A stretch of DNA of 64,000 nt from an uncultured Gammaproteobacteria bacterium (GCA_964648865.1 CAZYLV010000001.1:18476-82475), one strand, 5' to 3'; numbered from the stretch's first letter, positions 1 to 64,000 are shown. Notes: a model not told the origin generated them from the sequence alone. Made by a program: numbers and translations.

Positions 1-146
1 AACACGTTCGGGTAGCCGTCGGAGTCGGTGACGTGCGCGCAGCCGTCCAATCCACTGCCCGTTGAGTGCTCTCCGGGCTGTATCGCATTCGGCATCGCAA
101 TGCCCTGGATGCGCGCACCAAGTATCCTCATTTTTTGAATCATCAT
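1..146 (-). CDS. Partial hypothetical protein; the C-terminus runs off the window start. It encodes ...TDSDGYPNVF and shares a 34-nt repeat with the next gene. The start is uncertain (several in-frame ATG at 93-146).
   Basis: The minus-strand frame is open from before position 1 to beyond 380. The C-terminal motif TDSDG(Y/C)PNVF matches the gene at 377-1054. No Shine-Dalgarno (SD) sequence was found. Confidence 0.25.
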   Translation of the reverse strand, partial: MMIQKMRILGARIQGIAMPNAIQPGEHSTGSGLDGCAHVTDSDGYPNV

Positions 147-376
147 GCGACGCGCTCGGGCAAACCGTGGTCGGCCGGACTCTGGACGCATGCGAAACGG
201 ATTCGGCAGCGGGAAACCTTGGTCTCCCACGTACGCGCCTACTACCGCGTCCAGTATACCTGAAAAAGAAACACGGCCGGCCTCGCACTCCCCAACTTCG
301 GGAAATGTGAGACCGGCCGCTGTCCAAGGACCAAGAGACCGAGGGCTGAACCCAAGGGCCTGAGGTCCAAGGACCA

Positions 377-1054
377 CTACTTGCCCGGAGCGACGAACAC
401 GAGGCGGTGCCCGGGATTCCAGCGATCGCTCGGCCCCGCATCGTCGCTGCCCAGCCACCGCCCGAAGCCGCCGCGCCCGACCCCGAACACGTTCGGGCAG
501 CCGTCGGAGTCGGTGATCGGTTCCATGCCGACCCAATACCAGTCGTCCTGGGGCTGGTCGGCGTCGGCGAGCCGCAGGTGGGGGCCGACCTCGGCCGGAC
601 AGAGGGTGAGACCGAACTTCCCCGCGCGCTGCCAGATGCTCTTCGTGGTCGCGCCCTTGCGGAAGCCGAGCTCCGCCACGGTGACGCGCACCAGGGCGAG
701 TTCGATGGACTCGGGGGACGTGGTGAACGCCTTCTTGCCCATCATGTCGCGCGCCCAGTCGCCGATCTTGAAGCCCTTCGACTCCATCTCGGCGATGAGC
801 GCCTCCTTGGACTTCCCCCCGATGGTGATCCGCTTCCAGACCTCGAAGGTCGGGGTAGGCGGCGCATCGCGGTACGGGTTGCCGCCGCGGGGCTCGCTGA
901 ACGCGACCTCGGGCACGCGGCCCTCGATGATGGCCTGCAGCCCGTCGAGCGCGGCGTCGACGTCGACCGAGCCCTCGCGCACCCGTCGGAACAGATCGTG
1001 CTGGCGCCGGGCCAGAATGCCCAGCTGCTCGTCGCTGACAACGTTCTTCGTCAT
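377..1054 (-). CDS. Hypothetical protein of about 225 aa (starts MTKNVVSDEQ...), no recognised domain.
   Basis: ORF with an AAAGGAGAGG SD 8 nt upstream of the ATG at 1054. It has a long structured leader and a consensus promoter upstream. Confidence 0.6.
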   Translation of the reverse strand: MTKNVVSDEQLGILARRQHDLFRRVREGSVDVDAALDGLQAIIEGRVPEVAFSEPRGGNPYRDAPPTPTFEVWKRITIGGKSKEALIAEMESKGFKIGDWARDMMGKKAFTTSPESIELALVRVTVAELGFRKGATTKSIWQRAGKFGLTLCPAEVGPHLRLADADQPQDDWYWVGMEPITDSDGCPNVFGVGRGGFGRWLGSDDAGPSDRWNPGHRLVFVAPGK

Positions 1055-1245
1055 GACAAACACCTCTCCTTTCGACTGCCGTTGGGCGTCTTGACGCAGG
1101 GAAACGCCCCTGCGTCCGGACACTCGTTGAAAACGGCATCTTGTCGTTCTGGATCCCCGCTTCCGCGGGGATGACAACTGCAAGATGCCGCTTTCAACCT
1201 GTGGCGAGCTACGTCGAACCACGGTGCGGGGTTCTAAAGAACAAC
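1055..1245 (-). ncRNA. Structured 5' leader: a candidate cis-regulatory RNA (riboswitch or attenuator) for the gene at 377-1054.
   Basis: Minus-strand RNA contains GGTTC...GAACC. An 18-bp stem (GTTGAAAGCGGCATCTTG / CAAGATGCCGTTTTCAAC) encloses CCCCGC-GGAA-GCGGGG. A GACGCAGGG-gcgtttc-CCTGCGTC hairpin lies just before the SD. Confidence 0.35.
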
Positions 1246-1250
1246 GAACC

Positions 1251-1279
1251 AATATAGCGGAATTAGCTGATTTTGTCAA
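1251..1279 (-). promoter_or_regulatory. Sigma70-type promoter: TTGACA, 17-nt spacer, TATATT.
   Basis: Minus strand reads TTGACAaaatcagctaattccgcTATATT. The -35 box overlaps the queA stop codon. Confidence 0.55.
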
Positions 1280-2310
1280 GAGTTCGTATCATGTCTACGC
1301 ATGATGAACATGGCGTCGCCGAAGGAGTAGAAGCGATACCTCTTTCTGATGGCCGCGGCGTAGGCCTGGAACACGAAGGTACGGCCGGCGAAAGCCGAGA
1401 CCAGCGCGAGCAACGTCGAGCGCGGCAGGTGGAAGTTGGTGATGAGCGCGTCGACGGCACGAAAGCGGTAGCCGGGGGTGATGAACATGCCGATCCACCC
1501 GGCCTTCTTGCCGCCAAGCCCTTCGAGACAGCGCACCGTCGTCGTGCCCACGGCGACGACGCGCCCGCCGCGCTTCCTCGTCTCGGCGATGGCCCGGCGC
1601 GTCGCGGCGGGGATCTCGCCCCACTCCTCGTGCATCTCGTGCGCCTCGAGCGTCGCCGCCGTCACCGGCCGGAAGGTGCCGAGCCCCACGTGGAGCGTCA
1701 CCGAGGCGAAGCGGACGCCCTGCCTCTTGAGGCGGGAGATGAGCCGCGGCGTGAAGTGGAAGCCGGCCGTCGGCGCGGCCACGCTCCCCCGCCGTTTGGC
1801 GTAGACCGTCTGGTAGTCGGCCAAGGTCTTGGGCGCACGGCCGACGTAGGGCGGCACCGGGATGGCGCCATGGCGGTCGGCGAAGGCCATCATGTCGGCG
1901 GCCGAGAGCGGCGCATGGAGCACCGCCGTGCCGTCGGCGTGCTTGCGCAGCACCGTGAACGGCACCCGCGCCACCGTGAGCCCGTCGCCTTCCTTCACCT
2001 TCTTGCCGGGCTTGAGCAGGCAGGCCCAATCGCTCGAGCCGGTGCGCTCCGCGACCGGACGCAGCAGGAACACCTCGACGTTGCCGCCCGTCGCGCGACG
2101 CGCCGGGAGCCGCGCCTTGAAGACCTTGCTGTCGTTGACCACGAGCAGGTCGCCCGGACGCAGGTATTCCCCGACCTCGAAGAACCGTCGGTGCGCCATG
2201 GTCCGGGCGAGGGGGTCGAGCACGAGCAGCCGGGAGCGGTCCCGCGGCCGGACGGGCCGCTGGGCGATGCGCTCCGGGGGCAGGCGATAGTCGAAGAGCG
2301 CGGTTTTCAT
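1276..2310 (-). CDS. queA: S-adenosylmethionine:tRNA ribosyltransferase-isomerase.
   Basis: Translation [20 protein letters not shown]...VNDSKV...FHFT is QueA-like. The likely start is the Met at 2310 within ORF 1276-2346. Confidence 0.9.
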
Positions 2311-2379
2311 GGTCCGGATGATAAGCGGGCCCCCGCCACTTGCCAAGCGGCGGACCCTCTGCTACCATCCCCGCGACGT

Positions 2380-2676
2380 ATGAAGAAGGAAATCCACCCG
2401 GAATACCACGCGGACGCCAAGGTCATCTGCGCCTGCGGCAACACCTTCACCACCGGCTCGACGGTCCCCGAGATCCGCATCGAGCTGTGTTCGCAGTGCC
2501 ATCCGTTCTACACGGGCAAGCAGAAGCTGGTGGACACCGCCCGCCGCGTGGAGAAGCTCGCCGAGCGCCGCGCCAAGCAGGCCACCACGGTCCGCGGCGG
2601 CAAGAAGGCCAAGGTCGCCAAGCGCGTCGCCAAGAAGGCGGCCGCCCGCGCCGAATCCGAGAAGGCCGCGGCTTAG
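2380..2676 (+). CDS. rpmE: 50S ribosomal protein L31 with a Lys/Ala-rich C-terminal extension.
   Basis: [28 protein letters not shown]...[14 protein letters not shown] TGcTACCAT -10-like element lies upstream. Confidence 0.9.
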
Positions 2677-2730
2677 GTATACAAAAACGGCCCCACGCAC
2701 CTGGGCCGTTTTTGTTTTGCCGACTATCCT

Positions 2731-3812
<1,082 letters not shown>

Positions 3813-3816
<4 letters not shown>

Positions 3817-4229
3817 CCCCACCTATGGCCGAACTCTTCCGTAAACCGCAGGAGTACATCGAAGAGATGGAGCGTCGTGATCCGAAGGAGCTGCATCCGA
3901 TGCTGCCCGAGGGCATGCGCAGCGCCTACCGCGAGCTTGCCGAAAAGCACCTCCTGCTGGAGCAGCGGTTGGACGGGCACGAGAAGCGCTACCACGAGTT
4001 GGCCAAGACCTACGCGCAGCTCGGCGAGGCGCTCGACATCCCGGAAGGTCCTGGACGCGAGGCCCTGCTCCAGAAGCTCGAGAGCCTCCAGGGCGCCGCA
4101 GACGATGCCCGCGCCGATTACGAGGAAGCCATGAGCGAACTGGACGTGGTCGGCGAGGCCCTGAACAAGCTGATCCGTGAGGGACGCGAGACGCTCAGGA
4201 GCATCACCTCCCGCGGCGGACAAGCATGA
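3813..4229 (+). CDS. Hypothetical acidic helical protein (138 aa) inserted between prfA and prmC.
   Basis: ATGA overlaps at both ends (3813-3816 and 4226-4229). Very high GC3 in this frame. Confidence 0.6.
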
Positions 4230-5176
4230 CCATCGGCGAGGCGCTGCGCAGACCCGGCATCGACCCGATCGATGCCGAGCTGCTGCTGGCCCACGCGCTC
4301 AAGAAGCCGCGCGAGTTCCTGCTCGCGCACCCCGAGGGACGCATCCGACCGGCGCAGCGGCGCCGGTTTCGCGCGTCCGTCGCACGCCGCAGGAAGCATG
4401 AACCGGTGGCTCTCATCATCGGCCACAAGCATTTTTACGACCTGACCCTCGCCGTGGCGCGCGGCGTGCTCGTCCCCCGCCCGGAGACGGAGCTGCTGAT
4501 CGATGCGGTCTTACAGCGGGCGGGTGACGCCGAAGGCGGGTTCCCTGCCGCGCGGACTGTGGAGCACGGCAGGGTGCCGCAGGCGGCAGGACCCGTCCGC
4601 GTGGACAGGACCCGCGCCGTGCGGCACCGCTTTGGCATGACGATCATCGATGTCGGCACGGGCTCCGGCGCCATCGCGCTCGCCCTGGCCAAGCACGTGC
4701 CGACGGCGCGCGTCGTGGCCACCGACCTCTCCCCTGCCGCGCTGCGCCTGGCCAAGAGGAACGCGCGCTCACTCGGCCTCGCCGGCCGCGTGCGCTTCCT
4801 CAAGGCCGACCTGCTGCCGGACAGGGGCGTGATGAATCACGCCCCAACGCTCATCGTCGCCAACCTTCCCTACCTGCCCACGGCCGTCTGGCGCAGCGCG
4901 CCGCCGGACGTCCGGCGCTACGAGCCGCGCAGCGCGCTCGACGGCGGCCGCGACGGGCTCGACGCCTATCGCGCGCTCTTCGCACGCATTGCCGAACAGG
5001 GCGTGATGGATCACGCCCCTACAACGATCATCATCGAGATCGACCCGACGCAAAAACGCCTCCTCCCGAAGGCGGTGAAGGCGTCCTTGCCTGATGCGCG
5101 CGTGGGGTTCCGCAAGGACCTGGCGGGACGCTGGCGCGTAGCCGTCATCGCTGCCCGCTCTCGGTCTCCTCGATAG
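4226..5176 (+). CDS. prmC: Release factor glutamine N5-methyltransferase (HemK/PrmC).
   Basis: SAM motif IIDVGTGSGAIALAL and NPPY-like motif VANLPYLP. It follows prfA. Confidence 0.85.
   Translation: MTIGEALRRPGIDPIDAELLLAHALKKPREFLLAHPEGRIRPAQRRRFRASVARRRKHEPVALIIGHKHFYDLTLAVARGVLVPRPETELLIDAVLQRAGDAEGGFPAARTVEHGRVPQAAGPVRVDRTRAVRHRFGMTIIDVGTGSGAIALALAKHVPTARVVATDLSPAALRLAKRNARSLGLAGRVRFLKADLLPDRGVMNHAPTLIVANLPYLPTAVWRSAPPDVRRYEPRSALDGGRDGLDAYRALFARIAEQGVMDHAPTTIIIEIDPTQKRLLPKAVKASLPDARVGFRKDLAGRWRVAVIAARSRSPR
4824..4845. repeat. Perfect 10-bp-stem palindrome (GGGGCGTGAT-ga-ATCACGCCCC) in frame inside prmC.
   Basis: Seen in the sequence. It encodes GVMNHAP. Confidence 0.7.
4998..5020. repeat. 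Second copy of the palindrome (GGGCGTGAT-gg-ATCACGCCC) in frame inside prmC.
   Basis: Seen in the sequence. It encodes GVMDHAP and the flanks resemble those of the first copy. Confidence 0.7.
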
Positions 5177-5612
5177 CCACCTTGCTGCGGTCCTCGGCGT
5201 CGTAGCGCACCCGGACCGTCTTGCCCGGCTGGAACTCCGGCAGGTAGACAGGATTGATGATCATCGTCGTTTCTGCCTCATAGGCCGCGCCATCCGCCGG
5301 ACGCACCTCCAGACGGATCTCCACCTGCGGCTGGTCGTTGAAGGTGCTGCCCGTGGGCTCGATGCCGAGGATGACGGCCTCGGCAGGAAGCCCGCGCTCG
5401 AGGAGTTGGGAGCGCTGGTACTCCGGCCAGAAGAACAGGAAGCCCGGGATGCCGATGCCGATCAGCAGGATGACGGCGGGGATGAGGAAGGACCAACGCC
5501 CGTTGGGCTTGGAGGATGGGGAAGCGGTCGGGACGGGCGTCGGGGTCGGCGTCGGCATGGGGGTCTGTTGCATATGCGCCATCATCGCAAAGACGCCGCG
5601 ATGTGGCAACAA
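5145..5612 (-). CDS. Hypothetical membrane-anchored protein: Pro/Thr-rich N-terminus, one TM helix, beta-rich C-terminal domain.
   Basis: ORF with a TM segment FLIPAVILLIGIGIPGFLFFW. Convergent overlap with the prmC 3' end. Confidence 0.5.
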   Translation of the reverse strand: MLPHRGVFAMMAHMQQTPMPTPTPTPVPTASPSSKPNGRWSFLIPAVILLIGIGIPGFLFFWPEYQRSQLLERGLPAEAVILGIEPTGSTFNDQPQVEIRLEVRPADGAAYEAETTMIINPVYLPEFQPGKTVRVRYDAEDRSKVAIEETESGQR

Positions 5613-5633
5613 AAAACGAGGGCCCTGCCCCCG

Positions 5634-5774
5634 CTAGCGGCTCTCCGTGGACTTCCGGTCGATGTGCTTCTCGATCCGCTCGAGCTCGGCCTCGAGACGC
5701 GCGACGAACGCCGCCGCCTCGTCGCGGAGCCCGGAGCGCGCTTCCCTCAGGTTCCGGAGCTCCATGACGCTCAT
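5634..5774 (-). CDS. Small coiled-coil protein of about 46 aa (MSVMELRNLREARSGLRDEAAAFVARLEAELERIEKHIDRKSTESR).
   Basis: Near-100% G/C at codon third positions in this frame. It overlaps the end of the upstream gene. Below the ORF-track size cutoff. Confidence 0.35.
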   Translation of the reverse strand: MSVMELRNLREARSGLRDEAAAFVARLEAELERIEKHIDRKSTESR

Positions 5775-5823
5775 CCCGCGGAGGTCGTCGTCCGCATATT
5801 CCCTGTAGGCCACCGCGTCCTCC

Positions 5824-6915
5824 TCACTGCAGCTCCTTGCCGCCGGAACGCACGGGCATGCCGCGCGTCACCACTTCGATCCAGGTCGGCCCCGGAGCGA
5901 AGACCACTTCCTTACCATCGACATGCTCGAAGCGCAACCGGCTGCCGGCCGAAGCCTTCTTCCAGCGGACCTCGAGCAGCCGGCCGTCGCGCAGCACCCA
6001 GGCCGGACCCTGGCCGGTGGTGCGCAGGCGCAGCCGGCCGACCGCGTCGACCACCTCGGCATCGGTGCGCAGGACGACGACGTTGGCGGCGATGATGGGC
6101 GTGCCGTCCTTGTCCGAGTGCGGGTCGCGCGCCTGGATGCGGCGATACCCGCCGTCCTCGGGGAGCCAGCGCCACTCCACGCGATAGCTCGGCGCGGAGA
6201 ACTCGATGACCGCGCTCTGCGTCGAGGTCGTCCGCTCCCCCTCCGGCGCGGCGGAAAAACGCCAGGCCGGCGCGGTGGAGCTCGCCGACCAGCCGCGCTC
6301 CTCGCGCACGCCCTGGAGGAGCTCCAACGAAGTGTATGCGTTATGCGGCGCGTACCGGCGGGAAGAACGCCAGAAGGCCGTGGCGCCCCAGGCGAACTCG
6401 TCGATGTCGTTGATGTCGCGACGGGCGAGCTGGGAGAAGGCTTCGGGAGAACCGCCGACGTGGACGTAGTCGGCGCCCAGCTCCTCGGCCCAATCCAGGA
6501 AGTACGGACGGGCGCTGCGCACCGGACCGATCTCCGGCACGGTGCCGGTGGCGGAGAAGACCGCCAAGAAGCGCGTGATGCCGCCTTCGACCGGCGCCTC
6601 GAAGACCAGCCGCGCGGCGGCGAGGCCGGACGGCGGGCGCGAGTCGGTGTGGTTCTCGATCATGACCGCGAAGGGCCGCAGCGCGCCGCCGTCGCTCGGC
6701 GTGCCGTCGAGCCAATCGGTCCCCGCGGGCTCCGTCGGCTCCTCGACGACGGACGCCGACGGCGCGGGCTCCGTCGGCTTGGGCGCGAAGAGCACGATGC
6801 CGACGCTCGCGAGAAGCACCGTGAACGCGCCGGCGGCGACGGCGGCCGCGGCGATGGCCAGCCGCGGATTGGCCTTGGCCCAAGCGATGGCTTCTTCCTT
6901 CGTGGGGATGCGCAT
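5824..6915 (-). CDS. DUF3048-like (YerB-type) membrane-anchored protein.
   Basis: Starts MRIPTKEEAIAWAKANPRLAIAAAAVAAGAFTVLL (TM helix) followed by a large extracytoplasmic domain. The ORF track extends it spuriously upstream. Confidence 0.65.
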   Translation of the reverse strand: MRIPTKEEAIAWAKANPRLAIAAAAVAAGAFTVLLASVGIVLFAPKPTEPAPSASVVEEPTEPAGTDWLDGTPSDGGALRPFAVMIENHTDSRPPSGLAAARLVFEAPVEGGITRFLAVFSATGTVPEIGPVRSARPYFLDWAEELGADYVHVGGSPEAFSQLARRDINDIDEFAWGATAFWRSSRRYAPHNAYTSLELLQGVREERGWSASSTAPAWRFSAAPEGERTTSTQSAVIEFSAPSYRVEWRWLPEDGGYRRIQARDPHSDKDGTPIIAANVVVLRTDAEVVDAVGRLRLRTTGQGPAWVLRDGRLLEVRWKKASAGSRLRFEHVDGKEVVFAPGPTWIEVVTRGMPVRSGGKELQ

Positions 6916-6956
6916 GGATGCGAAATCCCGCCCCCTCGCGAGGGGCGGGATGGGGC

Positions 6957-7646
6957 TTATTCCTTCTTGGCTTCCGCCTCGGGAGCCGCCTCTTCGGCGC
7001 CCTCCTCGCCTTCCTTCTTCTTCTCGACGACCTCGACCTGCGAGACGTCGCCGGGGCCGGCGCTCTCCATGGCCTTGATCTGCTCTTCGGTCAGCGCGGC
7101 GGAGACGGTGACGACCACGTCCTCGGCGTCGGCCTGGACCGCAAGCCCGGCCGGGATCGTGAGGTCGCGGATGCGGATGGTCTGGCCGACCTCGGTAAGC
7201 GCGGAGAGATCCACGGAAATCTCGTGCACCAGGTCGCCCGGGAGACACTCGACCTCGAGGCTGTCGCGCACCTGGGTGACGACCGCGCCCTGGGCCTTGG
7301 CCACGGGGGCCTCGCCGACGAGGGACAACGGGATCTCGGCGGTGATCTTCTCCTTCATGTTCACCGCGCGCAGGTCGGCATGGGCGATGCGGCCGGAGAT
7401 GGGTTCCTCCTGCACCTCGGCGATCAGCACCTTGACCGGCGCGCCGCCGTCGACGACGAGGTCCACGAGCGAGGACTCGCCGGCGGCGGAGAAGACCTTG
7501 GCGAAGGCCTTGGCGTCGAGCTCCAGGTTCTTGGGATCGGTGCCGTGGCCGTAGAGCACGGCGGGCACGCGCCCCTGGGCGCGGAGGGTCTTCACCGGCT
7601 TGCCGGTGATGGTGCGGATGGTGGCGGCGAGCGTCATGGTCTGCAT
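6957..7646 (-). CDS. rplY: 50S ribosomal protein L25 (general stress protein Ctc form) with an acidic C-terminal tail.
   Basis: MQTMTLAATIRTITGKPVKTLRAQGRVPAVLYGHG... is L25-like. Confidence 0.85.
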   Translation of the reverse strand: MQTMTLAATIRTITGKPVKTLRAQGRVPAVLYGHGTDPKNLELDAKAFAKVFSAAGESSLVDLVVDGGAPVKVLIAEVQEEPISGRIAHADLRAVNMKEKITAEIPLSLVGEAPVAKAQGAVVTQVRDSLEVECLPGDLVHEISVDLSALTEVGQTIRIRDLTIPAGLAVQADAEDVVVTVSAALTEEQIKAMESAGPGDVSQVEVVEKKKEGEEGAEEAAPEAEAKKE

Positions 7647-7654
7647 AACGGGTT

Positions 7655-7996
7655 CTAGAGGAGGCGCCGCAGGAGCGCCGCGCCGTCCACGGTGAGGGCG
7701 TGGGCGGCGAGCACGTCGTCGGCGCTGACGGGATCGGATTCGCGGAAGCGGAGGACGTCCTCGTAGCTGAGGTCGGTGACGAGCCCCACCGAGGACACGC
7801 CCACGCTCGAGAGCAGCACCAGCGCCAGCACGGCGTGGCCGCAGCCCGCGCACGAGAGATGCACGAGATGCGCGTCGTCCTTGGCGCCGACCATCTGCGC
7901 GGCCTCCGGACCGTAGGCGGCCTGACAGAGAGGGCAGCGCGTCAGGACGCGCGCCCCGTCCTGGTCGGGACGACGGTCACGGCGGCGGTTCGGCAT
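7655..7996 (-). CDS. Hypothetical zinc-ribbon protein (CPLC...CAGC).
   Basis: ORF with a four-Cys motif. Located immediately upstream of rplY. Confidence 0.45.
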   Translation of the reverse strand: MPNRRRDRRPDQDGARVLTRCPLCQAAYGPEAAQMVGAKDDAHLVHLSCAGCGHAVLALVLLSSVGVSSVGLVTDLSYEDVLRFRESDPVSADDVLAAHALTVDGAALLRRLL

Positions 7997-8037
7997 GGGT
8001 TTGGGTTCCCCTCAAGGGTAGCCCAACGCGCGGGACC

Positions 8038-9174
8038 TTACCACTCGCGCCCCAGCACGTCAATGGTCTGGAGGTTTGCCGACCGTTGGCGCACGGCGAC
8101 GCTCTGCAGGATGCCGACCAAGGCCATGGAGGCGATGAGCGAGGAGCCGCCGTAGGAGATGAAGGGCAGGGCGATGCCGGTGACCGGCATGAGCCCCATG
8201 TTCATGCCGACGTTGATGGCCACCTGGATGGTGAAGAGGATGGCCACGCCCGAAGCCACGTAGACGGTGAAGGTGTCCGTGGCCTGCCGGGCCAGGCGCA
8301 ACGCCCGCCAGACGACGAGCGCGTAGAGGCCGAGCACCACGGCCACGGCCACGAACCCGAGCTCCTCCGCGACCACGGCGAAGATGAAGTCCGTCTGCGC
8401 CTCAGGCAGGAACTTGAGCTGGCTCTGCGAGCCGAACCCGAGCCCGCGGCCGAAGACGCCGCCGGAGCCCACCGCGATCACCGACTGCGTGAGGTTGTAG
8501 CCGCGGCCCAGCGGGTCGCGGGACGGGTCGAGGAAGGTCAGGATGCGCTCCTGCTGGTAGGGCTTGAGGGCGAACGTCCAGCCGAGCGCCGCCGTGGCCA
8601 CGGCCAGCCCCAGAAGCGCCACGATGTAGGTCTTGCGGGTGCCCGAGAGCAGCAGCATCGCCACCCAGGCGGAGAGCAGCACCATGGCCGAGCCGAAGTC
8701 CGGCTGCATCAGCGTCAACCCGACGAGGACGAGCGCGCCGATGCCGCTGCCCGCCAACGAGCGCAGGTCGCGGCGGTAGGCGTGCGCGGAGAAGTAGCGC
8801 GCCAGGAAGATGACCAGCACGATCTTGGCGGCCTCGACCGGCTGGAAGCTCCAGCCGGCGATGTTGAACCAGCCGGTGGTGCCGCGCACGGTGGTGCCGA
8901 AGAAGAGCACGGCCACCAGCAGCGCCGCGCCCAAGAGGTAGAAGACGCGCGCCGCCGGCTCGAAGGCCCGATAGTTGACCGCGCCGACGGCGAACATCAG
9001 CACCAGCCCGATGCCGAAGGCCACGGCCTGCTTGATGAGTCCGGAGGAGTCGGGACGCGCCTGGGAGAGGGTGACGCTGGCGATGGCCGCCATGCCGATC
9101 AACACCAGCGAGACCGTCGCGGCGAAGAGCACCCAATCGAAGTCGCGGACGGCGCGGAGGGTCCGGCGGAGCAT
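8038..9174 (-). CDS. SEDS-family peptidoglycan glycosyltransferase (FtsW/RodA).
   Basis: Polytopic membrane protein with FtsW/RodA motifs (NxGMNMGLMPVTGIALPFISYGGSS). Confidence 0.85.
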   Translation of the reverse strand: MLRRTLRAVRDFDWVLFAATVSLVLIGMAAIASVTLSQARPDSSGLIKQAVAFGIGLVLMFAVGAVNYRAFEPAARVFYLLGAALLVAVLFFGTTVRGTTGWFNIAGWSFQPVEAAKIVLVIFLARYFSAHAYRRDLRSLAGSGIGALVLVGLTLMQPDFGSAMVLLSAWVAMLLLSGTRKTYIVALLGLAVATAALGWTFALKPYQQERILTFLDPSRDPLGRGYNLTQSVIAVGSGGVFGRGLGFGSQSQLKFLPEAQTDFIFAVVAEELGFVAVAVVLGLYALVVWRALRLARQATDTFTVYVASGVAILFTIQVAINVGMNMGLMPVTGIALPFISYGGSSLIASMALVGILQSVAVRQRSANLQTIDVLGREW

Positions 9175-9189
9175 ACGTGCCGATCCTAG

Positions 9190-12171
<2,982 letters not shown>

Positions 12172-12180
12172 CCCCCGCCT

Positions 12181-12282
12181 ATGACGAAGGAGGTCAAGAC
12201 CGTCGTCGCCGTGCTGCTCGCTCTCGCAGGCATCGCCGCCGCCGCCTGGGCGGTGTGGTGGAAGCTCATCCTGGTGCGATAA
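12181..12282 (+). CDS. Small hydrophobic peptide (33 aa).
   Basis: MTKEVKTVVAVLLALAGIAAAAWAVWWKLILVR. High GC3. No clear SD. Confidence 0.3.
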   Translation: MTKEVKTVVAVLLALAGIAAAAWAVWWKLILVR

Positions 12283-12325
12283 AGAAAAGGACGACGCCGA
12301 AGGACCCGTGCGGTCCGCTTCTGCG

Positions 12326-12988
12326 TCAGGGCGCGAGACGGATCTCGACGCCCAGGCCCGACACGCAGAGATGCCGCGCGTCGCGGAACCCCGCCGCCAG
12401 CGACTCGATGCAGACCCGCGGCAGGAAACGGAGCCCGTAGCGGCTGAAGCGCTCCTCGCCGGTCAGCGTCCAGTCCGCGCAGACCCCCTCGACGGCCCGC
12501 ATGAGCCGCGCCGCCATCATCGCCGGGTCGGCGAGCACCGGGCCGCGCTCGCCGTGCGGCGCCACCGGGTACTCGCAGAAGAGGTCGTAGGGCACGACCG
12601 GGGCGCAGACGTGCCCCTCGGCGCGCGCCACCACCTGGCGGACGCGCTTGGCCATGGCCTCCCCCGGCTCGGCACGCAGCAGCACGCGGCAGTACCGCCC
12701 GGTGTAGAGGGTCTCGCCGACCGCGCGGATGGCCTGCGCGGCGGCGTCGAGCCCGATGTCGAGATCCACGATCTCGGCCCGTCCGTGCATGAGCAGGATG
12801 GTCACCCGCGGATCGTCCTGCGGGCAGAGCTCCTGCATCATCTCGAAGGGGAAGCCCAGGACCTCCTCCTGGGTCGCCGGAGGCTGATGGCCAGACAGCA
12901 GCAGGTTGATCCGCCCGTAGCGGACGACCTGCGCGGCGCATGCCAGGCCGTGGTCGATGGTGTCTCCGGACGTCGTCGCTTCCGTCAC
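12326..12988 (-). CDS. Hypothetical protein (220 aa), family not recognised.
   Basis: GTG start at 12988 with a strong SD (AGGAGGAGG) 5 nt upstream. Confidence 0.5.
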   Translation of the reverse strand: MTEATTSGDTIDHGLACAAQVVRYGRINLLLSGHQPPATQEEVLGFPFEMMQELCPQDDPRVTILLMHGRAEIVDLDIGLDAAAQAIRAVGETLYTGRYCRVLLRAEPGEAMAKRVRQVVARAEGHVCAPVVPYDLFCEYPVAPHGERGPVLADPAMMAARLMRAVEGVCADWTLTGEERFSRYGLRFLPRVCIESLAAGFRDARHLCVSGLGVEIRLAP

Positions 12989-13121
12989 GTTGCCTCCTCC
13001 TGTGTTCCGCCATTGCGGCGGGCAAGACCATACCGCCCTGGCGCCCCCTTGTCAAAGCCCGGGCAGGGTGATACGCTCCGGTCGATGCCCCCCGCGGGGG
13101 GTTTTTTGGAAGGAACACCGT

Positions 13122-13325
13122 ATGAACGCCGCACACAACCCGGTCCTCAGCTACGTGCAGAGCTCCATCGTGGAGCTGCGGAAGGTCACCTGGCCGAGCC
13201 GCCGCGAGGTCACGACCCACACCGTCCTGGTGCTCGCCGTGACGGCGGGCGTGGCCGCGGTCTTCGCGGGCGTCGACGCCCTGCTCAACCTGGGGCTGAC
13301 CGCGCTCCTCGACGTGGTGCAGTAG
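13122..13325 (+). CDS. secE: Preprotein translocase subunit SecE.
   Basis: 67-aa protein with one TM helix, immediately upstream of nusG. Confidence 0.8.
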   Translation: MNAAHNPVLSYVQSSIVELRKVTWPSRREVTTHTVLVLAVTAGVAAVFAGVDALLNLGLTALLDVVQ

Positions 13326-13326
13326 T

Positions 13327-13872
13327 ATGCCCAAGCAAGTCATCAAGCACGGCCGGCGCTGGTACGCCATCCATACCTACTCCGGCTACGAGGAGAACGT
13401 CGCGCAGAACCTGCGCACCCGCATCGAGTCCTTGGACATGCAGGAGAAGATCTTCAACGTCCTGGTGCCCAAGGAAAAGAAGATCAAGATCAAGAACGGC
13501 AAGCGCAAGGTGGTCGAGGAGAAGATCTTCCCCGGCTACGTGCTGGTGGAGATGGTCGTCGAGGACGACTCCTGGTACGTGGTGCGCAACACGCCCAACG
13601 TGACCGGCTTCATCGGCACCGGCACCACCCCGACCCCCATCGACGAGGCCGAGATCAAGTCGCTGCAGAAGCGCATGGGCGTGGAGGAGCCGCAGTACAA
13701 GATCGACATCGGCGTCGGCGACCCGGTGCGCATCAACGACGGCCCGTTCAAGAACTTCGAGGGCAAGGTCAGCGACATCGACGAGACCCGCGGCAAGGTC
13801 AAGGTCCTGGTCTCCATGTTCGGCCGCGAGACCCCCGTCGAGCTGGACTTCTTGCAAGTCAAGAAGATCTGA
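13327..13872 (+). CDS. nusG: Transcription termination/antitermination factor NusG.
   Basis: NGN and KOW domains (WYAIHTYSGYE, GDPVRINDGPFKNFEGKV). Confidence 0.95.
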   Translation: MPKQVIKHGRRWYAIHTYSGYEENVAQNLRTRIESLDMQEKIFNVLVPKEKKIKIKNGKRKVVEEKIFPGYVLVEMVVEDDSWYVVRNTPNVTGFIGTGTTPTPIDEAEIKSLQKRMGVEEPQYKIDIGVGDPVRINDGPFKNFEGKVSDIDETRGKVKVLVSMFGRETPVELDFLQVKKI

Positions 13873-13889
13873 TGTAAGAACCTGCTGCT

Positions 13890-14318
13890 ATGGCCGCCAA
13901 GAAAGTCAAGACCCTCATCAAGCTGCAGATCCCGGGTGGGCAGGCCAACCCCGCTCCCCCGGTCGGTCCGGCGTTGGGCCAGCACGGCCTCAACATCGCC
14001 GAGTTCTGCCAGAAGTTCAACGCCGCCACCAAGGACAAGATGGGCGAGGTGACGCCGGTCGTCATCACGGTCTACGAGGACCGCAGCTACGAGTTCGTCA
14101 CCAAGACCCCGCCCGCCGCCGAGCTGCTCAAGAAGGCCGCCGGCATCCAGAAGGGCTCCGGCAAGCCGCTGACCGAGAAGGTCGGCTCCGTGACGCTGGC
14201 CCAGGTGCGTGAGATCGCCGAGAAGAAGCTTCCCGACCTCAACACCACGGACGTCGACGCCGCCGTCGAGACCATCAAGGGCACAGCCCGGCAGATGGGC
14301 CTCGAGGTCAAGGAGTGA
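13890..14318 (+). CDS. rplK: 50S ribosomal protein L11.
   Basis: Motif [14 protein letters not shown]. Confidence 0.95.
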
Positions 14319-14333
14319 CCCCGCCCGAAGGAC

Positions 14334-14370
14334 GAAACCCGGTCATCCGACCGGGTTTCGTGTTATACTT
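14334..14370 (+). terminator. Rho-independent terminator after rplK.
   Basis: GAAACCCGGTC-atcc-GACCGGGTTTC followed by a U-rich tail. Confidence 0.5.
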
Positions 14371-14411
14371 TCCGGCGACCATCGTAATTCATCGCGTAGC
14401 CATCGGCTGAT

Positions 14412-15311
14412 ATGGCGAAAAAGAAGAAAGCAATGACCACGGCACCCGCAGCCCCCGCCCCGGCATCCAAGGGGCCGGACGGCAACGCCACCACCTACCT
14501 CATCGCCCTCGGCATCCTGCTGGCGCTCTTCGCCGGCACCGTCGTGCTGCTGCTCTCCACCCCCAAGGGCAAGGAGCTGCTCGGCCGCGCGCCTGCCCCG
14601 AGCGGCGTCGAGGGGCCGGCGGCAAACGCGCCGGCCATGGCCAACGGAAACGCCAACGTCCCGCCACCCGGGCCGGCGCTGAACGAGATGGGCTTGCCGG
14701 AAGGCGGGCGCGTCGAGCTCGTGGACACCTTGGACGCGGACGGCGTGATGGTCGTGGACCAGAAGGTGGTCTGGCGCTCCGAGAGCGGCGACATCACGCT
14801 CGTGGAGCATGCCTCGGACCTGTTGCCCGCGCTCAAGGAGGGCAGCAGCGCGCTCGGCATCGTCGGACGGCCGAGCGGCTCCACGCGCGTCATCTTCGCC
14901 TTCGGCTGCGCCGGCGGCTGCGATGCGCCCGGCCTGTACCGCCCTATGGCCTTCGATCCGGCGCTGCGCGCCTTCATCCCGCTCATCAACGCCCCGGACC
15001 ACTACATCGGCGCCGGCCAGCTCTCCCCCAACGAGCGGCGCATGTGGTTCACCGGTCCCAGCGACGACATCGAGCAGCGCGAGCTCTGGGTCTATGACTT
15101 CGTGAACGACAAGCAGACCCTGGCGATCCGCCTGCCGAACAGCGAGACGCTCACGGCCTACGAACCGGAGATCGGCCCCAAGGCGGTGACCATCCGCTGG
15201 GTCGACCCGACCCAGCTCGAGTACAAGGTCTACCGCGCCTCCGCCGCCGTCCCCAGCTACGAGCGGCCGCGGACGGAGATCGCCACCCGGACCGCCTCGG
15301 TCCCGCAATAA
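14412..15311 (+). CDS. Hypothetical membrane-anchored protein (299 aa) inserted between rplK and rplA.
   Basis: N-terminal TM helix (LIALGILLALFAGTVVLLL) and extracytoplasmic domain. Flanked by terminators. Confidence 0.6.
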   Translation: MAKKKKAMTTAPAAPAPASKGPDGNATTYLIALGILLALFAGTVVLLLSTPKGKELLGRAPAPSGVEGPAANAPAMANGNANVPPPGPALNEMGLPEGGRVELVDTLDADGVMVVDQKVVWRSESGDITLVEHASDLLPALKEGSSALGIVGRPSGSTRVIFAFGCAGGCDAPGLYRPMAFDPALRAFIPLINAPDHYIGAGQLSPNERRMWFTGPSDDIEQRELWVYDFVNDKQTLAIRLPNSETLTAYEPEIGPKAVTIRWVDPTQLEYKVYRASAAVPSYERPRTEIATRTASVPQ

Positions 15312-15329
15312 CCGATCACGATGTCCTGT

Positions 15330-15362
15330 AGGGGCGGGTTTCAAACCCGCCCCTACTTGATT
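15330..15362 (+). terminator. Rho-independent terminator (perfect palindrome AGGGGCGGGTTTcaAACCCGCCCCT).
   Basis: Seen in the sequence, then acttgattgttt. Confidence 0.55.
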
Positions 15363-15444
15363 GTTTCACGGGCATCGTGTAGGGTCCCGCCATATTCCCG
15401 TGGGAGGACCATCCGGTCCGCCAACACCACGTAACGGAAACCCT

Positions 15445-16128
15445 ATGCGCAGCAAGCGCTACCAGGAGGCCAAGAAGCTCGTCGACAGCAAGAAGACCTA
15501 CGTCCTCGAGGAGGCCGTGACCCTGGCCAAGAAGACGGCCACCGCCAAGTTCGACGCCACCATCGAGCTGCACGTGCGCCTCGGCATCGACCCCAAGAAG
15601 GGCGAGCAGCAGGTGCGCGGCACGCTCTCGCTGCCGCACGGCACGGGCGGCGCGGCCAAGAAGGTCATCGCCTTCGTCTCCGGCGACAAGGAGAAGGACG
15701 CCAAAGACGCCGGTGCCGACATCATCGGCGGCGAGGAGCTCATCGAGGAGCTGGCCAAGACCGGCAAGATCGATTTCGACATCGCCGTGGCCACGCCCGA
15801 CATGATGCCCAAGCTCGCCAAGGTGGCGAAGGTCCTCGGCCCCAAGGGCCTCATGCCGAACCCCAAGACCGAGACGGTCGGCGCGGACGTCAAGAAGATG
15901 GTCGGCGAGCTCAAGAAGGGCAAGATCGCCTTCAAGACCGACGACGGCGGCAACGTCCACATGCCCGTCGGCAAGGCCTCCTTCACCGAGGGCCAGCTGC
16001 TCGAGAACGCCACGGCCGCGCTCGAGGCCCTGAAGCGCCTCAAGCCTGCCTCCTCCAAGGGCGTCTACCTGGAACAGATCGTGCTCGCGGCCACCATGGG
16101 CCCGGGCGTCAAGACCACCTACGCCTGA
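15445..16128 (+). CDS. rplA: 50S ribosomal protein L1.
   Basis: MRSKRYQEAKK... is L1-like. An roughly 80-nt leader precedes it. Confidence 0.9.
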   Translation: MRSKRYQEAKKLVDSKKTYVLEEAVTLAKKTATAKFDATIELHVRLGIDPKKGEQQVRGTLSLPHGTGGAAKKVIAFVSGDKEKDAKDAGADIIGGEELIEELAKTGKIDFDIAVATPDMMPKLAKVAKVLGPKGLMPNPKTETVGADVKKMVGELKKGKIAFKTDDGGNVHMPVGKASFTEGQLLENATAALEALKRLKPASSKGVYLEQIVLAATMGPGVKTTYA

Positions 16129-16137
16129 GCCACGGGA

Positions 16138-16164
16138 CCGGCTGGACCCTCCAGCCGGTTTTTT
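16138..16164 (+). terminator. Rho-independent terminator after rplA.
   Basis: CCGGCTGG-accct-CCAGCCGG followed by TTTTTT. Confidence 0.6.
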
Positions 16165-16191
16165 GGTACGGTTCCCCTCCTGACCCGGCCT

Positions 16192-16671
16192 ATGCCTCCG
16201 CTCGCCCGCCCCTCCTGGGACCAGTACTTCATGAGCATCGCCCACGAGGTGTCGCGCCGCAGCAACTGCTCGGCCCGCCAGGTGGCGGCCATCGTGGTGC
16301 GCGACAAGCGCATCATCTCCACAGGCTACAACGGCACCCCACGCAACACCAAGAATTGCTTCGAGGGCGGCTGTCCGCGCTGCGCGGCGCGGACCGAAGC
16401 CACGGCCGGGACGCGGCTCGAGGAGTGCACCTGCTCGCACGGCGAGGAGAACGCCATCGTCCAGGCGGCCTACCACGGCATCTCGCTCAAGGAGTCGACG
16501 CTCTACTCCACCTACTCGCCGTGCCTGCTCTGCGCCAAGATGATCATCAACGCGGGAATCAAGGAGGTCGTCTACGCCGCGGACTACCCGCTCGCCGCGA
16601 TGGCCACCTCCCTCATGCGTGAGGCCGGCGTCATGCTCCGGCAGCACGCACCGACCCCCCTGACCTCCTGA
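16192..16671 (+). CDS. dCMP deaminase (ComEB/cytidine-deoxycytidylate deaminase family).
   Basis: Zinc-binding motifs HGEENAI and SPCLLCAKMI. Confidence 0.8.
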   Translation: MPPLARPSWDQYFMSIAHEVSRRSNCSARQVAAIVVRDKRIISTGYNGTPRNTKNCFEGGCPRCAARTEATAGTRLEECTCSHGEENAIVQAAYHGISLKESTLYSTYSPCLLCAKMIINAGIKEVVYAADYPLAAMATSLMREAGVMLRQHAPTPLTS

Positions 16672-16672
16672 C

Positions 16673-17251
16673 ATGCCCACGCTCATCCTCGGACTCGTCG
16701 GCGAGAAGGCCGGCGGCAAAGGCACCATCGCCGCGCACCTCAAGGAGAAGCACGGCGCGCCCAGCTACTCCTTCGGCGGCATCCTCAAGGACATCCTGGT
16801 GCGCCTGCACCTGCCGCTGTCGCGGGAGAACTTCATCAAGATGTCGGTCAACCTGCGCGCCACCTTCGGCGAGCCGCTCTTCGCGCACGTCATGGCCGAG
16901 GACGTGACCAAGGAAGCGGCGCCGCTCGTGGTCGTCGACGGCATCCGTCGCCCGGCGGACATCGAGGAGCTCCGCAAGCTCCCGGGTTTCCATCTCCTCT
17001 ATGTCACGGCGGACGCCAAGGTCCGCTGGGAGCGCTCCGTGAAGCGCGGCGAGAAGGCCGGGGAATCCGAGACGACCTTCGAGCAGTTCATGGCCGAGGA
17101 GCTGGCGCCGACCGAGACCTCCATCGCCGACGTGGCGCGGGAAGCGGAGATCACCATCGACAACAACGGCACCTTCGACGCGCTGCACGAACAGGTGGAG
17201 CGCGCGGTGGCCACCTTCGGCTATGCAGGTCCGGATCTCGCGCATCGATAA
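16673..17251 (+). CDS. P-loop nucleotide kinase, likely a dNMP or dephospho-CoA kinase-like enzyme.
   Basis: Walker A motif GEKAGGKGT. Sits between dCMP deaminase and dut. Confidence 0.55.
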   Translation: MPTLILGLVGEKAGGKGTIAAHLKEKHGAPSYSFGGILKDILVRLHLPLSRENFIKMSVNLRATFGEPLFAHVMAEDVTKEAAPLVVVDGIRRPADIEELRKLPGFHLLYVTADAKVRWERSVKRGEKAGESETTFEQFMAEELAPTETSIADVAREAEITIDNNGTFDALHEQVERAVATFGYAGPDLAHR

Positions 17252-17657
17252 GGCGCTGCCGCTCCCCCGCTACGAGACGGACGGCGCCGTCGCCTTCGAC
17301 CTCATCACCCGCGAGACGACCGTCGTGCCGGCGCACGCCTTCGCGCTGGTGCCGGTCAACGTCGTGGTCATGATCCCCGACGGCCACGCCCTGCTGCTGA
17401 CCACGCGCTCGTCCACGCCGCGGAAGAAAGGCCTCATCCTGCCGATGGGCGTCATCGACCAGGACTACTGCGGGCCGGAGGACGAGCTCAAACTCCAGGT
17501 CATCAACTTCACGGGAGAGCCGAGCACCGTGGAGCGCGGCGAGCGCATCGGCCAGGCGATCTTCGTCGCCATCGGCAAGGCGCGCTGGGAGGAGGTCGAG
17601 CGCATGGAGGGCCCGAACCGCGGCGGCTTCGGCACCACGGGCGGCTATGTCGGGTAA
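17223..17657 (+). CDS. dut: dUTP diphosphatase.
   Basis: dUTPase motifs GVIDQDY and RGGFGTTG. Confidence 0.85.
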   Translation: MQVRISRIDKALPLPRYETDGAVAFDLITRETTVVPAHAFALVPVNVVVMIPDGHALLLTTRSSTPRKKGLILPMGVIDQDYCGPEDELKLQVINFTGEPSTVERGERIGQAIFVAIGKARWEEVERMEGPNRGGFGTTGGYVG

Positions 17658-18369
17658 GGGATTCCACGTGATCGTCGACGGCATCGACGGCTCCGGCAAG
17701 AGCACCGTCGTCACGGCCATCCGCGAGGCGCTCGCTGCGGAGGGCAAGCGGGTCCTCGACGTGCCCGCGACCTGGAAGGGACGCGGCGACTACCCCACGC
17801 CGGAGGAGATCGCCGCGGCCGACGTCGTCGTGACTGCGGAGCCGTCCACCGTCTGGGTGGGTGCGGCCATCCGGGGCGAGCTCATCCGCGCGGGCGCCGC
17901 CTACGGGGACCGTTCGATCGCCCAGGCCTTCGCGCTGGACCGCGAGATCCACTACCGCCGGGTGGTCATCCCGGCCCGGGAGGCAGGGAAGGTCATCCTC
18001 CAGGACCGCGGCGTCTCCTCCTCGCTCGCCTACCAATCGCTCCGGACCGGGCTCACGATCGAGGAACTCTCGGCGCTGCCCGGCAACGCCCTGGCGCTCG
18101 CGCATTCCCCGGACGCGCTCGTCTTTGCTACACTGTCCGTGGAGACCGCGCTCGCGCGGCTCGAGGCGCGGTCCGAGAAGAAGGACCACTCACGGTACGA
18201 GAAGCGCGCCGACCTCGAGGGGTTGGCCGAGCGCTACGCCGCGCCGTGGTTCCGGACGCTGTTCACCGACCGGGGCACGACGGTGCTCGGACTCTCCACG
18301 GAAGAGGACCGCACCGCCGTGGCCGCAGCCGCCGTCGCACTGTTCCGTTCCCTTCTTTCCCACGATTAA
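17647..18369 (+). CDS. tmk: Thymidylate (dTMP) kinase.
   Basis: P-loop DGIDGSGKST and DRGVSSSLAYQ. Confidence 0.8.
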   Translation: MSGKGFHVIVDGIDGSGKSTVVTAIREALAAEGKRVLDVPATWKGRGDYPTPEEIAAADVVVTAEPSTVWVGAAIRGELIRAGAAYGDRSIAQAFALDREIHYRRVVIPAREAGKVILQDRGVSSSLAYQSLRTGLTIEELSALPGNALALAHSPDALVFATLSVETALARLEARSEKKDHSRYEKRADLEGLAERYAAPWFRTLFTDRGTTVLGLSTEEDRTAVAAAAVALFRSLLSHD

Positions 18370-18471
18370 CGAGCGAACCGTCGTCCGCGCAGCGCGCGAG
18401 GACTGTCTGAGGAGCGCACCGTCCCTTGTGGCCGAGGCGCGACGAGTTCCGCAGCGCGCGGAGCGGACACG

Positions 18472-19248
18472 GTGAGCGACACCCGTATGGCCTTGCTCGG
18501 CGCCGCAGACATCATCGACCGCTCCTGGGAAGTCGTCCGCCGCAACGTGGGTCCTGTCCTGGCGCTGGTGGGCGTCTTCCTCGTGCCCTCGCTCGCGGCG
18601 AGCGCCGGCTTCGCCGTGCTCCAGTCCCGCGGACTGGAGGGCACGCAGCTGGTATCGGCCGGCGCGGCCATCTTCCTGCCCGTGGCCCTGCTCTCCCTCC
18701 TCGAGACGGTGGCCTTGGTACGGGTCGTCGCCGGCGGCATCACCGGCGCGCCCATCCCGACGCTCGGCACGCTGCTCCGAGAGGCGCTGCCCCTCGTCCC
18801 GGCGACGTTCTTCGCTTCGCTGGCGCTCTCCCTGCTCATGGCCGCGGGCTTCATCCTGCTCGTCGTCCCGGCGGTCGTCTTCGCGGTCTGGTTCGCCTTC
18901 GTGCTCCAGGCCATCGCCCTGGACGGCACCGGCTGGATGGCGGCCTTCTCCCGCAGCAAGGCGCTCTCGGCGGGCCGCTTCTTCCCGGTGCTTTGGCGGC
19001 TGGCCGCGCCCTATGTCTTCTGGCTGCTGGTGAGCTGGGTGCTCTCGGCGGCCCTCGTCTTCCTGCTCAACGGCGCGGCCGGCAGCTTCACCATCCGCCT
19101 GGCCGAGGACGCGCCGCTGTGGCTCTCGCTCTCCGCCGAGCTCGTCACGGACACGATCGGCGCGCTGGTGGCCCCCTTCTTCATCGCCACCTCGACGGCG
19201 CTCTACCTCAACCTCAAGGCCGAGATGCCTGGTGAGCGCCCCGCCTGA
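18472..19248 (+). CDS. Hypothetical polytopic membrane protein.
   Basis: GTG start at 18472 (alternative ATG at 18487). Multiple TM helices. Confidence 0.5.
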   Translation: MSDTRMALLGAADIIDRSWEVVRRNVGPVLALVGVFLVPSLAASAGFAVLQSRGLEGTQLVSAGAAIFLPVALLSLLETVALVRVVAGGITGAPIPTLGTLLREALPLVPATFFASLALSLLMAAGFILLVVPAVVFAVWFAFVLQAIALDGTGWMAAFSRSKALSAGRFFPVLWRLAAPYVFWLLVSWVLSAALVFLLNGAAGSFTIRLAEDAPLWLSLSAELVTDTIGALVAPFFIATSTALYLNLKAEMPGERPA

Positions 19249-19249
19249 T

Positions 19250-20800
19250 ATGCGCTACGAGCCCGTCATCGGGCTGGAGGTGCACGTCCAGCTCGCCACC
19301 AAGACCAAGATGTTCTGCGGCTGCGGCATCGCCGCGGAGGACGCCGCGCCCAATACGAGCGTCTGCCCGGTGTGCATGGGCCATCCCGGGACGCTGCCCG
19401 TGGCCAACGCCGAGGCCGTGCGCCTCGGCGTCCGCGCCGGTCTGGCCTTGGGCTGCACCATCCCGGCCCAGGCCAAGTTCGACCGCAAGCACTATTTCTA
19501 CCCGGACCTGCCCAAGGGCTATCAGATCTCCCAATACGACGAGCCGATCTGCCGCGACGGCGCGCTGGCGGTGGAAGTCCCGGGCGAGGGCGGGATGCGC
19601 GAGGTGCGCGTGTCCATCGAGCGCGCCCATCTCGAGGAGGACGCCGCCAAGAACGTGCACGCCGGCGACCGTCTCGGCGTGGCCGCGGAAGGCGCCACGC
19701 TCGTGGACTACAACCGCGCCGGCACGCCGCTGCTCGAGATCGTCAGCGGGCCGGACATGCGGTCGGCCGCCGAAGCCAAGGCCTACCTCCAGGAGATGCG
19801 CGCCCTGATGCGCGCGCTCGGCGTCTCGGACGCCGACATGGAGCGCGGCCACATGCGCTGCGACGCCAACATCTCCCTGCGGCGCTACGAGGACGACGGC
19901 AGCGCCATCGACCTCACGCTGAACCCCAAGACCGAGATCAAGAACCTCAACTCCTTCCGCGCCGTGGAACGTGCCCTGGAGCACGAGATCCGCAGGCAGA
20001 AGGCCCTTTTCGAAGCCGGCACCCCGCCGGGCGCGCGCGAGACGCGCGGCTGGAACGACGCCACCGGCGAGACCGAGCCGCAACGCGCCAAGGAAGGCGA
20101 GGCCGACTACCGCTACTTCCCGGAGCCGGACCTCCCGCCGCTGCTGCTCGCCGACGTGGCGGCGCGCGAGCGCGGCCGCCTGCCGGAGCTGCCCGCGGCC
20201 AGGCGTCGCCGCTTCGCCGCGGAGTACGGCTTCTCCGGCGCCGACGTCCGGCAGATCGTGGCCGATCCCGACCTGGCGGAGTACGTGGAGCGCGTCGTCT
20301 CCGAACTCAAGAGCTGGCTGGCCTCGCTGCCGGAGGCCGACGGCACGGCGGACGAGCTCTGGGAACGCGACAAGGGGAAACTCGCCAGGCTGGTCTCCGG
20401 CTGGCTGCTGTCCAAGCTCGCCGGACTCATGGCGGAGAAGGGCGTCGGCTGGGCGGCGCTCCCGGTGGACGCCGAGAACATGGCCGAGTTCCTCTCCCTC
20501 GTCTGGACCCAGCAGGTGAACTCGACCGGCGCGCAGGCCATCCTCGCCGAGATGCTGGCGACCGGGAAGGATCCCAGCCACATCATGGAGGACCGCGGGC
20601 TCGGGCAGATCTCGGAGCCCGAGGAGCTGCGCCCGACGGTGCGCGACGTGCTCGCCAAGAATCCGGACCTCGCGGCGCAGGTACGCTCCGGCAAGACGCA
20701 GGTCGTGAAGATGCTCCTCGGCATGGTCATGAAGGCCACCGAGGGCCGCGCCCATCCCAAGACGACGGAGGCGCTGCTGCGGGAGGAGCTCGAGACATGA
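19250..20800 (+). CDS. gatB: Asp-tRNA(Asn)/Glu-tRNA(Gln) amidotransferase subunit B.
   Basis: MRYEPVIGLEVHVQL...CPVCMGHPGTLP. ATG 2 nt after the upstream stop (alternative GTG at 19232). Confidence 0.9.
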   Translation: MRYEPVIGLEVHVQLATKTKMFCGCGIAAEDAAPNTSVCPVCMGHPGTLPVANAEAVRLGVRAGLALGCTIPAQAKFDRKHYFYPDLPKGYQISQYDEPICRDGALAVEVPGEGGMREVRVSIERAHLEEDAAKNVHAGDRLGVAAEGATLVDYNRAGTPLLEIVSGPDMRSAAEAKAYLQEMRALMRALGVSDADMERGHMRCDANISLRRYEDDGSAIDLTLNPKTEIKNLNSFRAVERALEHEIRRQKALFEAGTPPGARETRGWNDATGETEPQRAKEGEADYRYFPEPDLPPLLLADVAARERGRLPELPAARRRRFAAEYGFSGADVRQIVADPDLAEYVERVVSELKSWLASLPEADGTADELWERDKGKLARLVSGWLLSKLAGLMAEKGVGWAALPVDAENMAEFLSLVWTQQVNSTGAQAILAEMLATGKDPSHIMEDRGLGQISEPEELRPTVRDVLAKNPDLAAQVRSGKTQVVKMLLGMVMKATEGRAHPKTTEALLREELET

Positions 20801-20853
20801 AAAAAAGGACCCTCTTGGGATCCCACGCGGGCGGCGCCTCCGGGCGCCGTCTT

Positions 20854-21243
20854 TCAGTTCTTGGTCAAGCCGACGATGCGCTGACGGAGCTTCTCCGGAC
20901 GCATCTCGTGCGTGACCAGGATGGCCGTCACCGCCAATCCCCGACCACGGGCCTCGTTGACCGACCGGGCCACGCGCTGGTCATAGGTGCAGACGAAGCG
21001 GCGCGCGCGGCGATCGCTCCCGGTCACCGAGAAGACCGACGAGACCTTGGGTTCGTGCGGCGACGGGCCGTCGTGCTCCCAGCCGGAGATGGCCTCCTGC
21101 ATCTCCAGGAGCTCGAGCTGCCGGATGATCCGGCAGTCGAGCTCGTGCATCCGCAGCCGCTCGCGGCCCGCACGGCGGTCCTCGATGCCGCTGTCGCGGC
21201 GACGCCTGTCCGACCGCTCCTCGCTTCTCGCGTGTCGTGCCAT
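20854..21243 (-). CDS. Hypothetical Arg-rich protein (129 aa).
   Basis: ORF with a GGAGGAG SD before the ATG at 21243. Confidence 0.4.
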   Translation of the reverse strand: MARHARSEERSDRRRRDSGIEDRRAGRERLRMHELDCRIIRQLELLEMQEAISGWEHDGPSPHEPKVSSVFSVTGSDRRARRFVCTYDQRVARSVNEARGRGLAVTAILVTHEMRPEKLRQRIVGLTKN

Positions 21244-21297
21244 CGCTCCTCCATCGTTGGGCGACCCGACGGAAGGTACGCGAGCGGCGCGGCGCCG

Positions 21298-22203
21298 TCA
21301 AGCGCCCAGGAACGTCCGGACCAGCGGCAGGGCCTCGTCCGGATCGCGGAGCCAAAGGATGCGCGTGTCCTTGCGGAACCAGGTGAGCTGACGGCGGGCG
21401 TAGGCATGGCTGTCCCACTTGATGCGCTGCACGGCCTCGGCTTCGGTAAGCGCGCCATCGAGATGGGCGATGATCTCGCGGTAGCCGATCCCGGAAAGCG
21501 CCGGCGGGCCCGTGCCGTAGCGTCCCACGAGGCGGCGCACTTCGGCGAAGAGCCCGCGGGCCACCTGCTCGTCGACACGGACGTCGATGCGCCGGTAGAG
21601 CTCCTCGCGCGGCAGGTCGATGCCCAGCTGCAGCGTCCGGAGACGCGGCCATGCCTTCCCCTCCCCGGCGGGCGCGGCGCGGGCCACCTCGAGCGCCCGG
21701 ATGAGCCGGCGCTTGTTGCGCCGATCGATGGTCTCGGCGCGCTCCGGGTCCAGGTCACGCAGCTCCCAGAGGAGCTCCGCCGCGGTCTTGCGCTCCAACC
21801 GTCGCCGCAGTGCCGCGTCCGGGGGCACGCGCGGGATCTCCAGCGCATCCACCACGGCACGGATATAGAGCCCGGTCCCGCCGACCAGGATCGGTACCCT
21901 CCCCCGCTCCCGGATGGCGGCGATGGCCGCGAAGGCCCGCTCCTGCCAATCGGCCACGGTGAAGGACGCATCCGGATCGATGATGTCGATGAGATGCTGC
22001 GGCACCCCGAGCACGGTGGGCACGCCGCCCGGTCCGGGCAACGGATCGCGCTCCTTGCCGGTGCCGATGTCCATGCCCCGATAGACCTGTCGGGAATCGG
22101 CGCTCACCAGCTCGCCGCCGAACGCCAAAGCCAGCCGCACGGCGAGCGCGGTCTTCCCGGAGGCGGTGGGGCCGACGACGGCCACGAGCTTCCCTGCGTC
22201 CAT
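21298..22203 (-). CDS. miaA: tRNA dimethylallyltransferase.
   Basis: P-loop GPTASGKT and MiaA motifs (DSRQVYRGMDIGT). Confidence 0.9.
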   Translation of the reverse strand: MDAGKLVAVVGPTASGKTALAVRLALAFGGELVSADSRQVYRGMDIGTGKERDPLPGPGGVPTVLGVPQHLIDIIDPDASFTVADWQERAFAAIAAIRERGRVPILVGGTGLYIRAVVDALEIPRVPPDAALRRRLERKTAAELLWELRDLDPERAETIDRRNKRRLIRALEVARAAPAGEGKAWPRLRTLQLGIDLPREELYRRIDVRVDEQVARGLFAEVRRLVGRYGTGPPALSGIGYREIIAHLDGALTEAEAVQRIKWDSHAYARRQLTWFRKDTRILWLRDPDEALPLVRTFLGA

Positions 22204-22259
22204 GGCTCCTCTATACCCGAAACGGCCCGTTGGCTACAATGGGCGCAACCACTTCCCCT

Positions 22260-24428
22260 ATGGCACGCGAAGGTTTCTCCCCCGCTCCGGAATCCGCCCG
22301 CAAGGCCTTCCCCAAACCGGAAGGCTACAAGCCGCCCAAGCGGGAGGCCGTGCCGCCGCCCATCCCGGAGGCGGCACGCCGGCCCAAACCGCCGTCCGAG
22401 AAACCGCCGCCGCCGCGCATCGACGTCACTGGCGCGACGTTCCTGGCACCCAAAGAGGTCTCATTGACCGGCATCGAGACGCCGGCACAGGCCACGGATC
22501 TAGTCGAGAAGCGGACGATGCCGGCGCGCGGCGAGAAGCTCAAGGCCCGCGAGGAGGAGAGGCAGCGCGAAGCCGCCGAACGCGGTCCGCAGTTCGAGGC
22601 CGGCACCAACGCCGCCAAGGAGAAGGGTGCCGCGGCCTTCGCCGACCCGGACAAGGGGACGTTCCTGTTCGTCGCCTCGGAGAAGGCCGGCCCGGCGACC
22701 GTCGGCGCTCTCGCTGAGCAGATGGCCGCGCCCATGGAAGCTGCAGCGGCCCGCGCCCAGCAGGAGGAGGCCGCGCTCTTGCTGACAGGTGCCGAGGAGG
22801 TCGCCCGCGGCCGCGCATCGACGGTCGATGGCGGTCTGCTGAAGGCTCAGAGCGTGGGAACGGAGGCCGCGATCCTCACCGAGAACGCCCACCTCGTGGC
22901 GCGCGGCGATAAGGCCACGACCATCGAAGTGCCACCATTCGTGGCCGGCACGGTCATCGACGAGGAGATCTCCCCCATCGAGTTCTACGGAGACGTAAAG
23001 GGTGCCCGCGAGCAGATCGGGGCGATCCTCGACGGGGAAGGCGGCGCCGCCGGCGCCGAGCGGCGCCTGGAGCAGGAAATCGCGGATGCCCAGGCCGCGC
23101 TCGATGCCAAATATGCCGAGATCACATCATGGATGGGCGGGCAGGACCCCTACGAGACGTTCCCCAGCCGCGACGATCTGCTCCAGGCGGTCGAAGACGG
23201 GAAGATGCTGCCGGAGGCGATGACCTACCTCGAACAGGTCTATCCTGCGCCCGAAGATACGGTCCGCACCAACCCTTCGCTGGTCGACATCCGCGACAGC
23301 GCCAAACGGACCCGCACGCAATACGAGTTCCCGCTCGGCATCGCCCGGACGCTCGAGAAGAAGATCGCCGACATGCGCCAGGCCCGACTCACCCAGAAGG
23401 GCGAGGACTTCGACGAGAGCTTCCGTGACCTGCTCGACGATCCGGACGTGACGGAGCTTGCGCCCGGCAGCCGCGTCCTGCTGCTCGAGAAGCTCCGTGA
23501 GCCGGTCGCGCTCACCCCGGAAACCGCGAAGGACATGGCCGCGCCGACACTCGACGACGCCGCCGAAGCGCGCGTCGAGGAGGAGGCCTTCGCGCTTTCC
23601 CGGGCTTTTGAAGAATACAAGAAAGCCAAACCGGAGGAGCAAGCCAAGGCGCTTGCGGTCATCAACGGCGTACTGGACGCGCCCGAGATGAAGCAGGTCA
23701 TGGACACGCCGGCGGAGCGCCTCGCGCTCTACCGGAAGGTCGCGGACGCCTATCCTGCGGGAGACCGCAGCATCGACATCCTGTTCCGACGCGACATCAA
23801 GGCTGTCCCCTCCGAACGGGCTCTTGCCGAGCGGCTCACGGAGCCGACGCTCTCCCAGGAGGAACGCGGCACGGTCGGCGACATCGTCTACGAGATGCGC
23901 CGGGACAAGGCCTTCGACGAAGGCGTGCTCAAGAAGGATCCGCGCTTCCAGCAGCTCTCGCGCGAGGGCAAATTCGCGCTGGTCAAGCGGCTGGAGAACG
24001 AGGACATCGCCTCCGAAAAACAGGCGGCGGAGCTGCTGCGCACCAAGAGCCTCGTGGTGCGCGGCCGGCCAGGCGACAAGCTGGCCATGCTCAAGGTCAA
24101 CCGCACCGGCGAGATCACCCGACTCGACGACAAGTTCGTGAAACGCGCGGAGCAGGACCAAGTCCAACTGGGCGGCGCCGAGCGGACCGTCGAGCAGCAG
24201 GCGGCCACCTCGCTCAGCGTACCGGTCGAGGCCGGCGACCAGATCATCGTCGTCCCAAAGGAATTCGTCGAATCGCGCTTCGGCGTCGAGGAGACCGAGG
24301 GCATGGGGCGTATCGAGCAGCTCATGGCGGAGATCAAGGGCGACCCCAACCGCAGCGCCAAGACCACCTCGCAGAAGCTCAAGGACCTCTCGGACCGTCC
24401 GCACCTGGCGCTCAAGATCCCGCTGTAA
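22260..24428 (+). CDS. Large hypothetical acidic protein of about 720 aa, with no TM helix and no enzymatic motif.
   Basis: ORF. The start is ambiguous: ATG at 22239 or 22260, or the TTG at 22230 used by the track. TGGCTACAAT lies at 22231-22240. Confidence 0.5.
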   Translation: MAREGFSPAPESARKAFPKPEGYKPPKREAVPPPIPEAARRPKPPSEKPPPPRIDVTGATFLAPKEVSLTGIETPAQATDLVEKRTMPARGEKLKAREEERQREAAERGPQFEAGTNAAKEKGAAAFADPDKGTFLFVASEKAGPATVGALAEQMAAPMEAAAARAQQEEAALLLTGAEEVARGRASTVDGGLLKAQSVGTEAAILTENAHLVARGDKATTIEVPPFVAGTVIDEEISPIEFYGDVKGAREQIGAILDGEGGAAGAERRLEQEIADAQAALDAKYAEITSWMGGQDPYETFPSRDDLLQAVEDGKMLPEAMTYLEQVYPAPEDTVRTNPSLVDIRDSAKRTRTQYEFPLGIARTLEKKIADMRQARLTQKGEDFDESFRDLLDDPDVTELAPGSRVLLLEKLREPVALTPETAKDMAAPTLDDAAEARVEEEAFALSRAFEEYKKAKPEEQAKALAVINGVLDAPEMKQVMDTPAERLALYRKVADAYPAGDRSIDILFRRDIKAVPSERALAERLTEPTLSQEERGTVGDIVYEMRRDKAFDEGVLKKDPRFQQLSREGKFALVKRLENEDIASEKQAAELLRTKSLVVRGRPGDKLAMLKVNRTGEITRLDDKFVKRAEQDQVQLGGAERTVEQQAATSLSVPVEAGDQIIVVPKEFVESRFGVEETEGMGRIEQLMAEIKGDPNRSAKTTSQKLKDLSDRPHLALKIPL

Positions 24429-24442
24429 AAAAGAGAGCGCTT

Positions 24443-24838
24443 CTAGGCGCTCTGCCGCATGACGTTCTCGAGATCCTTGGTCTCGGAGCCGTAGCTGACC
24501 CGCAGGGACACCACCTGCGGGTTTCCGCGCGCGTCCGTGGGGACGGGCTTCGCCGGACGGGCGATGGTCCGGACCGGGAACCCCGAGCGCTGCGTGTGCT
24601 CGACGATCTCGAGCGGGACTTCGGTGCCGTCCTCGAGCACCAGGCGAGGGTTGAGCCGGGCGAAGACGTCGTGGACGCCGATGCGGTCCTCGGCGTCGAC
24701 CGAGACCAGCAGGTCGCCTCCCCCATGGGCCATGATGCGTGCCTTCACCAGGCAGCGGTACAACCATCCCGGGTGGGCATCCATGCGGAACACCCGGGCG
24801 AGAGCATCGGAAAGACTCGACACGAGTGACCTCCACAT
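24443..24838 (-). CDS. Hypothetical protein (131 aa).
   Basis: ORF starting MWRSLVSS... The longer 162-aa track version is N-terminally low-complexity. Confidence 0.4.
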   Translation of the reverse strand: MWRSLVSSLSDALARVFRMDAHPGWLYRCLVKARIMAHGGGDLLVSVDAEDRIGVHDVFARLNPRLVLEDGTEVPLEIVEHTQRSGFPVRTIARPAKPVPTDARGNPQVVSLRVSYGSETKDLENVMRQSA

Positions 24839-24991
24839 GTGGAAGCATGGTAACGCGACGGTGAGGGAAAGGGAAAGGGCGGAAGGTGCGGCCGGCGGCC
24901 GCCCCCGTCCGCGGCGCGGACCGCACACCATAGCCGTCTTCCCCCCAATCCGTCAAGGGTCGGGAGAACCGGGAGCGCGACGTCCGGAGCC

Positions 24992-25001
24992 GTTGTACAG
25001 C
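24992..25001. promoter_or_regulatory. Operator-like near-palindrome GTTGTACAGC followed by an ATTGACG (-35-like) box.
   Basis: Seen in the sequence. Second copy at 25060. Confidence 0.4.
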
Positions 25002-25059
25002 GGCGATTGACGGCGCTTTCCTGCGGTTCCTCACCTCTCGGGCGTCTCCGTCAGCCGAC

Positions 25060-25069
25060 GCTGTACAGC
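25060..25069. promoter_or_regulatory. Operator-like perfect palindrome GCTGTACAGC followed by an ATTGACG (-35-like) box, upstream of the gene at 25121.
   Basis: Seen in the sequence. Confidence 0.4.
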
Positions 25070-25120
25070 CGTCCATTGACGCGCCGCGTCGTGCATGGTG
25101 TCGTGCGGACGGAGGCGACC

Positions 25121-25522
25121 ATGCACCATGTTCCTGCCGAGCTCTGGGTGCTCCTGGTGAGCGCCACGGAGGACGGACTGTTCATCCACTGCCTGCCGAA
25201 CAGGGACGGCCGCGTCCCGGACGGCATGGAGACGCTCCGCTGGAGCGTCGAGACGGCCAACGGCGGAGCGCAGCTGCGGGTCCTCAAGACCGAGCGCTTC
25301 AGCGGCGACCTCACCGTCGGGCTGACGTGCGTCGGGCGTCGCGCCCGGGACCGCGCCCTGCTCACGGCCACGCGACGCTTCGCGGAGGGGGTCCCCTTCG
25401 CCATCGATGCCGTCCGCATCGAGATCGACGAGCACGCCCTGCGCTTCGCCGCGACGCCGGGCTGGACCCGCGCCGGCAGCCGCCGCTACGAGAAGGCCGA
25501 CGCCGGAGAACGCGCTGCCTGA
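25121..25522 (+). CDS. Hypothetical protein (133 aa).
   Basis: ORF starting MHHVPAELWVLL. Confidence 0.4.
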   Translation: MHHVPAELWVLLVSATEDGLFIHCLPNRDGRVPDGMETLRWSVETANGGAQLRVLKTERFSGDLTVGLTCVGRRARDRALLTATRRFAEGVPFAIDAVRIEIDEHALRFAATPGWTRAGSRRYEKADAGERAA

Positions 25523-25535
25523 CCGCAGCGCTTTT

Positions 25536-26843
25536 TTATTCTGCGGCGGATGCCCGCAACGTCTCGATGAGCCCCTGCGCCGCCTGACGCGACGCGCGTT
25601 CGGTCGAGACGGCGCGTTGCAGGCGATCCACCACGTCCGCCCAGTCCGCCTTCTTCTCCTTCGGGGCACGCGCCATCCTCTCCACGGCCAACTCGAGCAT
25701 GCCGTCGAAGACGCGCTCCGCATCATCCGCGGCCTGGATGCGCAACATGGCGTAGTCGAGCCCGGTGACGTCGGCGTTCTTCGCCGCCAGCCCGTCGTAG
25801 TGGGCCTTCACCGCGTCGCTGATGATCTGGCTGAACTCGTGGAGGTCCTTGCTGGCGAGCGCTGCATCCTCCCAGTCGGCGGCGGTGATGGCCCGCTCGG
25901 CGCGGACCGTCCGCCCCTCCATGGTCCCGACGGCGGACTCGAGACCCGCCACGGAGCGCTCCGCGGTCGGCTGATCGATTTCCACCATCCCGATGCCGCT
26001 GAAGATGTCCTCGACGTCCTCGACGACGGTGTCGAGCGAGGCGGTCCTCAGCATCGCCGTCTCCGCCTCCAGCTCCTCGGCCGGCGGGTACTCCGAGACC
26101 GCGCGCGCGGCGCGGGGAGCCTCGATCTCCTCCGTGATCCGCTCCGCGGCCAGGTCGATGCGCTCGGCCTGCTTCCTGCCGGCGATCGTCATGATGCGTT
26201 GTTCATGCGCGATGTCGCCGTCGAGCCGCCCGATGAGCTCGCCGCAACGCTCGATGATCTGCTGCTGGTCGGACCGCAGCAGGAGGCCGACGACGGCGCC
26301 GCGCATCTCCTGGAAGGAGCAGATGGCGTCCCGTGCCGCGCGGATGCGCATGCCGAGCTCCACGCCTTCATTGAAGGCCTTGCGGCCCTCGACGGCCTGG
26401 GCGAGGTTCAGCGAACGCAAGGTGTCCGTGGCCTGGGCGAGCCGGTGGAGCTCCTCAGCCTCGGCGCGCAGCGCGGCGAAGCGCTTGGCGTCGATGGCCG
26501 CTTCCTCGCGCAGGCGGTCGGACGCGGCCAGGGCCTCGATGTCCTTTTCGGCCTCGCGCATGGCGTCGGTACGGGACTCGACGAAGGCCAGCATGCCGTC
26601 CACGGCCTTCTCGAGCGTCGCCATCTCCTCTTTGGAGAGCGCGGGCTTCTCACGGAGCTCCTGCAGCTTCATGACGTCGGCGATGGCCTCGCGGACGTCC
26701 TCGGAGGGCGCCATCATCTCGGCGAGGAGCTCTTGCGTCTCGGTACGCGCCTTGCGCCGCTCGAGCGGGACAGGGGCGGCCTTCTCGGCGTCCTTGCCGA
26801 GTTCGAATTCGACGTCTTGGGGGCGGATGCGACGCTCGGGCAT
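25536..26843 (-). CDS. Hypothetical coiled-coil protein (435 aa).
   Basis: Long E/R/A-rich helical ORF with an ATG start. Confidence 0.5.
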   Translation of the reverse strand: MPERRIRPQDVEFELGKDAEKAAPVPLERRKARTETQELLAEMMAPSEDVREAIADVMKLQELREKPALSKEEMATLEKAVDGMLAFVESRTDAMREAEKDIEALAASDRLREEAAIDAKRFAALRAEAEELHRLAQATDTLRSLNLAQAVEGRKAFNEGVELGMRIRAARDAICSFQEMRGAVVGLLLRSDQQQIIERCGELIGRLDGDIAHEQRIMTIAGRKQAERIDLAAERITEEIEAPRAARAVSEYPPAEELEAETAMLRTASLDTVVEDVEDIFSGIGMVEIDQPTAERSVAGLESAVGTMEGRTVRAERAITAADWEDAALASKDLHEFSQIISDAVKAHYDGLAAKNADVTGLDYAMLRIQAADDAERVFDGMLELAVERMARAPKEKKADWADVVDRLQRAVSTERASRQAAQGLIETLRASAAE

Positions 26844-26930
26844 AGGTGGGGGTTATGCTCGCCTCCAGTATACCCTTGACGGGTGCCCCGGAAAAGCGTA
26901 TGGTGAGGCGTCCCAAAGGAGGGGCAACCG

Positions 26931-27371
26931 ATGGCTGGGACGACCAAGGCACGGACGCCGTGCCGACCTGAGTTCATCCTGCAGCTGCAGTTCGAGGAGC
27001 ATGAGGGCACGCTGGAGCGCGCGCTGCTCCTCTACCCGCGGGCCCGCGCCGACGGCGCGCTGCCGTCGGAAGCGGACTTCGCCGGGCTCCGAGTGGCCTA
27101 CGAGAGCGCGGGGCGCTCGCGCAGGCGCCGCCTGGTCCCCTACCGCGTCACGGCTGCGCACCCGCTGCTCCCCCGCTCGATGGGCAAGCGGCAGGGACGC
27201 ATGCTCTGGCTCGAACCGGCCAGCGTGCTGGCCGGGGAGGTCGAGGCGCTCGCGCGGCAGCGGGACGCCGAGGGCCGGGCGATCTCGTCCATCCACCTGC
27301 GCTGGCCAGACGGCCACGAGGAGCGGTACGACCGCGTCCTCGACGACGGGCTCTGGTTCTTCCGGTCCTGA
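26931..27371 (+). CDS. Hypothetical protein (146 aa).
   Basis: SD AAAGGAGGGG before the ATG, and GCGTATGGT as a -10-like element. Confidence 0.45.
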   Translation: MAGTTKARTPCRPEFILQLQFEEHEGTLERALLLYPRARADGALPSEADFAGLRVAYESAGRSRRRRLVPYRVTAAHPLLPRSMGKRQGRMLWLEPASVLAGEVEALARQRDAEGRAISSIHLRWPDGHEERYDRVLDDGLWFFRS

Positions 27372-27432
27372 CCACAGGGCCGTTCTTCTTTTTTTATGCT
27401 ATAGTGATGGGGATTTCCACAAACGTTAGCCT

Positions 27433-29313
27433 ATGCCCGAAGGCGCCCGCCGCATCGAGAGCGACTACGAGAAACTTGGGGTCGAGCCCGAGGAACTCGA
27501 GGATTACATCGGCAATGCCGTGGTCCGCGTCTCCGAGCTCCAGGCCGAGAAGGCACAGCTCGAGGGCGAGGGCGCGCCCAAAAAGGAGATCGCCGAAAAG
27601 AACCGCGAAATCCGCACGCTGCAGAAGCTCATCCGCGACAACGAGAACGCCTTCCGCAGGGCGGACGAGCGCCGGAAGGAGACGACGGCCAAAGCCAAGC
27701 AGGACCAGCTCATCTCCCGGACGAAGGCCGCAGTGGCCCGGGCCAAGGTCGGACGCATCGCCAAAAAGGAAGCGCCCGCCGAGCCGGAAGAGCGGACCGA
27801 CGAGGAGATGGCCAAGCAGGCCGAGCTCATCGAGCGCACCAAGGCGGCGGTCAAGACCAAGACGCTCATCGAACGGACCAAGGCGGCCGTAGCCCGTAAG
27901 GAGAAGGCCGACAAGGAAGCCCGCGACATGGACGAGGCCGAGCGCGCCGCCGCGGAGTTCCGCGCGCGGCTCGAGGCGCGCAAGCAGGCGCGCGAGGCCA
28001 CCGAGAAGGAGCTGATGAACCAGCTCGTCGCCGCCATGGAGGCCGGGCCGGTCACGGAGAGCAAAGAAGAACGGCCGTTCCGCGAGCAGGCCGAGGTGAA
28101 CGGCATCCAATTCTCGGTCGGCTGGGCGGAGCCGGACAAGCGGTACGAGGCGTACTTCCCCCAAATCGACTTCATGTCCCGTACGGCGAGGCAGTACGGC
28201 ATCCACGATCAGGTCTTCATCCTGGATGCCGAGACGCCGGCAGAAGCGCGCGCGGCGTTCCAGAAGATCAAGGACGCCATCAAGGACGAGTCGGACCCGT
28301 ACCGCGCCTACGCCAAGGCCGAGGCCGCCGTGTACGGCGAGAAGTTCGAGGAACCGGCACCGGAAAACCTGCCTGTGGACGAGGAAGAGACCTACGAGCG
28401 GAACGTCTCCGACGCGGACGTCTCCGCCCGAGTCCGCATCTGGGCCGGGCTAAACAAAAAGGGGCGCGAGGGGATGGAGGCAATGCTCTCGGACGCTGCA
28501 TACGGCCCCAAATATATCAAGGAACGCACTCGGGCGTTCCTCGCCCAAGAGTACCCTGGCTGGGACCGCGGGGATTTCCAAGAACTGCTCGAACAGATCG
28601 CCCTCGAGCGTGACCGGCTGGAGACGGAGAAGGCGCGCAGCAAACGGTTCAAGGAAGAAGCCACCGAGCTGGCGACCGAGCGGCTCGTCGAAAAGCCGAC
28701 CGCGCGCATCGACGCCCTGCGCGAGAAAATCCGCAAGCTCAAGGAGGAGGCCAAGACGGAGCGCGAGCGCCTCGGCACCATGACCGGCGACACCGAGGCC
28801 GAGGAGCGGTTCTTCGAGCAAGGGTCCAAACCGGAGGAGCTCGCCCGCCGCGAGCGCGCCAAGGACCTGTATCCCGAGGAGACGCCGGATGAGGCCGTCG
28901 CGCAGATGGAGAAGATCGAGGCCCAAAGCGCCCGCGACTTCGAGAACGAGCAGGACTTCGCCACGGCCTTTACTGACGCGGTCAGGAACGATCCCGCGCG
29001 GCGCCTCAACCCGGACGTCGCCAAGGAGTACGCCGCGCAATACTGGAAGCTCCTCCAGAAGGACAACCGGCGCCTGGCCGAAGCCATGAAGCCCCAGCCC
29101 AAGGTCGGCTTCTTCCGCCGCATCTTCGGCGGCGCGCCCAAGCCCAAGCAGGTGATGACGCCCCAGGAGATCGTCCAGTTCCAGAAGATGGACAAGATGG
29201 TCCGCGAGATCATGGAGAAGCCGTCGACCTCGCTGCGCTCCGTCCGCGTCGGCGCCCGGTCCGCGTCGCGCGGCCCCGGCGCGCCCACGACCATGGGTCG
29301 GCCGCCCCGTTGA
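27433..29313 (+). CDS. Hypothetical coiled-coil protein (626 aa).
   Basis: Long E/K/R/A-rich ORF. TGcTATAGT extended -10 upstream. Confidence 0.5.
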   Translation: MPEGARRIESDYEKLGVEPEELEDYIGNAVVRVSELQAEKAQLEGEGAPKKEIAEKNREIRTLQKLIRDNENAFRRADERRKETTAKAKQDQLISRTKAAVARAKVGRIAKKEAPAEPEERTDEEMAKQAELIERTKAAVKTKTLIERTKAAVARKEKADKEARDMDEAERAAAEFRARLEARKQAREATEKELMNQLVAAMEAGPVTESKEERPFREQAEVNGIQFSVGWAEPDKRYEAYFPQIDFMSRTARQYGIHDQVFILDAETPAEARAAFQKIKDAIKDESDPYRAYAKAEAAVYGEKFEEPAPENLPVDEEETYERNVSDADVSARVRIWAGLNKKGREGMEAMLSDAAYGPKYIKERTRAFLAQEYPGWDRGDFQELLEQIALERDRLETEKARSKRFKEEATELATERLVEKPTARIDALREKIRKLKEEAKTERERLGTMTGDTEAEERFFEQGSKPEELARRERAKDLYPEETPDEAVAQMEKIEAQSARDFENEQDFATAFTDAVRNDPARRLNPDVAKEYAAQYWKLLQKDNRRLAEAMKPQPKVGFFRRIFGGAPKPKQVMTPQEIVQFQKMDKMVREIMEKPSTSLRSVRVGARSASRGPGAPTTMGRPPR

Positions 29314-29323
29314 TACGGTGCAG

Positions 29324-29351
29324 AAAACCCCCGGCACCTGCCGGGGGTTTT
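29324..29351. terminator. Bidirectional terminator between convergent genes.
   Basis: AAAACCCCCGG-cacctg-CCGGGGGTTTT. Confidence 0.55.
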
Positions 29352-29359
29352 CTGTCCGT

Positions 29360-31207
29360 CTACGAGACGTGGCCGGCGATCTCCTTTTGGACCTTCTTCA
29401 CGAACGCGCCGAGCATCATGGTCTTCTGCGCCTGCTCGCCGCGTTTGCGGACCGTGACCTTCTTGAGGGCCTTCTCCTTGTCCCCCACCACCAGCATGTA
29501 CGGGACTTTGGCCTTCTCGGCCTTGCGGATCTTGTAGCCGACGCTCTCGTTGGCGTCGTCGTCCTCCGCGCGGATGCCGGCCTCCGCGAGCATCTTGGCG
29601 AGCTTGGCCGCTGCCTTGAGGTGCCCCTTGCCGACAGGGATGACGGCGACCTGCACCGGCGCGAGCCAGGTCGGGAAGGCGCCGGCGTAGTGCTCGATGA
29701 GGATGCCGAGGAAGCGCTCCACCGAACCCAAGATGGCGCGATGCACCATGACCGGGCGCTTCTTGGTGCCGTCGGCCGCCGTGTACTCGAGCCCGAAGCG
29801 CTCCGGCTGGTTGAAGTCGAGCTGGATGGTGGCCAGCTGCCACGTGCGGCCGATGGCGTCTGTGGCGATGAAGTCGAGCTTGGGGCCGTAGAAGGCGGCG
29901 TCCCCTTCGCCGATGTCGTAGTCGACCTTGTTCTTCTTGAGGACGTCCTTGAGCGTCCCTTCCGCCATCGTCCACACCTCATCCCCACCCAGGTACTTCT
30001 CCGGCTTCTGCGGGTCGCGCACCGACAGCTGGACGCGCAACGGCATCTTGAAGACCTTGTAGAAACTCTTGATCACCCGGTAGACGTTCTGGATCTCCTT
30101 CTCGGCCTGCTCCGGCGTGCAGAAGAAGTGCGCATCGTCCTGGGTGATGGCGCGTACGCGCGTGAGGCCGGCGAGCTGGCCGGTGTTCTCGTCGCGGTAG
30201 ACGGTGGTGTTCTCGGCGTAGCGGATGGGCAGGTCGCGGTAGCTGCGCGGCCGGCTGGCGTAGATCTGGGTGTGATGCGGGCAGTTCATCGGTTTGAGCA
30301 CGAACCGCTCGTCGGACTTCTTGGAGGAGACATGGAACAGGTCGTCCTCGAACTTGTCCCAGTGACCGGAGGTCCGGTAGAGGTCGGCCTTGGTGATGTG
30401 CGGGATCCAGACCCGCTTGTAGCCGTACTTGGTCTGCAGCGAGGCCACGAATTCCTCGAGCGCGCGCCGCAGCATGGTGCCGCGCGGGGTGAAGAGCGGC
30501 AGCCCCGAGCCGACGAGCGGCGAATAGACGAAGAGATCGAGCTCGGCGCCCAGCTTGCGATGGTCGCGCTTCTCGGCTTCTTCCAGCATCTTCCGGTGCG
30601 CGTCGAGCTCCTCCTGGGTGGCGAAGGCCAGCCCGTAGATGCGGGTCAGCTGCGGGTTCTTCTCGTCCCCGCGCCAGTAGGCCCCGGCGACCTTGGTGAG
30701 CGAAAAGGCGCCGAGGTCGCGCGTCGTAGCCACGTGCGGGCCGCGGCAGAGGTCGACGAACTTCCCGGTGCGGTAGACGGACGCCACGTCCGGCCGGGCC
30801 GCATCCACATCCTGCGCTTCCTCGGCCTTGATCTTGGTGGTCCCCTTCTCCTTGAGGTCGGTGAGGAGCTCCACCTTGTAGGGCTGGCCCATCTCGGTGA
30901 AGAAGGCGATGGCCTGGTCGAGCGGCATCTCCTCGCGCGCGTAGGCCTCGCCGCGCTCGGCGATCTTGCGCATGCGCTTCTCGATCCTCGGGAGATCGCC
31001 CGCCGTGATCGGCTGCGGCGTCTGCAGGTCGTAGAAAAAGCCGTGCTCGACCACCGGCCCGACGCCGAGCTTGGTGCCCGGATACAGCTCCATGACCGCG
31101 GCGGCCAGGAGGTGCGCCGTGGAATGACGGACGGTGTCGATGGGGAAGGCCTGTTTCTCGTGGGGCATAACGGCATCAATCTTGCCGGTTCTCATGGCAA
31201 AAAGCAA
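29360..31207 (-). CDS. thrS: Threonine--tRNA ligase lacking the N-terminal TGS domain.
   Basis: Editing-domain HSTAHLL motif and class II catalytic motifs. Alternative start MPHEK at 31168. Confidence 0.9.
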   Translation of the reverse strand: MLFAMRTGKIDAVMPHEKQAFPIDTVRHSTAHLLAAAVMELYPGTKLGVGPVVEHGFFYDLQTPQPITAGDLPRIEKRMRKIAERGEAYAREEMPLDQAIAFFTEMGQPYKVELLTDLKEKGTTKIKAEEAQDVDAARPDVASVYRTGKFVDLCRGPHVATTRDLGAFSLTKVAGAYWRGDEKNPQLTRIYGLAFATQEELDAHRKMLEEAEKRDHRKLGAELDLFVYSPLVGSGLPLFTPRGTMLRRALEEFVASLQTKYGYKRVWIPHITKADLYRTSGHWDKFEDDLFHVSSKKSDERFVLKPMNCPHHTQIYASRPRSYRDLPIRYAENTTVYRDENTGQLAGLTRVRAITQDDAHFFCTPEQAEKEIQNVYRVIKSFYKVFKMPLRVQLSVRDPQKPEKYLGGDEVWTMAEGTLKDVLKKNKVDYDIGEGDAAFYGPKLDFIATDAIGRTWQLATIQLDFNQPERFGLEYTAADGTKKRPVMVHRAILGSVERFLGILIEHYAGAFPTWLAPVQVAVIPVGKGHLKAAAKLAKMLAEAGIRAEDDDANESVGYKIRKAEKAKVPYMLVVGDKEKALKKVTVRKRGEQAQKTMMLGAFVKKVQKEIAGHVS

Positions 31208-31243
31208 AGGGGCGGACGCATGGGTCCGCCCCGACGCTCGTCC

Positions 31244-32749
31244 TCATTTGAACTCCAGGTCGATGTGGTCGGCGAGGTTCGGCAACCGCTTGAGCCAGGC
31301 CGGCGTGACATCGATTTCGGCGTCGGAGACGCCGTCTGCGGACTCGAGCTGCGCTTCGGCCTCCTCGAGCGACAGGCCCGTGAGCCGCTCGCGGTCGAAG
31401 GCCTCGCTGGATTCCTTGAGGGCCGACTCGCCATGGGCCGTGACCGAGAGCGTGGCGCTCTTGGACGCCAGGTCGCTGCCGGCGAGCGTCACCTCCAGGC
31501 GCTCGGCATCGAGCCGGACGATCTCCTTGTCCTCGGGCGCGGCGGCACGCAGCTGCGCCTCGGCGACGCGCGCCAGGGCGTCCTTCTCGTAGAAGACGGC
31601 CTCGACATGCACGGCCACGGTGACGTCAAAGACATCCTGCTGCTCGCCGACCGCGGCCGTGGTCTCGCGGCGGACGATCGATTCCTTGAAGAACACGCCG
31701 CTGCCGACCTCCGGCCGGGAGAGCAGCGCCTTGAGCTTGTCGGCGGCCTCCGCCGCGACTTCCTTGGCTGCCGCGGCGTACGCGGCGTCGAGCTCCTCCT
31801 GGGTGACGATCGAGACCTCGCGGGCGCCGCCGGTCATGCTGGCGGTCGACACGGCGTACGTCAGCTCCTGCAGCGACGCCGGCAGGCCGGGGATGGTGAA
31901 GCGCGTCGGGTCGATGTCGCCGCCGGCGCCGGGCTGGTCGGCGCAGGCCCGCGTCTCGAGCCGGCCGTCGGCGGGCACGGAGACGGTGCTCTCGAGGCGG
32001 AAGAGCACGCCATCCGGGGAGAGCAGCCGCGTGGTGGCCACGAGCGCCTGGGTGCGGGATTGGGTATTGATGATGGTCACCGCGCCGCAGGCCTTGCCTT
32101 CCACCAGCCGTTTCTCGCCGGATGCCTGCACGGTGCGGGTGCCTTCGACGACCGTCTCGAGCACCGCGCCAGGCACGGCCTCGGCGTCGGCCGGCTCCGG
32201 GGAGACGGTCACGGTGAAGGCCGTGGACACAGGCAGCGGCGCGCGGGTCACGACGACCGTGGCGCGGGTGAAGGACAGGTAGAGGACGAAACCGAGCAGG
32301 AGGATGGCCAGGCCGATGAACGTCGTGGCCAACTTGCGGTACAGGGAAAGATGCACGGCCGGGCGCGGCGTGCGGCGCGGTTGGGAAAAGCGCGAGGGTC
32401 CGCCCTGCGACGGCGCCGCGGCGGGAGACGCCGCGCTCGGGCGGGGCTCGGCGTGGTCGATGGACATGTCGTGCGCCTCGGCCGCGGGCCGGATGGCCAA
32501 CGTCGCCGGACGCGCGGCGTCGACGTCGAGCGGCACGCGCTGTTCCTCCGGCACCACCGCCGGCGGCGGCACGAAACCGGCCGGAGGCACGGAGACCTCA
32601 TGCGGCGTCTCGGCGGAAAGCAGCGCCTCAAGCTCCGGCGCCAACGGCTTGGCCTCGGGCGACGGCGCGGGCGGCGGAGGCGGCGCGGCAGCCTTAGGCT
32701 TGCGCGCCGTGGCCTTTTTCTTTCCGCTCGGCTTCTTCTTCGTGGGCAT
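31244..32749 (-). CDS. Hypothetical membrane-anchored protein: Lys/Pro-rich N-terminus, one TM helix, large extracytoplasmic domain.
   Basis: ATG at 32749 preceded by a GGAGGA SD and a TGGTATAGT extended -10 (32779-32787, minus strand). Confidence 0.5.
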   Translation of the reverse strand: MPTKKKPSGKKKATARKPKAAAPPPPPAPSPEAKPLAPELEALLSAETPHEVSVPPAGFVPPPAVVPEEQRVPLDVDAARPATLAIRPAAEAHDMSIDHAEPRPSAASPAAAPSQGGPSRFSQPRRTPRPAVHLSLYRKLATTFIGLAILLLGFVLYLSFTRATVVVTRAPLPVSTAFTVTVSPEPADAEAVPGAVLETVVEGTRTVQASGEKRLVEGKACGAVTIINTQSRTQALVATTRLLSPDGVLFRLESTVSVPADGRLETRACADQPGAGGDIDPTRFTIPGLPASLQELTYAVSTASMTGGAREVSIVTQEELDAAYAAAAKEVAAEAADKLKALLSRPEVGSGVFFKESIVRRETTAAVGEQQDVFDVTVAVHVEAVFYEKDALARVAEAQLRAAAPEDKEIVRLDAERLEVTLAGSDLASKSATLSVTAHGESALKESSEAFDRERLTGLSLEEAEAQLESADGVSDAEIDVTPAWLKRLPNLADHIDLEFK

Positions 32750-32795
32750 AGTCCTCCATCCCCTCAAATGTCCTCCCTACTATACCACATCGCGT

Positions 32796-35700
32796 TCAAG
32801 AACCCACGATACGCGCGCCGCCGATGCCGGGCAATGCGCAGATGCGGCCGGCGACGACGGGGCTCCAGCCGATGCGGAACTGCGTCTCGATCCGTTTGGG
32901 ACGCTCGCCGGCGCCGACCTCGAGGTAGACCTGCAGGCCGCCAGGCGATTCCTCGAAGACCTTCTTCAGCGCCTCGGCGAGCTCAGGCGTCGGCGCCTCA
33001 GGCAAGGCGATGGTCACGCTCGGTCCGGCGTCGGGCAACGGACGGGGTGCGGCATCGCGCTCGCGCGGAGCCTGCGGCGGCGGCGAAGCGCTCGGCCGCT
33101 CCCCGGGCAGGAAGGCGCCGGAGCGCAACGCGGCCACGGCCTGGCGGACCGTCTCGGGCCTGACCACGATGGCCCGGTTGGCCAGGAAGCGCAGCTCGTC
33201 ATCCTTGTCCGAGATCTTGCCGGAGACGACGAGCGACGCGTCCGGCGCCCAGAGGACGCTGTCGGCGGCGTAGACGCGCGGGAAGACGACGATCTCGACG
33301 GTGCCGGACTCGTCCTCGATGCGCACGAAGAGCATCGTCTCGCCGTTCTTCGTGGTGATGCGCTTGGGTTCCTGGAGCGTGCCGCCGATGACGGCGAAGC
33401 CGCCCTTCTTGATGCCGGACAGCTTGGCGATCGGCAGGAGGTCGCCGCCCGCGGCCGCGGCCGTCTCGCGGAAGGGGTGCTCCGAGACGTAGATGCCGAG
33501 CAGCTCCTTCTCCCAGGTGAGCACCTCCTTGCGCGAGGCCGGTGGCGCCTCCTTGAGCCGCACGCGCTCCTCACCCAACCCGGCGGCGCCGAAGAGCGAG
33601 GCCTGGTTGCTGGCGGCCCGCGCGGCGGCGTCCTTGTTGAAGCCGGTCAGCTCCTCGAGGTTGGCCAGGATGGCGGCCCGCTCGCCCAGGCCGTCGAGGG
33701 CGCCGGACTTGGCCAGCGCCTCGAGCGCCTTCTTGTTGAAGACCTTGGTCGGCAGGCGGCGCGCAAGGTCGGTAAGGTCGCGGAACGGCCCGCCCGCCTT
33801 GCGTTCGGCGATGAGCGCGGCCACGGTGTCCGAACCCAGGTTCTTGATGGCATTGAGGCCGAAGCGCACGTGCGTGTCGTCGATGTAGGTGAAGGTGGCC
33901 AGGGACGAGTTGACGTCCGGCGGCAGCACGGTGATCCCCATCTTGCCGCACTCGGCGATGGCCGCGGCGACCGTCGGGATGTCGCCGGACTCGTTGGTCA
34001 TCACCGCGGCCATGTACTCGGCCGGATAATTGGCCTTCATGTAGGCCGTCTGGTAGGCGATGATGGCGTAGGAGGCGGCGTGGGCCTTGTTGAAGCCGTA
34101 GGCGGCGAACGGCTCGATGAGCTTCCAGAGCTCGAGCGCCTTGTCCTCGGTCATGCCGCCCGTGACGCACCCGGCCAGGAACTTCTCCTTCTGCGCGGCC
34201 ATCTCCTTGGGGATCTTCTTGCCCATGGCCTTGCGCAGCTTGTCGGCCTCGGCCCAGTCGTATCCCGCGAGATGGATGGCGATGAGCAGCACGTCGTCCT
34301 GGTAGGTGATGATGCCGTAACTCATGGAGAGGATCTCCTTCATCCGCGGGTCGAGCACGCGCACCAGCCGCGGGTTGCGCTTGCGGCGGATGTACTCGGG
34401 GATGGATTCGATCGGGCCCGGGCGGTAGAGCGCCACCATGGCCATGATGTCGAAGATCGTGGCCGGCTGCAGCTCCACCACGTACTTGGTCATCCCTTCT
34501 CCCCCGAGCTGGAAGAGCCCGGTGGTCTGGCCCCGGGCGAGAAGCTCGTAGGTCTTCTTGTCGTCAAGCGGCAGGTCGAGCAGGTCGACCTCCGCGCCTT
34601 TGGTCTTCTTCACGATCTCCACGGCCGTGGCCAGGATGGAGAGGTTGCGGATGCCGAGGAAGTCCATCTTGAGGATGCCGGCCTGCTCGCAGGCGTGCAT
34701 CTCGTACTGGGTGATGACGCTCTCCCCGCCCGCTTCCTTCTGGAGCGGGATCCACTCCGTGAGCGGTCCGGGCGCGATGACCACGCCGGCGGCGTGCACG
34801 GAGACGTGGCGCGCGCAGCCTTCGATCTTCTGCGCCAGATCGATGACCCGCTTCACGTCCGGTTCGGTGTCGTAGGCCTGGCGGAGCTCCGGCGTCTCCT
34901 TGAGCGCCCGGGCGATGGTCATGTGGAAGCCCTGCGAACCCATGGGGATCATCTTGGCGATGCGGTCGGCGAAGCCGTACGGGTAGCCGAGCGCCCGGGC
35001 CACGTCGCGCACAGAGCCGCGCGCCGCCATGGTGCCGAAGGTGCAGATCTGGGCCACGCGGTCGGCGCCGTACTTGTCCTTGACGTACTGGAGCACCTGG
35101 TCGCGCTTGGCGTCCGCGAAGTCCATGTCGATATCGGGCGGCGACGGACGGAAGGGGTTCAGGAACCGCTCGAAGGGCAGCTTGTAGGCCAACGGGTCGA
35201 CCGTGGTGATGCCGATGGCGTAGGAGACCACGGAGCCCGCGGCCGAGCCGCGGGTGGTGGAGATGATACCCTGGCTGCGCGCCCACTTGGTGTAGTCGGC
35301 GACGACCAGGAAATAGGTGGCGTAGCCCTTGGTCTTGATGATGTCGAGCTCGTAGGCGAAACGCGTCTCGTACTCGGGGGTGAGCTGCCCCTTGGCGCGC
35401 AGTCCCTCGACGACCTGGGCGCGCAGGAAGTCGTCGGCCGTCATGCCGTCCGGGATCGGGAACTGGGGGAAGGTCCATTTGCCGAGCTCGAGGGCCACGG
35501 CGCAACGGTCGGCGATGCGCGCGGTGTTCTCGATGGCGTCGGGCCGGTGCGCGAAGGCCCGCGCCATGTCCTCCGCCGAGGCCAGCGAGTAGTCGGCGTC
35601 GCGCATCGAGAAGCGCGTCGGGTCGTCGAGCGTCTTGCCCGTGCCGATGGCGAGCAGCACGTCCTGTGCCTCGCGGTCCTCGGCGTGGATGTAGTGGCAG

Positions 35701-36317
35701 TCCTTGGTGGCGACGACCGGCACCGAGAGGCGGTCGGCCAATGCCAGCAGCTGGGTATTGCGGTCCACCTGCTCCGGGAGCTCCGGGTGGTCCTGGACTT
35801 CGATGAAGAAACCGTCCTTCCCGAAGATGTCCTGATAGGTGCGCACCAGTCCCTCGGCCTTGGGCTCATCCCCGGCCTCGAGCGCCCGGGCGATCTGCCC
35901 GTTGAGGCAGCCGGAGAGCGCGATGATGCCCTCGGCGTGCTTCCGCAGCAGCTCCAGGTCGACGCGCGGCTTGTAATAGAAGCCGTCGAGGTAGGCGGCC
36001 GAGGTCAGGGCGATGAGGTTCTTGTAGCCGACGAGGTTCTCGGCCAGCAGCGTGACGTGGTAGGCGCGGTCGTCGACGCGCGCCGCCTTGTCCTGCATGC
36101 CGCGAGGCGCCACGTAGGCCTCCATGCCGAGGATGGGCTTGATGCCTTGCTTCTGGCATTCCTCGTAGAACTCGATGATGCCGTACATCGCCCCGTGGTC
36201 GGTGAGGGCCAAAGCGTCCATGCCCAATTCCTTGGCCCGGGCCACGAGCTCGGAGATCTTCCCGAGGCCGTCCAGGAGCGAATAGTGGGAGTGGACGTGG
36301 AGGTGGACGAAGCGCAT
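32796..36317 (-). CDS. dnaE: DNA polymerase III alpha subunit.
   Basis: PHP domain (HLHVHSHYSLLDG), polymerase core and OB domain. 1173 aa. Confidence 0.95.
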   Translation of the reverse strand: MRFVHLHVHSHYSLLDGLGKISELVARAKELGMDALALTDHGAMYGIIEFYEECQKQGIKPILGMEAYVAPRGMQDKAARVDDRAYHVTLLAENLVGYKNLIALTSAAYLDGFYYKPRVDLELLRKHAEGIIALSGCLNGQIARALEAGDEPKAEGLVRTYQDIFGKDGFFIEVQDHPELPEQVDRNTQLLALADRLSVPVVATKDCHYIHAEDREAQDVLLAIGTGKTLDDPTRFSMRDADYSLASAEDMARAFAHRPDAIENTARIADRCAVALELGKWTFPQFPIPDGMTADDFLRAQVVEGLRAKGQLTPEYETRFAYELDIIKTKGYATYFLVVADYTKWARSQGIISTTRGSAAGSVVSYAIGITTVDPLAYKLPFERFLNPFRPSPPDIDMDFADAKRDQVLQYVKDKYGADRVAQICTFGTMAARGSVRDVARALGYPYGFADRIAKMIPMGSQGFHMTIARALKETPELRQAYDTEPDVKRVIDLAQKIEGCARHVSVHAAGVVIAPGPLTEWIPLQKEAGGESVITQYEMHACEQAGILKMDFLGIRNLSILATAVEIVKKTKGAEVDLLDLPLDDKKTYELLARGQTTGLFQLGGEGMTKYVVELQPATIFDIMAMVALYRPGPIESIPEYIRRKRNPRLVRVLDPRMKEILSMSYGIITYQDDVLLIAIHLAGYDWAEADKLRKAMGKKIPKEMAAQKEKFLAGCVTGGMTEDKALELWKLIEPFAAYGFNKAHAASYAIIAYQTAYMKANYPAEYMAAVMTNESGDIPTVAAAIAECGKMGITVLPPDVNSSLATFTYIDDTHVRFGLNAIKNLGSDTVAALIAERKAGGPFRDLTDLARRLPTKVFNKKALEALAKSGALDGLGERAAILANLEELTGFNKDAAARAASNQASLFGAAGLGEERVRLKEAPPASRKEVLTWEKELLGIYVSEHPFRETAAAAGGDLLPIAKLSGIKKGGFAVIGGTLQEPKRITTKNGETMLFVRIEDESGTVEIVVFPRVYAADSVLWAPDASLVVSGKISDKDDELRFLANRAIVVRPETVRQAVAALRSGAFLPGERPSASPPPQAPRERDAAPRPLPDAGPSVTIALPEAPTPELAEALKKVFEESPGGLQVYLEVGAGERPKRIETQFRIGWSPVVAGRICALPGIGGARIVGS

Positions 36318-36405
36318 GGTGCCGGCATCTTACCGGCACGCTTCCGCCGACGGCAACCTTGACGGCGGACGCGTGCCGTGCCTACCGTGGCGGCGGAGGT
36401 ATGGC

Positions 36406-36990
36406 ATGGATTTTCTCCCGTGCGCGCTCTGCGACATCGACGCCGGTATGCCCGTCCCCGGCGGCATCCTGCTCGAGCGGGACACGTGGTGCGCGGTCCA
36501 TCTGCCGCCGCCGCGGAGCGCCCCGCGCTGTCTGGTCCTCTTCCCCCGCCGGCACGTCCTGCGGACGGAGGACCTCGACGAGGGCGAACGGCTCGGGCTG
36601 CTCGGCATCCAGGCGGACGTCCGCGCGCTCCTGGCCGCGGCGTTCGACGACGACACGCACTTCCGTCAGGAGGACCTGATGCTCGGGCATCTCTGCTGGC
36701 TGGCCTGGCGTGCCGGCGACGGGACGGACGTCCGCGGTCGGTTCAGGGCCTACGGCGAGGCCGAGGTGACCGCCTGGGCGGAGCCGCTGCGGGACGTCGC
36801 GGCCGTGGTCCGGCTCCTCGCCCACGGCGGACGCCTGCCCCCGCCGGCACCGCTGCCGGGGGACGCCCAACGCCTGCTGCTGACCCGCAGCCCCCTGGCG
36901 CGCTACTGCTCCCTGTGCGGGAACCGCCTGCACACCCAGGACCACCGCGATGCCCGCTGCCGCACCTGCGGCAAGAGCATCCCGCCGTAA
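36406..36990 (+). CDS. Hypothetical HIT-like protein with a C-terminal zinc ribbon.
   Basis: MDFLPCALCDI... then CSLCGN...CRTCG. GGAGG SD 6 nt before the ATG. Confidence 0.4.
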   Translation: MDFLPCALCDIDAGMPVPGGILLERDTWCAVHLPPPRSAPRCLVLFPRRHVLRTEDLDEGERLGLLGIQADVRALLAAAFDDDTHFRQEDLMLGHLCWLAWRAGDGTDVRGRFRAYGEAEVTAWAEPLRDVAAVVRLLAHGGRLPPPAPLPGDAQRLLLTRSPLARYCSLCGNRLHTQDHRDARCRTCGKSIPP

Positions 36991-37037
36991 CGAACGGCGT
37001 CCCGCAACGCGGGACGCCTTTTTCCATGCGGTCGAAG

Positions 37038-37337
37038 TCAGCGACGGCGCTTCTCCTCGCGGCGTTCCTCCCGCCGCTCCATGATGTAGCCGACCGCCGT
37101 CTTGATGCCCTCCCCGATCATCGGGGCGATGTTGAACAGGGATTCCGCCTTCTCGCCGACGCCCTTGATGAACGCCTCGAGGCGGTCCAAGCGCTCCCGG
37201 GTCTCATGCACCATGATGCGGATGTCGCGGAGCATCATGATGATGTAGTACATCATCCACGCCAAGAACACCGACACCAACACCACCGCGAAGGCGATGG
37301 ACAGCCAGAGGATGTCTTGGGACGTCTCGATGATCAT
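37038..37337 (-). CDS. Small membrane protein (DUF948-like topology).
   Basis: N-terminal TM helix and C-terminal basic tail. Confidence 0.5.
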   Translation of the reverse strand: MIIETSQDILWLSIAFAVVLVSVFLAWMMYYIIMMLRDIRIMVHETRERLDRLEAFIKGVGEKAESLFNIAPMIGEGIKTAVGYIMERREERREEKRRR

Positions 37338-37373
37338 GTGCGGGACCGGGGTGCCTCTTCCGCGGGCACTATA

Positions 37374-39800
37374 TCACGCGCGCAACTCCGCGGCGAAGGC
37401 GCGGGTGTGGGTAAGCGCCGCGACCACGGCGGCGTGCGCCTCGTCGGCCTCCGCCGCGGTCAGCGTCCGGTCGGCGGCGCGATAGACGACGTGGTAGGCG
37501 ACGCTCTTCTTGCCGGCGGGCACGCCCTTGCCGCGGAAGACATCGAAGAGCGTGACTTCGGCCACCAGCGGATGCGCGCCGCGGATGGCGGCGGCGAGCG
37601 CCTCGTGCGTGGCCCGCGCCGCGACGAAGGCGGCCACGTCGCGCTTGACGCCCGGATAGAGCGGCGGCGGCGCGTAGGACGGCACGGCCGGTCGCGCCAG
37701 GAGCGCTGCGGGGTCGAGGGCGACGACGGCCACGCGGGCCTCGATCCCGAAACGCGAGAGGATGGCCGGATGGACCTCGGCGATGCTGCCCGCGGGTGTC
37801 TCGCCGAGCAGCACGTCGGCGCGCCGCCCGGGGTGGCTCACCTTCTCGGGCCAGGCGCTCGCCCGCCCTGCGACGACGACGTGATCCGCGGCGAACGTCC
37901 GACAGAGATGCTCGGCCGCGCCCTTGGCGCGCAGGAACTGCTCGCCGTCGGGCGAGGCGCCCCAGCAAGCCAGCAGCAAGCGGGGCTCTTCCTTGGGCAA
38001 GCCGTCTCCCTGCGGCAGATAGACGTTGGCCAGCTCGAAGAGCGCGGCCTCGGGCCAGGCCTCCTGGTTGTCGGCGACGACCTGGAGCATCGAGGGCAGC
38101 AGGTCGGTGCGCAGCTCGGCCAGATCGGCCGTGAGCGGGTTGGCGATCCGCGCGGCGGGCGCATCCATGCCGGCCTTGGCGCGCAGCGCGGCGGAGACCA
38201 TCGAATAGCTCATGGTCTCCGTCCAGCCGGCGCCGCGCAGCGACGCCTTGATGCGGTCCTCGAGCAGCAGCAAGGGGTCCTCGGGACGCAGCGGCGGCGC
38301 GCCGGGCGGCAGTACGGACGGCAGGTTGTGATAGCCCCAGACGCGGGCCACCTCCTCGACCAGGTCGCGCTCACCCTCGATGTCGCGGTCCCGCCACCAC
38401 GGCACGGTCACGGTGATGCTCGCGCCGCGGCCTTTGACGGTGCAGCCGAGCGCGGCGAGGATGGAGATCTGCTTGGCGGCCGGCACCGGCGCGCCGATGA
38501 GCGCCGCGGCCTTGGCGGGACGGTAGGCGAAACTCGGCGCTTTGTAGGGCCTCTCGCGCACGTCCTTGGGCTTGCCGGCGACGCGGCCGCCGGCAAGCTC
38601 CACGATGAGCCGTGCCGCGCGCGCCAGGGCCGGTGCGGTCCCCTCGGGGGACAGGCCTTTCTCGAAACGCAGCGAGGAGTCGGAATGCAGGTTGAGCGCC
38701 CGGGCCGTGCGGCGCACCGAGACCGGATCGAAGGTCGCCGCCTCGAGCACCACGGCCGTGGTCTTGGCGCCGACCCCGGTTGCCTCCCCGCCCATGATGC
38801 CGGCCACGGCCACCGGTCGCGCGCGGTCGGCGATGACCAGCTCCCCGCCGGCGAAGGCGTAGCTGCCGCCGTCGAGCGCGGCGATGGTCTCCTTGGGCTT
38901 GGCGGCGCGCACCACGACGGCGCGGTCCTCGAGCGCGTGGTAATCGAAGGCGTGCAGCGGCTGGCCGAGCTCGAGCATGACGTAATTCGTGGCGTCGACG
39001 ACGTTGGAGATGGAACGGATGCCGGCTTGGGCCAGGCGGCGACGCAGCCACCACGGCGAGGGACCGACAATGACGCCGTCGATGACGAGCGCCTGGTAGC
39101 GCGGGCAGAGCCCTTTGGCCTCGACCTCCACGCTGAGCGGCAGCGCGTCCTTGGCGGGCGTCGGCGGCAGGGCCGTGGCCTCGGCCAGGCGGCGCTGCTG
39201 GAACTTGGCGCCGACCACGGCAGCGGCCTCGCGGGCCATCCCGACCACGGACAGGGCGTCCGGCCGGTTGGTGGTCACTTCGATGTCGAAGATGACGTCG
39301 TCGTAACCGAGCGCCTCGGCGAGCGGCGTGCCGGCCGCGGCCTTCTCGAGGAAGGACAGGTCGAGGATCTCCCGCTCCCCCGCCGCGGGAAAGACGTCCG
39401 CCAGGCCGATCTCGTCCGCCGCGGCGATCATCCCGAAGCTCTTGACCCCGCGGATTTCCGCCTCGCCGAGCGCGATGGGATCGCCCTGGCCGTGCCAGCG
39501 CACGCGGCTGCCCACCTTGGCCACGGCGACCTTCTGGCCGACGGCGAGGTTGGACCCGCCGCAGACGATCTCGAGCAACTCCTTGCCGACATCGACGATG
39601 GTCACCTGGAGCCGGTTGGCGTTGGGGTGCGGCCTGAGCTCAGCGATGCGGCCGACGACGACATGCTCGAGCTGCGCCGCCAGGCGGCGGATACGCTCCA
39701 CGGCCGGACCGGAGAGCGAGAGCTTGCGCGCGAAGTCCTCCGGCGCGAGGTCGGTCTTGGCGTACTCCTTGAGCCAGTTGTAGGAGAGGAGGAAGTTCAT
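37374..39800 (-). CDS. pheT: Phenylalanine--tRNA ligase beta subunit.
   Basis: MNFLLSYNWLKEY..., B3/4, B5 and FDX-ACB domains. 808 aa. Confidence 0.9.
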   Translation of the reverse strand: MNFLLSYNWLKEYAKTDLAPEDFARKLSLSGPAVERIRRLAAQLEHVVVGRIAELRPHPNANRLQVTIVDVGKELLEIVCGGSNLAVGQKVAVAKVGSRVRWHGQGDPIALGEAEIRGVKSFGMIAAADEIGLADVFPAAGEREILDLSFLEKAAAGTPLAEALGYDDVIFDIEVTTNRPDALSVVGMAREAAAVVGAKFQQRRLAEATALPPTPAKDALPLSVEVEAKGLCPRYQALVIDGVIVGPSPWWLRRRLAQAGIRSISNVVDATNYVMLELGQPLHAFDYHALEDRAVVVRAAKPKETIAALDGGSYAFAGGELVIADRARPVAVAGIMGGEATGVGAKTTAVVLEAATFDPVSVRRTARALNLHSDSSLRFEKGLSPEGTAPALARAARLIVELAGGRVAGKPKDVRERPYKAPSFAYRPAKAAALIGAPVPAAKQISILAALGCTVKGRGASITVTVPWWRDRDIEGERDLVEEVARVWGYHNLPSVLPPGAPPLRPEDPLLLLEDRIKASLRGAGWTETMSYSMVSAALRAKAGMDAPAARIANPLTADLAELRTDLLPSMLQVVADNQEAWPEAALFELANVYLPQGDGLPKEEPRLLLACWGASPDGEQFLRAKGAAEHLCRTFAADHVVVAGRASAWPEKVSHPGRRADVLLGETPAGSIAEVHPAILSRFGIEARVAVVALDPAALLARPAVPSYAPPPLYPGVKRDVAAFVAARATHEALAAAIRGAHPLVAEVTLFDVFRGKGVPAGKKSVAYHVVYRAADRTLTAAEADEAHAAVVAALTHTRAFAAELRA

Positions 39801-40129
39801 GCCTTGAGGTTCACGAGGACCACGGCGACGAGCGCCAGACCCACCCCGATCCAGTTGACCGGCGAGAGCCGCTCATGCAGCACCAGCACGCCCAGGAGCG
39901 GGGTGATGATGAGCGCGAAGAGGCCGAGGAAGATGGTGGTCCGGGAGAGGTCGTAGCGGGAGAGCGCGTACCAGTGCACCATCATGCCGATGACGCCGAT
40001 GGCCGAGACCGCGAGGAAGCGCGGATTGGCGAGCGCCGCCGGGAAGGCGATGTCGCGGAAGACGATCTTCTTGAGCAGGTCGGAGAGGCTGTAGAAGGCC
40101 TGCGCGACCAGGATGAGCAGCGGATACAT
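39797..40129 (-). CDS. Small EamA/DMT-like 4-TM membrane protein inserted between pheS and pheT.
   Basis: Starts MYPLLILVAQAFYSLSDLLKK. ATGA overlap with pheT. One nt separates it from the pheS stop. Confidence 0.5.
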   Translation of the reverse strand: MYPLLILVAQAFYSLSDLLKKIVFRDIAFPAALANPRFLAVSAIGVIGMMVHWYALSRYDLSRTTIFLGLFALIITPLLGVLVLHERLSPVNWIGVGLALVAVVLVNLKA

Positions 40130-40130
40130 A

Positions 40131-41198
40131 TCAGAACTGCCGCAAGAAACCGAGCTCGTTCCTGTAGAGCACGCGGATGTCGTCGATGCGGACACCGGCC
40201 TTCATCATGAAGGTGCGCTCCAGGCCCCAGCCGAAGGCGAAGCCGCCCCACTCCTCGGGATCGACGCCCGTGGCCTTGAGCACGTTGGGGTGCACCATGC
40301 CGGCGCCGCCGAGTTCGACCCACCCCTGCTTGCACAGCCGGCAGACGGATCCGTCCGCGAGCAGCCCCGTACCGCCGCAGATGCCGCAGGAGATGTCGAC
40401 TTCGAAGGAGGGCTCGGTGAAGCGGAAGTGGAAGGGGCGCAGGCGCGTCCGCCGCTCCGGGCCGAAATACGCCTTGGCGAAGTGGTCGAGCACGCCTTTG
40501 AGGTGGGTGATGCTGATGCCCTTGTCGATGACCAACCCTTCGAACTGATAGAACATCGGCACGTGCGAGACGTCGGACTGCCGGCGGTAGCACTTGGAGA
40601 TGTTGATCATGCGGATCGGCAGCTCCTTGCGCTCGAGCTCATGGATCTGGCCGTTCGACGTATGCGGAGTGAGGACGACCTTGCCCTTGTCCCCCGCCGG
40701 AAGATCCACGAAGAAGGTCTCCCACTCGTCGCGGGCCGGATGATCCGGCGGCATGTTGAGCGCCTCGAAGGCGTACCAGTCCCAGTCGACCTCGGGGTAA
40801 CGCACGCGCGTGAAGCCGAGCCGCCGGAAGATGCCGACGATCTCCTGGATGGCCTGCGTGCTGAGGTGGAGATGCCCCTCGGGCACCGGCGTCCCCGGCG
40901 CGGTGACGTCGATCCACTCGGTGTCCGCCAACGCCGCGGCCGCGGCCAGCGTGAAGCCCGCCTCCTTGCGGGCGATCTCCTTTTCGACGTCGGCCTTGAT
41001 GCGGTTGGCCATCTCGCCGGCGGCCTTGCGCTCCTTCTCCGGCAGGGCGGCGATCTCCTTGAGGCGTGTCGTCAGCTCGCCCTTGCGACCGAGGTAGTGC
41101 ACCTGGACGCGATCAAGCTCGGCCGCGTCGGAGGCGGCGAGCACGTCTTTGACGGCGGCGGTGCGGAGTTTCTCGAGCGCCTCGCGCAGCGTGGGCAT
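40131..41198 (-). CDS. pheS: Phenylalanine--tRNA ligase alpha subunit.
   Basis: Class II motifs (FRFTEPSFEVD, GFAFGWGLER). Confidence 0.9.
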   Translation of the reverse strand: MPTLREALEKLRTAAVKDVLAASDAAELDRVQVHYLGRKGELTTRLKEIAALPEKERKAAGEMANRIKADVEKEIARKEAGFTLAAAAALADTEWIDVTAPGTPVPEGHLHLSTQAIQEIVGIFRRLGFTRVRYPEVDWDWYAFEALNMPPDHPARDEWETFFVDLPAGDKGKVVLTPHTSNGQIHELERKELPIRMINISKCYRRQSDVSHVPMFYQFEGLVIDKGISITHLKGVLDHFAKAYFGPERRTRLRPFHFRFTEPSFEVDISCGICGGTGLLADGSVCRLCKQGWVELGGAGMVHPNVLKATGVDPEEWGGFAFGWGLERTFMMKAGVRIDDIRVLYRNELGFLRQF

Positions 41199-41238
41199 AA
41201 CGCAGATACTCTACGGAAAACCGGGGTCGGAAGCAACG

Positions 41239-42348
41239 CTACCGGAACATCCCGCCGATGCCGTCGATGATGCCGCCGCCGAAACGCCGGACGTCCTGGA
41301 AGGTCACGAGCAGCGCGAGTAGCAGGAGAAGCGCGAAGCCGATCTGGTGGACGATGCCCTCGAGCGCGCGGTCCACCGGCTTGCGGCGGATCTTCTCGAT
41401 GGCCAAGAAGAGCACGCGCCCGCCGTCGAGCGCCGGCAGCGGCAGCAGGTTGATGACCGCCAGGTTGATGGAGAGCAGCGCCGTGAACTGCAGGAGATAC
41501 GTGAAGCCGAGCCGCGCCACCTGCCCGGTGGCCACGGCGATGCCGACCGGTCCGGCGACGTCGGCCGTGACCCCGTTGCCGGAGAAGATGCTCACCACGA
41601 GAGAACCGAGCGCGGCGAAGACGGCGATGGTGTTGCGCCAGGTGAGCTCGAGCCCGCGCAGCGGCGCAAGATACCAGGGGTAGGAGACGATGCCGCTCTC
41701 GACCAGCCCGACACCGATGCCGGGCTTGCCGGTCTGCTCCAGCACGACCGGCGTGACGGCGACGTTCCGCGTCCCGTCGCTGCCCCGCCGCACCTCGAGC
41801 GTCACCTCGCGCCCCGCGGAGACCGCGATGCGCTCCGTGAGATCGACGAAGGAGACCACGGCCGCGCCGTCGATGGCGGCGATGCGGTCGCCGTAGGAGA
41901 GTCCCGCGCTCTCGGCGGGAGAGCCGGGCAGGACGTCCGTCACGGTGATGGAACGCTCGCGGATGCGCGCCGCGGACGGCTGGCCCTCGAGCGCCTCCGG
42001 CAGGCCGATGGCCGCACCGATCGTGAACAGTCCCCAGGCGAGCAGCAGGTTCATGAGCACGCCCGCGGCGAGGATGAGCAGCCGGCGCGGCGCGCTCTGG
42101 CGGACGAAGGAATCCGGATCGCGTCCGTCCTCGCCGCTCTCGCCCTTGATGCGCACGAAGCCGCCCAGCGGGATCCAATTGACCGAATACGTCGTCCCCC
42201 CGCGCTTCACCCCGAAGGCGCGCGGCGGGAACCCGAAGCCGAACTCCTCGACCTTCACGCCGAGGCGTTTGGCCGAGAAGTAGTGGCCGAACTCGTGCAC
42301 GAAGACGAGCACCGAAAGGACGACGAGGAAGAGGATGATGGTGGTCAT
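41239..42348 (-). CDS. rseP: Site-2 protease RseP (zinc metalloprotease with PDZ domain).
   Basis: HEFGH motif in TM1, PDZ domain, LDGG. Confidence 0.8.
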   Translation of the reverse strand: MTTIILFLVVLSVLVFVHEFGHYFSAKRLGVKVEEFGFGFPPRAFGVKRGGTTYSVNWIPLGGFVRIKGESGEDGRDPDSFVRQSAPRRLLILAAGVLMNLLLAWGLFTIGAAIGLPEALEGQPSAARIRERSITVTDVLPGSPAESAGLSYGDRIAAIDGAAVVSFVDLTERIAVSAGREVTLEVRRGSDGTRNVAVTPVVLEQTGKPGIGVGLVESGIVSYPWYLAPLRGLELTWRNTIAVFAALGSLVVSIFSGNGVTADVAGPVGIAVATGQVARLGFTYLLQFTALLSINLAVINLLPLPALDGGRVLFLAIEKIRRKPVDRALEGIVHQIGFALLLLLALLVTFQDVRRFGGGIIDGIGGMFR

Positions 42349-43151
42349 GGGAGGGTGACGCGCCGGAAGGTCACCGGCGCACCGAGGAAACGCGAGGCCA
42401 GGGCCGAGACGGCGCCGGCGTCAGCCGTCGTATCATACGCGCGGTCGCCGGTTTGGTCGATGCGGCCGGCGAGCTCCGGATGGCGGGCGAGATAGGCGGC
42501 GAGCTTGTCCGCGACGGTGGCCTCCTGCGTGAGGAGCGTCACGCCGGGCAGCTGCGCGCGGAAGGCATCGGCGACGAACGCGAAGTGCGTGCAGGCCAGG
42601 AGCGCGGCGTCCGCGCCCTGGGCCTTGGCGCAGGCCGAGGCGATCTCCTCGGCGGCGGCCCAGCTCCCCTCCTCACCGCGTTCGATGGCGCCGGCCAAGG
42701 TCGGGCAGGCGATCTCCTCGACCGTGGCCCCCGCGCGCAGCGCATGCACCTCACGTCCGTAGGCGCCGCTCGCGACCGTCGCGCGCGTGCCGAAGACGGC
42801 CACCGTGCCGCTGCGCGTCGCCGCGGCCAGGGTCTCCGCGCCCGGACGCACCACACCGAGCACGCGCCGATCCGGGAACTCGCGCGGCAGGACCTCCTGC
42901 TGGATGCGCCGCAACGCCCCGGACGACGCCGTGTTGCAGGCCAGGATGACCAACGGGCAGCCAGCCGCGAAGAGACGCCGCACGCCCTGGAGCGCGAAGG
43001 TGAAGATCTCCTCCTGGCTGCGCGGGCCGTACGGTGCGCGGGCGTTGTCGCCGAGATAGTGCGTGGCGAGCGTCGGCACGCGGGCCTGCACGGCGCGCAG
43101 CACCGTCAGCCCGCCGACGCCGGAATCGAAGACACCGAGCGGTCCGGTCAT
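42345..43151 (-). CDS. murI: Glutamate racemase.
   Basis: VFDSGVGGLTV and ACNTAS motifs. Start at the Met at 43151 within the longer ORF. Confidence 0.8.
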   Translation of the reverse strand: MTGPLGVFDSGVGGLTVLRAVQARVPTLATHYLGDNARAPYGPRSQEEIFTFALQGVRRLFAAGCPLVILACNTASSGALRRIQQEVLPREFPDRRVLGVVRPGAETLAAATRSGTVAVFGTRATVASGAYGREVHALRAGATVEEIACPTLAGAIERGEEGSWAAAEEIASACAKAQGADAALLACTHFAFVADAFRAQLPGVTLLTQEATVADKLAAYLARHPELAGRIDQTGDRAYDTTADAGAVSALASRFLGAPVTFRRVTLP

Positions 43152-44500
43152 GTCCGGCGGATCAGCGCGCTGAGCTCGTCGCGCATCTCCTCCATGCGGG
43201 GGCGCGTCTTGCCTTCGACGTTGAGGCGCAGCACCGGCTCGGTGTTCGAGGCGCGCACCGAGCACCACCAGTCGGCGTACTCGATGCGGAGCCCGTCGAT
43301 CTCGATGACCCGGACCGCTCCGGGCGCGAAGCGCCCGCGGATGCGCTCGATCGCGCCGGCCTTATCCTCGACGGCGAAGTTGAGCTCCCCGGAGTGCGCG
43401 TAGCGACGCAGCGGCGCGACGAGCGCCGAGAGCGGCTTCCCGCTGCGACGGATGAGGTCGACGACCATGAACGCGACGGCGTCCGGGCATTCCACGCCGA
43501 AGAAATCCCGGAAGTAGAAATGGCTGGAGAGCTCACCGGCGAAGGCGGCGCCCTCCTCGCGCATCTGCCGCTTGATGTGGGCGTGCCCGACGCGGCACAT
43601 GACGTGCCGGCCGCCGGCCCGCTCCACCTCCTCGGCCACGGTCCAGCTGCAGCGCACGTCGGAGAGCACCGCGGCACCCGGGTGCGTCTTGAGGATCTCC
43701 GGCGCGAGCAGTGCGATGACCAGGTCCCCCGGCACGGTCTCGCCGGTCTCGTCCACGATGCCGATGCGGTCGGCGTCGCCGTCATAGGCGATGCCGAGCG
43801 CGGCGCCCCGCTCGCGTACCGCGCGCTTGAGGTCGGCGAGCGTCTCCTCCTTGATGGGGTTGGCCTCGTGGTTGGGGAAGGTACCGTCGAGCTCGAGGAA
43901 CAGCGGGACGAGGCGCACGTCGGGCAAAGCCGCGAAAAGCGTCTGCACCACGTGCCCGGCCATGCCGTTGCCGGTGTCGACCGCCACGGTCATCACGGCG
44001 TCCGGTGCGTCCGGGACGAGGGACGCGACCTTCCCGACGTAGGGCGCCAGGTAATCCTCCGCGCGCACGTTCCCGTGCCGCGTCGCCTCCGGAAAGGAGC
44101 CGGCGAGCGCCAGGTCGCGGATCTCCTCCATGCCGCTGCCGCTGCCGATGGGCATGGCGTCGCCCAAGCAGAGCTTGAAGCCGTTGTACTGCGCCGGATT
44201 GTGCGAGGCCGTGACCATGATGCCGCCGTCCGCGCCCGAGGTCGCGACGGCGAAGTAGAACATCGGCGTCGTGGTCAGGCCCATGGCGATGACGTCCGCC
44301 CCCTGGCCGACGATGCCGGCGATGAGCGCCTCCGTGAGTCCGGTCGACGTGGCGCGCATGTCGCGGCCCACCAGGACGGTTTTGGCCCCGGTATGGACCA
44401 CGAAGGCCCGGCCCAACGTTTCCGCGAGCGCGGCGTCGATCTCGCCCGGGGAAAGGCCCCGGATATCGTAGGATTTGAAGACGCCGGGAGGGATGGGCAT
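43148..44500 (-). CDS. Phosphomannomutase/phosphoglucomutase.
   Basis: TASHNPAQYNGFK active-site loop. Confidence 0.85.
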   Translation of the reverse strand: MPIPPGVFKSYDIRGLSPGEIDAALAETLGRAFVVHTGAKTVLVGRDMRATSTGLTEALIAGIVGQGADVIAMGLTTTPMFYFAVATSGADGGIMVTASHNPAQYNGFKLCLGDAMPIGSGSGMEEIRDLALAGSFPEATRHGNVRAEDYLAPYVGKVASLVPDAPDAVMTVAVDTGNGMAGHVVQTLFAALPDVRLVPLFLELDGTFPNHEANPIKEETLADLKRAVRERGAALGIAYDGDADRIGIVDETGETVPGDLVIALLAPEILKTHPGAAVLSDVRCSWTVAEEVERAGGRHVMCRVGHAHIKRQMREEGAAFAGELSSHFYFRDFFGVECPDAVAFMVVDLIRRSGKPLSALVAPLRRYAHSGELNFAVEDKAGAIERIRGRFAPGAVRVIEIDGLRIEYADWWCSVRASNTEPVLRLNVEGKTRPRMEEMRDELSALIRRT

Positions 44501-44561
44501 AGCGCTTGTCAGCTGCGCGAATCGCGCCTATAGTATAGAGGAAGATTGACTCCCGCAACCT

Positions 44562-45116
44562 ATGTACCTGGCTTGGATCCTGCTCGGCGTCGTGGTGCTC
44601 CTGGGCGCCTGGTTCGTCCTCACCTACAACAACCTCATCACCAAGCGCAACCGCGTCGACGAGGCGTGGTCGGACATCGACGTCCAGCTGAAACGCCGCT
44701 ACGACCTCATCCCCAACGTCGTCGAGACGGTGCGCGGCTACGCCAAGCACGAATCCTCGACCTTCGAGAACGTCATCAAGGCGCGCAGCATCGCCATGGG
44801 TGCGCAGACGCTCGAGGAGCACGCCAAGGCCGAGAACATGCTCACCGGCGCGCTCAAGTCGCTGTTCGCGGTGGCCGAGGCCTACCCGGAGCTCAAGGCC
44901 TCCACCAACTTCCTGCAGCTGCAGGATGAGCTGCGCGACGCCGAGGACAAGATCCAGGCCGCGCGCCGCTTCTACAACGGCAACGTGCGCGACTTCAACA
45001 CCGCGCTGCAGGTCTTCCCGACCAACCTCATCGCCGGCATGTTCGGCTTCACCGCGCGCCAGTTCTTCGAGCTCGCCAACGAGGCGGAACGCGCCGCCCC
45101 GCAGGTCAAGTTCTGA
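44562..45116 (+). CDS. lemA: LemA family protein.
   Basis: N-terminal TM helix and LemA core. TATAGT -10 upstream. Confidence 0.8.
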   Translation: MYLAWILLGVVVLLGAWFVLTYNNLITKRNRVDEAWSDIDVQLKRRYDLIPNVVETVRGYAKHESSTFENVIKARSIAMGAQTLEEHAKAENMLTGALKSLFAVAEAYPELKASTNFLQLQDELRDAEDKIQAARRFYNGNVRDFNTALQVFPTNLIAGMFGFTARQFFELANEAERAAPQVKF

Positions 45117-46000
45117 TGGCCTCGCCGATCTACACCCAGATCGCCGACAACAAGCGACGCACCTTCCTCCTCATCGCCCTGTTCGTCCTGCTCATCGTGG
45201 CCCTCGGCGGATCCTACGCCTGGCTCACCGACGCGGGCCTCGGCCCGCTCGGCCTGGCCGGGGCCTTCGCCGCGGGCGCCGCGCTGGCCTCCTACTACGC
45301 CGGAGACACGATGGCGCTGTGGAGCGCCGGCGCGGTGGGGCCGCTCGAGAAGCGGCAGCAGCCGTACCTCTACCGGATGCTCGAGAACCTGACCATCGCC
45401 GCGGGCGTGCCGATGCCCAAGCTCTACGTCATCCCGGATCCGGCCATCAACGCCTTCGCCGCCGGCCGAGATCCGCGGCACGCCTCCGTGGCGGTGACCG
45501 TCGGTGCCGTCGAGAAGCTCACCAACGAGGAGCTCGAAGGGGTGCTGGCGCACGAGCTCTCGCACATCCGCAACTACGACATCCGGGTGATGACCATCGT
45601 CGTGGTGCTGGCCGGGACCGTCGCCATCCTGGCGGACTGGTTCCTGCGCATGGGCCTCGGCGGACGGCGGCGTGAGGGCGGCCTGCTGCCCCTGGCGCTG
45701 ATCGGGCTCCTGCTCGCGCTCCTGGCCCCGCTGGCGGCCGAGCTCATCAAGCTCGCCGTCTCGCGGCGGCGCGAGTACCTGGCCGACGCTTCCGGCGCGC
45801 TGCTCACCCGCTTCCCCGAGGGCCTGGCGCGGGCCCTGGAGAAGATCGGCCGCGAAGCGCGACCGATGCTCCGCCGCAACACGGCCACGGCCCACCTCTT
45901 CCTGAGCGAGCCGGCCGCCGGCCGCTGGCAGTCGCTCTTCTCCACCCATCCTCCGCTCGCGGACCGCATCCGCATCCTGCGCGGCATGACCGCCGGCTGA
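45116..46000 (+). CDS. htpX: Zinc metalloprotease HtpX (M48).
   Basis: HELSHIRNYD motif. ATGA overlap with lemA. Confidence 0.85.
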   Translation: MASPIYTQIADNKRRTFLLIALFVLLIVALGGSYAWLTDAGLGPLGLAGAFAAGAALASYYAGDTMALWSAGAVGPLEKRQQPYLYRMLENLTIAAGVPMPKLYVIPDPAINAFAAGRDPRHASVAVTVGAVEKLTNEELEGVLAHELSHIRNYDIRVMTIVVVLAGTVAILADWFLRMGLGGRRREGGLLPLALIGLLLALLAPLAAELIKLAVSRRREYLADASGALLTRFPEGLARALEKIGREARPMLRRNTATAHLFLSEPAAGRWQSLFSTHPPLADRIRILRGMTAG

Positions 46001-46009
46001 CGACGACCT

Positions 46010-48532
46010 ATGGATCCCGAACTGCTCGAAAAATTCACCTCGCACCTCAAGAGCGTCCTGGTGCGCGCCTATAACCTGGCGCATGAGCTCGGCGTGCCGA
46101 CCATCGGGGTCGAGCACCTGCTGTGGTCGTTGGTCACCGAGCGCGGCTCCATCGGCGCGGAGATCCTCACCAAGGCCAAGCTCGCGCCGGACGCGCTGCG
46201 CGAGCGCATCGCCGCCAAGGCCCTGGAGGGCACCGCCAAGAGTGACGCCCCGCTGCCGCCGCAGCTCGGCGAGGAGACCAAGCGGGCCATCGAGAAGGCC
46301 GTGCACGCCGCCAACCAGCACGAGCACAAGTACGTCGGCACCGAGCACCTGCTCTCCGGGATGCTGGCCGCCGATGACGGTACGCTCGCGGAGCTGCTGC
46401 GCGCCCAACAGGTGGACCCCGCCGGCATCAAGGAGCAGCTCGCCACGGTGCTCAAGTCGACGTCCAAATTCCCGGACATCGCCGAGGGCCTGCCGGTCGA
46501 GGACCGTCCGCGCGCGCCGGAGGTGCCGAGGCCCGAGCAGCAGGGCAAGAAGAAACAGGCCGGCAAGACCCCGGCGCTCGACTATTTCACCGTGGACCTC
46601 ACCGGTGCCGAAGCCCAGAAGCGCATCGACCCGGTCGTCGGCCGGGAACGCGAGATCGAACGCGTCATCGAGATCCTCAGCCGCCGCACAAAGAACAATC
46701 CCCTGCTCCTCGGCGAACCGGGCGTCGGCAAGACGGCCATCGTCGAAGGGCTGGCGCGACGCATCGTGGCCGGCGAGGTGCCGGACGCGCTGCGACGCAA
46801 GCGCATCCTCTCCTTGGACCTGGCGCTCGTCGTGGCCGGCACCATGTACCGCGGCGAGTTCGAAGGCCGCCTCAAGCAGATCATCGACGAGGTCAAGGCG
46901 CACCCGGAGGTCATCCTCTTCCTGGACGAGGCCCACACCATCTCCGGCGCCGGATCGGCCTCCGGCTCGCTCGACGCCGCCAACATCCTCAAGCCGGCGT
47001 TGGCGCGCGGCGAGATCCGCTGCATCGGCGCCACGACCTTCGACGAGTACAAGAAGCACATCGAGTCCGACAGCGCGCTCGACCGGCGCTTCCAGAGCCT
47101 CGAGGTGCGCGAACCCTCGGCGGCCGAGACGCGCGAGATCCTCGCGGGGGTCAAGACGCATTACGAGAAGTACCACAACGTGCGTATCCAGGACGCGGCC
47201 TGTGCCGAGGCGGTGTCGCTCGCCGAGCGCTACCTCTCGGAGCGCCGCTTCCCCGACAAGGCCCTCGACCTCATCGACGAGGCCGCGGCCGGCGTCAAGG
47301 TGCGCGCCGGCGGCGAGCCGCACGCCCAGGAAAGCCGCACGCTCGAGGCGGCCATCGACCAGGCCAGCCGCCGCAAGCAGGATGCCGTCTCCGGCGAACG
47401 CTACGTCGAAGCCTTGGAATGGAAGGAGCGCGAGAACCGGCTGCGCGCCAAGCTCAGCGAGCTGCTGGAGCGCGTCGGACGCAAGGGCCGCGAGCCCGTC
47501 GGCGCGGTAGGCCGCGCCGACGTCGCCGCCGTGGTGGCGCGCATGACCGGTGTCCCGGTCGAAGAGCTCACCCAGTCGGACGCCGAACGGCTGCTGACGC
47601 TCGAGGACGACCTCCGTCGCCACGTCGTCGGGCAGGACCACGTGCTCGGCGGGTTGGCCGATGCCGTGCGGCGCGCCCGCGCCGGCCTCGCCTCGCCCGA
47701 CCGCCCGTCGGCCTCGTTGCTCTTCATGGGCCCCTCGGGCGTCGGCAAGACCGAACTCGCCAAGGCCCTGGCAACGACCGTCTTCCACGACCCCAAGGCC
47801 CTCATCCGCATCGACATGTCCGAGTTCGGCGAGGCCTTCACCGTCTCCAAACTGCTCGGCTCCCCGGCAGGCTACGTCGGTTACCGCGACGCCAACAAGC
47901 TGACCGACGCCGTGCGCCGCCGCCCGTACAGCGTGGTGCTGTTCGACGAGTTGGAGAAGGCGCACCCGGACGTGCTCAACCTGCTGCTGCAGATCCTCGA
48001 CGAGGGGCAGGTCACCGACGCCGCCGGCCGCACCGTCTCCTTCCGCCAGACGATCGTCGTCATGACCTCGAACGTCGGGCTGGAGCGCTACCTGCGCGGA
48101 CCCTTCGGCTTCACCGACGCCGGCACGCGCGCGGACCTCGACGAACAGGACCTGCGCCGCGAGGCGCTGGCCCACTTCCGGCCGGAGCTCGTCAACCGCA
48201 TCGACCGCGTCTTCGTCTTCCGTCCGCTCACCGCCGAGCATCTCGAGGCCGTCGTCGCCAAGGAGATCCGCGGCCTGGCCGTCCGGCTCGAGGAGCGGCG
48301 CGTGGCGCTCCATGCCAGCCCGGCCGCGGTGCGTCGCCTGGCCGAAATGGCCGACCAACCCGAGAAAGGCGCCCGTGCCGTGCGCGCGCTGGTGCAGGAG
48401 CACGTCGAAGGTCCGGCCGCGCGCATGCTGCTCGCAGCCGGGGACAAGCGTATCCGCAACCTGATGCTCGAGAAGAAGGGTGACGCGCTCACGCTGGTCA
48501 CCCGGACGGCCCGCCGCACCAAGGCGGCCTGA
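46010..48532 (+). CDS. clpC: ATP-dependent Clp protease ATP-binding subunit (ClpC-type AAA+).
   Basis: Two AAA+ modules (GEPGVGKTAIVEGLA, GPSGVGKTELAKALA) and an N-terminal Clp_N repeat. Confidence 0.85.
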   Translation: MDPELLEKFTSHLKSVLVRAYNLAHELGVPTIGVEHLLWSLVTERGSIGAEILTKAKLAPDALRERIAAKALEGTAKSDAPLPPQLGEETKRAIEKAVHAANQHEHKYVGTEHLLSGMLAADDGTLAELLRAQQVDPAGIKEQLATVLKSTSKFPDIAEGLPVEDRPRAPEVPRPEQQGKKKQAGKTPALDYFTVDLTGAEAQKRIDPVVGREREIERVIEILSRRTKNNPLLLGEPGVGKTAIVEGLARRIVAGEVPDALRRKRILSLDLALVVAGTMYRGEFEGRLKQIIDEVKAHPEVILFLDEAHTISGAGSASGSLDAANILKPALARGEIRCIGATTFDEYKKHIESDSALDRRFQSLEVREPSAAETREILAGVKTHYEKYHNVRIQDAACAEAVSLAERYLSERRFPDKALDLIDEAAAGVKVRAGGEPHAQESRTLEAAIDQASRRKQDAVSGERYVEALEWKERENRLRAKLSELLERVGRKGREPVGAVGRADVAAVVARMTGVPVEELTQSDAERLLTLEDDLRRHVVGQDHVLGGLADAVRRARAGLASPDRPSASLLFMGPSGVGKTELAKALATTVFHDPKALIRIDMSEFGEAFTVSKLLGSPAGYVGYRDANKLTDAVRRRPYSVVLFDELEKAHPDVLNLLLQILDEGQVTDAAGRTVSFRQTIVVMTSNVGLERYLRGPFGFTDAGTRADLDEQDLRREALAHFRPELVNRIDRVFVFRPLTAEHLEAVVAKEIRGLAVRLEERRVALHASPAAVRRLAEMADQPEKGARAVRALVQEHVEGPAARMLLAAGDKRIRNLMLEKKGDALTLVTRTARRTKAA

Positions 48533-48537
48533 CGCCT

Positions 48538-49338
48538 ATGGCGGAGGAACTCACCATCGACGGTCCCGGCGCCGAATTCGCGGCGGCCGCGGACCTCACC
48601 CGCGCGCGCCTGCAGGCGCAACGCGCGCAACCTTCCCCGCCCCCGGCGGCGCTGCTCGAGGCTGCTGCGGCGGATGAAGAGGAGCAGCTCCTGGCCGAGG
48701 AAGAAGCCGAGCAGGACGCCCGCCGGCTGCTCGCGCGCTCCCGCCGCGCTGCCGGCGCGCGCGGCGGTGCCGACGAGGGCGCGGCATCACTGGGCTCGGA
48801 GCTCACCAGCTACGCGGAGGAGCTCATCGAAGTCATCACCTTCTTCGTGCAGATCGAGACCATCATCGTGCCGTTCGCGCTCTTCTTCAAATGGTCGCTG
48901 CAGTTCTGGGGCGGGAACCTCGGCCTCATGCCCAGCCTGATCGGCCCGGCCGTGAAAGGGCTGGAAAAGGTCGCGGAAGCCGCATCGGCAGGCACCAAGA
49001 CCGCCGCCAAGGCGGGCTCCACGGGCGTGACGCAGGCCACCGGCCAGACCGCGAGCGCCTCCGGCGGAGGCGGCCTGCAGTCCGCCGCACAGCAGCTGGC
49101 AGGCGGAGGCGACGAGGGCGTCAAACCCATCTCCATCGGCCTCATCTTCCTGACCACGCTCATCTGGATCGCCCTTGGCGTCCTGATCGTCGCGAACTTC
49201 CTGGTGGTCGTCGCCGTGCCGCTTCTCCTGGCCGGCGGCGCGGCCGGCGTCTTCGTGGGCGTCTGCTCCGCGCTCGGCGACCTTTGCACAAACGAGACGT
49301 TCTCGAGCATCATAGAGTGGTTCTCGTCCATCTTCTAG
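48538..49338 (+). CDS. Hypothetical membrane protein with multiple TM helices and a Gly/Ala-rich loop.
   Basis: ORF starting 6 nt after the clpC stop. Confidence 0.5.
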   Translation: MAEELTIDGPGAEFAAAADLTRARLQAQRAQPSPPPAALLEAAAADEEEQLLAEEEAEQDARRLLARSRRAAGARGGADEGAASLGSELTSYAEELIEVITFFVQIETIIVPFALFFKWSLQFWGGNLGLMPSLIGPAVKGLEKVAEAASAGTKTAAKAGSTGVTQATGQTASASGGGGLQSAAQQLAGGGDEGVKPISIGLIFLTTLIWIALGVLIVANFLVVVAVPLLLAGGAAGVFVGVCSALGDLCTNETFSSIIEWFSSIF

Positions 49339-49343
49339 CGACT

Positions 49344-50558
49344 ATGCTCAGGAGGATCCTCGTCATCGCGGCGTTCGCGGCATTCACCCTCAGCATGGGG
49401 TTCGCCTTGTGGTGGTTCTTCTTCCGTCCGCCCACGGAACGGCTGCCGACGGTCGTCACCAACGCCAACGTCGCACCGCCGACGGGGCTCCCGGGCGCCG
49501 GCGTCGGACTCCCCGGCGCGGTCAACGCGCCGCCGGGCGGCGCGCCCCCTCCGGCTGCGCGCATCGCCAGCGGCGGGTTGACCCTGGCCGCGGCCGTCAC
49601 CCCCATCGCCGTCGACGCGGCGTCGCTCTCCCCCGACGGCGACGGGGTGCGGTTCTACGATCCGGACGAAGGCAAGTTCTACCGCGTCGATCCGGACACC
49701 GGGGAACGCACGGCGCTCTCGGACAAGCGCTTCCCCGACGTCGAGACCGTGGCCTGGGCGCCGACGGAAGACAAGGCGGTGCTGGAGTTCCCGGATGGCT
49801 CCAACGTGATGTTCGATTTCGGCTCGCAGCGCCAGGTGACGCTGCCCAAGCACTGGGAGGAGTTCCAGTTCTCCGCCGACTCGCGCAAGCTGGCGAGCAA
49901 ATCGCTCGGCATCGACCCGTCCAACCGTTGGCTGGTGGTCTCCAACGCCGACGGCTCGAGTGCCGTGCCCATCCAGGAGCTCGGCAACAACGAGGCCAAG
50001 GTCAACGTCAACATGTCCCCGACCGGACAGGTGGTGGCCTTCTCACGGACCGGCGAGGCGCAGGGCTTCGGCCGTCAGGAGATCCTGCTCATCGGCCAGA
50101 ACAAGGAGAACTTCAAGGGGCTCGTCGTCGAGGGGCTCAACTTCCAGGGCCAGTGGGCGCCGGACGGCAAGCGCCTGCTCTACAGCGCCGTCTCCCCGAC
50201 CGACGACTACCGCCCGATGCTCTGGGTCACCGATGCCTTCGGCCAGGACATCGGCAACAACCGCCGCAAGCTCAACCTCAACACCTGGGCGGACAAGTGC
50301 ACCTTCTCCGGCACGGCGACCCTCTTCTGCGCGGTGCCGCGCGAGCTGGAACGCGGCGTCGGCCTGGAACGGCGCATCGCCGACAACGTGCCGGACGACC
50401 TCTACAGCATCGACCTGGCCACCGGCGCGCGCCGGCTCGTCGCCCGTCCGGACTCGGACTCCACGATGACGCAGCTGATGGTCTCGCCGGACGGCCGCAC
50501 CCTGACCTTCGTCGAGCAGGGCTCGAACATCCTGCGGCAGATCCGTCTGGCGCCGTAG
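49344..50558 (+). CDS. Membrane-anchored TolB-like / PD40 beta-propeller protein.
   Basis: N-terminal TM helix and repeated beta-propeller-like segments (SPDG...). Confidence 0.5.
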   Translation: MLRRILVIAAFAAFTLSMGFALWWFFFRPPTERLPTVVTNANVAPPTGLPGAGVGLPGAVNAPPGGAPPPAARIASGGLTLAAAVTPIAVDAASLSPDGDGVRFYDPDEGKFYRVDPDTGERTALSDKRFPDVETVAWAPTEDKAVLEFPDGSNVMFDFGSQRQVTLPKHWEEFQFSADSRKLASKSLGIDPSNRWLVVSNADGSSAVPIQELGNNEAKVNVNMSPTGQVVAFSRTGEAQGFGRQEILLIGQNKENFKGLVVEGLNFQGQWAPDGKRLLYSAVSPTDDYRPMLWVTDAFGQDIGNNRRKLNLNTWADKCTFSGTATLFCAVPRELERGVGLERRIADNVPDDLYSIDLATGARRLVARPDSDSTMTQLMVSPDGRTLTFVEQGSNILRQIRLAP

Positions 50559-50559
50559 T

Positions 50560-51204
50560 ATGCCGCGACCGCCGCTCGTCGTGCTCTTCCTGTTCTCCCT
50601 CTCGGCGGTCCTGCTCGTGATTTTCGGCATGCTGGTCTTCCGGGACGACGGCCGGCAGCCGCCCGAGCCCGCTCCCCTGCCCGAGACCCGCAGCGCGCCC
50701 GAGGTGACGGTCGCGGACCCGGTGCGCGGCAACGCCGCGGCGGATGCGCCGACGATCGTCGTCTTCGGCGACTACCAATGCGAGTATTGCCGCCAGCTCG
50801 AGACGACGCTGGCCGAGATCGAGGTCGGACGTCCGGACGTGCGCATCGCCTGGAAGAACCTGCCGCTGCGTCTCGAGCATCCCCAGGCCCAATTGGCCGC
50901 GGAAGCGGCGCTCTGCGCCGGCCGCCAGGGGCGCCACTGGGAGATGCACGACCTGCTCATGGGCGTCGCCCTGCCGACGACGGCGGAGCTGGCCGTCCCC
51001 TTGGCCGAGGAGGTCGGCATCGACGCCGAAGCCTTCCGGACCTGTCTGGCGACCGGCGCCACACGGCCGCTCGTGGACCGGACCGTGGAGGAGGCGCTGG
51101 CGCTGGGCGTCGACGGCGTCCCCTACCTCTTCGTCGGCAGCCAGCGCTTCTCCGGATTCGTGGAACCCGCGGCGATCCTTGCGGCGCTCGAGGCGCAACG
51201 CTGA
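50560..51204 (+). CDS. dsbA: DsbA-family thiol:disulfide oxidoreductase.
   Basis: N-terminal TM helix and CEYC (CxxC) active site. Confidence 0.7.
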   Translation: MPRPPLVVLFLFSLSAVLLVIFGMLVFRDDGRQPPEPAPLPETRSAPEVTVADPVRGNAAADAPTIVVFGDYQCEYCRQLETTLAEIEVGRPDVRIAWKNLPLRLEHPQAQLAAEAALCAGRQGRHWEMHDLLMGVALPTTAELAVPLAEEVGIDAEAFRTCLATGATRPLVDRTVEEALALGVDGVPYLFVGSQRFSGFVEPAAILAALEAQR

Positions 51205-51226
51205 GCTGTGCTACAATAGGCCGCGT

Positions 51227-52681
51227 ATGCGGGCGCTCCGATTGTGCGCGGTCCCCGTGCTCGTCGGGGCGCTGTTGTCTCTGCTTGGCGTATCGTCCGC
51301 CGCGGCAGCGCCCGGCGCCATCGGACAGGAATGCCTCTCCGGAGACCGTTGCGATGCCGGACTCACGTGCGTGGACCTGGACGCAGGGGCCGCCGTCGCC
51401 AAGCGTTGCACCAGGACCTGCACGGACACCGGGATCGGTTCGCGCGACTGCCCGGAGCCGACCTCCTGCGTGGACGTCCCCGGTACCGGGCGCTACTGCG
51501 TGGACCTGACGGGCGCGACGTGGGAGGGGAGCTTCTTGACCGACACCGACTCCCCGGGAGGACCTCCCACGGAACCCGCATCCAACAGCAATGTCCCCTT
51601 CACGCCCGTGGCGCCGACGCTCGCGCTGCCCATCCCCACCTTCGGAGGTTTCTCCACCCTGCAGGTGCAGGACGTCGGCGGATCCCGGTTCATCGACATC
51701 CCCTTCGTCGCGGAGTACGTCGTCGCCCTCTACCGATACGCCATCGGGATCCTCGTCACCCTCGGCACCGTCATGGTCGTGGTGGCCGGATTCCAGTACC
51801 TCACGGCGCGCGGCAACGCGTCCGTCATCCAGGCGGCGCGCGGGCGGATCCTCAACGCGCTGATCGGCATCGGCATCGCGCTCGGGAGCTACCTCATCCT
51901 CGCCGCCATCAACCCGGAGCTGGTCAACTTCCGCAACATCCGGGTGAACCTCATCCAGACGGTGGACGTCGAGAGCGTGCTGCGGACGACGAGCGAAGCC
52001 ACCGGTTCCGACAGCCCGACGAATCCCGAATGCGATCCGTCCTCCGGCGGCTACGCGCCCGGCGCGAGCGGATCGTCGGCGGGCGGCGGCAGCTGCCCGG
52101 TCTCGCTCGAGGCCCCGTTCGTCGACGGCGGCGGGCGACGTCCGGAGCGTACCGAGGAATTCTTCCGCGAGTACGGCAGCGCCTCGGTCTCCGGCGGCAC
52201 CCCCCGCGAGCGGGTCATCCGCGCCGCACAGGCGGCGGCCTCCTGCGAACTGGTCATGGGCTCCTGCGGCAACACGGTGGAATCGATCTACGAACTGGCG
52301 GGCGTCCGGCTGCGTACGACGCATGAGATCGGCTCCGAGAACGTCCGCTACCTCCTCAGCATCAACACCTGCGAACGGGGCGACCGCACATGCAAGCAGG
52401 CGGCGCGCTGCTCGGCGTACGACCGTTTCGAAGGGGACATCGACGGATGGCCGGATGCCTGGGCGCGCGAACTGCAGCCCGGGGATGCCTTCTGGATCTA
52501 CAACGCGAACGCGGCACCGGCCGGCCAACACGCCGCCGTCTTCATGGGTTGGGCGGGCGGCGGCCGCGCCAATGTCGTGCAAGGCGGCAACAGCGGTGAG
52601 ACCTGGCGCGTCCGCGGCGGGACCATCTGCATCACGAGCGCCTGCGGCGGCGTGCTCACGAGGACACAGCGGCCGGAGTGA
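51227..52681 (+). CDS. Secreted cysteine-rich protein with an embedded VirB2/TrbC pilin-like two-TM module.
   Basis: Signal peptide, Cys-rich domain, module YVVALYRYAIGILVT...ARGNASVIQAAR...LILAAINPELVNFRNIR, then a second Cys-containing domain. TGtGCTACAAT extended -10. Confidence 0.6.
   Translation: MRALRLCAVPVLVGALLSLLGVSSAAAAPGAIGQECLSGDRCDAGLTCVDLDAGAAVAKRCTRTCTDTGIGSRDCPEPTSCVDVPGTGRYCVDLTGATWEGSFLTDTDSPGGPPTEPASNSNVPFTPVAPTLALPIPTFGGFSTLQVQDVGGSRFIDIPFVAEYVVALYRYAIGILVTLGTVMVVVAGFQYLTARGNASVIQAARGRILNALIGIGIALGSYLILAAINPELVNFRNIRVNLIQTVDVESVLRTTSEATGSDSPTNPECDPSSGGYAPGASGSSAGGGSCPVSLEAPFVDGGGRRPERTEEFFREYGSASVSGGTPRERVIRAAQAAASCELVMGSCGNTVESIYELAGVRLRTTHEIGSENVRYLLSINTCERGDRTCKQAARCSAYDRFEGDIDGWPDAWARELQPGDAFWIYNANAAPAGQHAAVFMGWAGGGRANVVQGGNSGETWRVRGGTICITSACGGVLTRTQRPE
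51594..51975 (+). repeat. Duplicated pilin-like module, copy 1 (about 75% nt identity to 53414-53792).
   Basis: Seen directly. Confidence 0.6.
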
Positions 52682-52726
52682 CGGCGGGCCCGCGGCGGTC
52701 CGCTTTTTTGGTACAATCGTGGGGAT

Positions 52727-54511
52727 ATGACCCGGATGCATCGAGCGCTTACGGTCGCCGCCCTCGCCTGCCTGCTCCTGCCTCCATCTCCGGTCGCCGC
52801 GGAGGGGCGGCGCATCGCCTGCTTGGGCGATTCCATCACCAACCAGTACGGACCGGTCTTCGAGACCGCCGACGGCGAACGGTGCACGGTCGTGGCGCGT
52901 GACGGCGCCTCCACGGGCGCCATCCTTGACCTGTTCCGCGAACGGGTGCTCGGCGGCGGGTTCACCGACCTCATCGTCCGCGCGGGACGCAACGACATCT
53001 ACTCCGGCCGCGGAGTCGGCAACGCCAGGACGAACCTCGGCACGATCTACGAGGAGGCGCGGCGGGCGGGCATGCGCGTCGTCGCCGTGAGCATGCTTCC
53101 CCACAAGGGCTATGCCAGCTGGAACGATTCCGTCCAACGGCAGACGGACGAGCTGAACGCGTGGCTCGCATCGGCCCCGGTGGACCGGTTCGTGGACGCG
53201 GACGCGCACCTGGCCGCATCGGACGATCCGGACCGCCTGAACCTCGCCTACGACCGCGGCGACCACCTGCACCTCTCCAACGACGGGAAATGCGCCTTGG
53301 CGAGCTTCATCGCCGAGCGCGCCTTCGGGGGCTCCGGCGGCTGCTCGCCGAGCGGCCGGAGCTCCCCCGCCAGCACCGGCGACGGAGGCGTCTCCCTCGA
53401 GGAGACCGACACGCCCTTCGAGCAGATCGTGCCGACGCTCCAGCTGCCCATCCCGACCTTCCCGGGCTTCTCCGACATCCAGGTGCTCCAGGACGGCGAG
53501 AACCGCAGCATCGACATCCCTTTCCTGGCCGAGTACGTCGTCGCCCTGTACCGCTACGCCATCGGCATCATGGTGACGATCGCCATGGTCATGGTCGTGG
53601 TGGGCGGCTTCCAGTGGACGACGGCGCGCGGCAACGCCTCCGCCATCCAAGAGGCCAGGGACCGCATCACCAACGCCGTCATGGGCATCGTGCTGGCGCT
53701 CGGCAGCTACGCCATCCTGGCCGCCATCAACCCCGAGCTCGTCAATTTCCGCAACATCCGCATCGACCTCATCCGGCGGCGCGAGGTCATCTACCGGGAG
53801 AACGGCGGCATCGAGGAGGGTTGCCGCGGCGGCAGCTGCGGGACCCGGCGGCCGATCGCCAATACGGACTTCGACGAGCTCTTCCAGCGCTACGCCGGCT
53901 GCGCCGGGGTGGACTGGCGCATGCTCAAGGCCGTGTCCTACATCGAATCCGGACTGAACCCGGAAATCGTCAACCGCTACGGCTTCGTGGGCCTTTTCCA
54001 GATCGCGCCGCGCTTCTGCCACCTCTCGCGCCAGACCTGCACGGAAGAGGCGCTGCTCGACCCGGAGATCAACACCTACGTCGCCGCCACCCAGCACCTG
54101 CGCAACGGCGCGCGTATCGTCCGCGACACCTGCCCGAGCATCACGGACGCCCACACCTTCGCCACCCTCATGTACTACGCGCACAACAGCGGCGCCGGGG
54201 CGCTGCGCGCGGTGCTCAACCCGCGGCCGAGCCGCTACCTGCCTGAGGGTGGCGCCGGCTGCACCAACGACCTGGAGGTGCTGACCCGGACCGCCGCGAC
54301 CTTCCAGCGCAATTTCCGCCCCGACATCCCCAACGCCGAGGGCCGCATGACGACCGCCCGCCGGGTCGGCGACCGGGCGCGCGAGCTCGGCGTCACGGAT
54401 CCGCTCGCCGACGGCTCCTGCCCGTCCGAGCCCGCCCCCGGCAGCCGGTCGTCCTCGAGTGACGCTCCGGAACCCGGCGTCGGCGGCGGTCCAGGCACCT
54501 CCGAACTCTGA
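52727..54511 (+). CDS. Secreted multidomain protein: SGNH/GDSL hydrolase, VirB2/TrbC pilin-like two-TM module, SLT lytic transglycosylase.
   Basis: GDSITNQ (SGNH block I), the conserved module, and SLT motifs (YIESGLNP, GLFQI). TGgTACAAT extended -10. Confidence 0.65.
   Translation: MTRMHRALTVAALACLLLPPSPVAAEGRRIACLGDSITNQYGPVFETADGERCTVVARDGASTGAILDLFRERVLGGGFTDLIVRAGRNDIYSGRGVGNARTNLGTIYEEARRAGMRVVAVSMLPHKGYASWNDSVQRQTDELNAWLASAPVDRFVDADAHLAASDDPDRLNLAYDRGDHLHLSNDGKCALASFIAERAFGGSGGCSPSGRSSPASTGDGGVSLEETDTPFEQIVPTLQLPIPTFPGFSDIQVLQDGENRSIDIPFLAEYVVALYRYAIGIMVTIAMVMVVVGGFQWTTARGNASAIQEARDRITNAVMGIVLALGSYAILAAINPELVNFRNIRIDLIRRREVIYRENGGIEEGCRGGSCGTRRPIANTDFDELFQRYAGCAGVDWRMLKAVSYIESGLNPEIVNRYGFVGLFQIAPRFCHLSRQTCTEEALLDPEINTYVAATQHLRNGARIVRDTCPSITDAHTFATLMYYAHNSGAGALRAVLNPRPSRYLPEGGAGCTNDLEVLTRTAATFQRNFRPDIPNAEGRMTTARRVGDRARELGVTDPLADGSCPSEPAPGSRSSSSDAPEPGVGGGPGTSEL
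53414..53792 (+). repeat. Duplicated pilin-like module, copy 2.
   Basis: Seen directly. Confidence 0.6.
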
Positions 54512-54550
54512 CGCCTTGCGCCGCCGCTGTAGGGCTGCTGAAATGGCAGC

Positions 54551-55879
54551 ATGCCCAAAAGCGCTCCCCTCTTCCGCTGCGGCAACTGTGATGCCCAGTT
54601 CCCCAAATGGAGCGGGCGTTGTTTCGGCTGCGGCCGCTGGGGGACGGTCGAGGAGAGCGCGCCGGCCCCGCCTGAGGCCGCCGGCCGACCGACCGCCGCG
54701 GCGGCGAAGAGCCTGCCCGCCGCACAGGTCGCCGGCCGCGCCCCGGAGCGCGTGCCCACCGGCAGCGCGGAGCTCGATCGGGTGCTCGGCGGGGGGCTCG
54801 TGCCCGGCTCGCTCGTGCTCGTCGCCGGGGAGCCCGGGGTCGGCAAGTCCACGCTGCTGCTCTCGCTCGCCGAGCGCCTCGGCCGACCCGTGCTCTACGT
54901 CTGCGGCGAGGAATCGCCGGAGCAGATCGCCCTGCGCATGCGGCGCATGGGCTGTGCGGGCGAGCGGCTCTCCTTCCTCACCGAGACCGACGCCGCCGTC
55001 GTCGCCGCGACGGCCCGCGCAGAACGCCCGGCGCTCGTCATCGTCGACTCCGTGCAGACCCTGCGCGCCGCGGAGGGCGGCGGCGAGCCCGGCGGCATCG
55101 GGGAGCTGCGCGCCGCCATCGCCCGGCTCGCCGAGGTCGCCAAGAAGGACGGCATCACGACGCTGCTCATCGGGCAGGTCACCAAGGACGGGAGCGTGGC
55201 CGGCCCCAAGACGCTCGAACATCTCGTCGACGTGGTGCTGACCGTGGAGGGCGACGGCGTGCGCCCGCTGCGCATGATGCGGGCGGCAAAGAACCGCTTC
55301 GGCTCGAACCGCGAGGTGGGGCTCTTCGAGATGGCCGACCGCGGACTCGTCGACGCCGCGGACGTCCACGCCGCCGCCCTCGACGCCCGCGCCGCGCCCG
55401 TGCCCGGGACGGCCATGGCCGTGGTCCGTGAAGGCAACCGCACCTTGCTCCTCGAGGTGCAGGCGCTGACCAACAAGACGGCCTTCGGCTATCCGGTGCG
55501 TCGCGCCTCCGGCTTCGACACCAACCGGCTGAACGTGCTGCTCGCGGTGCTCGAGCGCCGCGGCGGACTGTCGCTCGCGCAGCACGACGTCTACGTCAAC
55601 GTCGCCGGCGGACTGAGCCTCGAGGAGCCGGCGGCCGACCTGCCGGTGGCCATGGCCATCGCCTCCTCCGCCCTCGGCACGGCCTTGCCTGCGCGCACCG
55701 GGCTCTACGGCGAGATCGGCTTGACCGGGGAGATCCGGGCGGCCCCGGACGCCAAGGAGCGCGCCGCCGACGCCGCACGCCTGGGGCTCACGGAGACCCT
55801 CGGCCCTGCGACCCTCGGCGACGTCCGCGCCGCCATCGCCTGGCTCAAAAAGAAAAACGCGCCGCAGGGCGGCGCATGA
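54551..55879 (+). CDS. radA: DNA repair protein RadA/Sms.
   Basis: Zinc finger CGNC...CFGC and Walker A GEPGVGKSTLLL. Confidence 0.9.
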   Translation: MPKSAPLFRCGNCDAQFPKWSGRCFGCGRWGTVEESAPAPPEAAGRPTAAAAKSLPAAQVAGRAPERVPTGSAELDRVLGGGLVPGSLVLVAGEPGVGKSTLLLSLAERLGRPVLYVCGEESPEQIALRMRRMGCAGERLSFLTETDAAVVAATARAERPALVIVDSVQTLRAAEGGGEPGGIGELRAAIARLAEVAKKDGITTLLIGQVTKDGSVAGPKTLEHLVDVVLTVEGDGVRPLRMMRAAKNRFGSNREVGLFEMADRGLVDAADVHAAALDARAAPVPGTAMAVVREGNRTLLLEVQALTNKTAFGYPVRRASGFDTNRLNVLLAVLERRGGLSLAQHDVYVNVAGGLSLEEPAADLPVAMAIASSALGTALPARTGLYGEIGLTGEIRAAPDAKERAADAARLGLTETLGPATLGDVRAAIAWLKKKNAPQGGA

Positions 55880-55898
55880 CGCGGAACGGTCGGGCTGC

Positions 55899-56360
55899 TC
55901 AGGCCGAGACGAGCGCGAGCTTCGGGCCCTCGACGGGCACGGCGGGCCGGACTTCCAGGTTGAAACGCCGCAGCACCGCGACGACGGTCTCGATCCACGA
56001 CCAGAAGGTCGTGTCGCTCACCTCGAGCGCCCTGCAGACCGTCCTGCTCGGCAAGGCCATCAGCTCCTGGAACATGTCCTGCACGGCCTCGGTGAAGACC
56101 GCCGGGCGCCTGCGCGTGTCTCGGGAGAGGCGCTCTCGGAGGGCGTCCCAGGGCCGGCGGTCGTAGTCCCGCATGGCCCGGACGATCGGCAGCAGCTGCC
56201 GGCGGGCGATACGGAACTCGCGGAAGGCGCAATCCCGATGCGCCACCCAGACGAAGCCGCGCGTCGGGACGTAGACGCCCGTCATCACCTCGTCCGGGTT
56301 GCCCCGATCCACCAAGCCGCATCCGGCGCACGCCACCGGGTGCAGATCGATCAGTCGCAC
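55899..56360 (-). CDS. Hypothetical protein with a possible C-terminal HTH.
   Basis: GTG start at 56360 with an AAGGGAGG SD. Located between radA and recG. Confidence 0.35.
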   Translation of the reverse strand: MRLIDLHPVACAGCGLVDRGNPDEVMTGVYVPTRGFVWVAHRDCAFREFRIARRQLLPIVRAMRDYDRRPWDALRERLSRDTRRRPAVFTEAVQDMFQELMALPSRTVCRALEVSDTTFWSWIETVVAVLRRFNLEVRPAVPVEGPKLALVSA

Positions 56361-56430
56361 GTGTCCTCCCTTCTCGCGGCGGACCGCGAAGATGCGCGCA
56401 AGGTAGCGGAAAACGGCCGCCGCGTCAAGC

Positions 56431-58518
56431 TCACTCGGGGTGCACGACGTCCTCGAAGCGGGCCAGCCGTCCGCGGAGGGCCGGATGCGCGTCCAGCGAG
56501 GCGTCGATGTCGAGCAGCTCCCGGCAGCTCTCCTGGAGCGCGGCGATCCGCCGGGCGTCGAGCAGCGCCGGCGACCAGACCCCCTGCATGCCGGATTGCG
56601 CCGTCCCCCAGAGCTCGCCGGGGCCGCGCAACGCCAGATCCGTCTCGGCCAGGGCGAAACCGTCGGACGAATCCACGAGGGCCTGCAGGCGGGCCGCTGC
56701 GGCAGGCGTCTCGTTGTCCGTGAGCAACAGGCAGGTCCCCGGCGCGCTGCCGCGGCCGACCCGCCCACGCAGCTGATGGAGCTGGGCCAACCCGAAGCGG
56801 TCGGCCGAACGCACCACGATGAGCGCGGCCCGCGGCAGGTCGATGCCTACCTCGATGACCGTCGTGGCCACGAGCACGTCCCCCTCCCCCGCCGCCATGG
56901 CCCGCATGACGGTGCGCTTCTCGACGCTCTTCATCTTGCCGTGCAGCAGCAGGACGCGCGCCTCGGGCAAGGCCCCGACAAGCCGCCGGTGCTCGTCGAT
57001 CGCGGCCTCGGCGGCGGCGTCGGCGCGCCCGGCGATGGACGGGCAGACCACGAAGGCCTGGTGCCCCTGCGCGACGCAGGCGGCGAGCGCCGCGTCCGCG
57101 GCCGCGGTCTCGCCCAGGAGCAGCCGCGTGGCCACCGGCCCGCGCCCGGCCGGACGGGCCGCAAGCACCGAGACGTCCAGGTCGCCAAACAGCGAGAGGG
57201 TCAGGGTGCGCGGGATGGGCGTGGCGGTGAGCGAGAGCAGGTGCGGCAACGCCCCGTCGGCCCGCTTCTTGCGGAGCGCCTGCCGCTGACGGACGCCGAA
57301 GCGATGCTGCTCGTCGACCACGGCCAGGCGCAGGTCGGCGAAGGCCACGTCGCCCTCGATGAGCGCATGCGTGCCGACGACGAGCGATGCCGTGCCGGAT
57401 CGCACCGCGTCGCGGACCGCCTCCTGCCGCACGCGCGCCGAACCCGGCAGCGGCAGATCCTCGCCGCGGCGCATCAGGCGCTGGGAGCCGGCGGCGAGCA
57501 GGGCGAGGACGACGTCCGTACCCGCGAACATCGAGGCCAAGGTGCGCAGGTGCTGCTCGGCCAGGACCTCGGTGGGCACGAGCACCGCAGCCTGGGCCCC
57601 GGCCGCAGCCACGGCCCGCGCCGCGATGGCCGCGACGGCCGTCTTGCCGGAACCGACGTCGCCGTTCACCAGCCGGTTCATGGGCCGCGGCCTGCCGAGG
57701 TCCTGGATGGCCTCCCAAGCGGCGCGGCGCTGCCCGTCGGTCAACGGGAACGGCAGGCCGGCCACGAAGGCCTTGATGTCCGCCTCCGGGAACGGGACCG
57801 GCGGGGCGCTCGCCGAGGTGAGGTCGCGCCGGGCGCGCTCCGAGACGAGCACGCGCAGGAACATGTCCTCCACGGCGAAGCGCTCCAGCGCGGCGTCGAG
57901 CGTCCGCTGGTCCGACGGGAAGTGGACGGCCCGGGTCGCCGAGGCGATGTCCGGCAGGGAGAAGCGGCTCCGCACGGCGTCGGGCAGCCACTCCGTGAGC
58001 GCGGCGGCCGCGGGCAGCGCAGCCTTGGCGGCCAGGCGCAGATGCTTGACGGAGAGCGTCCCGGCGGTCGGATACACGGGGACGATGCGGCCGGTGTGCG
58101 TCTGCTCGGCGCGGACAGCCTCGATGGTCGGCGAGAGGAACTGCAGCCCGTAGGCGGTGCGGCGCGCCTTCCCGGCAAGGAAGACGTCGCTGCCCGGCTT
58201 GTGGGTCTTCACCAAAAAATGCTGACCGAACCACAGGACCTTGGCCTTGCCGCTCCCGTCGGCGACGACGGCCTCGGTCATCAACCGGCGCGGCCCGCCG
58301 AAGCTGCGGCGGTTGCGGATCTGTTCGAGCCGGACACGGACGGTGGCTTCCTCGCCCGGGACGACGGCGGACAGCGGCAGCGTCCGCGAGTAATCCTCGT
58401 ACCGGAACGGGTGGTGAGCCAGCACGTCGGCGAGCGTGACGAGACCCAGGCGCTCCAGGGACCTGGCATGGCGGCGCAGCAGCGGCATCGCGGAAAGGAG
58501 GGGGGTCTCAAGCGGCAT
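56431..58518 (-). CDS. recG: ATP-dependent DNA helicase RecG.
   Basis: Helicase motifs GDVGSGKT and DEQHRFG, wedge domain. 695 aa. The track ORF extends spuriously over the tRNA genes. Confidence 0.9.
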   Translation of the reverse strand: MPLETPLLSAMPLLRRHARSLERLGLVTLADVLAHHPFRYEDYSRTLPLSAVVPGEEATVRVRLEQIRNRRSFGGPRRLMTEAVVADGSGKAKVLWFGQHFLVKTHKPGSDVFLAGKARRTAYGLQFLSPTIEAVRAEQTHTGRIVPVYPTAGTLSVKHLRLAAKAALPAAAALTEWLPDAVRSRFSLPDIASATRAVHFPSDQRTLDAALERFAVEDMFLRVLVSERARRDLTSASAPPVPFPEADIKAFVAGLPFPLTDGQRRAAWEAIQDLGRPRPMNRLVNGDVGSGKTAVAAIAARAVAAAGAQAAVLVPTEVLAEQHLRTLASMFAGTDVVLALLAAGSQRLMRRGEDLPLPGSARVRQEAVRDAVRSGTASLVVGTHALIEGDVAFADLRLAVVDEQHRFGVRQRQALRKKRADGALPHLLSLTATPIPRTLTLSLFGDLDVSVLAARPAGRGPVATRLLLGETAAADAALAACVAQGHQAFVVCPSIAGRADAAAEAAIDEHRRLVGALPEARVLLLHGKMKSVEKRTVMRAMAAGEGDVLVATTVIEVGIDLPRAALIVVRSADRFGLAQLHQLRGRVGRGSAPGTCLLLTDNETPAAAARLQALVDSSDGFALAETDLALRGPGELWGTAQSGMQGVWSPALLDARRIAALQESCRELLDIDASLDAHPALRGRLARFEDVVHPE

Positions 58519-58596
58519 GGCGCGATTGTAGCCGTCTCCGCCGCTCCTTGACAAAAGGCGGTTTTTGCGGTACAGCTGCGCAGGAGGAGGACGTTC

Positions 58597-59568
58597 ATGA
58601 GAATCTGCACCCTGTTCCTGCTGGCGTCGGCGCTCATGCCGACGCAGGCCGTCGCCCAGGAGTCCGTGCTCGTCATGGACATCGCCGTGGACGACACCCA
58701 GTTCCAGGCCGCCGGCGAGCTGGTCACAGACCAGCTGCGTGAGGGCATCGCCGCGGTGCGGGGCTGGGATCTCAGCCCGACGCGGACGACGCTCGACGCC
58801 GAGCGACGGAGGCACGGCTGCCGTGACGGGTTCACGGACCACGACTGCCTCGCCGCCATCGCGGCGGACGCAGGCGTCGGCCACCTCGTCTTCGGACGGC
58901 TGCGCGCCCGTGTGGGCAGCCCCGGCGAGTTCACGATCGAGCTGCAGCACTACGAGGTGGCAGCCGGCCGCTTCGTCGGCAGCACCTTCCGGTCGCTGCG
59001 CGTCGAGGGGATCGACACGGCGGACGCCGAGCTCCTGGCCCGCATCCAGACCATCCTCGGCGAGGACGACCTGCGGATCATGCCGCGCGCGCCGGTCTCG
59101 ACCGCGTCGACGCGACCCCGTCCGACCGGCCCGCCGAACCGCGACCTGACGGTCGGCTTCGGCATCGCGTCGCTCGCGGTCGGCGCGCTCTTCCTCGGAG
59201 GGGCGACCGTCTCCTGGGTGGCGATGGCCGACCTCGGACGCGACAGCGACTTCCAGGCCTATCGCCAGCGCGTACCCATGGGCAGCGCCACGGACGTCTG
59301 CGCCGAGGCCCGTGCCGACCGCGGCTGGGAGCGCGGGCAGGTGTCCGCGGACGTGGCTGCCGCCCAGACGGCCCGGGTGCGCACCATCTGCTCGGACGCC
59401 GCTTCGCTGGAGGTCTGGGAGTGGGTCCTGCCGCTCGCGTCGGCCGCCTTCGTGGGACTCGGCATCGGCCTCCTGCTGTTCGACCCGGGTCCGGGCGAAC
59501 CCCAGGTCACGGTGACCCCCCGCGTCGGCCTCAGCCACGCCGGACTCTCGATCAGCGTCGCGTTCTAG
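58597..59568 (+). CDS. Hypothetical secreted protein with a C-terminal TM anchor.
   Basis: Signal peptide MRICTLFLLASALMPTQAVAQE and AGGAGGAGG SD. Confidence 0.55.
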   Translation: MRICTLFLLASALMPTQAVAQESVLVMDIAVDDTQFQAAGELVTDQLREGIAAVRGWDLSPTRTTLDAERRRHGCRDGFTDHDCLAAIAADAGVGHLVFGRLRARVGSPGEFTIELQHYEVAAGRFVGSTFRSLRVEGIDTADAELLARIQTILGEDDLRIMPRAPVSTASTRPRPTGPPNRDLTVGFGIASLAVGALFLGGATVSWVAMADLGRDSDFQAYRQRVPMGSATDVCAEARADRGWERGQVSADVAAAQTARVRTICSDAASLEVWEWVLPLASAAFVGLGIGLLLFDPGPGEPQVTVTPRVGLSHAGLSISVAF

Positions 59569-59624
59569 GCCTCGGACACCCCGTCCAGGCCTCTTTTCTT
59601 TTCCCGGACGATGCCGCCCGCGGC

Positions 59625-59654
59625 GTTGACACGGCGGGTCCGGACGGCTACACT
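59625..59654 (+). promoter_or_regulatory. Promoter for the tRNA-Ser pair (TTGACA, 18-nt spacer, TACACT).
   Basis: Sits 14 nt upstream of the tRNA 5' end. Confidence 0.5.
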
Positions 59655-59667
59655 GTCGGCGCGGTCT

Positions 59668-59761
59668 GGAGAGGTACCCAAGTGGTTGAAGGGGGGAGAT
59701 TGCTAATCTCCTAGGTCGGGGTTTTCCCGGCGCGAGGGTTCGAATCCCTCCCTCTCCGCCA
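59668..59761 (+). tRNA. tRNA-Ser (anticodon GCT).
   Basis: Cloverleaf with long variable arm and encoded CCA. Confidence 0.85.
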
Positions 59762-59771
59762 GAAGGTTCGC

Positions 59772-59861
59772 GGAGAGGTGCCCGAGTGGTTGAAGGGAAC
59801 GGTCTTGAAAACCGTAAGGCCCGCAAGGGTCTCGGGGGTTCGAATCCCTCCCTCTCCGCCA
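59772..59861 (+). tRNA. tRNA-Ser (anticodon TGA).
   Basis: Cloverleaf with long variable arm. Acceptor and T arms identical to the first tRNA-Ser. Confidence 0.85.
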
Positions 59862-59882
59862 ACGTGGTACACTACCCCTCGT

Positions 59883-60383
59883 ATGGCGGACGAACCCAAG
59901 CTCCGCGGCGAACACGGCCTGGTCCACCTGGCATGGATGGTCGATGAATACCCCGCCTACCGCCGCGGCTGGCGCTGGTACGCCATCGCCTTCCTGGTCG
60001 GCGCCGGCCTCGTCGTCTGGGCGCTGGTCACGCTGAACTTCCTGTTCGCGCTGATCGTCGTCATCTTCGCCATCGTGCTGGCGCTGTCCTCGGCGCGCAA
60101 GCCGGTCCGCCTGCGGTTCGCGGTCTGCGAGGACGGCCTGGAGATGGGGCACCGCTTCATCCCCTGGACCGACGTCTCGCGCTTCTGGATCGTCTACGAG
60201 CCGCCGACGGTCAAGTCGCTGTACGTCGACTTCAAGAGCGCGCTCGTGCCGGACCTGATGGTCCCGCTCGAGCAGATGAACCCAAACGCGGTCCGCAAGA
60301 CGCTGCTGGAGTACGTCGACGAGGATCCGTCCCGCGATGCCGAGCCGCTCTCGGACTTCCTGGCACGGGTACTCAAGTTTTGA
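59883..60383 (+). CDS. Hypothetical membrane protein (two TM helices plus a bacterial PH-like C-terminal domain).
   Basis: ORF starting MADEPKL. Confidence 0.5.
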   Translation: MADEPKLRGEHGLVHLAWMVDEYPAYRRGWRWYAIAFLVGAGLVVWALVTLNFLFALIVVIFAIVLALSSARKPVRLRFAVCEDGLEMGHRFIPWTDVSRFWIVYEPPTVKSLYVDFKSALVPDLMVPLEQMNPNAVRKTLLEYVDEDPSRDAEPLSDFLARVLKF

Positions 60384-60389
60384 AGGAGA

Positions 60390-60466
60390 CGCAGCCATAG
60401 CTCAGCTGGATAGAGCGTCAGCTTGCGGAGCTGAAGGTCGCAGGTTCGACTCCTGCTGGCTGCACC
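60390..60466 (+). tRNA. tRNA-Arg (anticodon reads GCG).
   Basis: Cloverleaf GCAGCCA...TGGCTGCACCA. Confidence 0.75.
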
Positions 60467-60467
60467 A

Positions 60468-60505
60468 TGAAAAGACGTCCACGTCCGTGGACGTCTTTTC
60501 TGTCT
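60468..60505. terminator. Bidirectional terminator.
   Basis: GAAAAGACGTCCACG-tcc-GTGGACGTCTTTTC. Confidence 0.6.
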
Positions 60506-60511
60506 GCGGGA

Positions 60512-61186
60512 TCAGTCGGCGGCGAATGTCCAGGCGGCGATCCGCGTCGCGCCACCCTGCCGCAGGGCGGCGGCAGCGGCCGTGAGCGTCGCCCCCGTGG
60601 TCACGACGTCGTCGACGAGGAGATACGCCGCGCCGGGATCGACGGCGCCGCGCACGGCGAAGGCGCCGTCGACGTTCTTGGCGCGCGCCGCGCGGTCGAG
60701 GGCCGTCTGGGTCACGGTCCGCCGGACCCGGACGAGCGGCTGCGTCACCGCCCCCAGGCCACGGCCGGCGAGCGACCCCGCCAGCGTCGCCGCCTGGTTG
60801 GCGCCGCGCCGACGCAGGCGGGCGGCATGCATGGGCACCGGGACGATGGTCCAGCGCGTCGGCCTGAGCGCGCCGAGGCCCGACCAGCGCCCCAGGGCCT
60901 CGTCCGCGAGCGCGGCGGCCTCCGGACGCCGCTCGTACTTGAGGGCATGCACGACCATGCGCACCGCGGCGTCCTGGAAACGCGTCACGCTCCAGACCGC
61001 GAGCGCGTCGAGCCGCCGCGCCTCCGGCACGAGCGGGATGGCGCGCCAGCAGTCCGGGCAGGCGACGGCGCCTTCCCGTCCGCATCCTCCGCAGAAATCA
61101 GGAAAGAGCGCGTCGAGCACGCCCTTCCGGAACCGAGCGAGGGCGGCCGTCACTGGGCCGACCAGGTCGCGGAGTCCACCAGCCAT
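60512..61186 (-). CDS. comF: ComF family phosphoribosyltransferase.
   Basis: Zinc finger CGGCG...CPDC and PRTase motif LLVDDVVTTGATL. Confidence 0.75.
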   Translation of the reverse strand: MAGGLRDLVGPVTAALARFRKGVLDALFPDFCGGCGREGAVACPDCWRAIPLVPEARRLDALAVWSVTRFQDAAVRMVVHALKYERRPEAAALADEALGRWSGLGALRPTRWTIVPVPMHAARLRRRGANQAATLAGSLAGRGLGAVTQPLVRVRRTVTQTALDRAARAKNVDGAFAVRGAVDPGAAYLLVDDVVTTGATLTAAAAALRQGGATRIAAWTFAAD

Positions 61187-61776
61187 AGGTCGCCGCTGCG
61201 GCGGAATGCCAGGGTCAGCGTGCGGTAGTCGACGGTCGGCTGGTCGTCGCCGGATTGGGTCGAGCGCTGCGCGGCGACCGTGACCGTGGCGCGGCCGCCG
61301 GTCGCGTCGAGGGATGCGAGCGTCGTGGAGACGGCGCGCGTGGTCACGCCCACGTACCCGTCCCCGCCGCCCCCGGCCGAGCGGGCCTGGGCGATGGTTC
61401 GCTCCGTTGCCTCGCGCATCGACGCCGTCATGAGCGGATAGAGGTCGACGAGGTTCTGGAAGTCGGCCTGGTTGGAGTAGGTGCCGAACCGCTCTGCGAA
61501 CTGCCCGGCCGAGGAGACGAGCCGCTGCTCGAGGATCTCCTGATCCGAGGCGCGGGTGAACGTCTCGGCGGGTGCGGCGGGCGCGGACGCCGTCGGGACG
61601 TTGGCGTTGACCTGCGGCAAGCCTCCGGCCGGAGCGAGCGACGCCGTCGGCGTCGGCGCTTCGGCGGCGGGCTCCTCGGGCGCCGGCGCCGGACGCAGCA
61701 GGACGGCGGCCACGGCCGCCACCACGGTGACGAACACGACGACCCCGGCAACGATCAAGAGCATCCGCCGGCTCAT
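61150..61776 (-). CDS. Hypothetical membrane-anchored protein, a possible VirB8-like component.
   Basis: N-terminal TM helix and Pro/Ala linker. ATGA overlap with the upstream VirB4 gene. Confidence 0.45.
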   Translation of the reverse strand: MSRRMLLIVAGVVVFVTVVAAVAAVLLRPAPAPEEPAAEAPTPTASLAPAGGLPQVNANVPTASAPAAPAETFTRASDQEILEQRLVSSAGQFAERFGTYSNQADFQNLVDLYPLMTASMREATERTIAQARSAGGGGDGYVGVTTRAVSTTLASLDATGGRATVTVAAQRSTQSGDDQPTVDYRTLTLAFRRSGDLWLVDSATWSAQ

Positions 61777-63671
61777 ACGCCGCCCTCCTGTTCGGCGAGC
61801 TGCTGCTGGAACTCCTTCTTGGCCTGCTCGATCTCAAGCAGCTGGCGCGGATCGGTGGTGATGACCTGGTCCTCGGCGTACGAGGCGACGATCTTGATGG
61901 CGGCGTGCTTCTGGCCGGCGAAGAAGATGCCCTCGCCCACCCCGCTCTCGAGCAGCAGGTACTTCTCCCCCTGCGTGAGCAGGAAGGTCTTGGTGACCAG
62001 CTCGATGGAGGCCGGCGACTGCTTGAGCAGCAGCTGGATGGAGGAGTTGGTGACGATGGCCTGCCCGTAGGGCGAGGTCAGGAAGTCGTTGACGTCCTGG
62101 GTGATGGTGGTCACCCCGAGGTAGTACTTGCGGCAGCGTTTGACGAGCGCGAAGACGAACTTGGCCGAATCCTCCTGCTGCATCAGCCACCAGGCCTCGT
62201 CGATCACGAGGATGCGCCGCTTGCGCTCCGAGCGCACCACGTTCCAGATGTAGTTGACGATGCTGTAGATGGCCAGCGGCCGCAGCTCGTCTTCCAGGTC
62301 GCGCACCGAGAAGATGACCAGCGTGTTGCGGATGTCGACCGTGGTCGGCGAGTTGAAGAGCCCGGCGAAGGTGCCCTCGGTGTACTTCTTGAGCCGTTCC
62401 ACCAGGTCGCCGGATCCCTCCATGCCTTGGAGGACCTCCTGGAAGTCCTGGAAGATCGGCGGCTCGACGCGCGCCAGGTCGACGCCGGGGACGATGTCCT
62501 TCTTGGCGTAGGTCTCGAGCAGCGCCCGGTCGATGATGGAGTCCTCGGCGGTCGTCAGCTTGCCGCCGAGCATCAATCGGACGAGACCCTTCAACGTGAT
62601 GACGGCGCTGCGGATGATGTCCTCCACGGAATACTGCTCCCCCACCGGCCGGGGCAGCTCGAAGGGGTTGATCTTGGAATCCGAGGCCAGCGAGATGTTG
62701 ATGTACGTGCCGCCGACGGCGTCCGAGAGATGCTTGTATTCCATCTCCGGGTCGATGATCAGCACCTCGGAGCCGAGCATCAGCGACCGCAGCACCTCGA
62801 GCTTGACGGCATACGATTTTCCGGCGCCGGAGGTCGCGAACACGACCATGTTGGCGTTCTGGAGGGAAAAACGGTCGAACAGGATGAGCGAGTTGTTGTG
62901 GCGGTTGATGCCGTAGAGGATGCCGTTGTCCGACGTCAGGTCCGCCGAGGTGAACGGGAAGCTCGAGGCGATCGGCGAGCTGTTCATGTTGAAGGTCACC
63001 TGCAGCTCGTCGTTGCCGAGCGGCAGCGTGGAGTTGAAGCCCTGCTCGGCCTGGTAGAAGACGCGCTTGGAGTAGATGAGCTTGGCGCCGAAGACGTTCT
63101 CGATGTCGAGCGAGAACTTGTCCAGCTCCTCCTTGCTCTTGCCGTAGATCGTGATGTACAGCGCGAACTGGAAGAAGTGCTCGACGCCCTGCGTAAGGTC
63201 GTCGCGGAGCTTCTCGATGTCCCGCAGCGCCGTCTCCCGGAGCGGATCGCGCGGCGCGCCCTTCTCGGCATCGGAGAGGATCTGCGCCTCGAGGGTGCCG
63301 ACCTTGTTCTTGAGCTGCTTGAGGATGACGTGCGCCTTGACGGGGTAGAAGAACATCCCCACGTCGAGCATCTGGTTGATGTTGAGGATGGGCGTGAACC
63401 ACCCCACGCCCACGTAGCGCGGATAGGTGACCACGAAGACGGTCCGCACGTAGAGGTCACCGAGCAGCACGAAGGACGGCTCGACCTTCATGGCCGCGGG
63501 GGCGATGAGGTCGCGGATGGAGACGGTGCCTTTCCGGTAGACACGCTCCTCCTCGAGCGCCTCCTTCTCCACGGCGACCTTCTTTGCGGCTTCCGTGTCC
63601 GTCACCAAGGTCCCGCCCACCTCGACGGGGGCCCGCTTGCCGCGCAGCGCTTTGAACGGGTTGATGGCCAT
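61773..63671 (-). CDS. VirB4/PrgJ-type conjugation/T4SS ATPase.
   Basis: Walker A FATSGAGKSY and Walker B VIDEAWWLM. Confidence 0.8.
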   Translation of the reverse strand: MAINPFKALRGKRAPVEVGGTLVTDTEAAKKVAVEKEALEEERVYRKGTVSIRDLIAPAAMKVEPSFVLLGDLYVRTVFVVTYPRYVGVGWFTPILNINQMLDVGMFFYPVKAHVILKQLKNKVGTLEAQILSDAEKGAPRDPLRETALRDIEKLRDDLTQGVEHFFQFALYITIYGKSKEELDKFSLDIENVFGAKLIYSKRVFYQAEQGFNSTLPLGNDELQVTFNMNSSPIASSFPFTSADLTSDNGILYGINRHNNSLILFDRFSLQNANMVVFATSGAGKSYAVKLEVLRSLMLGSEVLIIDPEMEYKHLSDAVGGTYINISLASDSKINPFELPRPVGEQYSVEDIIRSAVITLKGLVRLMLGGKLTTAEDSIIDRALLETYAKKDIVPGVDLARVEPPIFQDFQEVLQGMEGSGDLVERLKKYTEGTFAGLFNSPTTVDIRNTLVIFSVRDLEDELRPLAIYSIVNYIWNVVRSERKRRILVIDEAWWLMQQEDSAKFVFALVKRCRKYYLGVTTITQDVNDFLTSPYGQAIVTNSSIQLLLKQSPASIELVTKTFLLTQGEKYLLLESGVGEGIFFAGQKHAAIKIVASYAEDQVITTDPRQLLEIEQAKKEFQQQLAEQEGGV

Positions 63672-63674
63672 AGC

Positions 63675-63989
63675 TCAGGCTTCCTCCACGCGGAGCTTGC
63701 CGACGTCGGTGAGCTTCTCGGCGTCGGAGACGATGGGGTTATAGGCGTTGTAGTAGAGCTCGATGAGCGACTGCGTGTCGAGCATCACCGCGCTCACCCC
63801 CATCGAGCCGAGGTTCGCGGCCACCGTATCGACACGCAGCAGCAGGTCCTTCCGTCGTTCCTGGAAGCGCGCCTCCTGGAGCCGGATGGTCAAGGCCGGC
63901 GTGATGGCCTCCTGCATGCGCTGGAAGAACCCCTTGCGCTTGTTGGTGAACGGGTCGAACGGGACGACCACGTAGAAGCGCTTGCTCAT
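63675..63989 (-). CDS. Hypothetical small protein upstream of the VirB4 gene.
   Basis: ORF with an ATG at 63989, 1 nt from the VirB4 start. Confidence 0.4.
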   Translation of the reverse strand: MSKRFYVVVPFDPFTNKRKGFFQRMQEAITPALTIRLQEARFQERRKDLLLRVDTVAANLGSMGVSAVMLDTQSLIELYYNAYNPIVSDAEKLTDVGKLRVEEA

Positions 63990-64000
63990 GATCTGCCCGA

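Follow-up and report, generated by a model that had tools for sequence, protein, structure and literature searches.

Within a 64-kb window (the whole stretch of DNA analyzed, 64,000 nucleotides) from a "Patescibacteria group" bacterium with 69% GC, the gene for release-factor glutamine N5-methyltransferase carries three in-frame hairpin elements, two copies of a REP (repetitive extragenic palindrome) and one hairpin of a separate family (Table 1). REPs are short DNA hairpins that spread through genomes as non-autonomous elements, and in studied systems Y1/HUH transposases known as RayT (or TnpA-REP) recognize, cut, and rejoin them as single-stranded DNA. The central conclusion, to which we assign a probability of about 0.82, is that both palindromes are copies of a GTAG REP that entered two loops of PrmC or took the place of earlier copies there. 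In the proposed sequence of events, REP copies would enter, or replace older copies in, the loops upstream of beta-4 and beta-5. Given orientation and frame, each REP would add or replace the eight codons GVM[N/D]HAPT, and the prmC frame would stay open and the enzyme fold would be kept, with the REP as a passenger.

Table 1. Coordinates of prmC, its upstream neighbor prfA, and hairpin elements, counted from the first nucleotide of the window
Feature	Coordinates	Strand	Sequence or basis
prfA	2731-3816		Upstream of prmC; ORF call
prmC (release-factor glutamine N5-methyltransferase)	4226-5176	+	316 aa, 951 nt; ORF, Pfam, and fold
Third in-frame hairpin, separate family	4514-4602	+	GCGGGTGAC ... 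CCG-CGCGGA-n-GAGCA-CGG ... GGCAGGACCCGT
REP copy 1	4822-4848	-	GTTG-GGGCGTGAT-TC-ATCACGCCCC-TG (also written ATCACGCCC(C)-TG)
REP copy 2	4997-5022	-	GTAG-GGGCGTGAT-CC-ATCACGCCC-TG; head intact
Extragenic double-headed REP, same superfamily, B-like	15328-15356	.	GTAG-GGGCGGGTTT-C-AAACCCGCCC-CTAC

Two palindromes in the prmC reading frame

The host ORF matches Pfam PrmC_N (1.5e-14) as well as methyltransferase domains, and its AF2 model (pLDDT 84.8) has the PrmC/HemK structures 2b3t, 1t43, and 1nv8 as top Foldseek matches (target TM 0.82 to 0.85). The catalytic motif reads NLPY instead of NPPY (N213-L-P-Y216, nucleotides 4862 to 4873), which is a lineage trait and not damage, because NLPY was found in 19 of 19 aligned PrmC sequences from Patescibacteria. 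An orthologue comparison that covered the neighboring genes for queuosine synthase, prfA, DUF3048, L25, and FtsW revealed no in-frame palindromic insertions. At the Rfam gathering score, the 64-kb window contained three tRNAs and nothing else.

The initial annotation had described two perfect in-frame palindromes in prmC, at 4824-4845 and 4999-5019, with similar flanks, each encoding G-V-M-(N/D)-H-A-P-T, and the first situated just before an NPPY-like motif. Rereading of the sequence agreed with this description in all but one base. On the plus strand, the first palindrome is GGGGCGTGAT-GA-ATCACGCCCC (4824-4845), with 10-nt arms around a 2-nt center; it codes for GVMNHAPT (residues 201 to 208) and ends four residues before the NLPY motif. 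The second, GGGCGTGAT-GG-ATCACGCCC, codes for GVMDHAPT (residues 259 to 266) and begins where it had been placed, but its 9-nt arms and 2-nt center end at 5018 (4999-5018), and base 5019 is the C of a CTAC tag. Both copies are flanked by TGCCGnACA upstream and CCCC(A/T)AC downstream, and in register they are spaced by 174 nt (58 codons).

This pair of palindromes is real and well above chance expectation. With up to 2 mismatches allowed, the core GGCGTGATNNATCACGCC occurs at exactly 2 sites in 64 kb, both of them in prmC, compared to 0.02 expected, and none of 100 shuffles reached 2 sites. Folded as single-stranded DNA, copy 1 forms a hairpin of −11.6 kcal/mol (z = −3.9) and copy 2 forms a hairpin of −9.6 kcal/mol (z = −2.8). 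Three of the six reading frames of the REP are free of stop codons, as read from its sequence.

A GTAG-tagged REP family found across phyla

Judged by sequence, the prmC palindromes are copies of a GTAG-tagged REP of ~26 nt, a putative RayT-type substrate, whose head is on the minus strand and whose consensus is 5'-GTAG GGGCGTGAT TY ATCACGCCC TG-3'. A search for the palindrome beyond its gene had been proposed as a check, and a scan for the 20-mer GGGCGTGATNNATCACGCCC in GTDB representatives (one genome per species) found it in at least 120 stretches. These belong to many phyla, and most of the copies are not in long ORFs. Among the matches listed, carriers included Chloroflexota (Ktedonobacteria, Herpetosiphon, Chloroflexia, and Anaerolineales), delta-proteobacteria, Geobacter, and Gallionella, along with Armatimonadota, Nitrospirota, Gemmatimonadota, Rhodothermales, Vampirovibrionales, Omnitrophota, Roizmanbacteria, and others. 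Within this same set of listed matches, GTAG exactly abutted one stem end at 123 of 147 sites. Orienting these tagged sites by their GTAG heads gave a TC loop in 54 and a TT loop in 39 (together 93/123), and the far side of the stem usually ran on with TG. Of the 69 listed sites in loci below 56% GC, 9 fell within an ORF of at least 150 aa and the other 60 did not.

Copies elsewhere are often clustered, 44 to 97 nt apart, beside a sister unit, GGGCGCAAT..ATTGCGCCC; for example, the Ktedonobacteraceae MAG H111_94 has many copies clustered at this spacing. The frame used in prmC also appears inside other long ORFs, as TGVINHAPT (208-aa ORF, Roizmanbacteria MAG L068) and as QGVMNHAPT (1679-aa ORF, L052). 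The two prmC copies depart from the consensus at different positions. Copy 1 has a degenerate head, GTTG (CAAC at 4845-4848) instead of GTAG, and the TC loop that is the commonest in the family. Copy 2 has an exact GTAG head (CTAC at 5019-5022) and a CC loop, which occurred at 0 of the 123 tagged sites among the matches listed.

GTAG REPs as characterized in the 2013 study of Di Nocera, De Gregorio and Rocco (BMC Genomics 14:522, PMC3733652) have stems of 6 to 13 bp, a terminal GTAG, and TY loops, occur as dimers or clusters, and form families common to distant organisms. Because the GTAG head, the TC or TT loop, and the cross-phylum spread fit these traits, the prmC REPs can be placed in this superfamily, an assignment made by traits and not by stem identity to any of the 24 families in that paper. 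Degenerate heads given in that study are GYAG, GYRG, GTRG, and GTMG, and the GTTG of copy 1 is not listed there. Identity as a MITE, which has the terminal inverted repeats of an IS element and a target-site duplication, was rejected, as the element measures 26 nt compared to 70 to 300 nt and the aligned copies have no duplicated flank. A literature string search for GTAGGGGCG produced unrelated primer matches only, and a literature search for in-frame palindromic elements in Patescibacteria produced nothing relevant.

By definition, REPs are abundant and extragenic. Both prmC copies are short GC-rich stem-loops within the 20- to 40-nt range of GTAG REPs, but both lie inside a gene. In total, the 64-kb window contains the 2 REPs in prmC and 1 related extragenic REP, the latter located 17 nt past the stop codon of ORF 14412-15311 and upstream of rplA, with a folding energy of −16.6 kcal/mol (z = −7.9). 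This element means that ordinary extragenic REPs also exist in the source genome. The source genome is not REP-rich, since GTAGGGGC / GCCCCTAC was counted 3 times in the window compared to 1.3 expected. GTAG-GGGCG elements were similarly sparse in ~113 kb of relatives' loci, and most of those present were the prmC copies.

REP turnover among prmC orthologues

Comparison of close relatives was based on a codon alignment of 12 prmC sequences from related Patescibacteria, comprising the window and its eleven closest homologues (56 to 67% identity; designated by P numbers). Site 1, defined as the segment between ADLLP and IVANLPY, was occupied by REP-A in the window, P0003, and P0008, by GGGGCGGG-AAAA-CCCGCCCCTAC in P0005, P0006, and P0007, by GCGGAC-ACGCCG-GTCCGCCCCTAC in P0010, and by GGGCGAAC-GCAAG-GTTCGCCCCTAC in P0012. 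A degenerate REP relic was found in P0004, while P0002, P0011, and probably P0009 had a shorter loop and no recognizable REP. At site 2, REP-A was confined to 3 of the 12 sequences (the window, P0004, and P0005); the other 9 were 12 nt shorter, and more distant homologues were shorter in all cases. The alignment with orthologues, suggested earlier as a test for insertion, therefore revealed presence, absence, and replacement in place of conserved ancestral residues.

The initial annotation had also stated that these regions of PrmC are compact in other species. For site 2 this was correct, with the window 4 residues longer than 9 of the 12 close orthologues and 6 residues longer than HemK of T. 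maritima. For site 1 it was correct in part, as the window is 5 to 7 residues longer than the REP-free orthologues and the same length as T. maritima HemK.

In a distance tree, REP carriers were not monophyletic, and one close pair, P0007 and P0008, contained different REP variants at site 1 despite being 84% identical. GTAG-headed copies of site 1 variants B and D were also present in unrelated genomes that are REP-rich (L012, L014, L032, L013, and L099). All site 1 REPs have one orientation, in which the CTAC end is 3' on the coding strand, and the CCCCTAC end is read in three frames, giving APT, PLQ, or RPY; the variants thus cannot be derived from one another through point substitutions alone. 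At the level of aligned sequence, these comparisons show both a patchy distribution and the swap of one REP variant for another at site 1. Third-codon positions inside the REP were identical in 32 of 38 pairwise comparisons, versus ~58% in the rest of the gene, lending modest support to either DNA-level conservation or recent arrival.

Each copy may have arrived by insertion or by conversion. Repeated occupation of site 1 by different variants, in many lineages and in one orientation, is not the pattern of random insertion. The repeated use of the same loop calls for some preference for the site, replacement in place, or selection. Random insertion accounts less well for site 1 than either the replacement of a resident copy or a strong local preference for the target, and the data are compatible with both of these.

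Predicted location of the REP-encoded segments

A structural model had been suggested as a check on whether the palindromes encode surface loops, and in the AF2 model both segments are placed in loops between secondary-structure elements. Residues 201 to 208 fall between the strand at 189 to 193 (beta-3) and the strand at 209 to 212 (beta-4), and residues 259 to 266 fall between the helix at 246 to 257 and the strand at 267 to 271 (beta-5). Local pLDDT at both REP segments was ~80 to 88, and each predicted loop directly precedes a beta-strand. In Rossmann-type methyltransferases, cofactor and substrate sites are found at the C-terminal ends of the parallel strands, and loops entering strands 4 and 5 are at the opposite edge from these sites. 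With the REPs in place, the fold of PrmC is predicted to be intact, and the gene is still open. Most likely, the REP copies are tolerated passengers "decorating" PrmC and not a functional motif, and they would be neutral for PrmC function.

Association of the REP with RayT

A link between this REP and a transposase was found at locus L117, where a 201-aa ORF scoring above the Pfam Y1_Tnp threshold contains the same REP. Homologues of this ORF are named "REP element-mobilizing transposase RayT" or "REP-associated tyrosine transposase" by several sources, and RayT homologues were present in two Patescibacteria sequences, P0156 and P0163, both from Roizmanbacteria. An alignment of 18 RayT members has a hypervariable stretch right after the HUH motif (MPNHIH), filled with REP translations (CRGVIYHAQ, GRGNRAPT, GGKTPPLQ, and AGLKPAPT). 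A tblastn search with 120 RayT homologues found no RayT gene in the 64-kb window or in ~113 kb of relatives' loci, which together represent a small part of the genome. The search yielded weak matches only, several of which were the REP-coded peptides in prmC, and a regular-expression search for HUH...Y found one RayT, the ORF at L117. By analogy with the systems studied elsewhere, RayT may have mobilized the prmC REPs.

Similarities to the REPtron RayT/TnpA-REP systems (Nunvar 2010, PMC2817692; Corneloup 2021, PMC8266576) include the perfect palindrome following GTAG, which PMC8266576 gives as the arrangement of REP group two, and the association of the REP with a RayT homologue at L117. Unlike a REPtron, the L117 REP is within the RayT ORF instead of flanking it, and the window is without RayT.

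A third hairpin of a separate family

The third element in prmC is an 89-nt imperfect palindrome coding for approximately residues 97 to 126. It accounts for most of a segment, residues 104 to 134, that has pLDDT below 50 and is predicted to be disordered. At 4606-4615, the 3' end of the element is partially repeated (CAGGACCCGC). The element was missing or shortened in 8 of the 12 orthologues. Related sequences were detected at the same prmC site in P0002, P0006, and P0010, and P0012 has a left-end remnant at this site and a full copy 90 nt downstream.

A metagenome scan with the signature GCGGGTGAC-N40-65-GGCAGGACCCGC returned at least 120 loci with GC contents from 0.34 to 0.74. Family members are 60 to 90 nt long, and among the matches listed ~102 of 115 distinct sequences form a single long hairpin, in which a conserved base helix extends into covarying flanks and the interior is often CCG-CGCGCA-n-GAGCA-CGG. 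Covariation in the family is strong. Support for this structure came from pairing in 94.6% of alignment cells, compared to 42 to 46% with the partner column slid, from both-sided changes in 437 cells, and from a covariation score of 0.51, compared to 0.13 for shuffles. A covariance model scored 4514-4602 at 76.1 bits (E 1e-13). When applied to the window and its relatives, it found the prmC copies only; in the metagenomic loci, it found more copies and inverted pairs within the same loci.

Members of this family also occur inside genes. In low-GC loci, ORFs of at least 150 aa contained 23 of 76 copies among the matches listed, with both orientations represented, and by sequence inspection the host ORFs include those for a P-type ATPase, DNA polymerase I (PolA), a glycosyltransferase, and TatD. 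In eleven high-GC loci, the element lies in the linker of a lipoyl-domain acyltransferase (E2-like, also by sequence inspection). Rfam gave no match at the gathering score for 19 of the third-element loci and none at E ≤ 1 for 6 loci, a literature string search for GGCAGGACCCGC retrieved unrelated primer matches only, and neither regular expressions nor all-against-all ORF clustering detected a recurrent transposase near the element. Identification as SRP RNA, a ZTP or guanidine-III riboswitch, a k-turn, an integron attC site, or a tRNA-like structure was dropped on sequence grounds or because Rfam had no match. The family is apparently an uncatalogued hairpin class.

Alternative explanations for the prmC palindromes

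Observations that count against the central conclusion are the sparsity of REPs, the lack of RayT in the sampled DNA, the GTTG head of copy 1, the CC loop of copy 2, and the repeated occupation of one loop. Among other explanations, a single external arrival would also produce a pair of copies if the REP then reached the other loop through slipped recombination or ectopic gene conversion within prmC. The common upstream flank, frame, and orientation are consistent with such an event, as is the ability of each arm to pair with the other copy at 91% complementarity. However, P0004 and P0005 have REP-A at site 2 and a different or degenerate REP at site 1, while P0003 and P0008 have REP-A at site 1 only. 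Since each site holds REP-A alone in other lineages, conversion is possible but not needed, and part of the flank similarity is explained by the left flank CA(G) in the cross-phylum consensus (...CCC-TG tail). Taken as the origin of the second copy, conversion within the gene appears unlikely. A function that keeps the hairpins in place, as mRNA structure (stability, or ribosome pausing before beta-4 and beta-5), as a DNA site for gyrase, IHF, or a RayT-like protein, or as a peptide with a role in PrmC, is more doubtful. It draws on the presence of a GC-rich hairpin in the site 1 loop of 9 of 12 orthologues despite differing sequence, on synonymous positions that are more conserved in the REP than elsewhere in prmC, and on roles in mRNA stabilization, termination, and supercoiling that PMC3733652 reports for REPs elsewhere. 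Intact prmC genes lack a REP at site 1 in at least 2 and probably 3 orthologues and at site 2 in 9, the variant peptides are wholly different (GVMNHAPT, GGKTPPLQ, and ERKVRPYT), and more distant homologues have unrelated loops. A regulatory role is not favored, because several orthologues without the element stay intact.

The two remaining explanations have very little probability. An ancestral, functionally conserved PrmC peptide whose palindromy is coincidental would account for a segment that is in frame and near the catalytic NLPY, but this peptide is patchy in close orthologues and missing from distant ones, and identical GTAG-tagged DNA exists in unrelated phyla, at sites that mostly lie outside ORFs of at least 150 aa (the 60 of 69 listed sites in loci below 56% GC). 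Least probable of all is an assembly artefact or chimera, a concern raised by the origin of the window in a metagenome-assembled genome. A separate Logan assembly of run SRR34646255 was 100% identical to window positions 3716-6621 over 2,906 nt, and as this run is possibly the read set behind the source MAG, the match demonstrates reproducibility with a second assembler and not necessarily an independent sample. REPs also occur at the same codons in eight further independently assembled relatives.

Relationship to described elements and implications

GTAG REPs inside genes are a documented minority in PMC3733652, where single in-frame units encode 7 to 8 residues (for example, GTASPCPY and DEAALRPY in Chloroflexus) and where Opitutus terrae has in-frame copies in a methyltransferase and a release factor 3. 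The REP family to which the prmC copies belong resembles these in consisting of short GC-rich stem-loops that end in GTAG and have a TY loop of 2 nt, in having several variants per genome, in its occurrence in distant phyla, and in the location of some copies in frame in known genes. The prmC case differs in that the host genome, from Patescibacteria, is reduced and has very few REPs, that two REPs and an unrelated third hairpin share one 951-nt gene, that one loop holds four REP variants in sister lineages, and that the sampled DNA has no cognate RayT. New in the prmC case are the reduced Patescibacteria host, the three hairpins in one gene, and the variant series at one codon position.

The proposal first made in the initial annotation, that of a small palindromic element which is mobile or recombinogenic and is tolerated in frame, is supported by both the patchiness in orthologues and the cross-phylum repeats. 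The same annotation had likened the palindromes to the RPEs of Rickettsia, and this comparison is valid for the manner of insertion but not for the family. Like RPEs, the prmC REPs are palindromic repeats in frame in genes likely to encode functional proteins in a reduced genome. RPE-1 is a longer palindromic insertion of about 100 to 150 nt. RPEs were described from Rickettsia by Ogata et al. 2000, as cited in PMC3733652, and RPE-4 and RPE-6 are CGTC-tagged REPs according to Di Nocera et al. 2013 (PMC3733652). The prmC REPs are set apart from RPEs, as these are described, by their cross-phylum occurrence, and their 26-nt size and GTAG tag do not fit an RPE identity, compared to the long RPE-1 and the CGTC-tagged RPE-4 and RPE-6. 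By size, the third element is more RPE-like than the REPs are.

A broader interpretation, offered tentatively, is that prmC is a record of hairpin turnover. One codon position may have been held in turn by at least four GTAG-REP variants through REP-for-REP exchange, either by RayT cleavage and strand transfer at GTAG or by conversion, and the third hairpin may represent an undescribed cross-phylum structured class that inserts in frame into conserved genes. Of these elements, the adjacent, apparently uncatalogued hairpin family is a more promising lead than the REPs.

REPs are abundant elements, and those inside genes are rare natural experiments. One loop of an essential single-copy gene offers gains, losses, and replacements that are dated and share a fixed address, and these can serve to distinguish insertion from in-place exchange. 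For annotation, peptides such as GVMNHAPT, GGKTPPLQ, and RPY in such genomes are repeat-derived and not functional motifs. Very small, repeat-poor Patescibacteria genomes still accumulate hairpin elements inside proteins. If true, REP-for-REP exchange at prmC would bear on how REPs spread, and RPE-like "protein decoration" would be a general phenomenon and not an oddity of Rickettsia.

Hairpins in prmC and its neighborhood

Besides its two REP copies, prmC contains a third in-frame hairpin, belonging to a separate family with the signature GCGGGTGAC...GGCAGGACCCGC and a length of 60 to 90 nt. This family is widespread, shows strong covariation, and had no Rfam match when the window and 19 member loci were searched. 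Among the matches listed, many conserved genes contain members, which occur in both orientations. A partial repeat of the 3' end of the hairpin lies immediately after it in prmC (4603-4628). In the prmC gene of another member of the Patescibacteria (P0012, locus L128), the usual site keeps just a left-end remnant, GCCGCGGGTGACGCGGCG (10304-10321), and a full copy (10388-10477) occupies the segment linking helix A to strand 2, 90 nt downstream of that site. Finding both a remnant and a downstream full copy suggests that the long hairpin moved or was duplicated inside this gene.

The ORF between prfA and prmC has no Pfam domain. Most relatives keep a counterpart of 132 to 141 aa in the same position; at the P0005 loci (L125 and L126) it is missing, and prfA directly adjoins prmC.

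Features in the window and in other genome stretches (L numbers)
Feature	Location	Coordinates	Strand	Details
ORF, 138 aa	Window	3813-4229		Between prfA and prmC, 4-nt overlap with each
Third in-frame hairpin	Window	4514-4602		Inside prmC
Extragenic double-headed REP	Window	15328-15356		GTAGGGGCGGGTTTCAAACCCGCCCCTAC; 17 nt past a stop codon, upstream of rplA
Long perfect palindrome	Window	29321-29354		CAGAAAACCCCCGGCA..TGCCGGGGGTTTTCTG; A/T-rich flanks
Long perfect palindrome	Window	60469-60500		GAAAAGACGTCCACG..CGTGGACGTCTTTTC; A/T-rich flanks; just after a tRNA gene
RayT (Y1 transposase) homologue	L117	819-1421	-	REP within own ORF
REP array	L077	4063-4226		Period 72 nt; MAG H111_94
REP array	L066	6554-6751		Period 89 nt; MAG H111_94
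REP array	L087	7163-7412		Period 57-58 nt; MAG H111_94
REP array	L095	89-346		Period 97 nt; MAG H111_94

REP elements in other genes and genomes

The extragenic REP upstream of rplA is the sole GTAG REP in the window besides the prmC copies. The two long perfect palindromes look like bidirectional terminators.

The prmC-type REP occurs in the same frame in two unrelated genomes, encoding TGVINHAPT within a 208-aa ORF of Roizmanbacteria that looks ComEA-like from its sequence (L068, 3504) and QGVMNHAPT within a 1,679-aa ORF (L052, 4128). In the L117 RayT homologue, the REP is positioned just past the HUH motif. Across 18 aligned family members the segment after this motif is hypervariable, and REP-coded peptides fill it (CRGVIYHAQ, GGKTPPLQ, AGLKPAPT, and GLINQTPT). 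In Ktedonobacteraceae MAG H111_94, the prmC-type REP forms regular tandem arrays in which flanking sequence is repeated as well, the same kind of large cluster as reported for Chloroflexi GTAG-23.

REP copies flanking the PrmC active site

The catalytic tetrapeptide of PrmC (4862-4873) is NLPY rather than the canonical NPPY in all 19 Patescibacteria PrmC sequences of the alignment; the Chloroflexi outgroup has NPPY. The REP copies (4824-5020) are direct repeats with a spacing of exactly 174 nt (58 codons), one on each side of the NLPY motif. If they recombined, the active site would be deleted in frame.

Follow-up and report, generated by a model that had tools for sequence, protein, structure and literature searches.

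Large proteins that are charged and helical or Pro-rich and lack enzymatic domains, such as HMW1, HMW2 and P65 of the Mycoplasma terminal organelle and the bacterial coiled-coil-rich proteins, are cytoskeletal components confined to narrow lineages and encoded by clustered genes in small, streamlined genomes. The six-gene block analyzed here resembles them in composition, narrow distribution, clustering and type of genome. However, it has no sequence, Pfam or fold kinship with them, and by a crude scan canonical heptads are sparse in one of its large products (F) and absent from another (A). Two further points of comparison are the transplantable membrane-targeting helix of E. coli MinD, KGFLKRLFGG (PMC5471200), and the EADs, which serve conflict systems as adaptors (Kaur et al. 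2020, PMC7159879). Unknown genes of restricted taxonomic range are very common within the Patescibacteria (54,343 clusters in the AGNOSTOS study, PMC9132574), and family by family the block is an instance of the same phenomenon. In the block, however, six or seven such families are joined in a single syntenic cluster whose regulatory signals are conserved, a kind of cluster that the study did not address.

Host lineage and layout of the block

The window (the whole 64,000-nucleotide stretch of DNA that was analyzed) belongs to a tiny bacterium, probably from groundwater, whose high-GC genome is of the Patescibacteria (CPR) and lies near Candidatus Uhrbacteria. As the sequence-only reading had reported, positions 22230-29313 are filled by six open reading frames (ORFs), lying between miaA (21298-22203, minus strand) and thrS (29360-31207, minus strand):

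22260..24428, plus strand: gene A, 722 aa, GC3 0.85, dN/dS 0.28
24443..24823, minus strand: gene B, 126 aa, GTG start with GGAGG 6 nt upstream, dN/dS 0.45
25121..25522, plus strand: gene C, 133 aa, ATG start with GGAGG upstream, dN/dS 0.49
25536..26843, minus strand: gene D, 435 aa, net charge -28, Ala/Glu/Arg-rich, dN/dS 0.40
26931..27371, plus strand: gene E, 146 aa, small and Arg-rich, dN/dS 0.68
27433..29313, plus strand: gene F, 626 aa, dN/dS 0.25

The alternating orientation described earlier (+ - + - + +) was also found, as were two of the three sizes given for the small products (C and E), while B most likely starts at the GTG at 24823 and has 126 rather than 131 aa. For A, the ATG at 22260 was taken as the start because the TTG at 22230 falls within a conserved -10/promoter element; the 732-aa ORF beginning at that TTG was rejected as spurious. 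The GC3 of the six genes (0.85-0.92) is near that of the flanks (0.88-0.94), and the overlapping alternative ORFs are lower (0.65-0.83); therefore, the chosen frames are the coding ones. In comparison with the ortholog contig L007, from a 69%-GC relative, dN/dS is 0.25-0.68 across the block, below 1 for every gene, and every indel is in frame. The six genes are real and under purifying selection.

The following promoter and terminator elements were identified:

22230..22240, plus strand: promoter of A, TTGGCTACAAT, with the -10 TACAAT at 22235-22240, identical upstream of A in relatives L088, L090 and L091
24434..24453, unstranded: A/B junction hairpin AGAGCGC-TTCTAG-GCGCTCT with an A-run and a T-run, a convergent, bidirectional terminator (terminator scan) with an equivalent in L007, L088, L090 and L091
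24824..24956, minus strand: promoter and leader of B, with the -35 TTGACG at 24956-24951, the -10 TATGGT at 24932-24927 and a 5' leader of ~97 nt
25512..25531, unstranded: C/D junction hairpin GCGCTGC-CTGACC-GCAGCGC with a T-run, a convergent, bidirectional terminator
26876..26904, plus strand: promoter of E, TTGACG-N17-TATGGT, sigma-70-like and conserved in L007, L088, L090, L091 and L092
27363-27382, plus strand: hairpin and T-run at the end of E (terminator scan)
27397-27405, plus strand: extended -10 of F, TGCTATAGT, with the pattern TGnTATA[GC]T conserved in 5/5 genomes compared
29324..29351, unstranded: F/thrS terminator AAAACCCCCGGC-ACCT-GCCGGGGGTTTT, perfect, bidirectional and intrinsic, with an equivalent hairpin in L007, L088, L090 and L091

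The promoters of B and E share the form TTGACG-N17/18-TATGGT, and the 87-bp spacer between D and E also houses a divergent D promoter. The promoter and leader of B are conserved in L007, L088, L090 and L091, and the leader includes a GGCCGC hairpin, likewise conserved, as well as a C/U-rich tract predicted to be able to pair with the Shine-Dalgarno sequence, with a weak consensus fold (-8.3 kcal/mol). Promoter elements before individual genes, and the closing terminator noticed in the earlier reading, are thus present and conserved across relatives, in agreement with its proposal of separate regulation. Because the promoters are separate and the orientation alternates, co-regulation of A to F is not established.

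Distribution and divergence

In at least eight genome sequences of related Patescibacteria, the slot between gatB-miaA and thrS-dnaE holds the genes of the block with order and orientation unchanged, which bears out the description of a self-contained unit. The arrangement A-B-(X)-C-D-E-F between miaA and thrS occurs in L007, L088/L089, L090, L091, L093 and L095; the partial contig L092 has X-C-D-E-F adjoining thrS, and the more distant L094 has A-B-C after miaB-miaA. Here X is a paralog of A, the founder of the A/X family, and is present in four of the at least eight related sequences; the window has six genes and sister lineages have seven. Where the contig includes it, thrS of the eight block-carrying sequences is 68-91% identical to that of the window. 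In all genomes carrying any of the families, these stay together, in one order and one slot, and with this co-occurrence and kept order across divergent genomes the block is a conserved gene cluster.

Since the block interrupts a thrS-miaA adjacency that many members of the phylum have, it could in principle be a genomic island, a prophage remnant or an assembly or annotation artefact. This explanation is refuted as far as the data go, and the suggestion of an island did not hold up: GC and GC3 match the flanks and codon usage is native, no tRNA, integrase or flanking repeats were found at the block, and viral contigs, phage genomes and plasmids contain no relatives of it. Moreover, the same block was independently assembled in samples of at least seven studies. 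The one constant chromosomal slot points to vertical inheritance.

The block diverges much faster than its flanks, with identities of 37% for A, 31% for E and 35% for F compared with 84% for thrS and 83% for dnaE, and its gene content varies as well: some genomes have X and others lack it, the length of D runs from 142 to 435 aa, and an ADP-ribosylglycohydrolase is inserted in L092. Among 27 Patescibacteria loci, the thrS-miaA gap extends from 20 bp to 6.5 kb with unrelated contents. Nearby Uhrbacteria-like genomes retain the slot but have unrelated genes in it, other large E/K-rich ORFs among them, and many relatives have nothing between the flanking genes. This may indicate that the slot is simply permissive, a hotspot of birth and turnover holding unrelated, weakly constrained lineage-specific genes that form no module. 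The separate promoter and terminator of every gene, the dN/dS of E (0.68), the lack of sequence conservation of C across the clade and the commonness of lineage-specific unknowns in the phylum (PMC9132574) would all suit this explanation. We nevertheless consider it unlikely, given that not only order and orientation but also promoter and terminator elements persist across genomes with a thrS identity of only 68-84%, that all families always co-occur, and that invariant residues are numerous in B, at both ends of F and in the C-terminal third of A. A streamlined genome of ~1 Mb would also be expected to shed 7 kb of useless DNA.

The six proteins

None of the six proteins meaningfully matched Pfam or NCBIfam, nor did 9 A/X, 6 F and 13 C/D-position orthologs, and the profiles searched include those of DivIVA, PspA/ESCRT-III, bactofilin, SPFH and dynamin-like proteins. 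PADLOC-DB v2 gave no family for A to E and only a coiled-coil match to JetC for F, PHROGs gave nothing below E 0.08, and no block protein matched the PDB. Effector domains such as those of an NTPase, nuclease or protease were absent from every member, and we found no RNA-binding domain (Pfam, NCBIfam) and no lipoboxes or cell-surface repeat domains. The earlier statement that enzymatic or housekeeping motifs are absent is consistent with these searches, which assigned no known family with a housekeeping role to any of the six. No relatives were detectable outside the clade, by sequence or fold. The products would thus be new, fast-evolving cytoplasmic proteins without a recognizable enzymatic domain, and the promoters and terminators read from the sequence suggest separate transcription.

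The large products had been described as highly charged, acidic, coiled-coil proteins without TM helices. The charge was evident, D/E/K/R making up 32-40% of A, D and F, and no TM-like or signal-like segment was found in any of the six proteins (Kyte-Doolittle 19-residue mean, maximum ≤1.28). Acidity applies to A (net charge -25) and D (-28), but F (-6) is near neutral. In a crude heptad scan, 17% of residues in D, 5% in F and 0% in A scored, compared with 1-4% in shuffled sequences; the coiled-coil description is thus right only in part: D has two heptad-like stretches (aa 68-108 and 339-372), the F model consists mostly of long helices but has few canonical heptads, and for A the description goes too far. 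A is peppered with Pro and Gly, begins with a Pro-rich N-terminus (PPPPR-IDVxGxTxLA), and contains many conserved motifs; conservation is strong in its C-terminal third, which ends in RPHLxLxIP. It had no Pfam or PDB match; its orthologs in L088, L090, L091 and L093 are 37-40% identical, and an exhaustive phmmer search of 1.84 billion representative proteins returned only 4 relatives.

B is the best-conserved family of the block, with invariant D15, H17, D46 and H51 and several invariant Arg residues, and a profile search found 11 homologs, all from the same clade. Since these Asp and His residues may make up a catalytic site or one that binds metal, a non-enzymatic nature of B is unproven. 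The AlphaFold model of B is small and beta-rich (pLDDT 86, pTM 0.78) and found no fold match in the PDB or BFVD; its weak echoes of small beta-barrels of the ribosomal protein L35Ae and EF-Tu domain-2 types were not significant (TM 0.3-0.4, E >0.1). Together with the location of the block amid translation genes (gatB, miaA, thrS, pheST) and its highly charged composition, these echoes could hint at accessory proteins associated with translation or RNA, and Arg/Lys/Glu-rich helices are common among RNA-binding proteins. Such a role is highly improbable considering that the fold matches of B lack significance, that no RNA-binding domain was detected and that A and D are net acidic. The flanking genes are directly adjacent in many relatives, so the neighborhood reflects the slot and not a shared pathway.

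C is 88% identical to its L007 counterpart over aligned codons, but comparison with the same-position genes of L088, L090, L091 and L092 gave an hhalign probability of 0.6%, and orthology of C across the clade is not demonstrable from these sequences. The homology of D is weak but real (1.5e-5 for the D of L091, 6.8e-13 for L095). E, the quickest-evolving member, retains the invariant motifs PYRV and WPDGxE and is linked to its orthologs by hhalign at 99%, with no Pfam or PDB match.

A MinD-like motif in F and the proposed assembly

In F, an N-terminal helix and a C-terminal helical domain are conserved; the protein also has long charged helices, with three LI[SE]RTKAAV repeats, a disordered linker, a basic tail and, as an optional element, an alpha/beta insert. 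The search with F gave 6 proteins, its orthologs include P0004-P0008, and there was no fold match in the PDB, where profile searching gave only V-ATPase subunit E (E >0.02). In the AlphaFold model, built from a 6-sequence alignment (mean pLDDT 69), helices span residues 19-111, 123-203 and 379-448. Three features stand out:

28081..28335, plus strand: alpha/beta domain, residues 217-301, pLDDT 82-91
28360..28377, plus strand: PENLPV, residues 310-315, invariant columns P310-V315, pLDDT <50 for 310-322
29101..29133, plus strand: KVGFFRRIFGG, residues 557-567, invariant V558, G559, F560, F561, F565, G566 and G567

According to the alignments, the alpha/beta insert is present in the window, L088 and L090 and absent from L007, L091, L092 and L093. 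PENLPV, within the disordered linker, is a candidate docking site. The third motif forms a short helix in a flexible segment (AlphaFold) flanked by Lys/Pro linkers, and among 5,893 ORFs the expression KVGFF[RK][RK][IL]FGG matched only F orthologs. In the L088 and L090 orthologs it reads VGFFKRLFGG, 8/10 identical to the MinD helix, with hydrophobic residues at the same helical positions, basic flanks and flexible surroundings. The motif of MinD is terminal, whereas that of F is internal, ~60 residues before the C-terminus, and unlike MinD and ParA, F has no ATPase domain or deviant Walker A P-loop (Pfam, NCBIfam, PDB profile search). This one short motif is the sole functional clue and, by analogy, suggests MinD-like membrane targeting, although it could instead bind protein. 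Along with the long helices of F, it is the only positive evidence for any of the guesses in the sequence-only reading, favoring the cytoskeletal or membrane-remodeling one, of which the known families were unmatched.

Fast evolution fits two other kinds of role as well: (i) the block may be an anti-phage or other biological-conflict system, in which fast-evolving proteins sense or block invaders and are coupled via adaptor domains. Besides the fast divergence and varying gene content, a ~50-residue helical segment in F orthologs of the seven-gene version resembles Pfam EAD9 (PMC7159879), with sub-threshold matches in P0005 and P0008 (22.7 and 18.8 bits, cut-off 25; E 8e-5 and 1e-3). However, the segment is missing from the F of the window, an HMM of it finds only F itself in all loci, with no second copy in neighboring genes, and unlike the EAD9-coupled NTP-dependent conflict systems (PMC7159879) the block has no paired EAD, MoxR-vWA, STAND or GTPase core nearby. 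Residues 24-204 of F align weakly to the coiled-coil arm of the Wadjet protein JetC, a MukB-like SMC (E 4e-4), but the block and its neighbors lack an ATPase head, hinge, kleisin or JetA/B/D partners, and the match reflects charged helices only. With no effector domain, no operon, a fixed spot among housekeeping genes that is consistent with vertical inheritance, no mobility signs and dN/dS <1 throughout, the earlier guess of a defence function is not supported, and we regard a conflict system as quite improbable.

(ii) The products may be host-interaction proteins of an episymbiont, secreted or surface-exposed by non-classical export, whose rapid evolution would be driven by the host. Most CPR bacteria are considered episymbionts (PMC8406219), and this usual lifestyle, the rapid divergence with large indels, an unusual N-terminus common to A, D and F (M-[PA]-E-G-x-R, from alignments) and a TraG/VirB4-like ATPase elsewhere in the window would all be in keeping with such a role. 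It is nonetheless distinctly doubtful, as signal peptides, TM segments, lipoboxes and cell-surface repeat domains are lacking, secretion genes are not adjacent, and a motif of the MinD type would place F on the cytoplasmic side of the membrane.

Our preferred explanation, to which we give a probability of roughly one in three (0.35), is that the block is a clade-restricted cluster encoding a lineage-specific, membrane-tethered structural assembly. F would be an elongated scaffold, helical for the most part, which the in-plane MinD-type amphipathic helix and its basic Pro/Lys flanks fasten to the inner face of the cytoplasmic membrane. B, C and E, taken in this proposal to be small, beta-rich proteins, would be recruited by the helical A/X and D and by the invariant short motifs of F, namely its N-terminal helix, PENLPV and its basic tail. 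A role as spacers would explain the rapid change and indels of the hypervariable charged segments. A to F would jointly build a membrane-proximal assembly that may have a part in, for example, division, cell-cell contact or cell shape, by a logic like that of lineage-specific cytoskeletons in other bacteria with reduced genomes.

Reality of the six genes

Six open reading frames (ORFs), as a sequence-only reading had proposed, fill positions 22230-29313 between miaA and thrS. They are called A to F here (orientation + − + − + +; C is 133 aa, D 435 aa, E 146 aa, and F 626 aa). The flanking genes are as follows:

21298-22203, minus strand: miaA
29360-31207, minus strand: thrS

Long spurious ORFs are frequent in DNA of such high G+C content (~69% in the window), and for this reason the reading frames of the block were tested. 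GC3 was 0.85-0.92 in the six chosen frames, compared with 0.88-0.94 in gatB, miaA, thrS, and dnaE, and alternative ORFs overlapping the block genes had a GC3 of 0.65-0.83 with the wrong GC1/GC2 pattern. Against L007, a locus from a relative with 69% GC, all six genes aligned through their stop codons with indels in frame, and dN/dS was 0.28 for A, 0.45 for B, 0.49 for C, 0.40 for D, 0.68 for E, and 0.25 for F (thrS, 0.17). Given the flank-like GC3, the in-frame indels, and these dN/dS values, the six ORFs are genes. Because the TTG at 22230, the opening codon of a 732-aa ORF, falls within a conserved −10-type promoter element (TTGGCTACAAT, 22230-22240), A starts instead at the ATG at 22260, and its resulting length, 722 aa, agrees with the NCBI record. 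B most likely starts at the GTG at 24823, preceded by GGAGG, and is 126 aa long.

A GC3 comparison had been suggested as a way of detecting an island, and it revealed none: the composition of the block (GC, GC3) is native and matches that of the flanks. No tRNA, integrase, or flanking repeat was found at its borders, and no relatives were found in viral contigs, phage genomes, or plasmids. The block is not an island, and its explanation as an island or artefact is extremely unlikely.

Distribution of the cluster and variation of the slot

The best matches of the window's thrS (64-66%) are from Candidatus Uhrbacteria and other Patescibacteria metagenome-assembled genomes, and the exact and near matches of the block proteins come from metagenome assemblies only. 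The block proved syntenic in relatives, with order, orientation, and slot all kept within the frame gatB-miaA|thrS-orf507-dnaE. The loci carrying it, and two partial or more distant ones, are as follows:

L007: cluster in this frame
L088/L089 (GCA_041643055.1): cluster in this frame
L090: cluster in this frame
L091: cluster in this frame
L093 (856-kb contig, GCA_004297205.1): cluster in this frame
L095 (Hainich groundwater well, going by contig name): cluster in this frame
L092 (partial contig): X, C, D, E, and F next to thrS
L094 (more distant relative): A-B-C after miaB-miaA

The seventh gene, X, lies between B and C in four of these (L090, L091/L093, L092, and L095). By hhalign (98.8%), it is paralogous to A, and A/X is the only related pair found; neither BLAST nor hhalign detected paralogy among the six block proteins. 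An exhaustive phmmer search of 1.84 billion cluster representatives with A returned four proteins, and the three with checkable context (P0002 in L007, the X-like P0022, and P0021 in L094) were all from this cluster.

Several other genes were seen near the block or elsewhere in the window. In L092 (2380-5093), two genes are inserted between D and E, a 577-aa ORF and one for an ADP-ribosylglycohydrolase (PF03747, E 5e-57). A small Arg-rich 129-aa gene without a Pfam match (20854-21243, minus strand) lies directly downstream of miaA, with same-place homologs in L090 and L091 and none in L088; it may be another lineage-specific gene adjoining the block. The 507-aa protein at 31244-32767 (minus strand), with a Lys/Pro-rich N-terminus, one hydrophobic helix, and no Pfam match, is conserved between thrS and dnaE across many Patescibacteria loci. 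At 61773-63671 (minus strand), a TraG/VirB4-like P-loop ATPase (PF19044, E 1.5e-25) has small uncharacterised genes on either side; this region probably serves type IV secretion or DNA uptake and has no connection with the block.

Across the phylum, thrS was followed by miaA in 27 of the 80 Patescibacteria loci examined, with a gap of 20 bp to 6.5 kb. The nearest outgroups (L010 and L011; thrS 64-66%) keep the whole frame with other genes in the gap, and five Uhrbacteria-like loci (L008, L009, L010, L011, and L052) carry large E/K-rich ORFs of 524-1230 aa in or near the slot (e.g., L010 3343-5427 and L052 1866-6825). None of these was a homolog of the block by BLAST, phmmer, hhalign, or family HMMs, similarity among them was also undetectable, and a likeness to a "GFF" motif was seen by eye and given no weight as evidence. 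Seen across the phylum, the slot resembles a hotspot for charged proteins peculiar to single lineages, and a permissive slot gathering unrelated young genes would be one explanation of the block. However, gene order and signals are conserved and co-occurrence is strict, and we regard this explanation as rather unlikely. Since the outgroups hold other genes and the cluster keeps its position, the slot varies over the phylum but the cluster is fixed within its clade, as vertical inheritance would predict.

Divergence, known families, and predicted architecture

Between the window and L088, the flanks were 84% (thrS), 83% (dnaE), 76% (gatB), and 65% (miaA) identical, and the block proteins 37% (A), ~50% (B), 31% (E), and 35% (F). 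Conservation is uneven along the block: it reaches the level of the flanks in B, in C, in the C-terminal third of A, and at the two ends of F, whereas D, E, and the central parts of A and F are hypervariable and carry large indels. The length of D varies between 142 and 435 aa. For B and C, a sliding identity profile shows that the low dS (0.13-0.15) simply reflects flank-like conservation. For C of the window and the same-position gene of more distant members, homology cannot be shown.

The absence of a recognisable enzymatic or housekeeping motif held up: neither the six proteins nor their orthologs had a credible match in Pfam, NCBIfam, PADLOC, or PHROGs, and no profile search assigned the block to a known housekeeping family. 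A role as translation or RNA accessory proteins is very unlikely. Profile searches of PDB sequences with A/X, B, E, and F were empty, and Foldseek gave nothing below E = 0.06 for B against PDB and BFVD or for F against PDB. A JetC match of F (E 4e-4) spans a charged helix only, and a PilZ-like identity of B, considered from motifs, was dropped, with no PilZ among the best 50 fold matches listed and none in Pfam. Measured against known families, the cluster is wholly new, a novelty that means absence of matches and not a shown function; the phylum is rich in unknown genes restricted to single lineages, with 54,343 clusters described (PMC9132574).

Two F orthologs from seven-gene genomes (P0005, L090 10001-12295; P0008, L091 8464-10365) approach Pfam EAD9, a family of conflict-system adaptors (PMC7159879), through a ~50-residue helical stretch (DLQKxYDLTAEQLxxETDPxARAAL...) that scores just below threshold. 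The segment is missing from F of the window and has no second or partner copy in neighbouring genes, so the pairing that defines these adaptors is lacking, and this lead for F was rejected. A new conflict system is improbable, as the cluster has no effectors, NTPase, signs of mobility, or operon.

The large products A, D, and F are Ala-rich and, as the sequence-only reading stated, highly charged (D/E/K/R content, 32-40%), but "acidic" fits only A (−25) and D (−28), F being nearly neutral (−6). "Coiled-coil" was likewise right only in part, since a crude heptad scan gave canonical coiled coil for 5% of F, 17% of D, and none of A, whose sequence is peppered with Pro and Gly. The AlphaFold model of F, built on six orthologs, consists largely of long helices (19-111, 123-203, and 379-448), with low-confidence linkers. 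Residues 217-301 (window 28081-28335) form a small, confidently modelled alpha/beta domain. The F proteins of the window, L088, and L090 have this domain, and those of L007 (the closest relative), L091, L092, and L093 cleanly lack it; it is a domain-sized indel within a helical scaffold. B is modelled (eleven orthologs) as a confident beta-rich domain (pLDDT 86, pTM 0.78), and its residues D15, H17, D46, and H51 are invariant. A similar N-terminal peptide, M-[PA]-E-G-x-R, occurs in D (25536-26843), F (27433-29313), and loosely A in several genomes. No TM-like segment is present in any of the six proteins, in agreement with the earlier reading of the three large ones, and export signals are absent, which makes exported host-interaction proteins quite unlikely.

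The most conserved stretch of F, EAMKPQPKVGFF[RK][RK][IL]FGG, has the invariant residues V558, G559, F560, F561, F565, G566, and G567. It lies between Lys/Pro linkers in a flexible, low-confidence region of the model, where residues 560-565 form a short helix; the candidate membrane-targeting peptide of F is KPQPKVGFFRRIFGGAPKPK. The Escherichia coli MinD membrane-targeting sequence, KGFLKRLFGG, tethers proteins to the membrane when transplanted (PMC5471200); F of L088 and L090 reads VGFFKRLFGG. Among 5,893 ORFs of all examined loci, the pattern G[FL][FL][KR][KR][LI]FGG occurred in F orthologs only. From this short motif, we infer a putative peripheral membrane anchor.

Transcription signals and interpretation

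Judging from promoter and hairpin positions, each block gene appears to be its own transcription unit. Extended −10 elements and a closing terminator had been noted before, and both were found, the former before F and the latter as a hairpin after it:

22230-22240: conserved −10 element TTGGCTACAAT, upstream of A
27397-27405: extended −10 TGCTATAGT, upstream of F
Upstream of B and of E: TTGACG-N17/18-TATGGT promoters
24434-24453: hairpin with flanking A- and T-runs, A/B junction
25512-25531: hairpin with flanking A- and T-runs, C/D junction
27363-27382: hairpin with flanking A- and T-runs, end of E
29324-29351: hairpin with flanking A- and T-runs, F/thrS junction

L007, L088, L090, and L091 have these elements at matching places. 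Leaders of A, and of X in sister genomes, seem short and without a Shine-Dalgarno sequence. The conserved B promoter lies ~100 nt 5' of the B start (24824-24956, minus strand), and in the leader a GGCCGC hairpin is conserved and base pairing is possible between a C/U-rich tract and the GGAGG Shine-Dalgarno. The leader has a weak consensus fold (−8.3 kcal/mol, five sequences) and could be a translational control element. An sRNA or X remnant in the 297-bp B-C spacer was rejected, as Rfam was empty and the B promoter and leader and the C promoter account for the spacer.

Our best reading, with a probability of about one in three, is a lineage-specific, membrane-tethered structural assembly. The helical scaffold F would be anchored to the membrane from the cytoplasmic side. 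Short motifs that are invariant in F (N-terminal helix, PENLPV, and basic tail), acting with A/X and D, would bind B, C, and E as small beta-rich partners, and the charged hypervariable segments would serve as spacers. The stronger claim, that A, X, B, C, D, E, and F form a new membrane-anchored cytoskeletal or attachment apparatus of ultra-small groundwater bacteria, all new folds in one lineage, has only a small chance of being correct; if true, it would be a functional analogue, in CPR, of the Mycoplasma terminal organelle or a divisome scaffold.

Much of bacterial diversity belongs to the CPR/Patescibacteria, and most of their lineage-specific genes are unannotated; to our knowledge, how such tiny cells organise their envelope, divide, and hold hosts is largely obscure. 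The cluster occupies about 7 kb and is retained with its regulatory signals in a genome of probably ~1 Mb (the 856-kb contig comes from a sister genome). It stands out from the background because a streamlined genome has retained six or seven unknown families as one group, promoters and terminators included, and because one of the families has a testable membrane-targeting motif; this MinD-like motif of F is one concrete handle for experiments. If the proteins form no scaffold, thrS|miaA is still a clean example of a fixed slot that gives rise to charged, lineage-specific proteins whose rate of evolution is two to three times that of the adjacent genes; if the block proteins do form a membrane scaffold, they would represent a novel type of cytoskeletal element in bacteria.

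Follow-up and report, generated by a model that had tools for sequence, protein, structure and literature searches.

Gene organization of the locus

The window analysed here, a stretch of 64,000 nucleotides, contains five plus-strand genes (48538-54511) separated by intergenic gaps of 1-45 bp, directly 3' of a gene whose translation is an 840-aa ClpC-like AAA+ chaperone (46010-48532, +) and whose orthologue in the related locus L001 carries the Clp_N, AAA, AAA_2 and ClpB_D2-small domains. The reading frames of the cluster are backed by the GC3 pattern, and the co-oriented run after clpC lies where a first-pass annotation of this DNA had placed it. The first gene (48538-49338, +) encodes a 266-aa membrane protein with an acidic, Ala-rich N-terminus and, according to hydropathy, two hydrophobic stretches (residues 96-118 and 194-247); it has no match in Pfam and NCBIfam searches, and among the fetched loci its homologues are restricted to the close relatives L001 and L004. 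The second (49344-50558, +) encodes a 404-aa beta-propeller protein with an N-terminal TM anchor, and the third (50560-51204, +) a 214-aa, TM-anchored thiol:disulfide oxidoreductase of the DsbA type, recognized as such in the earlier annotation, with a CxxC active site (CEYC) and a PF01323 score of 67.8 bits, the cutoff being 25.6. The propeller had been called TolB-like: its PD40 repeats are detected at 28.5 bits (cutoff 20.9), whereas the TolB equivalog model TIGR02800 yields 26.7 bits for a cutoff of 343, and it is therefore described here as a PD40 propeller protein.

The last two genes encode protein A (484 aa; 51227-52681, +), composed of a signal peptide, a Cys-rich N-domain, a pilin-like module and a C-domain, and protein B (594 aa; 52727-54511, +), in which a signal peptide is followed by an SGNH domain, a linker, the pilin-like module, a second linker and an SLT domain. 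Between them (52683-52704, +), a GC-rich hairpin and a subsequent T-run resemble a terminator, as a pattern match only. On the 3' side, the cluster is followed by its conserved neighbour radA (442 aa; 54551-55879, +), assigned from its translation and the Pfam annotation of orthologues, and by recG (695 aa; 56431-58518, -), assigned from orthologue Pfam annotation. On the 5' side, a sigma-70-like promoter match upstream of lemA (44506-44534, +), a consensus match only with 10 of 12 positions, is a possible start of a long co-oriented transcription unit, and the cluster appears to be co-transcribed with the housekeeping genes lemA, htpX, clpC and radA. The region belongs to the core chromosome (gyrB, gatB, thrS, dnaE, pheT), and the source of A and B is a high-GC member of the ultra-small Patescibacteria (CPR).

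The module shared by proteins A and B

Residues 121-248 of A and 227-354 of B align by blastp over 128 aa without a gap, with 69% identity (E 7e-54), in agreement with the shared module of about 125 aa first noticed, and no other stretch of the two proteins is alignable by blastp: the likeness of the modules is therefore far beyond chance. The extended module spans residues 117-249 of A (51575-51973, +) and 221-356 of B (53387-53794, +), i.e., ~22-27% of protein length, and is internal as had been claimed, with folded domains on both sides, so that the hairpin does not directly follow the signal peptide. Hydrophobic segments occupy residues 165-194 and 207-233 of A, and 270-299 and 314-339 of B, and both copies have TARGNAS.IQ.AR in the loop and a second helix that ends in AINPELVNFRNIR, as reported. 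AF2 models of both proteins present a helix-loop-helix hairpin, whose two long hydrophobic helices are connected through a loop of 4 residues, with a beta-hairpin before them and a beta-strand after them; the helices are modelled at residues 162-193 and 198-233 of A (pLDDT 75-82), and B has strands at 253-264, helices at 265-299 and 304-334, and a strand at 344-348.

Is this hairpin a pilin? The T4SS_pilin model PF18895 matches all 15 module homologues tested at E<0.01 (best E 2.3e-10) and 87 of the 101 top relatives at E<1e-3, and an orthologue with 87% identity (P0002) carries a precomputed match. The copies of the window have significant E-values but score marginally below the gathering cutoff of 26.6 bits, with 25.4 bits for the B module alone (E 1.5e-5), 22.6 for full-length B and 17.3 for A. 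The classical TrbC/VirB2 model PF04956 has no match in A and B at E<=1, and matches one of the 15 homologues (E 0.004) and four of the 101 top relatives (best E 1.5e-13, above cutoff), the relative P0070 passing it with 51.2 bits; hhalign of the module against eight genuine VirB2/TrbC sequences is in register and weak (P 0.002, probability 13%). A PDB sequence search with the module gave no match, and a profile search retrieved 60,480 cluster representatives at E<=1e-3, 534 of them at E<=1e-30. Judged from its sequence, the module is a conserved domain and not the generic TM hairpin that the first-pass annotation had considered as the opposing possibility, given the PF18895 matches and the number of representatives found. 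Its relationship to T4SS pilins, through the VirB2-like family of Patescibacteria (PF18895), is supported by the same matches; the direct link to the classical VirB2/TrbC proteins is weak.

The motifs flanking the module (PFxPxxPxLxxPIPG upstream and INPxLV downstream) are almost invariant and could be read as processing sites, A and B being pro-pilin polyproteins that release a mature pilin of ~100 aa together with free soluble enzymes. In classical VirB2/TrbC propilins both ends are processed, and relatives with 3-8 tandem modules, or with four modules then SLT (P0070, P0030, P0021), repeat the same linker motif between modules, which favours this reading. This processing is nevertheless highly improbable in our assessment: no peptidase candidate was found in the cluster, and AF2 packs the flanks onto the hairpin as beta-strands, so that they seem to belong to the fold rather than being exposed for cleavage.

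Domains flanking the module

In B, residues 32-187 (52820-53287, +) form the SGNH/GDSL hydrolase domain and contain GDS, GRND and DHLH, corresponding to blocks I (GDS), III (GxND) and V (DxxH) of PF13472 in an SGNH fold. The family-1 SLT lytic transglycosylase domain of B (residues 385-495; 53879-54211, +) has the catalytic Glu of PF01464 in an E-S motif (E407-S408) within a lysozyme-like fold, and homologues keep this motif, GLFQ (422-425) and HNSG (486-489) without exception. Both domains (PF13472 and PF01464) score above Pfam cutoffs with invariant catalytic columns, and the SGNH upstream and SLT downstream of the module, initially noticed from short motifs, are real domains with intact catalytic motifs. 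Their fold matches include Slt, MltE and MltC for the SLT domain, and the peptidoglycan O-acetyl enzymes PatB, OatA and Ape1 for the SGNH domain. The fold alone does not fix the substrate of the latter, and either esterase or acetyltransferase activity would be compatible with it. The SGNH, module and SLT parts occur in permuted order in the relative P0008.

Protein A contains 18 cysteines (13 in B) and its N-domain is Cys-rich, in line with the cysteine-rich flanking first described. The C-terminal domain shows an invariant GSC...GxH pair that hints at a thiol hydrolase, and for six homologues this domain has no Pfam or PDB match. Peptidase_C39_2, or papain-like, was rejected as its identity, with an hhalign probability of 0.2% against the C39_2 domains of module relatives. 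A and B are paralogous envelope proteins in which the module lies between variable extracytoplasmic domains.

Module fusions across Patescibacteria

The first-pass annotation knew of no annotated family that associates a pilin-like hairpin with esterase and muramidase domains. The fusion is not restricted to the source genome: the extended module lies inside hundreds of multi-domain proteins, many of which also have SLT, M15/VanY, M23 or C39-like domains, and such fusions are common in Patescibacteria. No description of pilin-module/hydrolase fusions was found in the searchable literature. The best 150 of the 60,480 profile matches are mostly proteins of 280-890 aa with an internal module, joined to SLT, M15/VanY, M23 or C39-like domains, and the 101 top relatives include fusions with C39_2 (9), SLT (8), M15 (7), VanY (4) and M23 (3).

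Variable domains shuffled around a constant module would suit a second reading, in which VirB4 extracts the module proteins from the membrane and incorporates them, as minor subunits, in the pilus or conduit of the T4SS. Their variable heads (SLT, M15, M23, C39-like, SGNH) would in this way reach the host bacterium's wall, in a manner resembling a polymorphic effector system with a constant trafficking part. Conjugative pilin termini are exposed on the outer side, where fusions have been tolerated, and the hairpin is predicted to have its two termini outside as well. In addition, modules are as similar within a genome as between orthologues or more (68% vs 55-61%), module genes form arrays beside VirB4 in locus L009, and pilin arrays are essential for the epibiotic growth of S. 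epibionticum (PMC10633639). Such delivery is however unlikely, as domains of 200-350 aa on both sides of the hairpin would be hard to pack in a VirB2-type filament unless they were present at low stoichiometry, an immunity-like gene is not evident, the cluster lies at a conserved site of the core genome and not in a variable island, and no Patescibacterial T4SS has so far been seen to form a pilus (PMC12857230).

Genomic association with VirB4

The VirB4 gene reported at 61.8-63.7 kb is confirmed 7.3 kb downstream of the cluster, as a 632-aa T4SS ATPase of the CD1110 family (61773-63671, -; NCBIfam NF045971 337.6 bits vs a cutoff of 325, P-loop_TraG 90 bits). Next to it lies the 3' part of a TraC-like gene (63675-64000, -; PF26593, TrsD-type), PrgI/VirB3 being the next gene upstream of the latter in Logan contigs with an identical VirB4. 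Directly 3' of virB4, a 208-aa single-TM protein (61150-61776, -), conserved in L001, L006 and L010, is a candidate VirB8-like component, and is followed by a 224-aa comF-like phosphoribosyltransferase protein (60512-61186, -) similar to a 223-aa protein of L001, the name comF being taken from the description of the ABY1 locus (PMC12102498). The radA-recG-tRNAs-comF genes between cluster and virB4 reproduce the published ABY1-class T4SS locus layout with comF, recG and radA (PMC12102498), and the apparatus is the chromosomal T4SS of Patescibacteria, related to MPF-FATA and equipped with VirB2-like pilins (PMC10633639, PMC12102498, PMC12857230), rather than the undescribed surface apparatus suggested by the first-pass annotation.

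In 7 of the 13 distinct loci (the window, L001, L004, L006, L009, L010 and L014), VirB4 and module genes are no more than 10 kb apart, for a random-gene expectation of ~2% in a ~1 Mb genome that is our own estimate, the loci not being all independent; L003 has no VirB4 in the ~10 kb of sequence on either side of its cluster. In L009, L010 and L014, module genes and their PD40 partner are co-directional inside a PrgI-TraC-like-VirB4 operon. The clpC-membrane protein-PD40-DsbA-A-B-radA synteny is kept in L001 and L003, with homology-found ORFs at matching positions in L004. PD40 homologues adjoin module genes in 11 fetched loci (L001, L003, L004, L006, L007, L009-L014), and DsbA homologues in L001, L003, L004, L005, L006 and L010.

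Could the proximity of virB4 be a by-product of small, compact genomes? A and B would then be housekeeping autolysins that remodel the cell's own wall during growth, division or daughter-cell separation, with the module as a plain conserved membrane anchor that has no functional link to the T4SS. The core chromosomal setting, the single apparent transcription unit with housekeeping genes, the L003 cluster and the weak classical VirB2 link all speak for this. Both the autolysin role and the by-product explanation nonetheless seem rather unlikely to us: a plain anchor is not expected to be 69% identical between paralogues with unrelated flanks, nor to make up a family that counts over 500 clusters at E<=1e-30, the T4SS_pilin model matches all homologues tested, three other lineages have their module genes inside the VirB4 operon, and VirB4 proximity exceeds the (estimated) random expectation.

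A proposed role as wall hydrolases tethered to the secretion system

With slightly better than even confidence, A and B are read here as wall hydrolases of the VirB1 type that use a VirB2-like hairpin as their tether to the T4SS. After Sec export and cleavage of the signal peptide, the N-domain would lie outside, helix 1 would enter the membrane, the loop would be cytoplasmic and helix 2 would cross back, as hydropathy and charge suggest; with helix 2 returning across the membrane, the C-domain should therefore also be outside. The outside domains of B would be its SGNH esterase and its family-1 lytic transglycosylase. Lytic transglycosylase cleavage needs a free MurNAc C6-OH, and this dependency on Ape is established; by analogy, B would likely take O-acetyl off MurNAc and then cleave the glycan strand. 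Protein A has the Cys-rich N-domain and the C-domain with the invariant Cys/His pair, disulfide formation in both proteins is probably the work of the neighbouring DsbA, and the TM-anchored PD40 propeller is a conserved partner. A and B would most likely open peptidoglycan locally for the T4SS, placed there by a module that the machinery would take for a pilin. VirB1 and VirB2 functions would be joined in one polypeptide, instead of being encoded by adjacent virB1 and virB2 genes as is classical; the canonical virB1-virB2-virB3 order is found in eight plasmid loci. Such a fusion may explain how Patescibacteria open cell walls at their T4SS.

Points for the tethered-hydrolase reading are the conservation and family matches of the module, its modelled hairpin, the intact SGNH and SLT domains, the permuted parts of P0008, the wall-hydrolase fusions of relatives, the conserved synteny, the proximity of VirB4 with the operons of L009, L010 and L014, the ABY1 layout and the virB1-virB2-virB3 order of the plasmid loci. 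Points against it are the PF18895 scores of the window copies, the hhalign result with VirB2/TrbC, the lack of a PDB sequence match, the apparent housekeeping co-transcription, the L003 cluster, the SGNH substrate that the fold leaves ambiguous and the C-terminal domain of A, which falls in no assigned family.

Comparison with known systems

Among the closest known systems are the VirB2-like pilins of Patescibacteria (PF18895; the pilin array of S. epibionticum in PMC10633639, and the survey of PMC12102498), with which A and B have in common the Pfam family match, the phylum and the type of locus (VirB4, PrgI/VirB3, TraC-like/TrsD, and the ABY1 radA/recG/comF genes), and their side-by-side paralogues resemble the published 'arrays'. 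The published proteins were however treated as pilins, with fused domains undiscussed, whereas the module of A and B is internal, with enzyme and Cys-rich domains on its sides, and includes additional conserved beta elements.

Classical VirB2/TrbC/TraA proteins (PF04956; A. tumefaciens VirB2, RP4 TrbC) share with the module a hydrophobic helix-loop-helix hairpin that is about as long and for which an inside loop and outside ends are predicted, and the hhalign alignment is in register. In contrast, they are stand-alone precursors of ~100-120 aa, far from the 484 and 594 aa of A and B, and the loop-proximal segment of the A/B module is 7 residues longer. The SGNH-fold peptidoglycan O-acetyl esterases and transferases (Ape1, PatB, the OatA C-domain) are also among the closest known systems for B.

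Known VirB1-class hydrolases either are soluble or have one N-terminal TM helix as their anchor, and to our knowledge no report describes one that carries an SGNH domain or a hairpin of the VirB2 type. Those of Gram-positive bacteria are multi-domain and membrane-anchored (PMC12102498). A and B share with this class (A. tumefaciens VirB1, PrgK of pCF10, TraG of pIP501, CD419/TrsG types) the T4SS-associated SLT or wall-hydrolase domains, but differ in that their anchor is itself pilin-like, fusing VirB2 and VirB1 functions that are carried by adjacent genes in MPF-T loci.

Cluster layout and shared module

Two neighbouring, putatively secreted proteins, A (484 aa, 51227-52681) and B (594 aa, 52727-54511), are encoded at the end of a compact cluster (48538-54511) that also comprises, in order, a 266-aa membrane protein (48538-49338), a 404-aa PD40 protein anchored by a transmembrane (TM) segment (49344-50558) and a 214-aa TM-anchored DsbA (50560-51204). 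The five genes belong to a run of nine plus-strand genes between 46010 and 55879, with intergenic gaps of 1-45 bp within the cluster and reading frames backed by codon-position GC. A promoter-like site upstream of lemA (44506) and, on the plus strand, a terminator-like GC-rich hairpin followed by TTTTTT (52683-52704) were found by pattern match only; the latter lies immediately 3' of the gene A stop codon, with gene B starting 22 bp on, and could act as an internal terminator or attenuator inside the cluster.

Proteins A and B both start with a signal-peptide-like segment and contain 18 and 13 cysteines, respectively. Residues 121-248 of A and 227-354 of B form a gap-free alignment with 69% identity (E 7e-54), and the two proteins are unrelated outside this region; the common module described by the first-pass annotation is thus real, and is not a generic hairpin. 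Its pilin-like reading is also supported, since PF18895 (T4SS_pilin) is matched by all 15 collected module homologues at E<0.01 (best 2.3e-10), by full-length B (E 1.1e-4) and A (E 5e-3), and by the B module alone (E 1.5e-5; 25.4 bits, where the curated cutoff is 26.6). The fold predicted by AlphaFold2 (AF2) begins with a beta-hairpin, continues through two helices, about 35 and 31 residues long with a 4-residue loop between them, and ends in a beta-strand (in B, residues 253-264, 265-299, 304-334 and 344-348); the model of A, built from 4 sequences only, is poor (mean pLDDT 38.8), the hairpin being its sole confident part (pLDDT 75-82).

Membership of the PF18895 family is accordingly well supported. 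A deeper tie to classical VirB2 would rest mainly on the Pfam naming and on relatives passing both models, such as the homologue P0070. TrbC/VirB2 (PF04956) was touched by one of the 15 homologues (E 0.004), and alignment of the module with eight genuine plasmid VirB2/TrbC proteins by hhalign was in register and weakly significant (P 0.002, probability 13%), while the module profile had no match among PDB sequences at E<=10. This profile, made from 13 modules and searched against 1.84 billion cluster representatives, retrieved 60,480 matches at E<=1e-3, 15,482 at E<=1e-10 and 534 at E<=1e-30; close homologues are few. Scanning the ORFs of at least 45 aa in the window and in two related loci (L001 and L004) with a broad module HMM revealed no additional pilin-like gene.

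Does the likeness of the two modules reflect recent exchange between them? When the module regions (A 51575-51973, B 53387-53794) were compared with those of L001 and L004, A and B proved 68% identical to each other within the window genome, against 55-61% for each with its own L001 orthologue. A recent conversion event between the two genes was judged unlikely, the protein sequences of the modules having already diverged by about 31%. The higher likeness within the genome is a modest hint of co-evolution of the modules with each other or with the machine. It is not uniform across genomes, the trend in L001, L003 and L004 being less marked or mixed.

Domains fused to the module

In protein B, residues 32-187 score above the Pfam cutoff for GDSL_2 and residues 385-495 above that for SLT. 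The SLT motifs E-S, GLFQ and HNSG are invariant in 11 homologues, the domain is modelled with a pLDDT of about 90, and the SGNH blocks GDS, GRND and DHLH are all found. With cutoffs passed and catalytic motifs intact, the earlier SGNH and SLT assignments hold. The SGNH domain of B aligns with the C-terminal one of P0008, a module protein of locus L003 (E 6e-14), in which the same three parts are permuted: module-SLT-SGNH (L003 10001-11893) versus SGNH-module-SLT in B (52727-54511).

The C-terminal 235 residues of A have no detectable family: Pfam found nothing for this domain in six homologues, its profile gave noise only against the PDB, a homologue search with the domain alone returned no matches, and its hhalign probability of similarity to the relatives' C39_2 domains was 0.2%. 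It carries an invariant GSC...GxH pair, which is compatible with a thiol hydrolase and proves nothing.

Such composite architectures extend well beyond the window. Among the best 142 new representatives, 126 have one module. Of these, 121 continue for at least 100 aa after it, and 69 are in addition preceded by 60 aa or more; their median length is 458 aa, and the module flanks contain medians of 6 and 9 cysteines. PF18895 was matched by 87 of the 101 representatives scanned, in which the recognisable fused domains were Peptidase_C39_2 (9), SLT (8), Peptidase_M15 (7), VanY (4) and M23 (3). Judging from these architectures, fusion of the module to other domains is the rule among the best representatives of the subfamily. 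A stand-alone module protein is also known (P0079, 173 aa), and some relatives contain two to eight modules per polypeptide, others two to four modules followed by SLT, with PFQLEMPLG-like linker repeats between tandem modules; multi-module examples are P0070 (820 aa), P0030 and P0126 (about 550 aa), P0021, P0023 and P0041. Such tandem proteins may represent either polytopic pseudo-oligomers or precursors of the polyprotein type.

The second module gene of L004 encodes, in place of SLT, a C-terminal HxxxD...H motif (GHYDHIHVSVY) that, as a motif, resembles M15-type metallopeptidases, and the homologue P0017 combines a module like that of the L004 B protein (87% identity) with an A-type C-terminal domain. 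Together with the permuted P0008, these two cases point to a cassette-like exchange of domains around a constant module. In the searchable literature, the extra domains of PF18895 proteins are undiscussed, and a PF18895 match is counted as 'VirB2'. What is new relative to that literature is the recognition that large wall-hydrolase or cysteine-rich proteins commonly house the VirB2-like modules of Patescibacteria, with a conserved PD40 partner.

Linkage to a known secretion system

The window is ordinary chromosome, with gyrB, gatB, thrS, dnaE and pheT. Its G+C content is 69%, compared with 64-67% in the relatives' loci L001, L004 and L006 and 35-50% in the remaining fetched Patescibacteria loci, and it therefore represents a high-GC lineage in a mostly low-GC set. 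Genome-collection matches with an interpretable named source all come from Patescibacteria MAGs, a few records being labelled otherwise; the closest named relative is 'Patescibacteria group bacterium FW602_bin.41', with Magasanikii-, Falkow- and Moranii-bacteria among the rest.

The window shares the gene order clpC, membrane protein, PD40, DsbA, A-like, B-like, radA with L001 and with L003, a locus of 40% G+C, and the L004 ORFs identified by homology occupy matching positions. No more than 10 kb separates a VirB4 gene from a module gene in the window and in L001, L004, L006, L009, L010 and L014. In L001, VirB4, TraC-like and PrgI genes are found about 6 kb beyond the cluster, and in L009, L010 and L014, PrgI, TraC-like, VirB4, a few genes and one to three module genes (282-574 aa) are all co-directional. 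On this gene order, the module cluster belongs with a type IV secretion system (T4SS).

Which system is it? The window VirB4 (61773-63671, minus strand) passes the CD1110-family model, and in other contigs, 2-4 kb long, that carry an identical VirB4, the genes upstream of it are a TraC-like one and then PrgI/VirB3. Patescibacteria have a chromosomal, MPF-FATA-related T4SS with VirB2-like pilins (PMC10633639, PMC12102498, PMC12857230), and comF, recG and radA are common in the T4SS loci of class ABY1 (PMC12102498); exactly these three genes separate the cluster from virB4 in the window. Since the window genes match both the published system and the ABY1 layout, the apparatus is a known one, and the undescribed surface apparatus initially proposed is not borne out.

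Other genes of the window may be mentioned here. The gene at 61150-61776 (minus strand), which overlaps the virB4 stop codon, encodes 208 aa with a single N-terminal TM helix and is kept after virB4 in L001, L006 and L010; apart from a weak C-terminal match to the Rv0361 family the product resembles no family, and it is a candidate VirB8-like component. Between recG and comF lie three tRNA genes (tRNA-Ser GCT, tRNA-Ser TGA and tRNA-Arg GCG; 59668-59861 and 60391-60467, plus strand), among which a conserved 201-aa membrane protein without Pfam match was called (59778-60383); its start overlaps the second tRNA, which makes a start site further downstream probable. Four well-supported ORFs of 732, 626, 507 and 323 aa (22230-24428, 27433-29313, 31244-32767 and 58597-59568) have no Pfam match at E<=1e-5, which is typical of the poor annotation coverage in this phylum.

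A PD40 homologue directly adjoins the module genes in L001, L003, L004, L006, L007 and L009-L014; for DsbA homologues, the same holds in six loci. The PD40 gene lies at 49344-50558 in the window, and at 14728-15888 in L009, 12314-13558 in L010, 10734-12017 in L011, 4639-5775 in L012, 9051-10175 in L013 and 10738-11901 in L014. This near-constant immediate neighbour of module genes across diverse Patescibacteria, found inside the VirB4 operon in three loci, may be an unrecognised T4SS-associated component; 'TolB', the likeness first given to this propeller protein, was rejected as its identity. A published survey (PMC12102498) makes no mention of a propeller or of DsbA.

Proposed function and comparison with classical systems

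What was observed directly is the domain architecture with its intact catalytic motifs, the conserved synteny including the PD40 and DsbA neighbours, and the VirB4 linkage. In the most likely sequence of events, A and B would be exported by Sec so that the domains on either side of the module lie outside and the loop inside, and the adjacent DsbA would form their disulfides. Lytic transglycosylases depend on a free MurNAc C6-OH, and for this reason the SGNH domain is proposed to act first, de-O-acetylating the glycan and thereby enabling its cleavage by SLT. The pilin-like module would recruit A and B to the T4SS, leading to VirB1-type opening of the wall. The proteins may stay in the membrane, enter a pilus or be processed, and these are treated as rival readings.

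A bolder and rather improbable reading is that the module is mainly a portable adaptor, not a filament subunit, handing extracellular domains that are polymorphic and rich in disulfides (SGNH esterases, lytic transglycosylases, M15/M23/C39-like peptidases and numerous uncharacterised ones) to the T4SS; with the dedicated PD40 partner, the essential 'pilin arrays' of epibionts would then consist of subunits tipped with enzymes or adhesins, by which the host wall is breached or gripped, tandem polyproteins of four to eight modules being a further elaboration.

Taken by itself, the window result adds one ordinary member to a family that is large and under-annotated. In the one Patescibacterium tested genetically, epibiotic growth requires the T4SS, the function of which is described as completely unknown (PMC11665869). 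If many 'VirB2-like pilins' of the phylum are large proteins with wall-degrading or cysteine-rich surface domains, pilin arrays need to be re-read, and the enzyme heads, the PD40 partner and the neighbouring DsbA would become concrete candidates for the opening of their own or the host wall by these ultra-small bacteria. The fusion of VirB2-like and VirB1-like parts also amounts to Rosetta-stone-style evidence for joint action of pilin and wall hydrolase at the T4SS. In classical loci, as in the plasmid loci fetched here, virB1 adjoins virB2, whereas in protein B the two are fused in one polypeptide.

Follow-up and report, generated by a model that had tools for sequence, protein, structure and literature searches.

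The closest described relatives of the locus presented here are the VirB2-like pilins of CPR and monoderm bacteria (PF18895; TrbC/VirB2, PF04956), free-standing proteins of ~100–130 aa that are usually encoded beside virB4. The pilin arrays of Saccharibacteria are essential (PMC12102498, PMC10633639), and paralogs within CPR pilin arrays share a mean identity of 25% and a maximum of 54% (PMC12102498). The type IV secretion systems (T4SSs) and pilin arrays of the CPR are essential for epibiotic growth, and VirB1-like wall hydrolases are rare beside virB4 in these organisms (PMC12102498, PMC10633639, PMC12857230). A second group of related systems comprises the VirB1-like hydrolases of Gram-positive T4SSs (PrgK of pCF10, TraG of pIP501, TcpG, and CD419). 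These are multidomain, membrane-tethered proteins combining SLT with a CHAP/NlpC-type or M23 domain, and the monoderm wall needs local opening (PMC12102498).

Here we describe two adjacent genes, A and B, that share a pilin-like module and lie in a 64-kb window (the whole stretch of DNA that was analyzed; 69% GC). Like the CPR pilins, the module is a two-helix hairpin with a short basic loop, falls in the same sequence family, is attributed to Patescibacteria, and occurs as tandem paralogous copies. Unlike them, it is not free-standing but internal to putative enzymes (484 and 591 aa), is lengthened by conserved extensions at its N- and C-terminal ends, and lies 7 kb from virB4 among housekeeping neighbors. 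The gene products also resemble PrgK, TraG, TcpG, and CD419 as putative multidomain, membrane-tethered wall hydrolases, a likeness drawn from their published description. Whereas those proteins are tethered by a plain TM segment at the N-terminus and their genes belong to T4SS operons, the window proteins carry a pilin-homologous hairpin between two predicted extracytoplasmic domains, and genes A and B lie outside the virB4 cluster. No discussion of pilin-hairpin/wall-hydrolase fusions was found in the literature searched; such architectures are already visible in public domain databases, and the locus thus extends known biology rather than representing a new category. The module is probably a pilin-derived anchoring cassette within two adjacent Sec-exported, Cys-rich cell-wall hydrolases of a high-GC Patescibacteria bacterium. 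Feature coordinates are collected in Table 1.

Table 1. Features of the module locus and its surroundings, in window positions.
Feature	Position	Strand	Evidence or remark
DsbA-like thiol:disulfide oxidoreductase	50560..51204	+	Pfam DSBA 67.8 bits, Thioredoxin_4 50.1 bits
Gene A	51227..52681	+	ORF, 484 aa; exact protein P0001 in public collections
Module copy A	51596..51964	+	profile HMM aa 124-246, E 7e-49; 51594-51975 in the earlier note
Module A TM1	51737..51793	+	
Module A TM2	51848..51904	+	
Gene A C-terminal domain	52094..52678	+	no annotated family; Cys (GSCG) and His (GxHxAIF) invariant
Terminator-like hairpin	52683..52704	+	GC-rich, then T-run; within the 54-nt gap between genes A and B
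Gene B	52736..54511	+	ORF, 591 aa; 591-aa form called in public contigs
SGNH/GDSL hydrolase domain, gene B	52820..53287	+	Pfam PF13472 aa 32-187
Module copy B	53414..53782	+	profile HMM aa 227-349 of the 591-aa form, E 3.7e-54; 53414-53792 in the earlier note
Module B TM1	53555..53611	+	
Module B TM2	53672..53728	+	
SLT (family-1 lytic transglycosylase) domain, gene B	53879..54211	+	Pfam PF01464 aa 385-495, E 8.1e-10
VirB4-like T4SS ATPase	61773..63671	-	Pfam P-loop_TraG 90.2 bits, AAA_10, DUF87

A module shared by adjacent genes

The earlier note on this DNA had proposed that segments 51594–51975 and 53414–53792 are alike, and 286 of 379 aligned positions (75.5%) are indeed identical, the sole gap being 3 bases near the alignment ends; in pairwise blastn, identity is 77.9% across 344 nt (E 2.6e-78). 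The peptide strings cited there are present exactly. At the protein level 88 of 128 residues are identical (69%; 81% positives) in a gapless alignment, an unusual similarity compared with the 25% mean and 54% maximum of CPR pilin arrays. The flanks, which had been described as unrelated, are so: outside the module every other HSP between proteins A and B has an E of ~1 or worse.

That the similarity is compositional, reflecting a hydrophobic helix and a genome of 69% GC, or stems from an assembly duplication has next to no likelihood. The GC content does raise background identity and the module core is hydrophobic; however, BLASTP under composition-based statistics returns an E of 9e-54, and polar segments, conserved as strongly as the helices, extend the similarity beyond the hydrophobic stretches. 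Identities amount to 23/37 in the N-extension, 25/33 in the TM1 region, 11/14 in the basic loop (ARGNASxIQxARxR), 16/22 in the TM2 region, and 13/19 in the polar C-extension (PELVNFRNIR). Moreover, the two-gene arrangement recurs on independent contigs (six sequencing runs) and in the diverged relative L015, and 24.5% of DNA positions differ between the copies. A low-complexity artefact and an assembly duplication were accordingly ruled out on the BLASTP statistics, the independent contigs, and the conserved polar segments. No third copy was detected in the window, either by tblastn or with an HMM of 177 modules searched against six-frame ORFs with filters off (next best E 1.3).

Relationship to type IV secretion pilins

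The module consists of a Pro-rich/beta N-extension, two TM helices with a short basic loop between them, and a strand reading NPELVxFR; in copy A these parts are represented by PFTPVAPTLALPIPTFGGFS...IDIPF, the loop TARGNASVIQAARGR, and, after TM2, NPELVNFRNIRV. Hydropathy of both proteins reveals a signal-peptide-like N-terminus and exactly two more TM segments (aa 4–22, 171–189, and 208–226 in gene A; module peaks at aa 274–292 and 313–331 in gene B). In the AF2 model of the module (pLDDT 80.7) a beta-hairpin (residues 30–42) is followed by helices 44–77 and 82–112 and a strand (122–126), giving helices of ~33 residues, a 4-residue loop, and a small beta-sheet cap built from the N- and C-extensions. 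The two hydrophobic helices and short positive loop expected of PF18895 are thus present by AF2, hydropathy, and the loop motif.

Direct matches to Pfam T4SS_pilin (PF18895) are weak, at 17.3 bits for gene A (E 0.005) and 22.6 bits for gene B (E 1.1e-4), and the gene B module has a weak NCBIfam match to the ‘Mbov_0395 family pilin-like conjugal transfer protein’ (E 0.029). Because both PF18895 scores fall under the gathering threshold (GA) of 26.6, membership of the window modules rests on transitive and profile evidence. PF18895 is matched by 97 of the 104 best relatives (E≤1e-3; best E 1.2e-51), and TrbC/VirB2 is also matched by three of the 104. Homologues at DsbA–RadA-type loci reach 32.9 (L019_a) and 29.7 bits (L008), and a module protein from another locus, L012, 29.9 bits, against the same GA. 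By hhalign, the module profile aligns to six free 112–126-aa pilins of one CPR pilin array, all six of them PF18895 members, with 99% probability (E 4.8e-18).

The designation ‘pilin-like’ in the earlier note holds on these grounds, the family being that of T4SS (VirB2/TrbC-type) pilins and not of type IV pili. Judged from sequence and profile comparison, the common segment is a conserved membrane hairpin of ~125 residues related to VirB2-type secretion pilins, that is, a putative divergent member of PF18895 (VirB2/TrbC-like pilins of Patescibacteria) with conserved N- and C-extensions. Foldseek against the PDB with the hairpin model returned generic helical hairpins only, with no VirB2/TraA structure in the top 50, which speaks neither for nor against VirB2 homology; profile searches of PDB sequences gave chance matches only.

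Domain architecture of proteins A and B

Gene A encodes, in order, a signal peptide (aa 1–29), a Cys-rich N-domain (aa ~30–95), the module (aa 124–246), a linker, and a C-terminal Cys/His domain (aa ~290–484). It has 18 cysteines, none within the module. The C-terminal domain has no Pfam or NCBIfam match and is of a type found in ~24 of 155 module proteins; across 23 sequences C40, C90, G95, C97, P159, L166, G169, D170, and H185 are invariant. An AF2 model of the domain (pLDDT 83.4, pTM 0.84) gave Foldseek PDB matches that at the top were mostly CHAP, all of them weak (E≥0.1, TM ~0.2). A CHAP/NlpC-P60-like cysteine peptidase or amidase acting on peptidoglycan is one possible identity of the domain, and peptidoglycan is the presumed substrate of protein A. 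The hairpin that follows gene A (Table 1) has an 8-bp stem with 6 GC pairs and the tail TTTTTGG, a pattern match from a consensus scan only.

Gene B is called in its 591-aa form in L001, L003, and L004 and as P0154, and an in-frame ATG at 52727 would extend it to 594 aa. The order of its parts is signal peptide, SGNH/GDSL hydrolase, pilin-like module, SLT lytic transglycosylase, and a Cys-containing tail. Lipase_GDSL_2 (PF13472) scores 38.5 bits against a GA of 32.9, and SGNH blocks I, III, and V are present in the translation as GDS (CLGDSIT), GRND, and DHLH. SLT (PF01464) scores 38.7 bits against a GA of 21.3, with the motifs ES including the catalytic Glu (YIESG), GLFQ, and YYAHNSG; identity to the SLT region of L016_b is 46% (E 2e-66).

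SGNH O-acetyl-peptidoglycan esterases of the Ape1 type provide the free MurNAc C6-OH on which lytic transglycosylases depend. Gene B recalls such enzyme pairs in joining an SGNH domain with intact GDS, GxND, and DxxH to an SLT domain, and the SGNH domain is a candidate peptidoglycan O-acetyl esterase. The arrangement differs from Ape1-type pairs in that a single polypeptide carries both domains, the esterase being predicted, with a membrane hairpin between them, and in that the SLT-type orthologue in L016 is without an SGNH domain.

Family size, duplication, and domain shuffling

An exhaustive HMMER search of 1.84 billion representative proteins, on which our census is based, recovered 23,781 module clusters (E≤1e-3), or 5,513 with the cutoff set at E≤1e-10. 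A word-indexed homologue search proved too sparse for this purpose: module B alone found nothing, gene A found 8 proteins, and a 48-sequence profile found 26. A metagenome scan with a narrower alignment yielded 8 loci, mostly short, which were used to extend synteny. Of the best 150 relatives, 148 continue for 100 aa or more beyond the C-terminal end of the module, 72 have an N-domain in addition to such a C-terminal part, and 132 begin with a signal-peptide-like sequence; Cys frequency in this set is 4.25% outside modules vs 0.1% inside. Partner domains include SLT, VanY/M15, M23, NlpC/P60, C39_2, Amidase_2, 3D, and GDSL, and some relatives contain 2–4 modules per polypeptide. Together with purifying selection on the module, this family size backs the suggestion of the earlier note that the module is a functional cassette.

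The DsbA–RadA locus of relatives carries one to three module genes with differing enzyme domains, as expected if domains were shuffled around a conserved core. The window and L015 combine an A-type gene with SGNH-SLT, L016 an A-type gene with SLT, and L007 an A-type gene with a second gene whose domain has no assigned family. Three module genes are found in L018 (M15 among them) and in L019, two in L022/L023, and one in L014, while the locus has M23 in L008 and C39_2 in L009. The module phylogeny is incongruent with that of the enzyme domains and tracks the genome rather than the enzyme type: the A and B modules of the window and L015 are monophyletic (88% bootstrap), and a tree grouping modules by enzyme type receives 0% support. 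Same-genome modules resemble one another; those of the L019 paralogs are 88–97% identical, compared with 26–32% for their C-domains, and L014 pairs a module 87% identical to that of L007_b with a C-domain 87% identical to that of L007_a. Since the module tree follows genome and not enzyme type, the comparison supports duplication accompanied by shuffling of domains about a conserved core, with either enzyme-domain replacement or module conversion between paralogs as a possible source of the shuffling.

The tandem duplication itself is supported and is not recent, the A/B split predating the split from the nearest relative, L015. Dating by dS was unproductive, with pS at 0.34–0.6 and a plateau even between orthologues in this GC3-rich genome. 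Because synonymous differences are at the plateau, recent gene conversion is unsupported, and older conversion and lineage-specific duplication with domain replacement both fit the plateaued dS. The L019 modules have a dN of only 0.05–0.09 with synonymous sites at the plateau, which, with the within-genome resemblance of modules, suggests a specific common binding partner.

Genomic context and proposed function

A DsbA gene lies directly 5′ of gene A (22-nt gap), and a DsbA homologue is directly 5′ of the module genes in syntenic L007, L008, L014, L016, L018, L019, and L021–L024 as well as in non-syntenic L010, L011, and L012, so that the adjacency is seen in three independent genomic contexts. 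The locus sits among the housekeeping genes ClpC, DsbA, RadA, and RecG, and chromosomal synteny is kept across lineages with ClpC identity down to ~59%. Reading downstream from gene B, virB4 lies 7.3 kb away in the opposite orientation, in a cluster that runs past the window end, and RadA, RecG, and further genes of both orientations fill the interval; the virB4 product is 92% identical to a homologue from FW602_bin.41. The arrangement from module locus to virB4 is conserved in L007 and L016, and in L016 virB4 is followed by TraC-like and PrgI genes. Since gene order in the clade is conserved overall, the proximity of virB4 may have no functional meaning.

The most likely function of the module is that of a pilin-derived anchor that keeps peptidoglycan hydrolases rich in disulfides on the cell surface, a reading based on homology, architecture, predicted topology, intact SGNH and SLT catalytic motifs, shuffling, and synteny. 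The N-terminal part of each protein would be exported first, TM1 would then re-enter the membrane, the basic loop (ARGNAS..AR.R) would stay cytoplasmic, and TM2 would exit, so that the N- and C-terminal enzyme domains would both lie outside the cytoplasmic membrane, tethered beside the peptidoglycan. In protein B this would hold the SGNH esterase and SLT lytic transglycosylase together, and in protein A the Cys-rich domain and the Cys/His domain (possibly CHAP/NlpC-like). The DsbA encoded upstream would probably oxidise the many cysteines of both proteins. Genes A and B would derive from tandem duplication at the conserved DsbA–RadA locus, with the enzyme domains flanking the module swapped repeatedly across relatives and the module held under purifying selection. 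Across the family, the pilin fold lies at the conserved core of very many multidomain putative wall hydrolases, in which close relatives differ by swapped enzyme heads and the hairpin is nearly constant. These proteins are candidates for how Patescibacteria open their own or a host wall, and the analysis defines, in addition to an anchoring cassette that is portable, a Cys/His domain family without annotation.

An association with the VirB4 T4SS is plausible but weak, as intervening genes on both strands separate the locus from virB4, and we consider it a tentative possibility that through the anchor the enzymes also dock to the secretion system, or to a pool of pilins, encoded at that distance of 7 kb. 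It is also conceivable, albeit doubtful, that the hairpin, ancestrally pilin-related, is now an ordinary two-helix anchor with no tie to type IV secretion and that the enzymes remodel the bacterium's own wall in growth and division. Consistent with such autolysins are the embedding of the locus in conserved housekeeping genes, the non-detection of virB4 up to 10 kb from module loci L010–L012, which are non-syntenic, an enzyme set covering the usual autolysin specificities, and the very large size of the family. However, autolysins with housekeeping roles tend to be stable, and the present loci vary in enzyme type and copy number among close relatives; moreover, the hairpin, N-extension, and C-strand are conserved far beyond the needs of a simple anchor.

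Proximity to virB4 also bears on whether the module could be a true polymerising pilin. In this case the VirB4 machinery would pull the proteins from the membrane into a T4SS pilus, as minor or tip subunits beside free pilins, and the filament would bring wall-degrading enzymes to the host surface. In VirB2-type pilins both termini are extracytoplasmic, in keeping with a hairpin that has domains fused at either end, and the module is homologous to such pilins of the CPR; the conserved synteny with the virB4 cluster, the essentiality of CPR T4SSs and pilin arrays in epibiotic growth, the rarity of VirB1-like hydrolases beside virB4, and a rapid turnover of enzyme types at one locus, which suits host-directed selection, point in the same direction. 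We nevertheless regard incorporation into a pilus as unlikely: domains of 100–250 aa at both subunit ends fit poorly in helical pilin packing, the 2–4 modules per polypeptide of some relatives suit a membrane-resident bundle better than an extruded subunit, free small pilin genes were not found in the window or the syntenic loci, and the genes lie amid housekeeping genes outside the virB4 operon. An enzyme-armed conjugative-type pilus, in which the hairpin is still a VirB4 substrate and the proteins are built into the pilus or onto its tip, is quite improbable. If it exists, Patescibacteria would breach the host wall with filaments bearing interchangeable peptidoglycan-cutting enzymes, which would explain why the CPR T4SS and pilins are essential in epibiotic growth.

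A two-TM hairpin beside muralytic domains bears a superficial likeness to a prophage holin–endolysin-like lysis cassette, in which the hairpin would permeabilise the membrane and release the attached hydrolase. This origin is hardly credible and was rejected, as the hairpin comes after a signal peptide and a predicted extracytoplasmic N-domain, the Pfam-checked neighbors are housekeeping or T4SS genes with no phage families among the Pfam matches, the module is homologous to PF18895, and the locus shares the chromosomal synteny described above.

Two adjacent genes share a conserved pilin-like module

The earlier note had described about 380 nt of DNA similarity, at roughly 75% identity, between adjacent genes A and B. 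The alignment bears this out, with 286 of 379 positions identical (75.5%) and one 3-base gap; pairwise blastn of the two DNA segments gives 77.9% identity across 344 nt (E 2.6e-78). Both segments lie inside long ORFs on the + strand, and these show the GC3 pattern expected of true genes in a 69% GC window. BLASTP of the two proteins yields a single significant HSP, which is gapless (88/128 identical, E 9e-54). No other HSP has an E value better than about 1, and the flanks of A and B are therefore unrelated, as had been claimed. Confinement of the similarity to low-complexity hydrophobic stretches, a concern raised in the same note, is not seen, because conservation extends beyond the hydrophobic helices: identities are 23/37 residues in the polar N-extension, 11/14 in the basic loop and 13/19 in the C-extension PELVNFRNIR. 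The window holds two copies of the module only, as judged by tblastn and by a 177-sequence profile run on all six-frame ORFs with filters off. An assembly artefact is ruled out, since several sequencing runs yielded independent contigs with the same A-B gene pair.

Coordinates of features in the window and in related loci (L handles)
Feature	Locus	Position	Strand	Remarks
266-aa protein	window	48538-49338	+	syntenic, ClpC-DsbA interval; Ala/Glu-rich N-terminus, several hydrophobic segments
404-aa protein	window	49344-50558	+	syntenic, ClpC-DsbA interval; N-terminal TM, weak PD40/TolB-like beta-propeller matches
DsbA	window	50560-51204		5' of module genes
Antisense ORF	window	50957-55585	-	1542 aa, opposite A, B and RadA; not a gene
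Gene A	window	51227-52681	+	484 aa, long ORF
Gene A C-terminal domain	window	52094-52678	+	~200 aa, recurrent, invariant Cys and His
Terminator-like hairpin with T-run	window	52683-52704	+	between genes A and B
Gene B	window	52736-54511	+	591 aa; alternative in-frame ATG at 52727
VirB4-like T4SS ATPase	window	61773-63671	-	
Partial ORF	window	63675-63998	-	alongside the VirB4-like gene
DsbA	L010	8788-9390		5' of module genes
DsbA	L011	1016-1507		5' of module genes
DsbA	L012	9174-9641		5' of module genes
Six tandem small PF18895 pilin genes	L013	7922-10183		112-133 aa; 38% GC contig
Module gene (public call P0004)	L014	4488-5951		call begins at an internal GTG

The module is part of a family already described. 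Direct Pfam matches of the module proteins to T4SS_pilin (PF18895) are weak (17.3 and 22.6 bits, below the gathering score of 26.6), and in NCBIfam a mycoplasma 'pilin-like conjugal transfer protein' is matched faintly. An exhaustive HMMER census, in which a two-sequence module profile was run against 1.84 billion representative proteins, recovers 23,781 related clusters at E<=1e-3, of which 5,513 pass E<=1e-10. Among the 104 best census relatives, 97 match PF18895 (best E 1.2e-51) and three also match TrbC/VirB2. A 48-module profile aligns over module columns 43-124 with six free-standing pilins of 112-126 aa from contig L013, all PF18895 members in a low-GC CPR pilin array (hhalign 99% probability, E 4.8e-18). 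Because a Foldseek search of the PDB with the module hairpin found nothing beyond generic helical hairpins, the putative pilin assignment comes from sequence profiles and not from fold comparison.

The AF2 model of the gene A module (pLDDT 80.7) starts with an extended N-segment and a beta-hairpin (30-42); two helices of 34 and 31 residues (44-77 and 82-112) follow, joined by a 4-residue loop, and a terminal strand (122-126) comes last. In this model the terminal strand plausibly pairs with the N-terminal beta-hairpin, which would account for the joint conservation of the N- and C-extensions.

Some related proteins (P0008, P0011, P0014, P0018, P0020, P0037, P0042 and P0067) carry two to four tandem pilin-like hairpins per polypeptide, with 6-8 predicted TM helices, and some of these end with an SLT-like domain. 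Such concatenated pilins do not easily fit classical pilus polymerisation from single subunits.

Flanking domains

By hydropathy, A and B each have a signal-peptide-like hydrophobic start followed by exactly two more TM segments, which form the hairpin. Taking the basic loop as the cytoplasmic side, the flanking regions of both proteins are predicted to be extracytoplasmic. The same topology is known for membrane-pool VirB2 pilins.

In gene B, the flanks are an SGNH/GDSL domain (38.5 bits) with GDS, GRND and DHLH blocks and an SLT lytic transglycosylase domain (38.7 bits) with ES, GLFQ and YYAHNSG motifs, both above the gathering score. Gene A has a Cys-rich N-domain and a separate C-terminal domain, which has no match in Pfam, NCBIfam or PDB sequences. 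This C-domain recurs in about 24 of 155 collected module proteins (P0004, P0005, P0007, P0009, P0010 and others), making it the commonest single module partner among the best matches, and its invariant residues are the Cys of GSCG and the His of GxHxAIF. Its AF2 model is confident (pLDDT 83.4, pTM 0.84). The strongest fold matches in the PDB are mostly CHAP-domain wall hydrolases; since they are weak (E 0.1-1, TM ~0.2), assignment to what looks like an undescribed CHAP/NlpC-like family is a lead, not a result.

All cysteines (18 in A, 13 in B) lie outside the module, and in the top 150 relatives cysteine makes up 4.25% of residues outside modules versus 0.1% within. In module proteins, the cysteine content of the flanking domains is about fourfold the usual level. 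DsbA lies directly 5' of module genes at the DsbA-RadA locus and likewise at loci of two unrelated kinds (L010/L011 and L012). This adjacency in three contexts, together with the cysteine excess, suggests that DsbA and the module proteins are functionally paired.

Exchange of domains around the module

The set of module genes between DsbA and RadA differs between genomes. The window and L015 carry an A-type gene (with a gene A-like C-domain) and an SGNH-module-SLT gene, and L016 carries an A-type gene and a module-SLT gene without SGNH. L007 has an A-type gene and one with an unassigned Cys-rich C-domain; L018 has this unassigned type, an A-type and an M15/VanY type. A single gene is found in L014 (A-type), L008 (M23 type) and L009 (Peptidase_C39_2 type), two in L022/L023, and three in L019.

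The module tree departs from the enzyme domains. One clade (88% NJ bootstrap) unites the A and B modules from the window and L015, and a grouping by enzyme type with their L016 orthologues receives 0%. In L019, the three modules share 88-97% identity and are monophyletic (100% bootstrap); the A-type C-domains of its second and third genes (L019_b, L019_c) are only 26-32% identical. The L014 module is 87% identical to that of L007_b, yet its C-domain is 87% identical to that of L007_a; a module clade of L014 with L007_a receives 1%. The incongruent trees and varying slot contents support tandem duplication with domain exchange around a conserved core, as the earlier note had proposed. The data fit both replacement of enzyme domains and episodic conversion of modules between paralogs.

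Synonymous differences are at plateau (pS 0.34-0.6) in every comparison, orthologues included, so the A/B duplication is old relative to silent-site turnover. Because module identities between the window and L015 are higher for A-A (89%) and B-B (85%) than for A-B (68-75%), the A/B split predates the divergence of these two loci. Within these proteins, constraint is strongest in the module (L019 dN 0.05-0.09 at saturated pS).

Possible function and relation to type IV secretion

The best-supported reading is that the pilin-derived hairpin would act as a portable anchor that keeps one or two disulfide-rich peptidoglycan-cleaving domains per protein at the outer side of the cytoplasmic membrane. 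MurNAc O-acetyl groups block transglycosylase action. The pairing in gene B would be sensible if its SGNH esterase strips these groups for its lytic transglycosylase partner. The strong conservation of hairpin and extensions, and the likeness of modules within a genome, suggest that the module touches a specific partner and not lipid alone; candidates are other module copies, free pilins or VirB4/VirB6-type machinery.

Among Gram-positive T4SSs, multidomain VirB1-like hydrolases anchored in the membrane are already known. Earlier work has also described CPR pilin arrays and reported that they are essential (PMC10633639, PMC12102498, PMC12857230). Unlike in either, the hairpin here lies inside a hydrolase, between two extracytoplasmic domains, and has its own conserved extensions; the architecture is very widespread, and enzyme heads are rapidly exchanged at the DsbA-RadA locus. 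We found no mention of pilin-hairpin/hydrolase fusions in the papers closest to the subject or by full-text search of a limited literature, which is no proof of novelty.

Genes in the window are arranged as LemA, an HtpX-like M48 peptidase, ClpC, a TM protein (266 aa, no family match), a PD40/TolB-like protein and DsbA, followed by genes A and B; next come RadA, a small ORF and RecG, and then, after several ORFs without annotation, VirB4. This order is kept in L007 and L016 and partly in the more distant L022/L023 lineages (ClpC 59% identical). A T4SS link is a candidate explanation of the module: it is homologous to pilins, its position 7 kb from virB4 is conserved, and a VirB1-type hydrolase is often missing next to CPR T4SS clusters (PMC12102498). 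However, housekeeping genes intervene, virB4 is absent near the other module loci examined, free pilins are absent nearby, and some relatives have multiple hairpins in one chain. In Ca. Southlakia epibionticum ML1, homologues of peptidases and lysozyme directly follow virB4 inside the T4SS cluster SEML1_0006-0019.

The T4SS cluster runs past the window end; its L016 counterpart has TraC-like and PrgI genes after virB4. Among genomes, the nearest is the MAG 'Patescibacteria group bacterium FW602_bin.41'; in comparison with it, VirB4 (92% identity) is far more conserved than ClpC (78%) or RadA (69%). Related contigs come from groundwater metagenomes. ClpC, RadA and all genes between them share one strand and are separated by at most 54 nt; because a terminator-like hairpin sits between A and B, these paralogs may not be strictly co-transcribed. 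The 1542-aa antisense ORF and many other very long ones are stop-poor shadows typical of a 69% GC genome and not genes, since their GC3 pattern is unlike that of coding sequence. The 'uncultured Gammaproteobacteria' labels of L013 and L009, the latter with CPR-type DsbA-module-RadA synteny, look like mis-binning or misclassification. The public P0004 call omits 122 in-frame upstream codons; a signal peptide and a Cys-rich N-domain like those of gene A and L018_b are encoded there.
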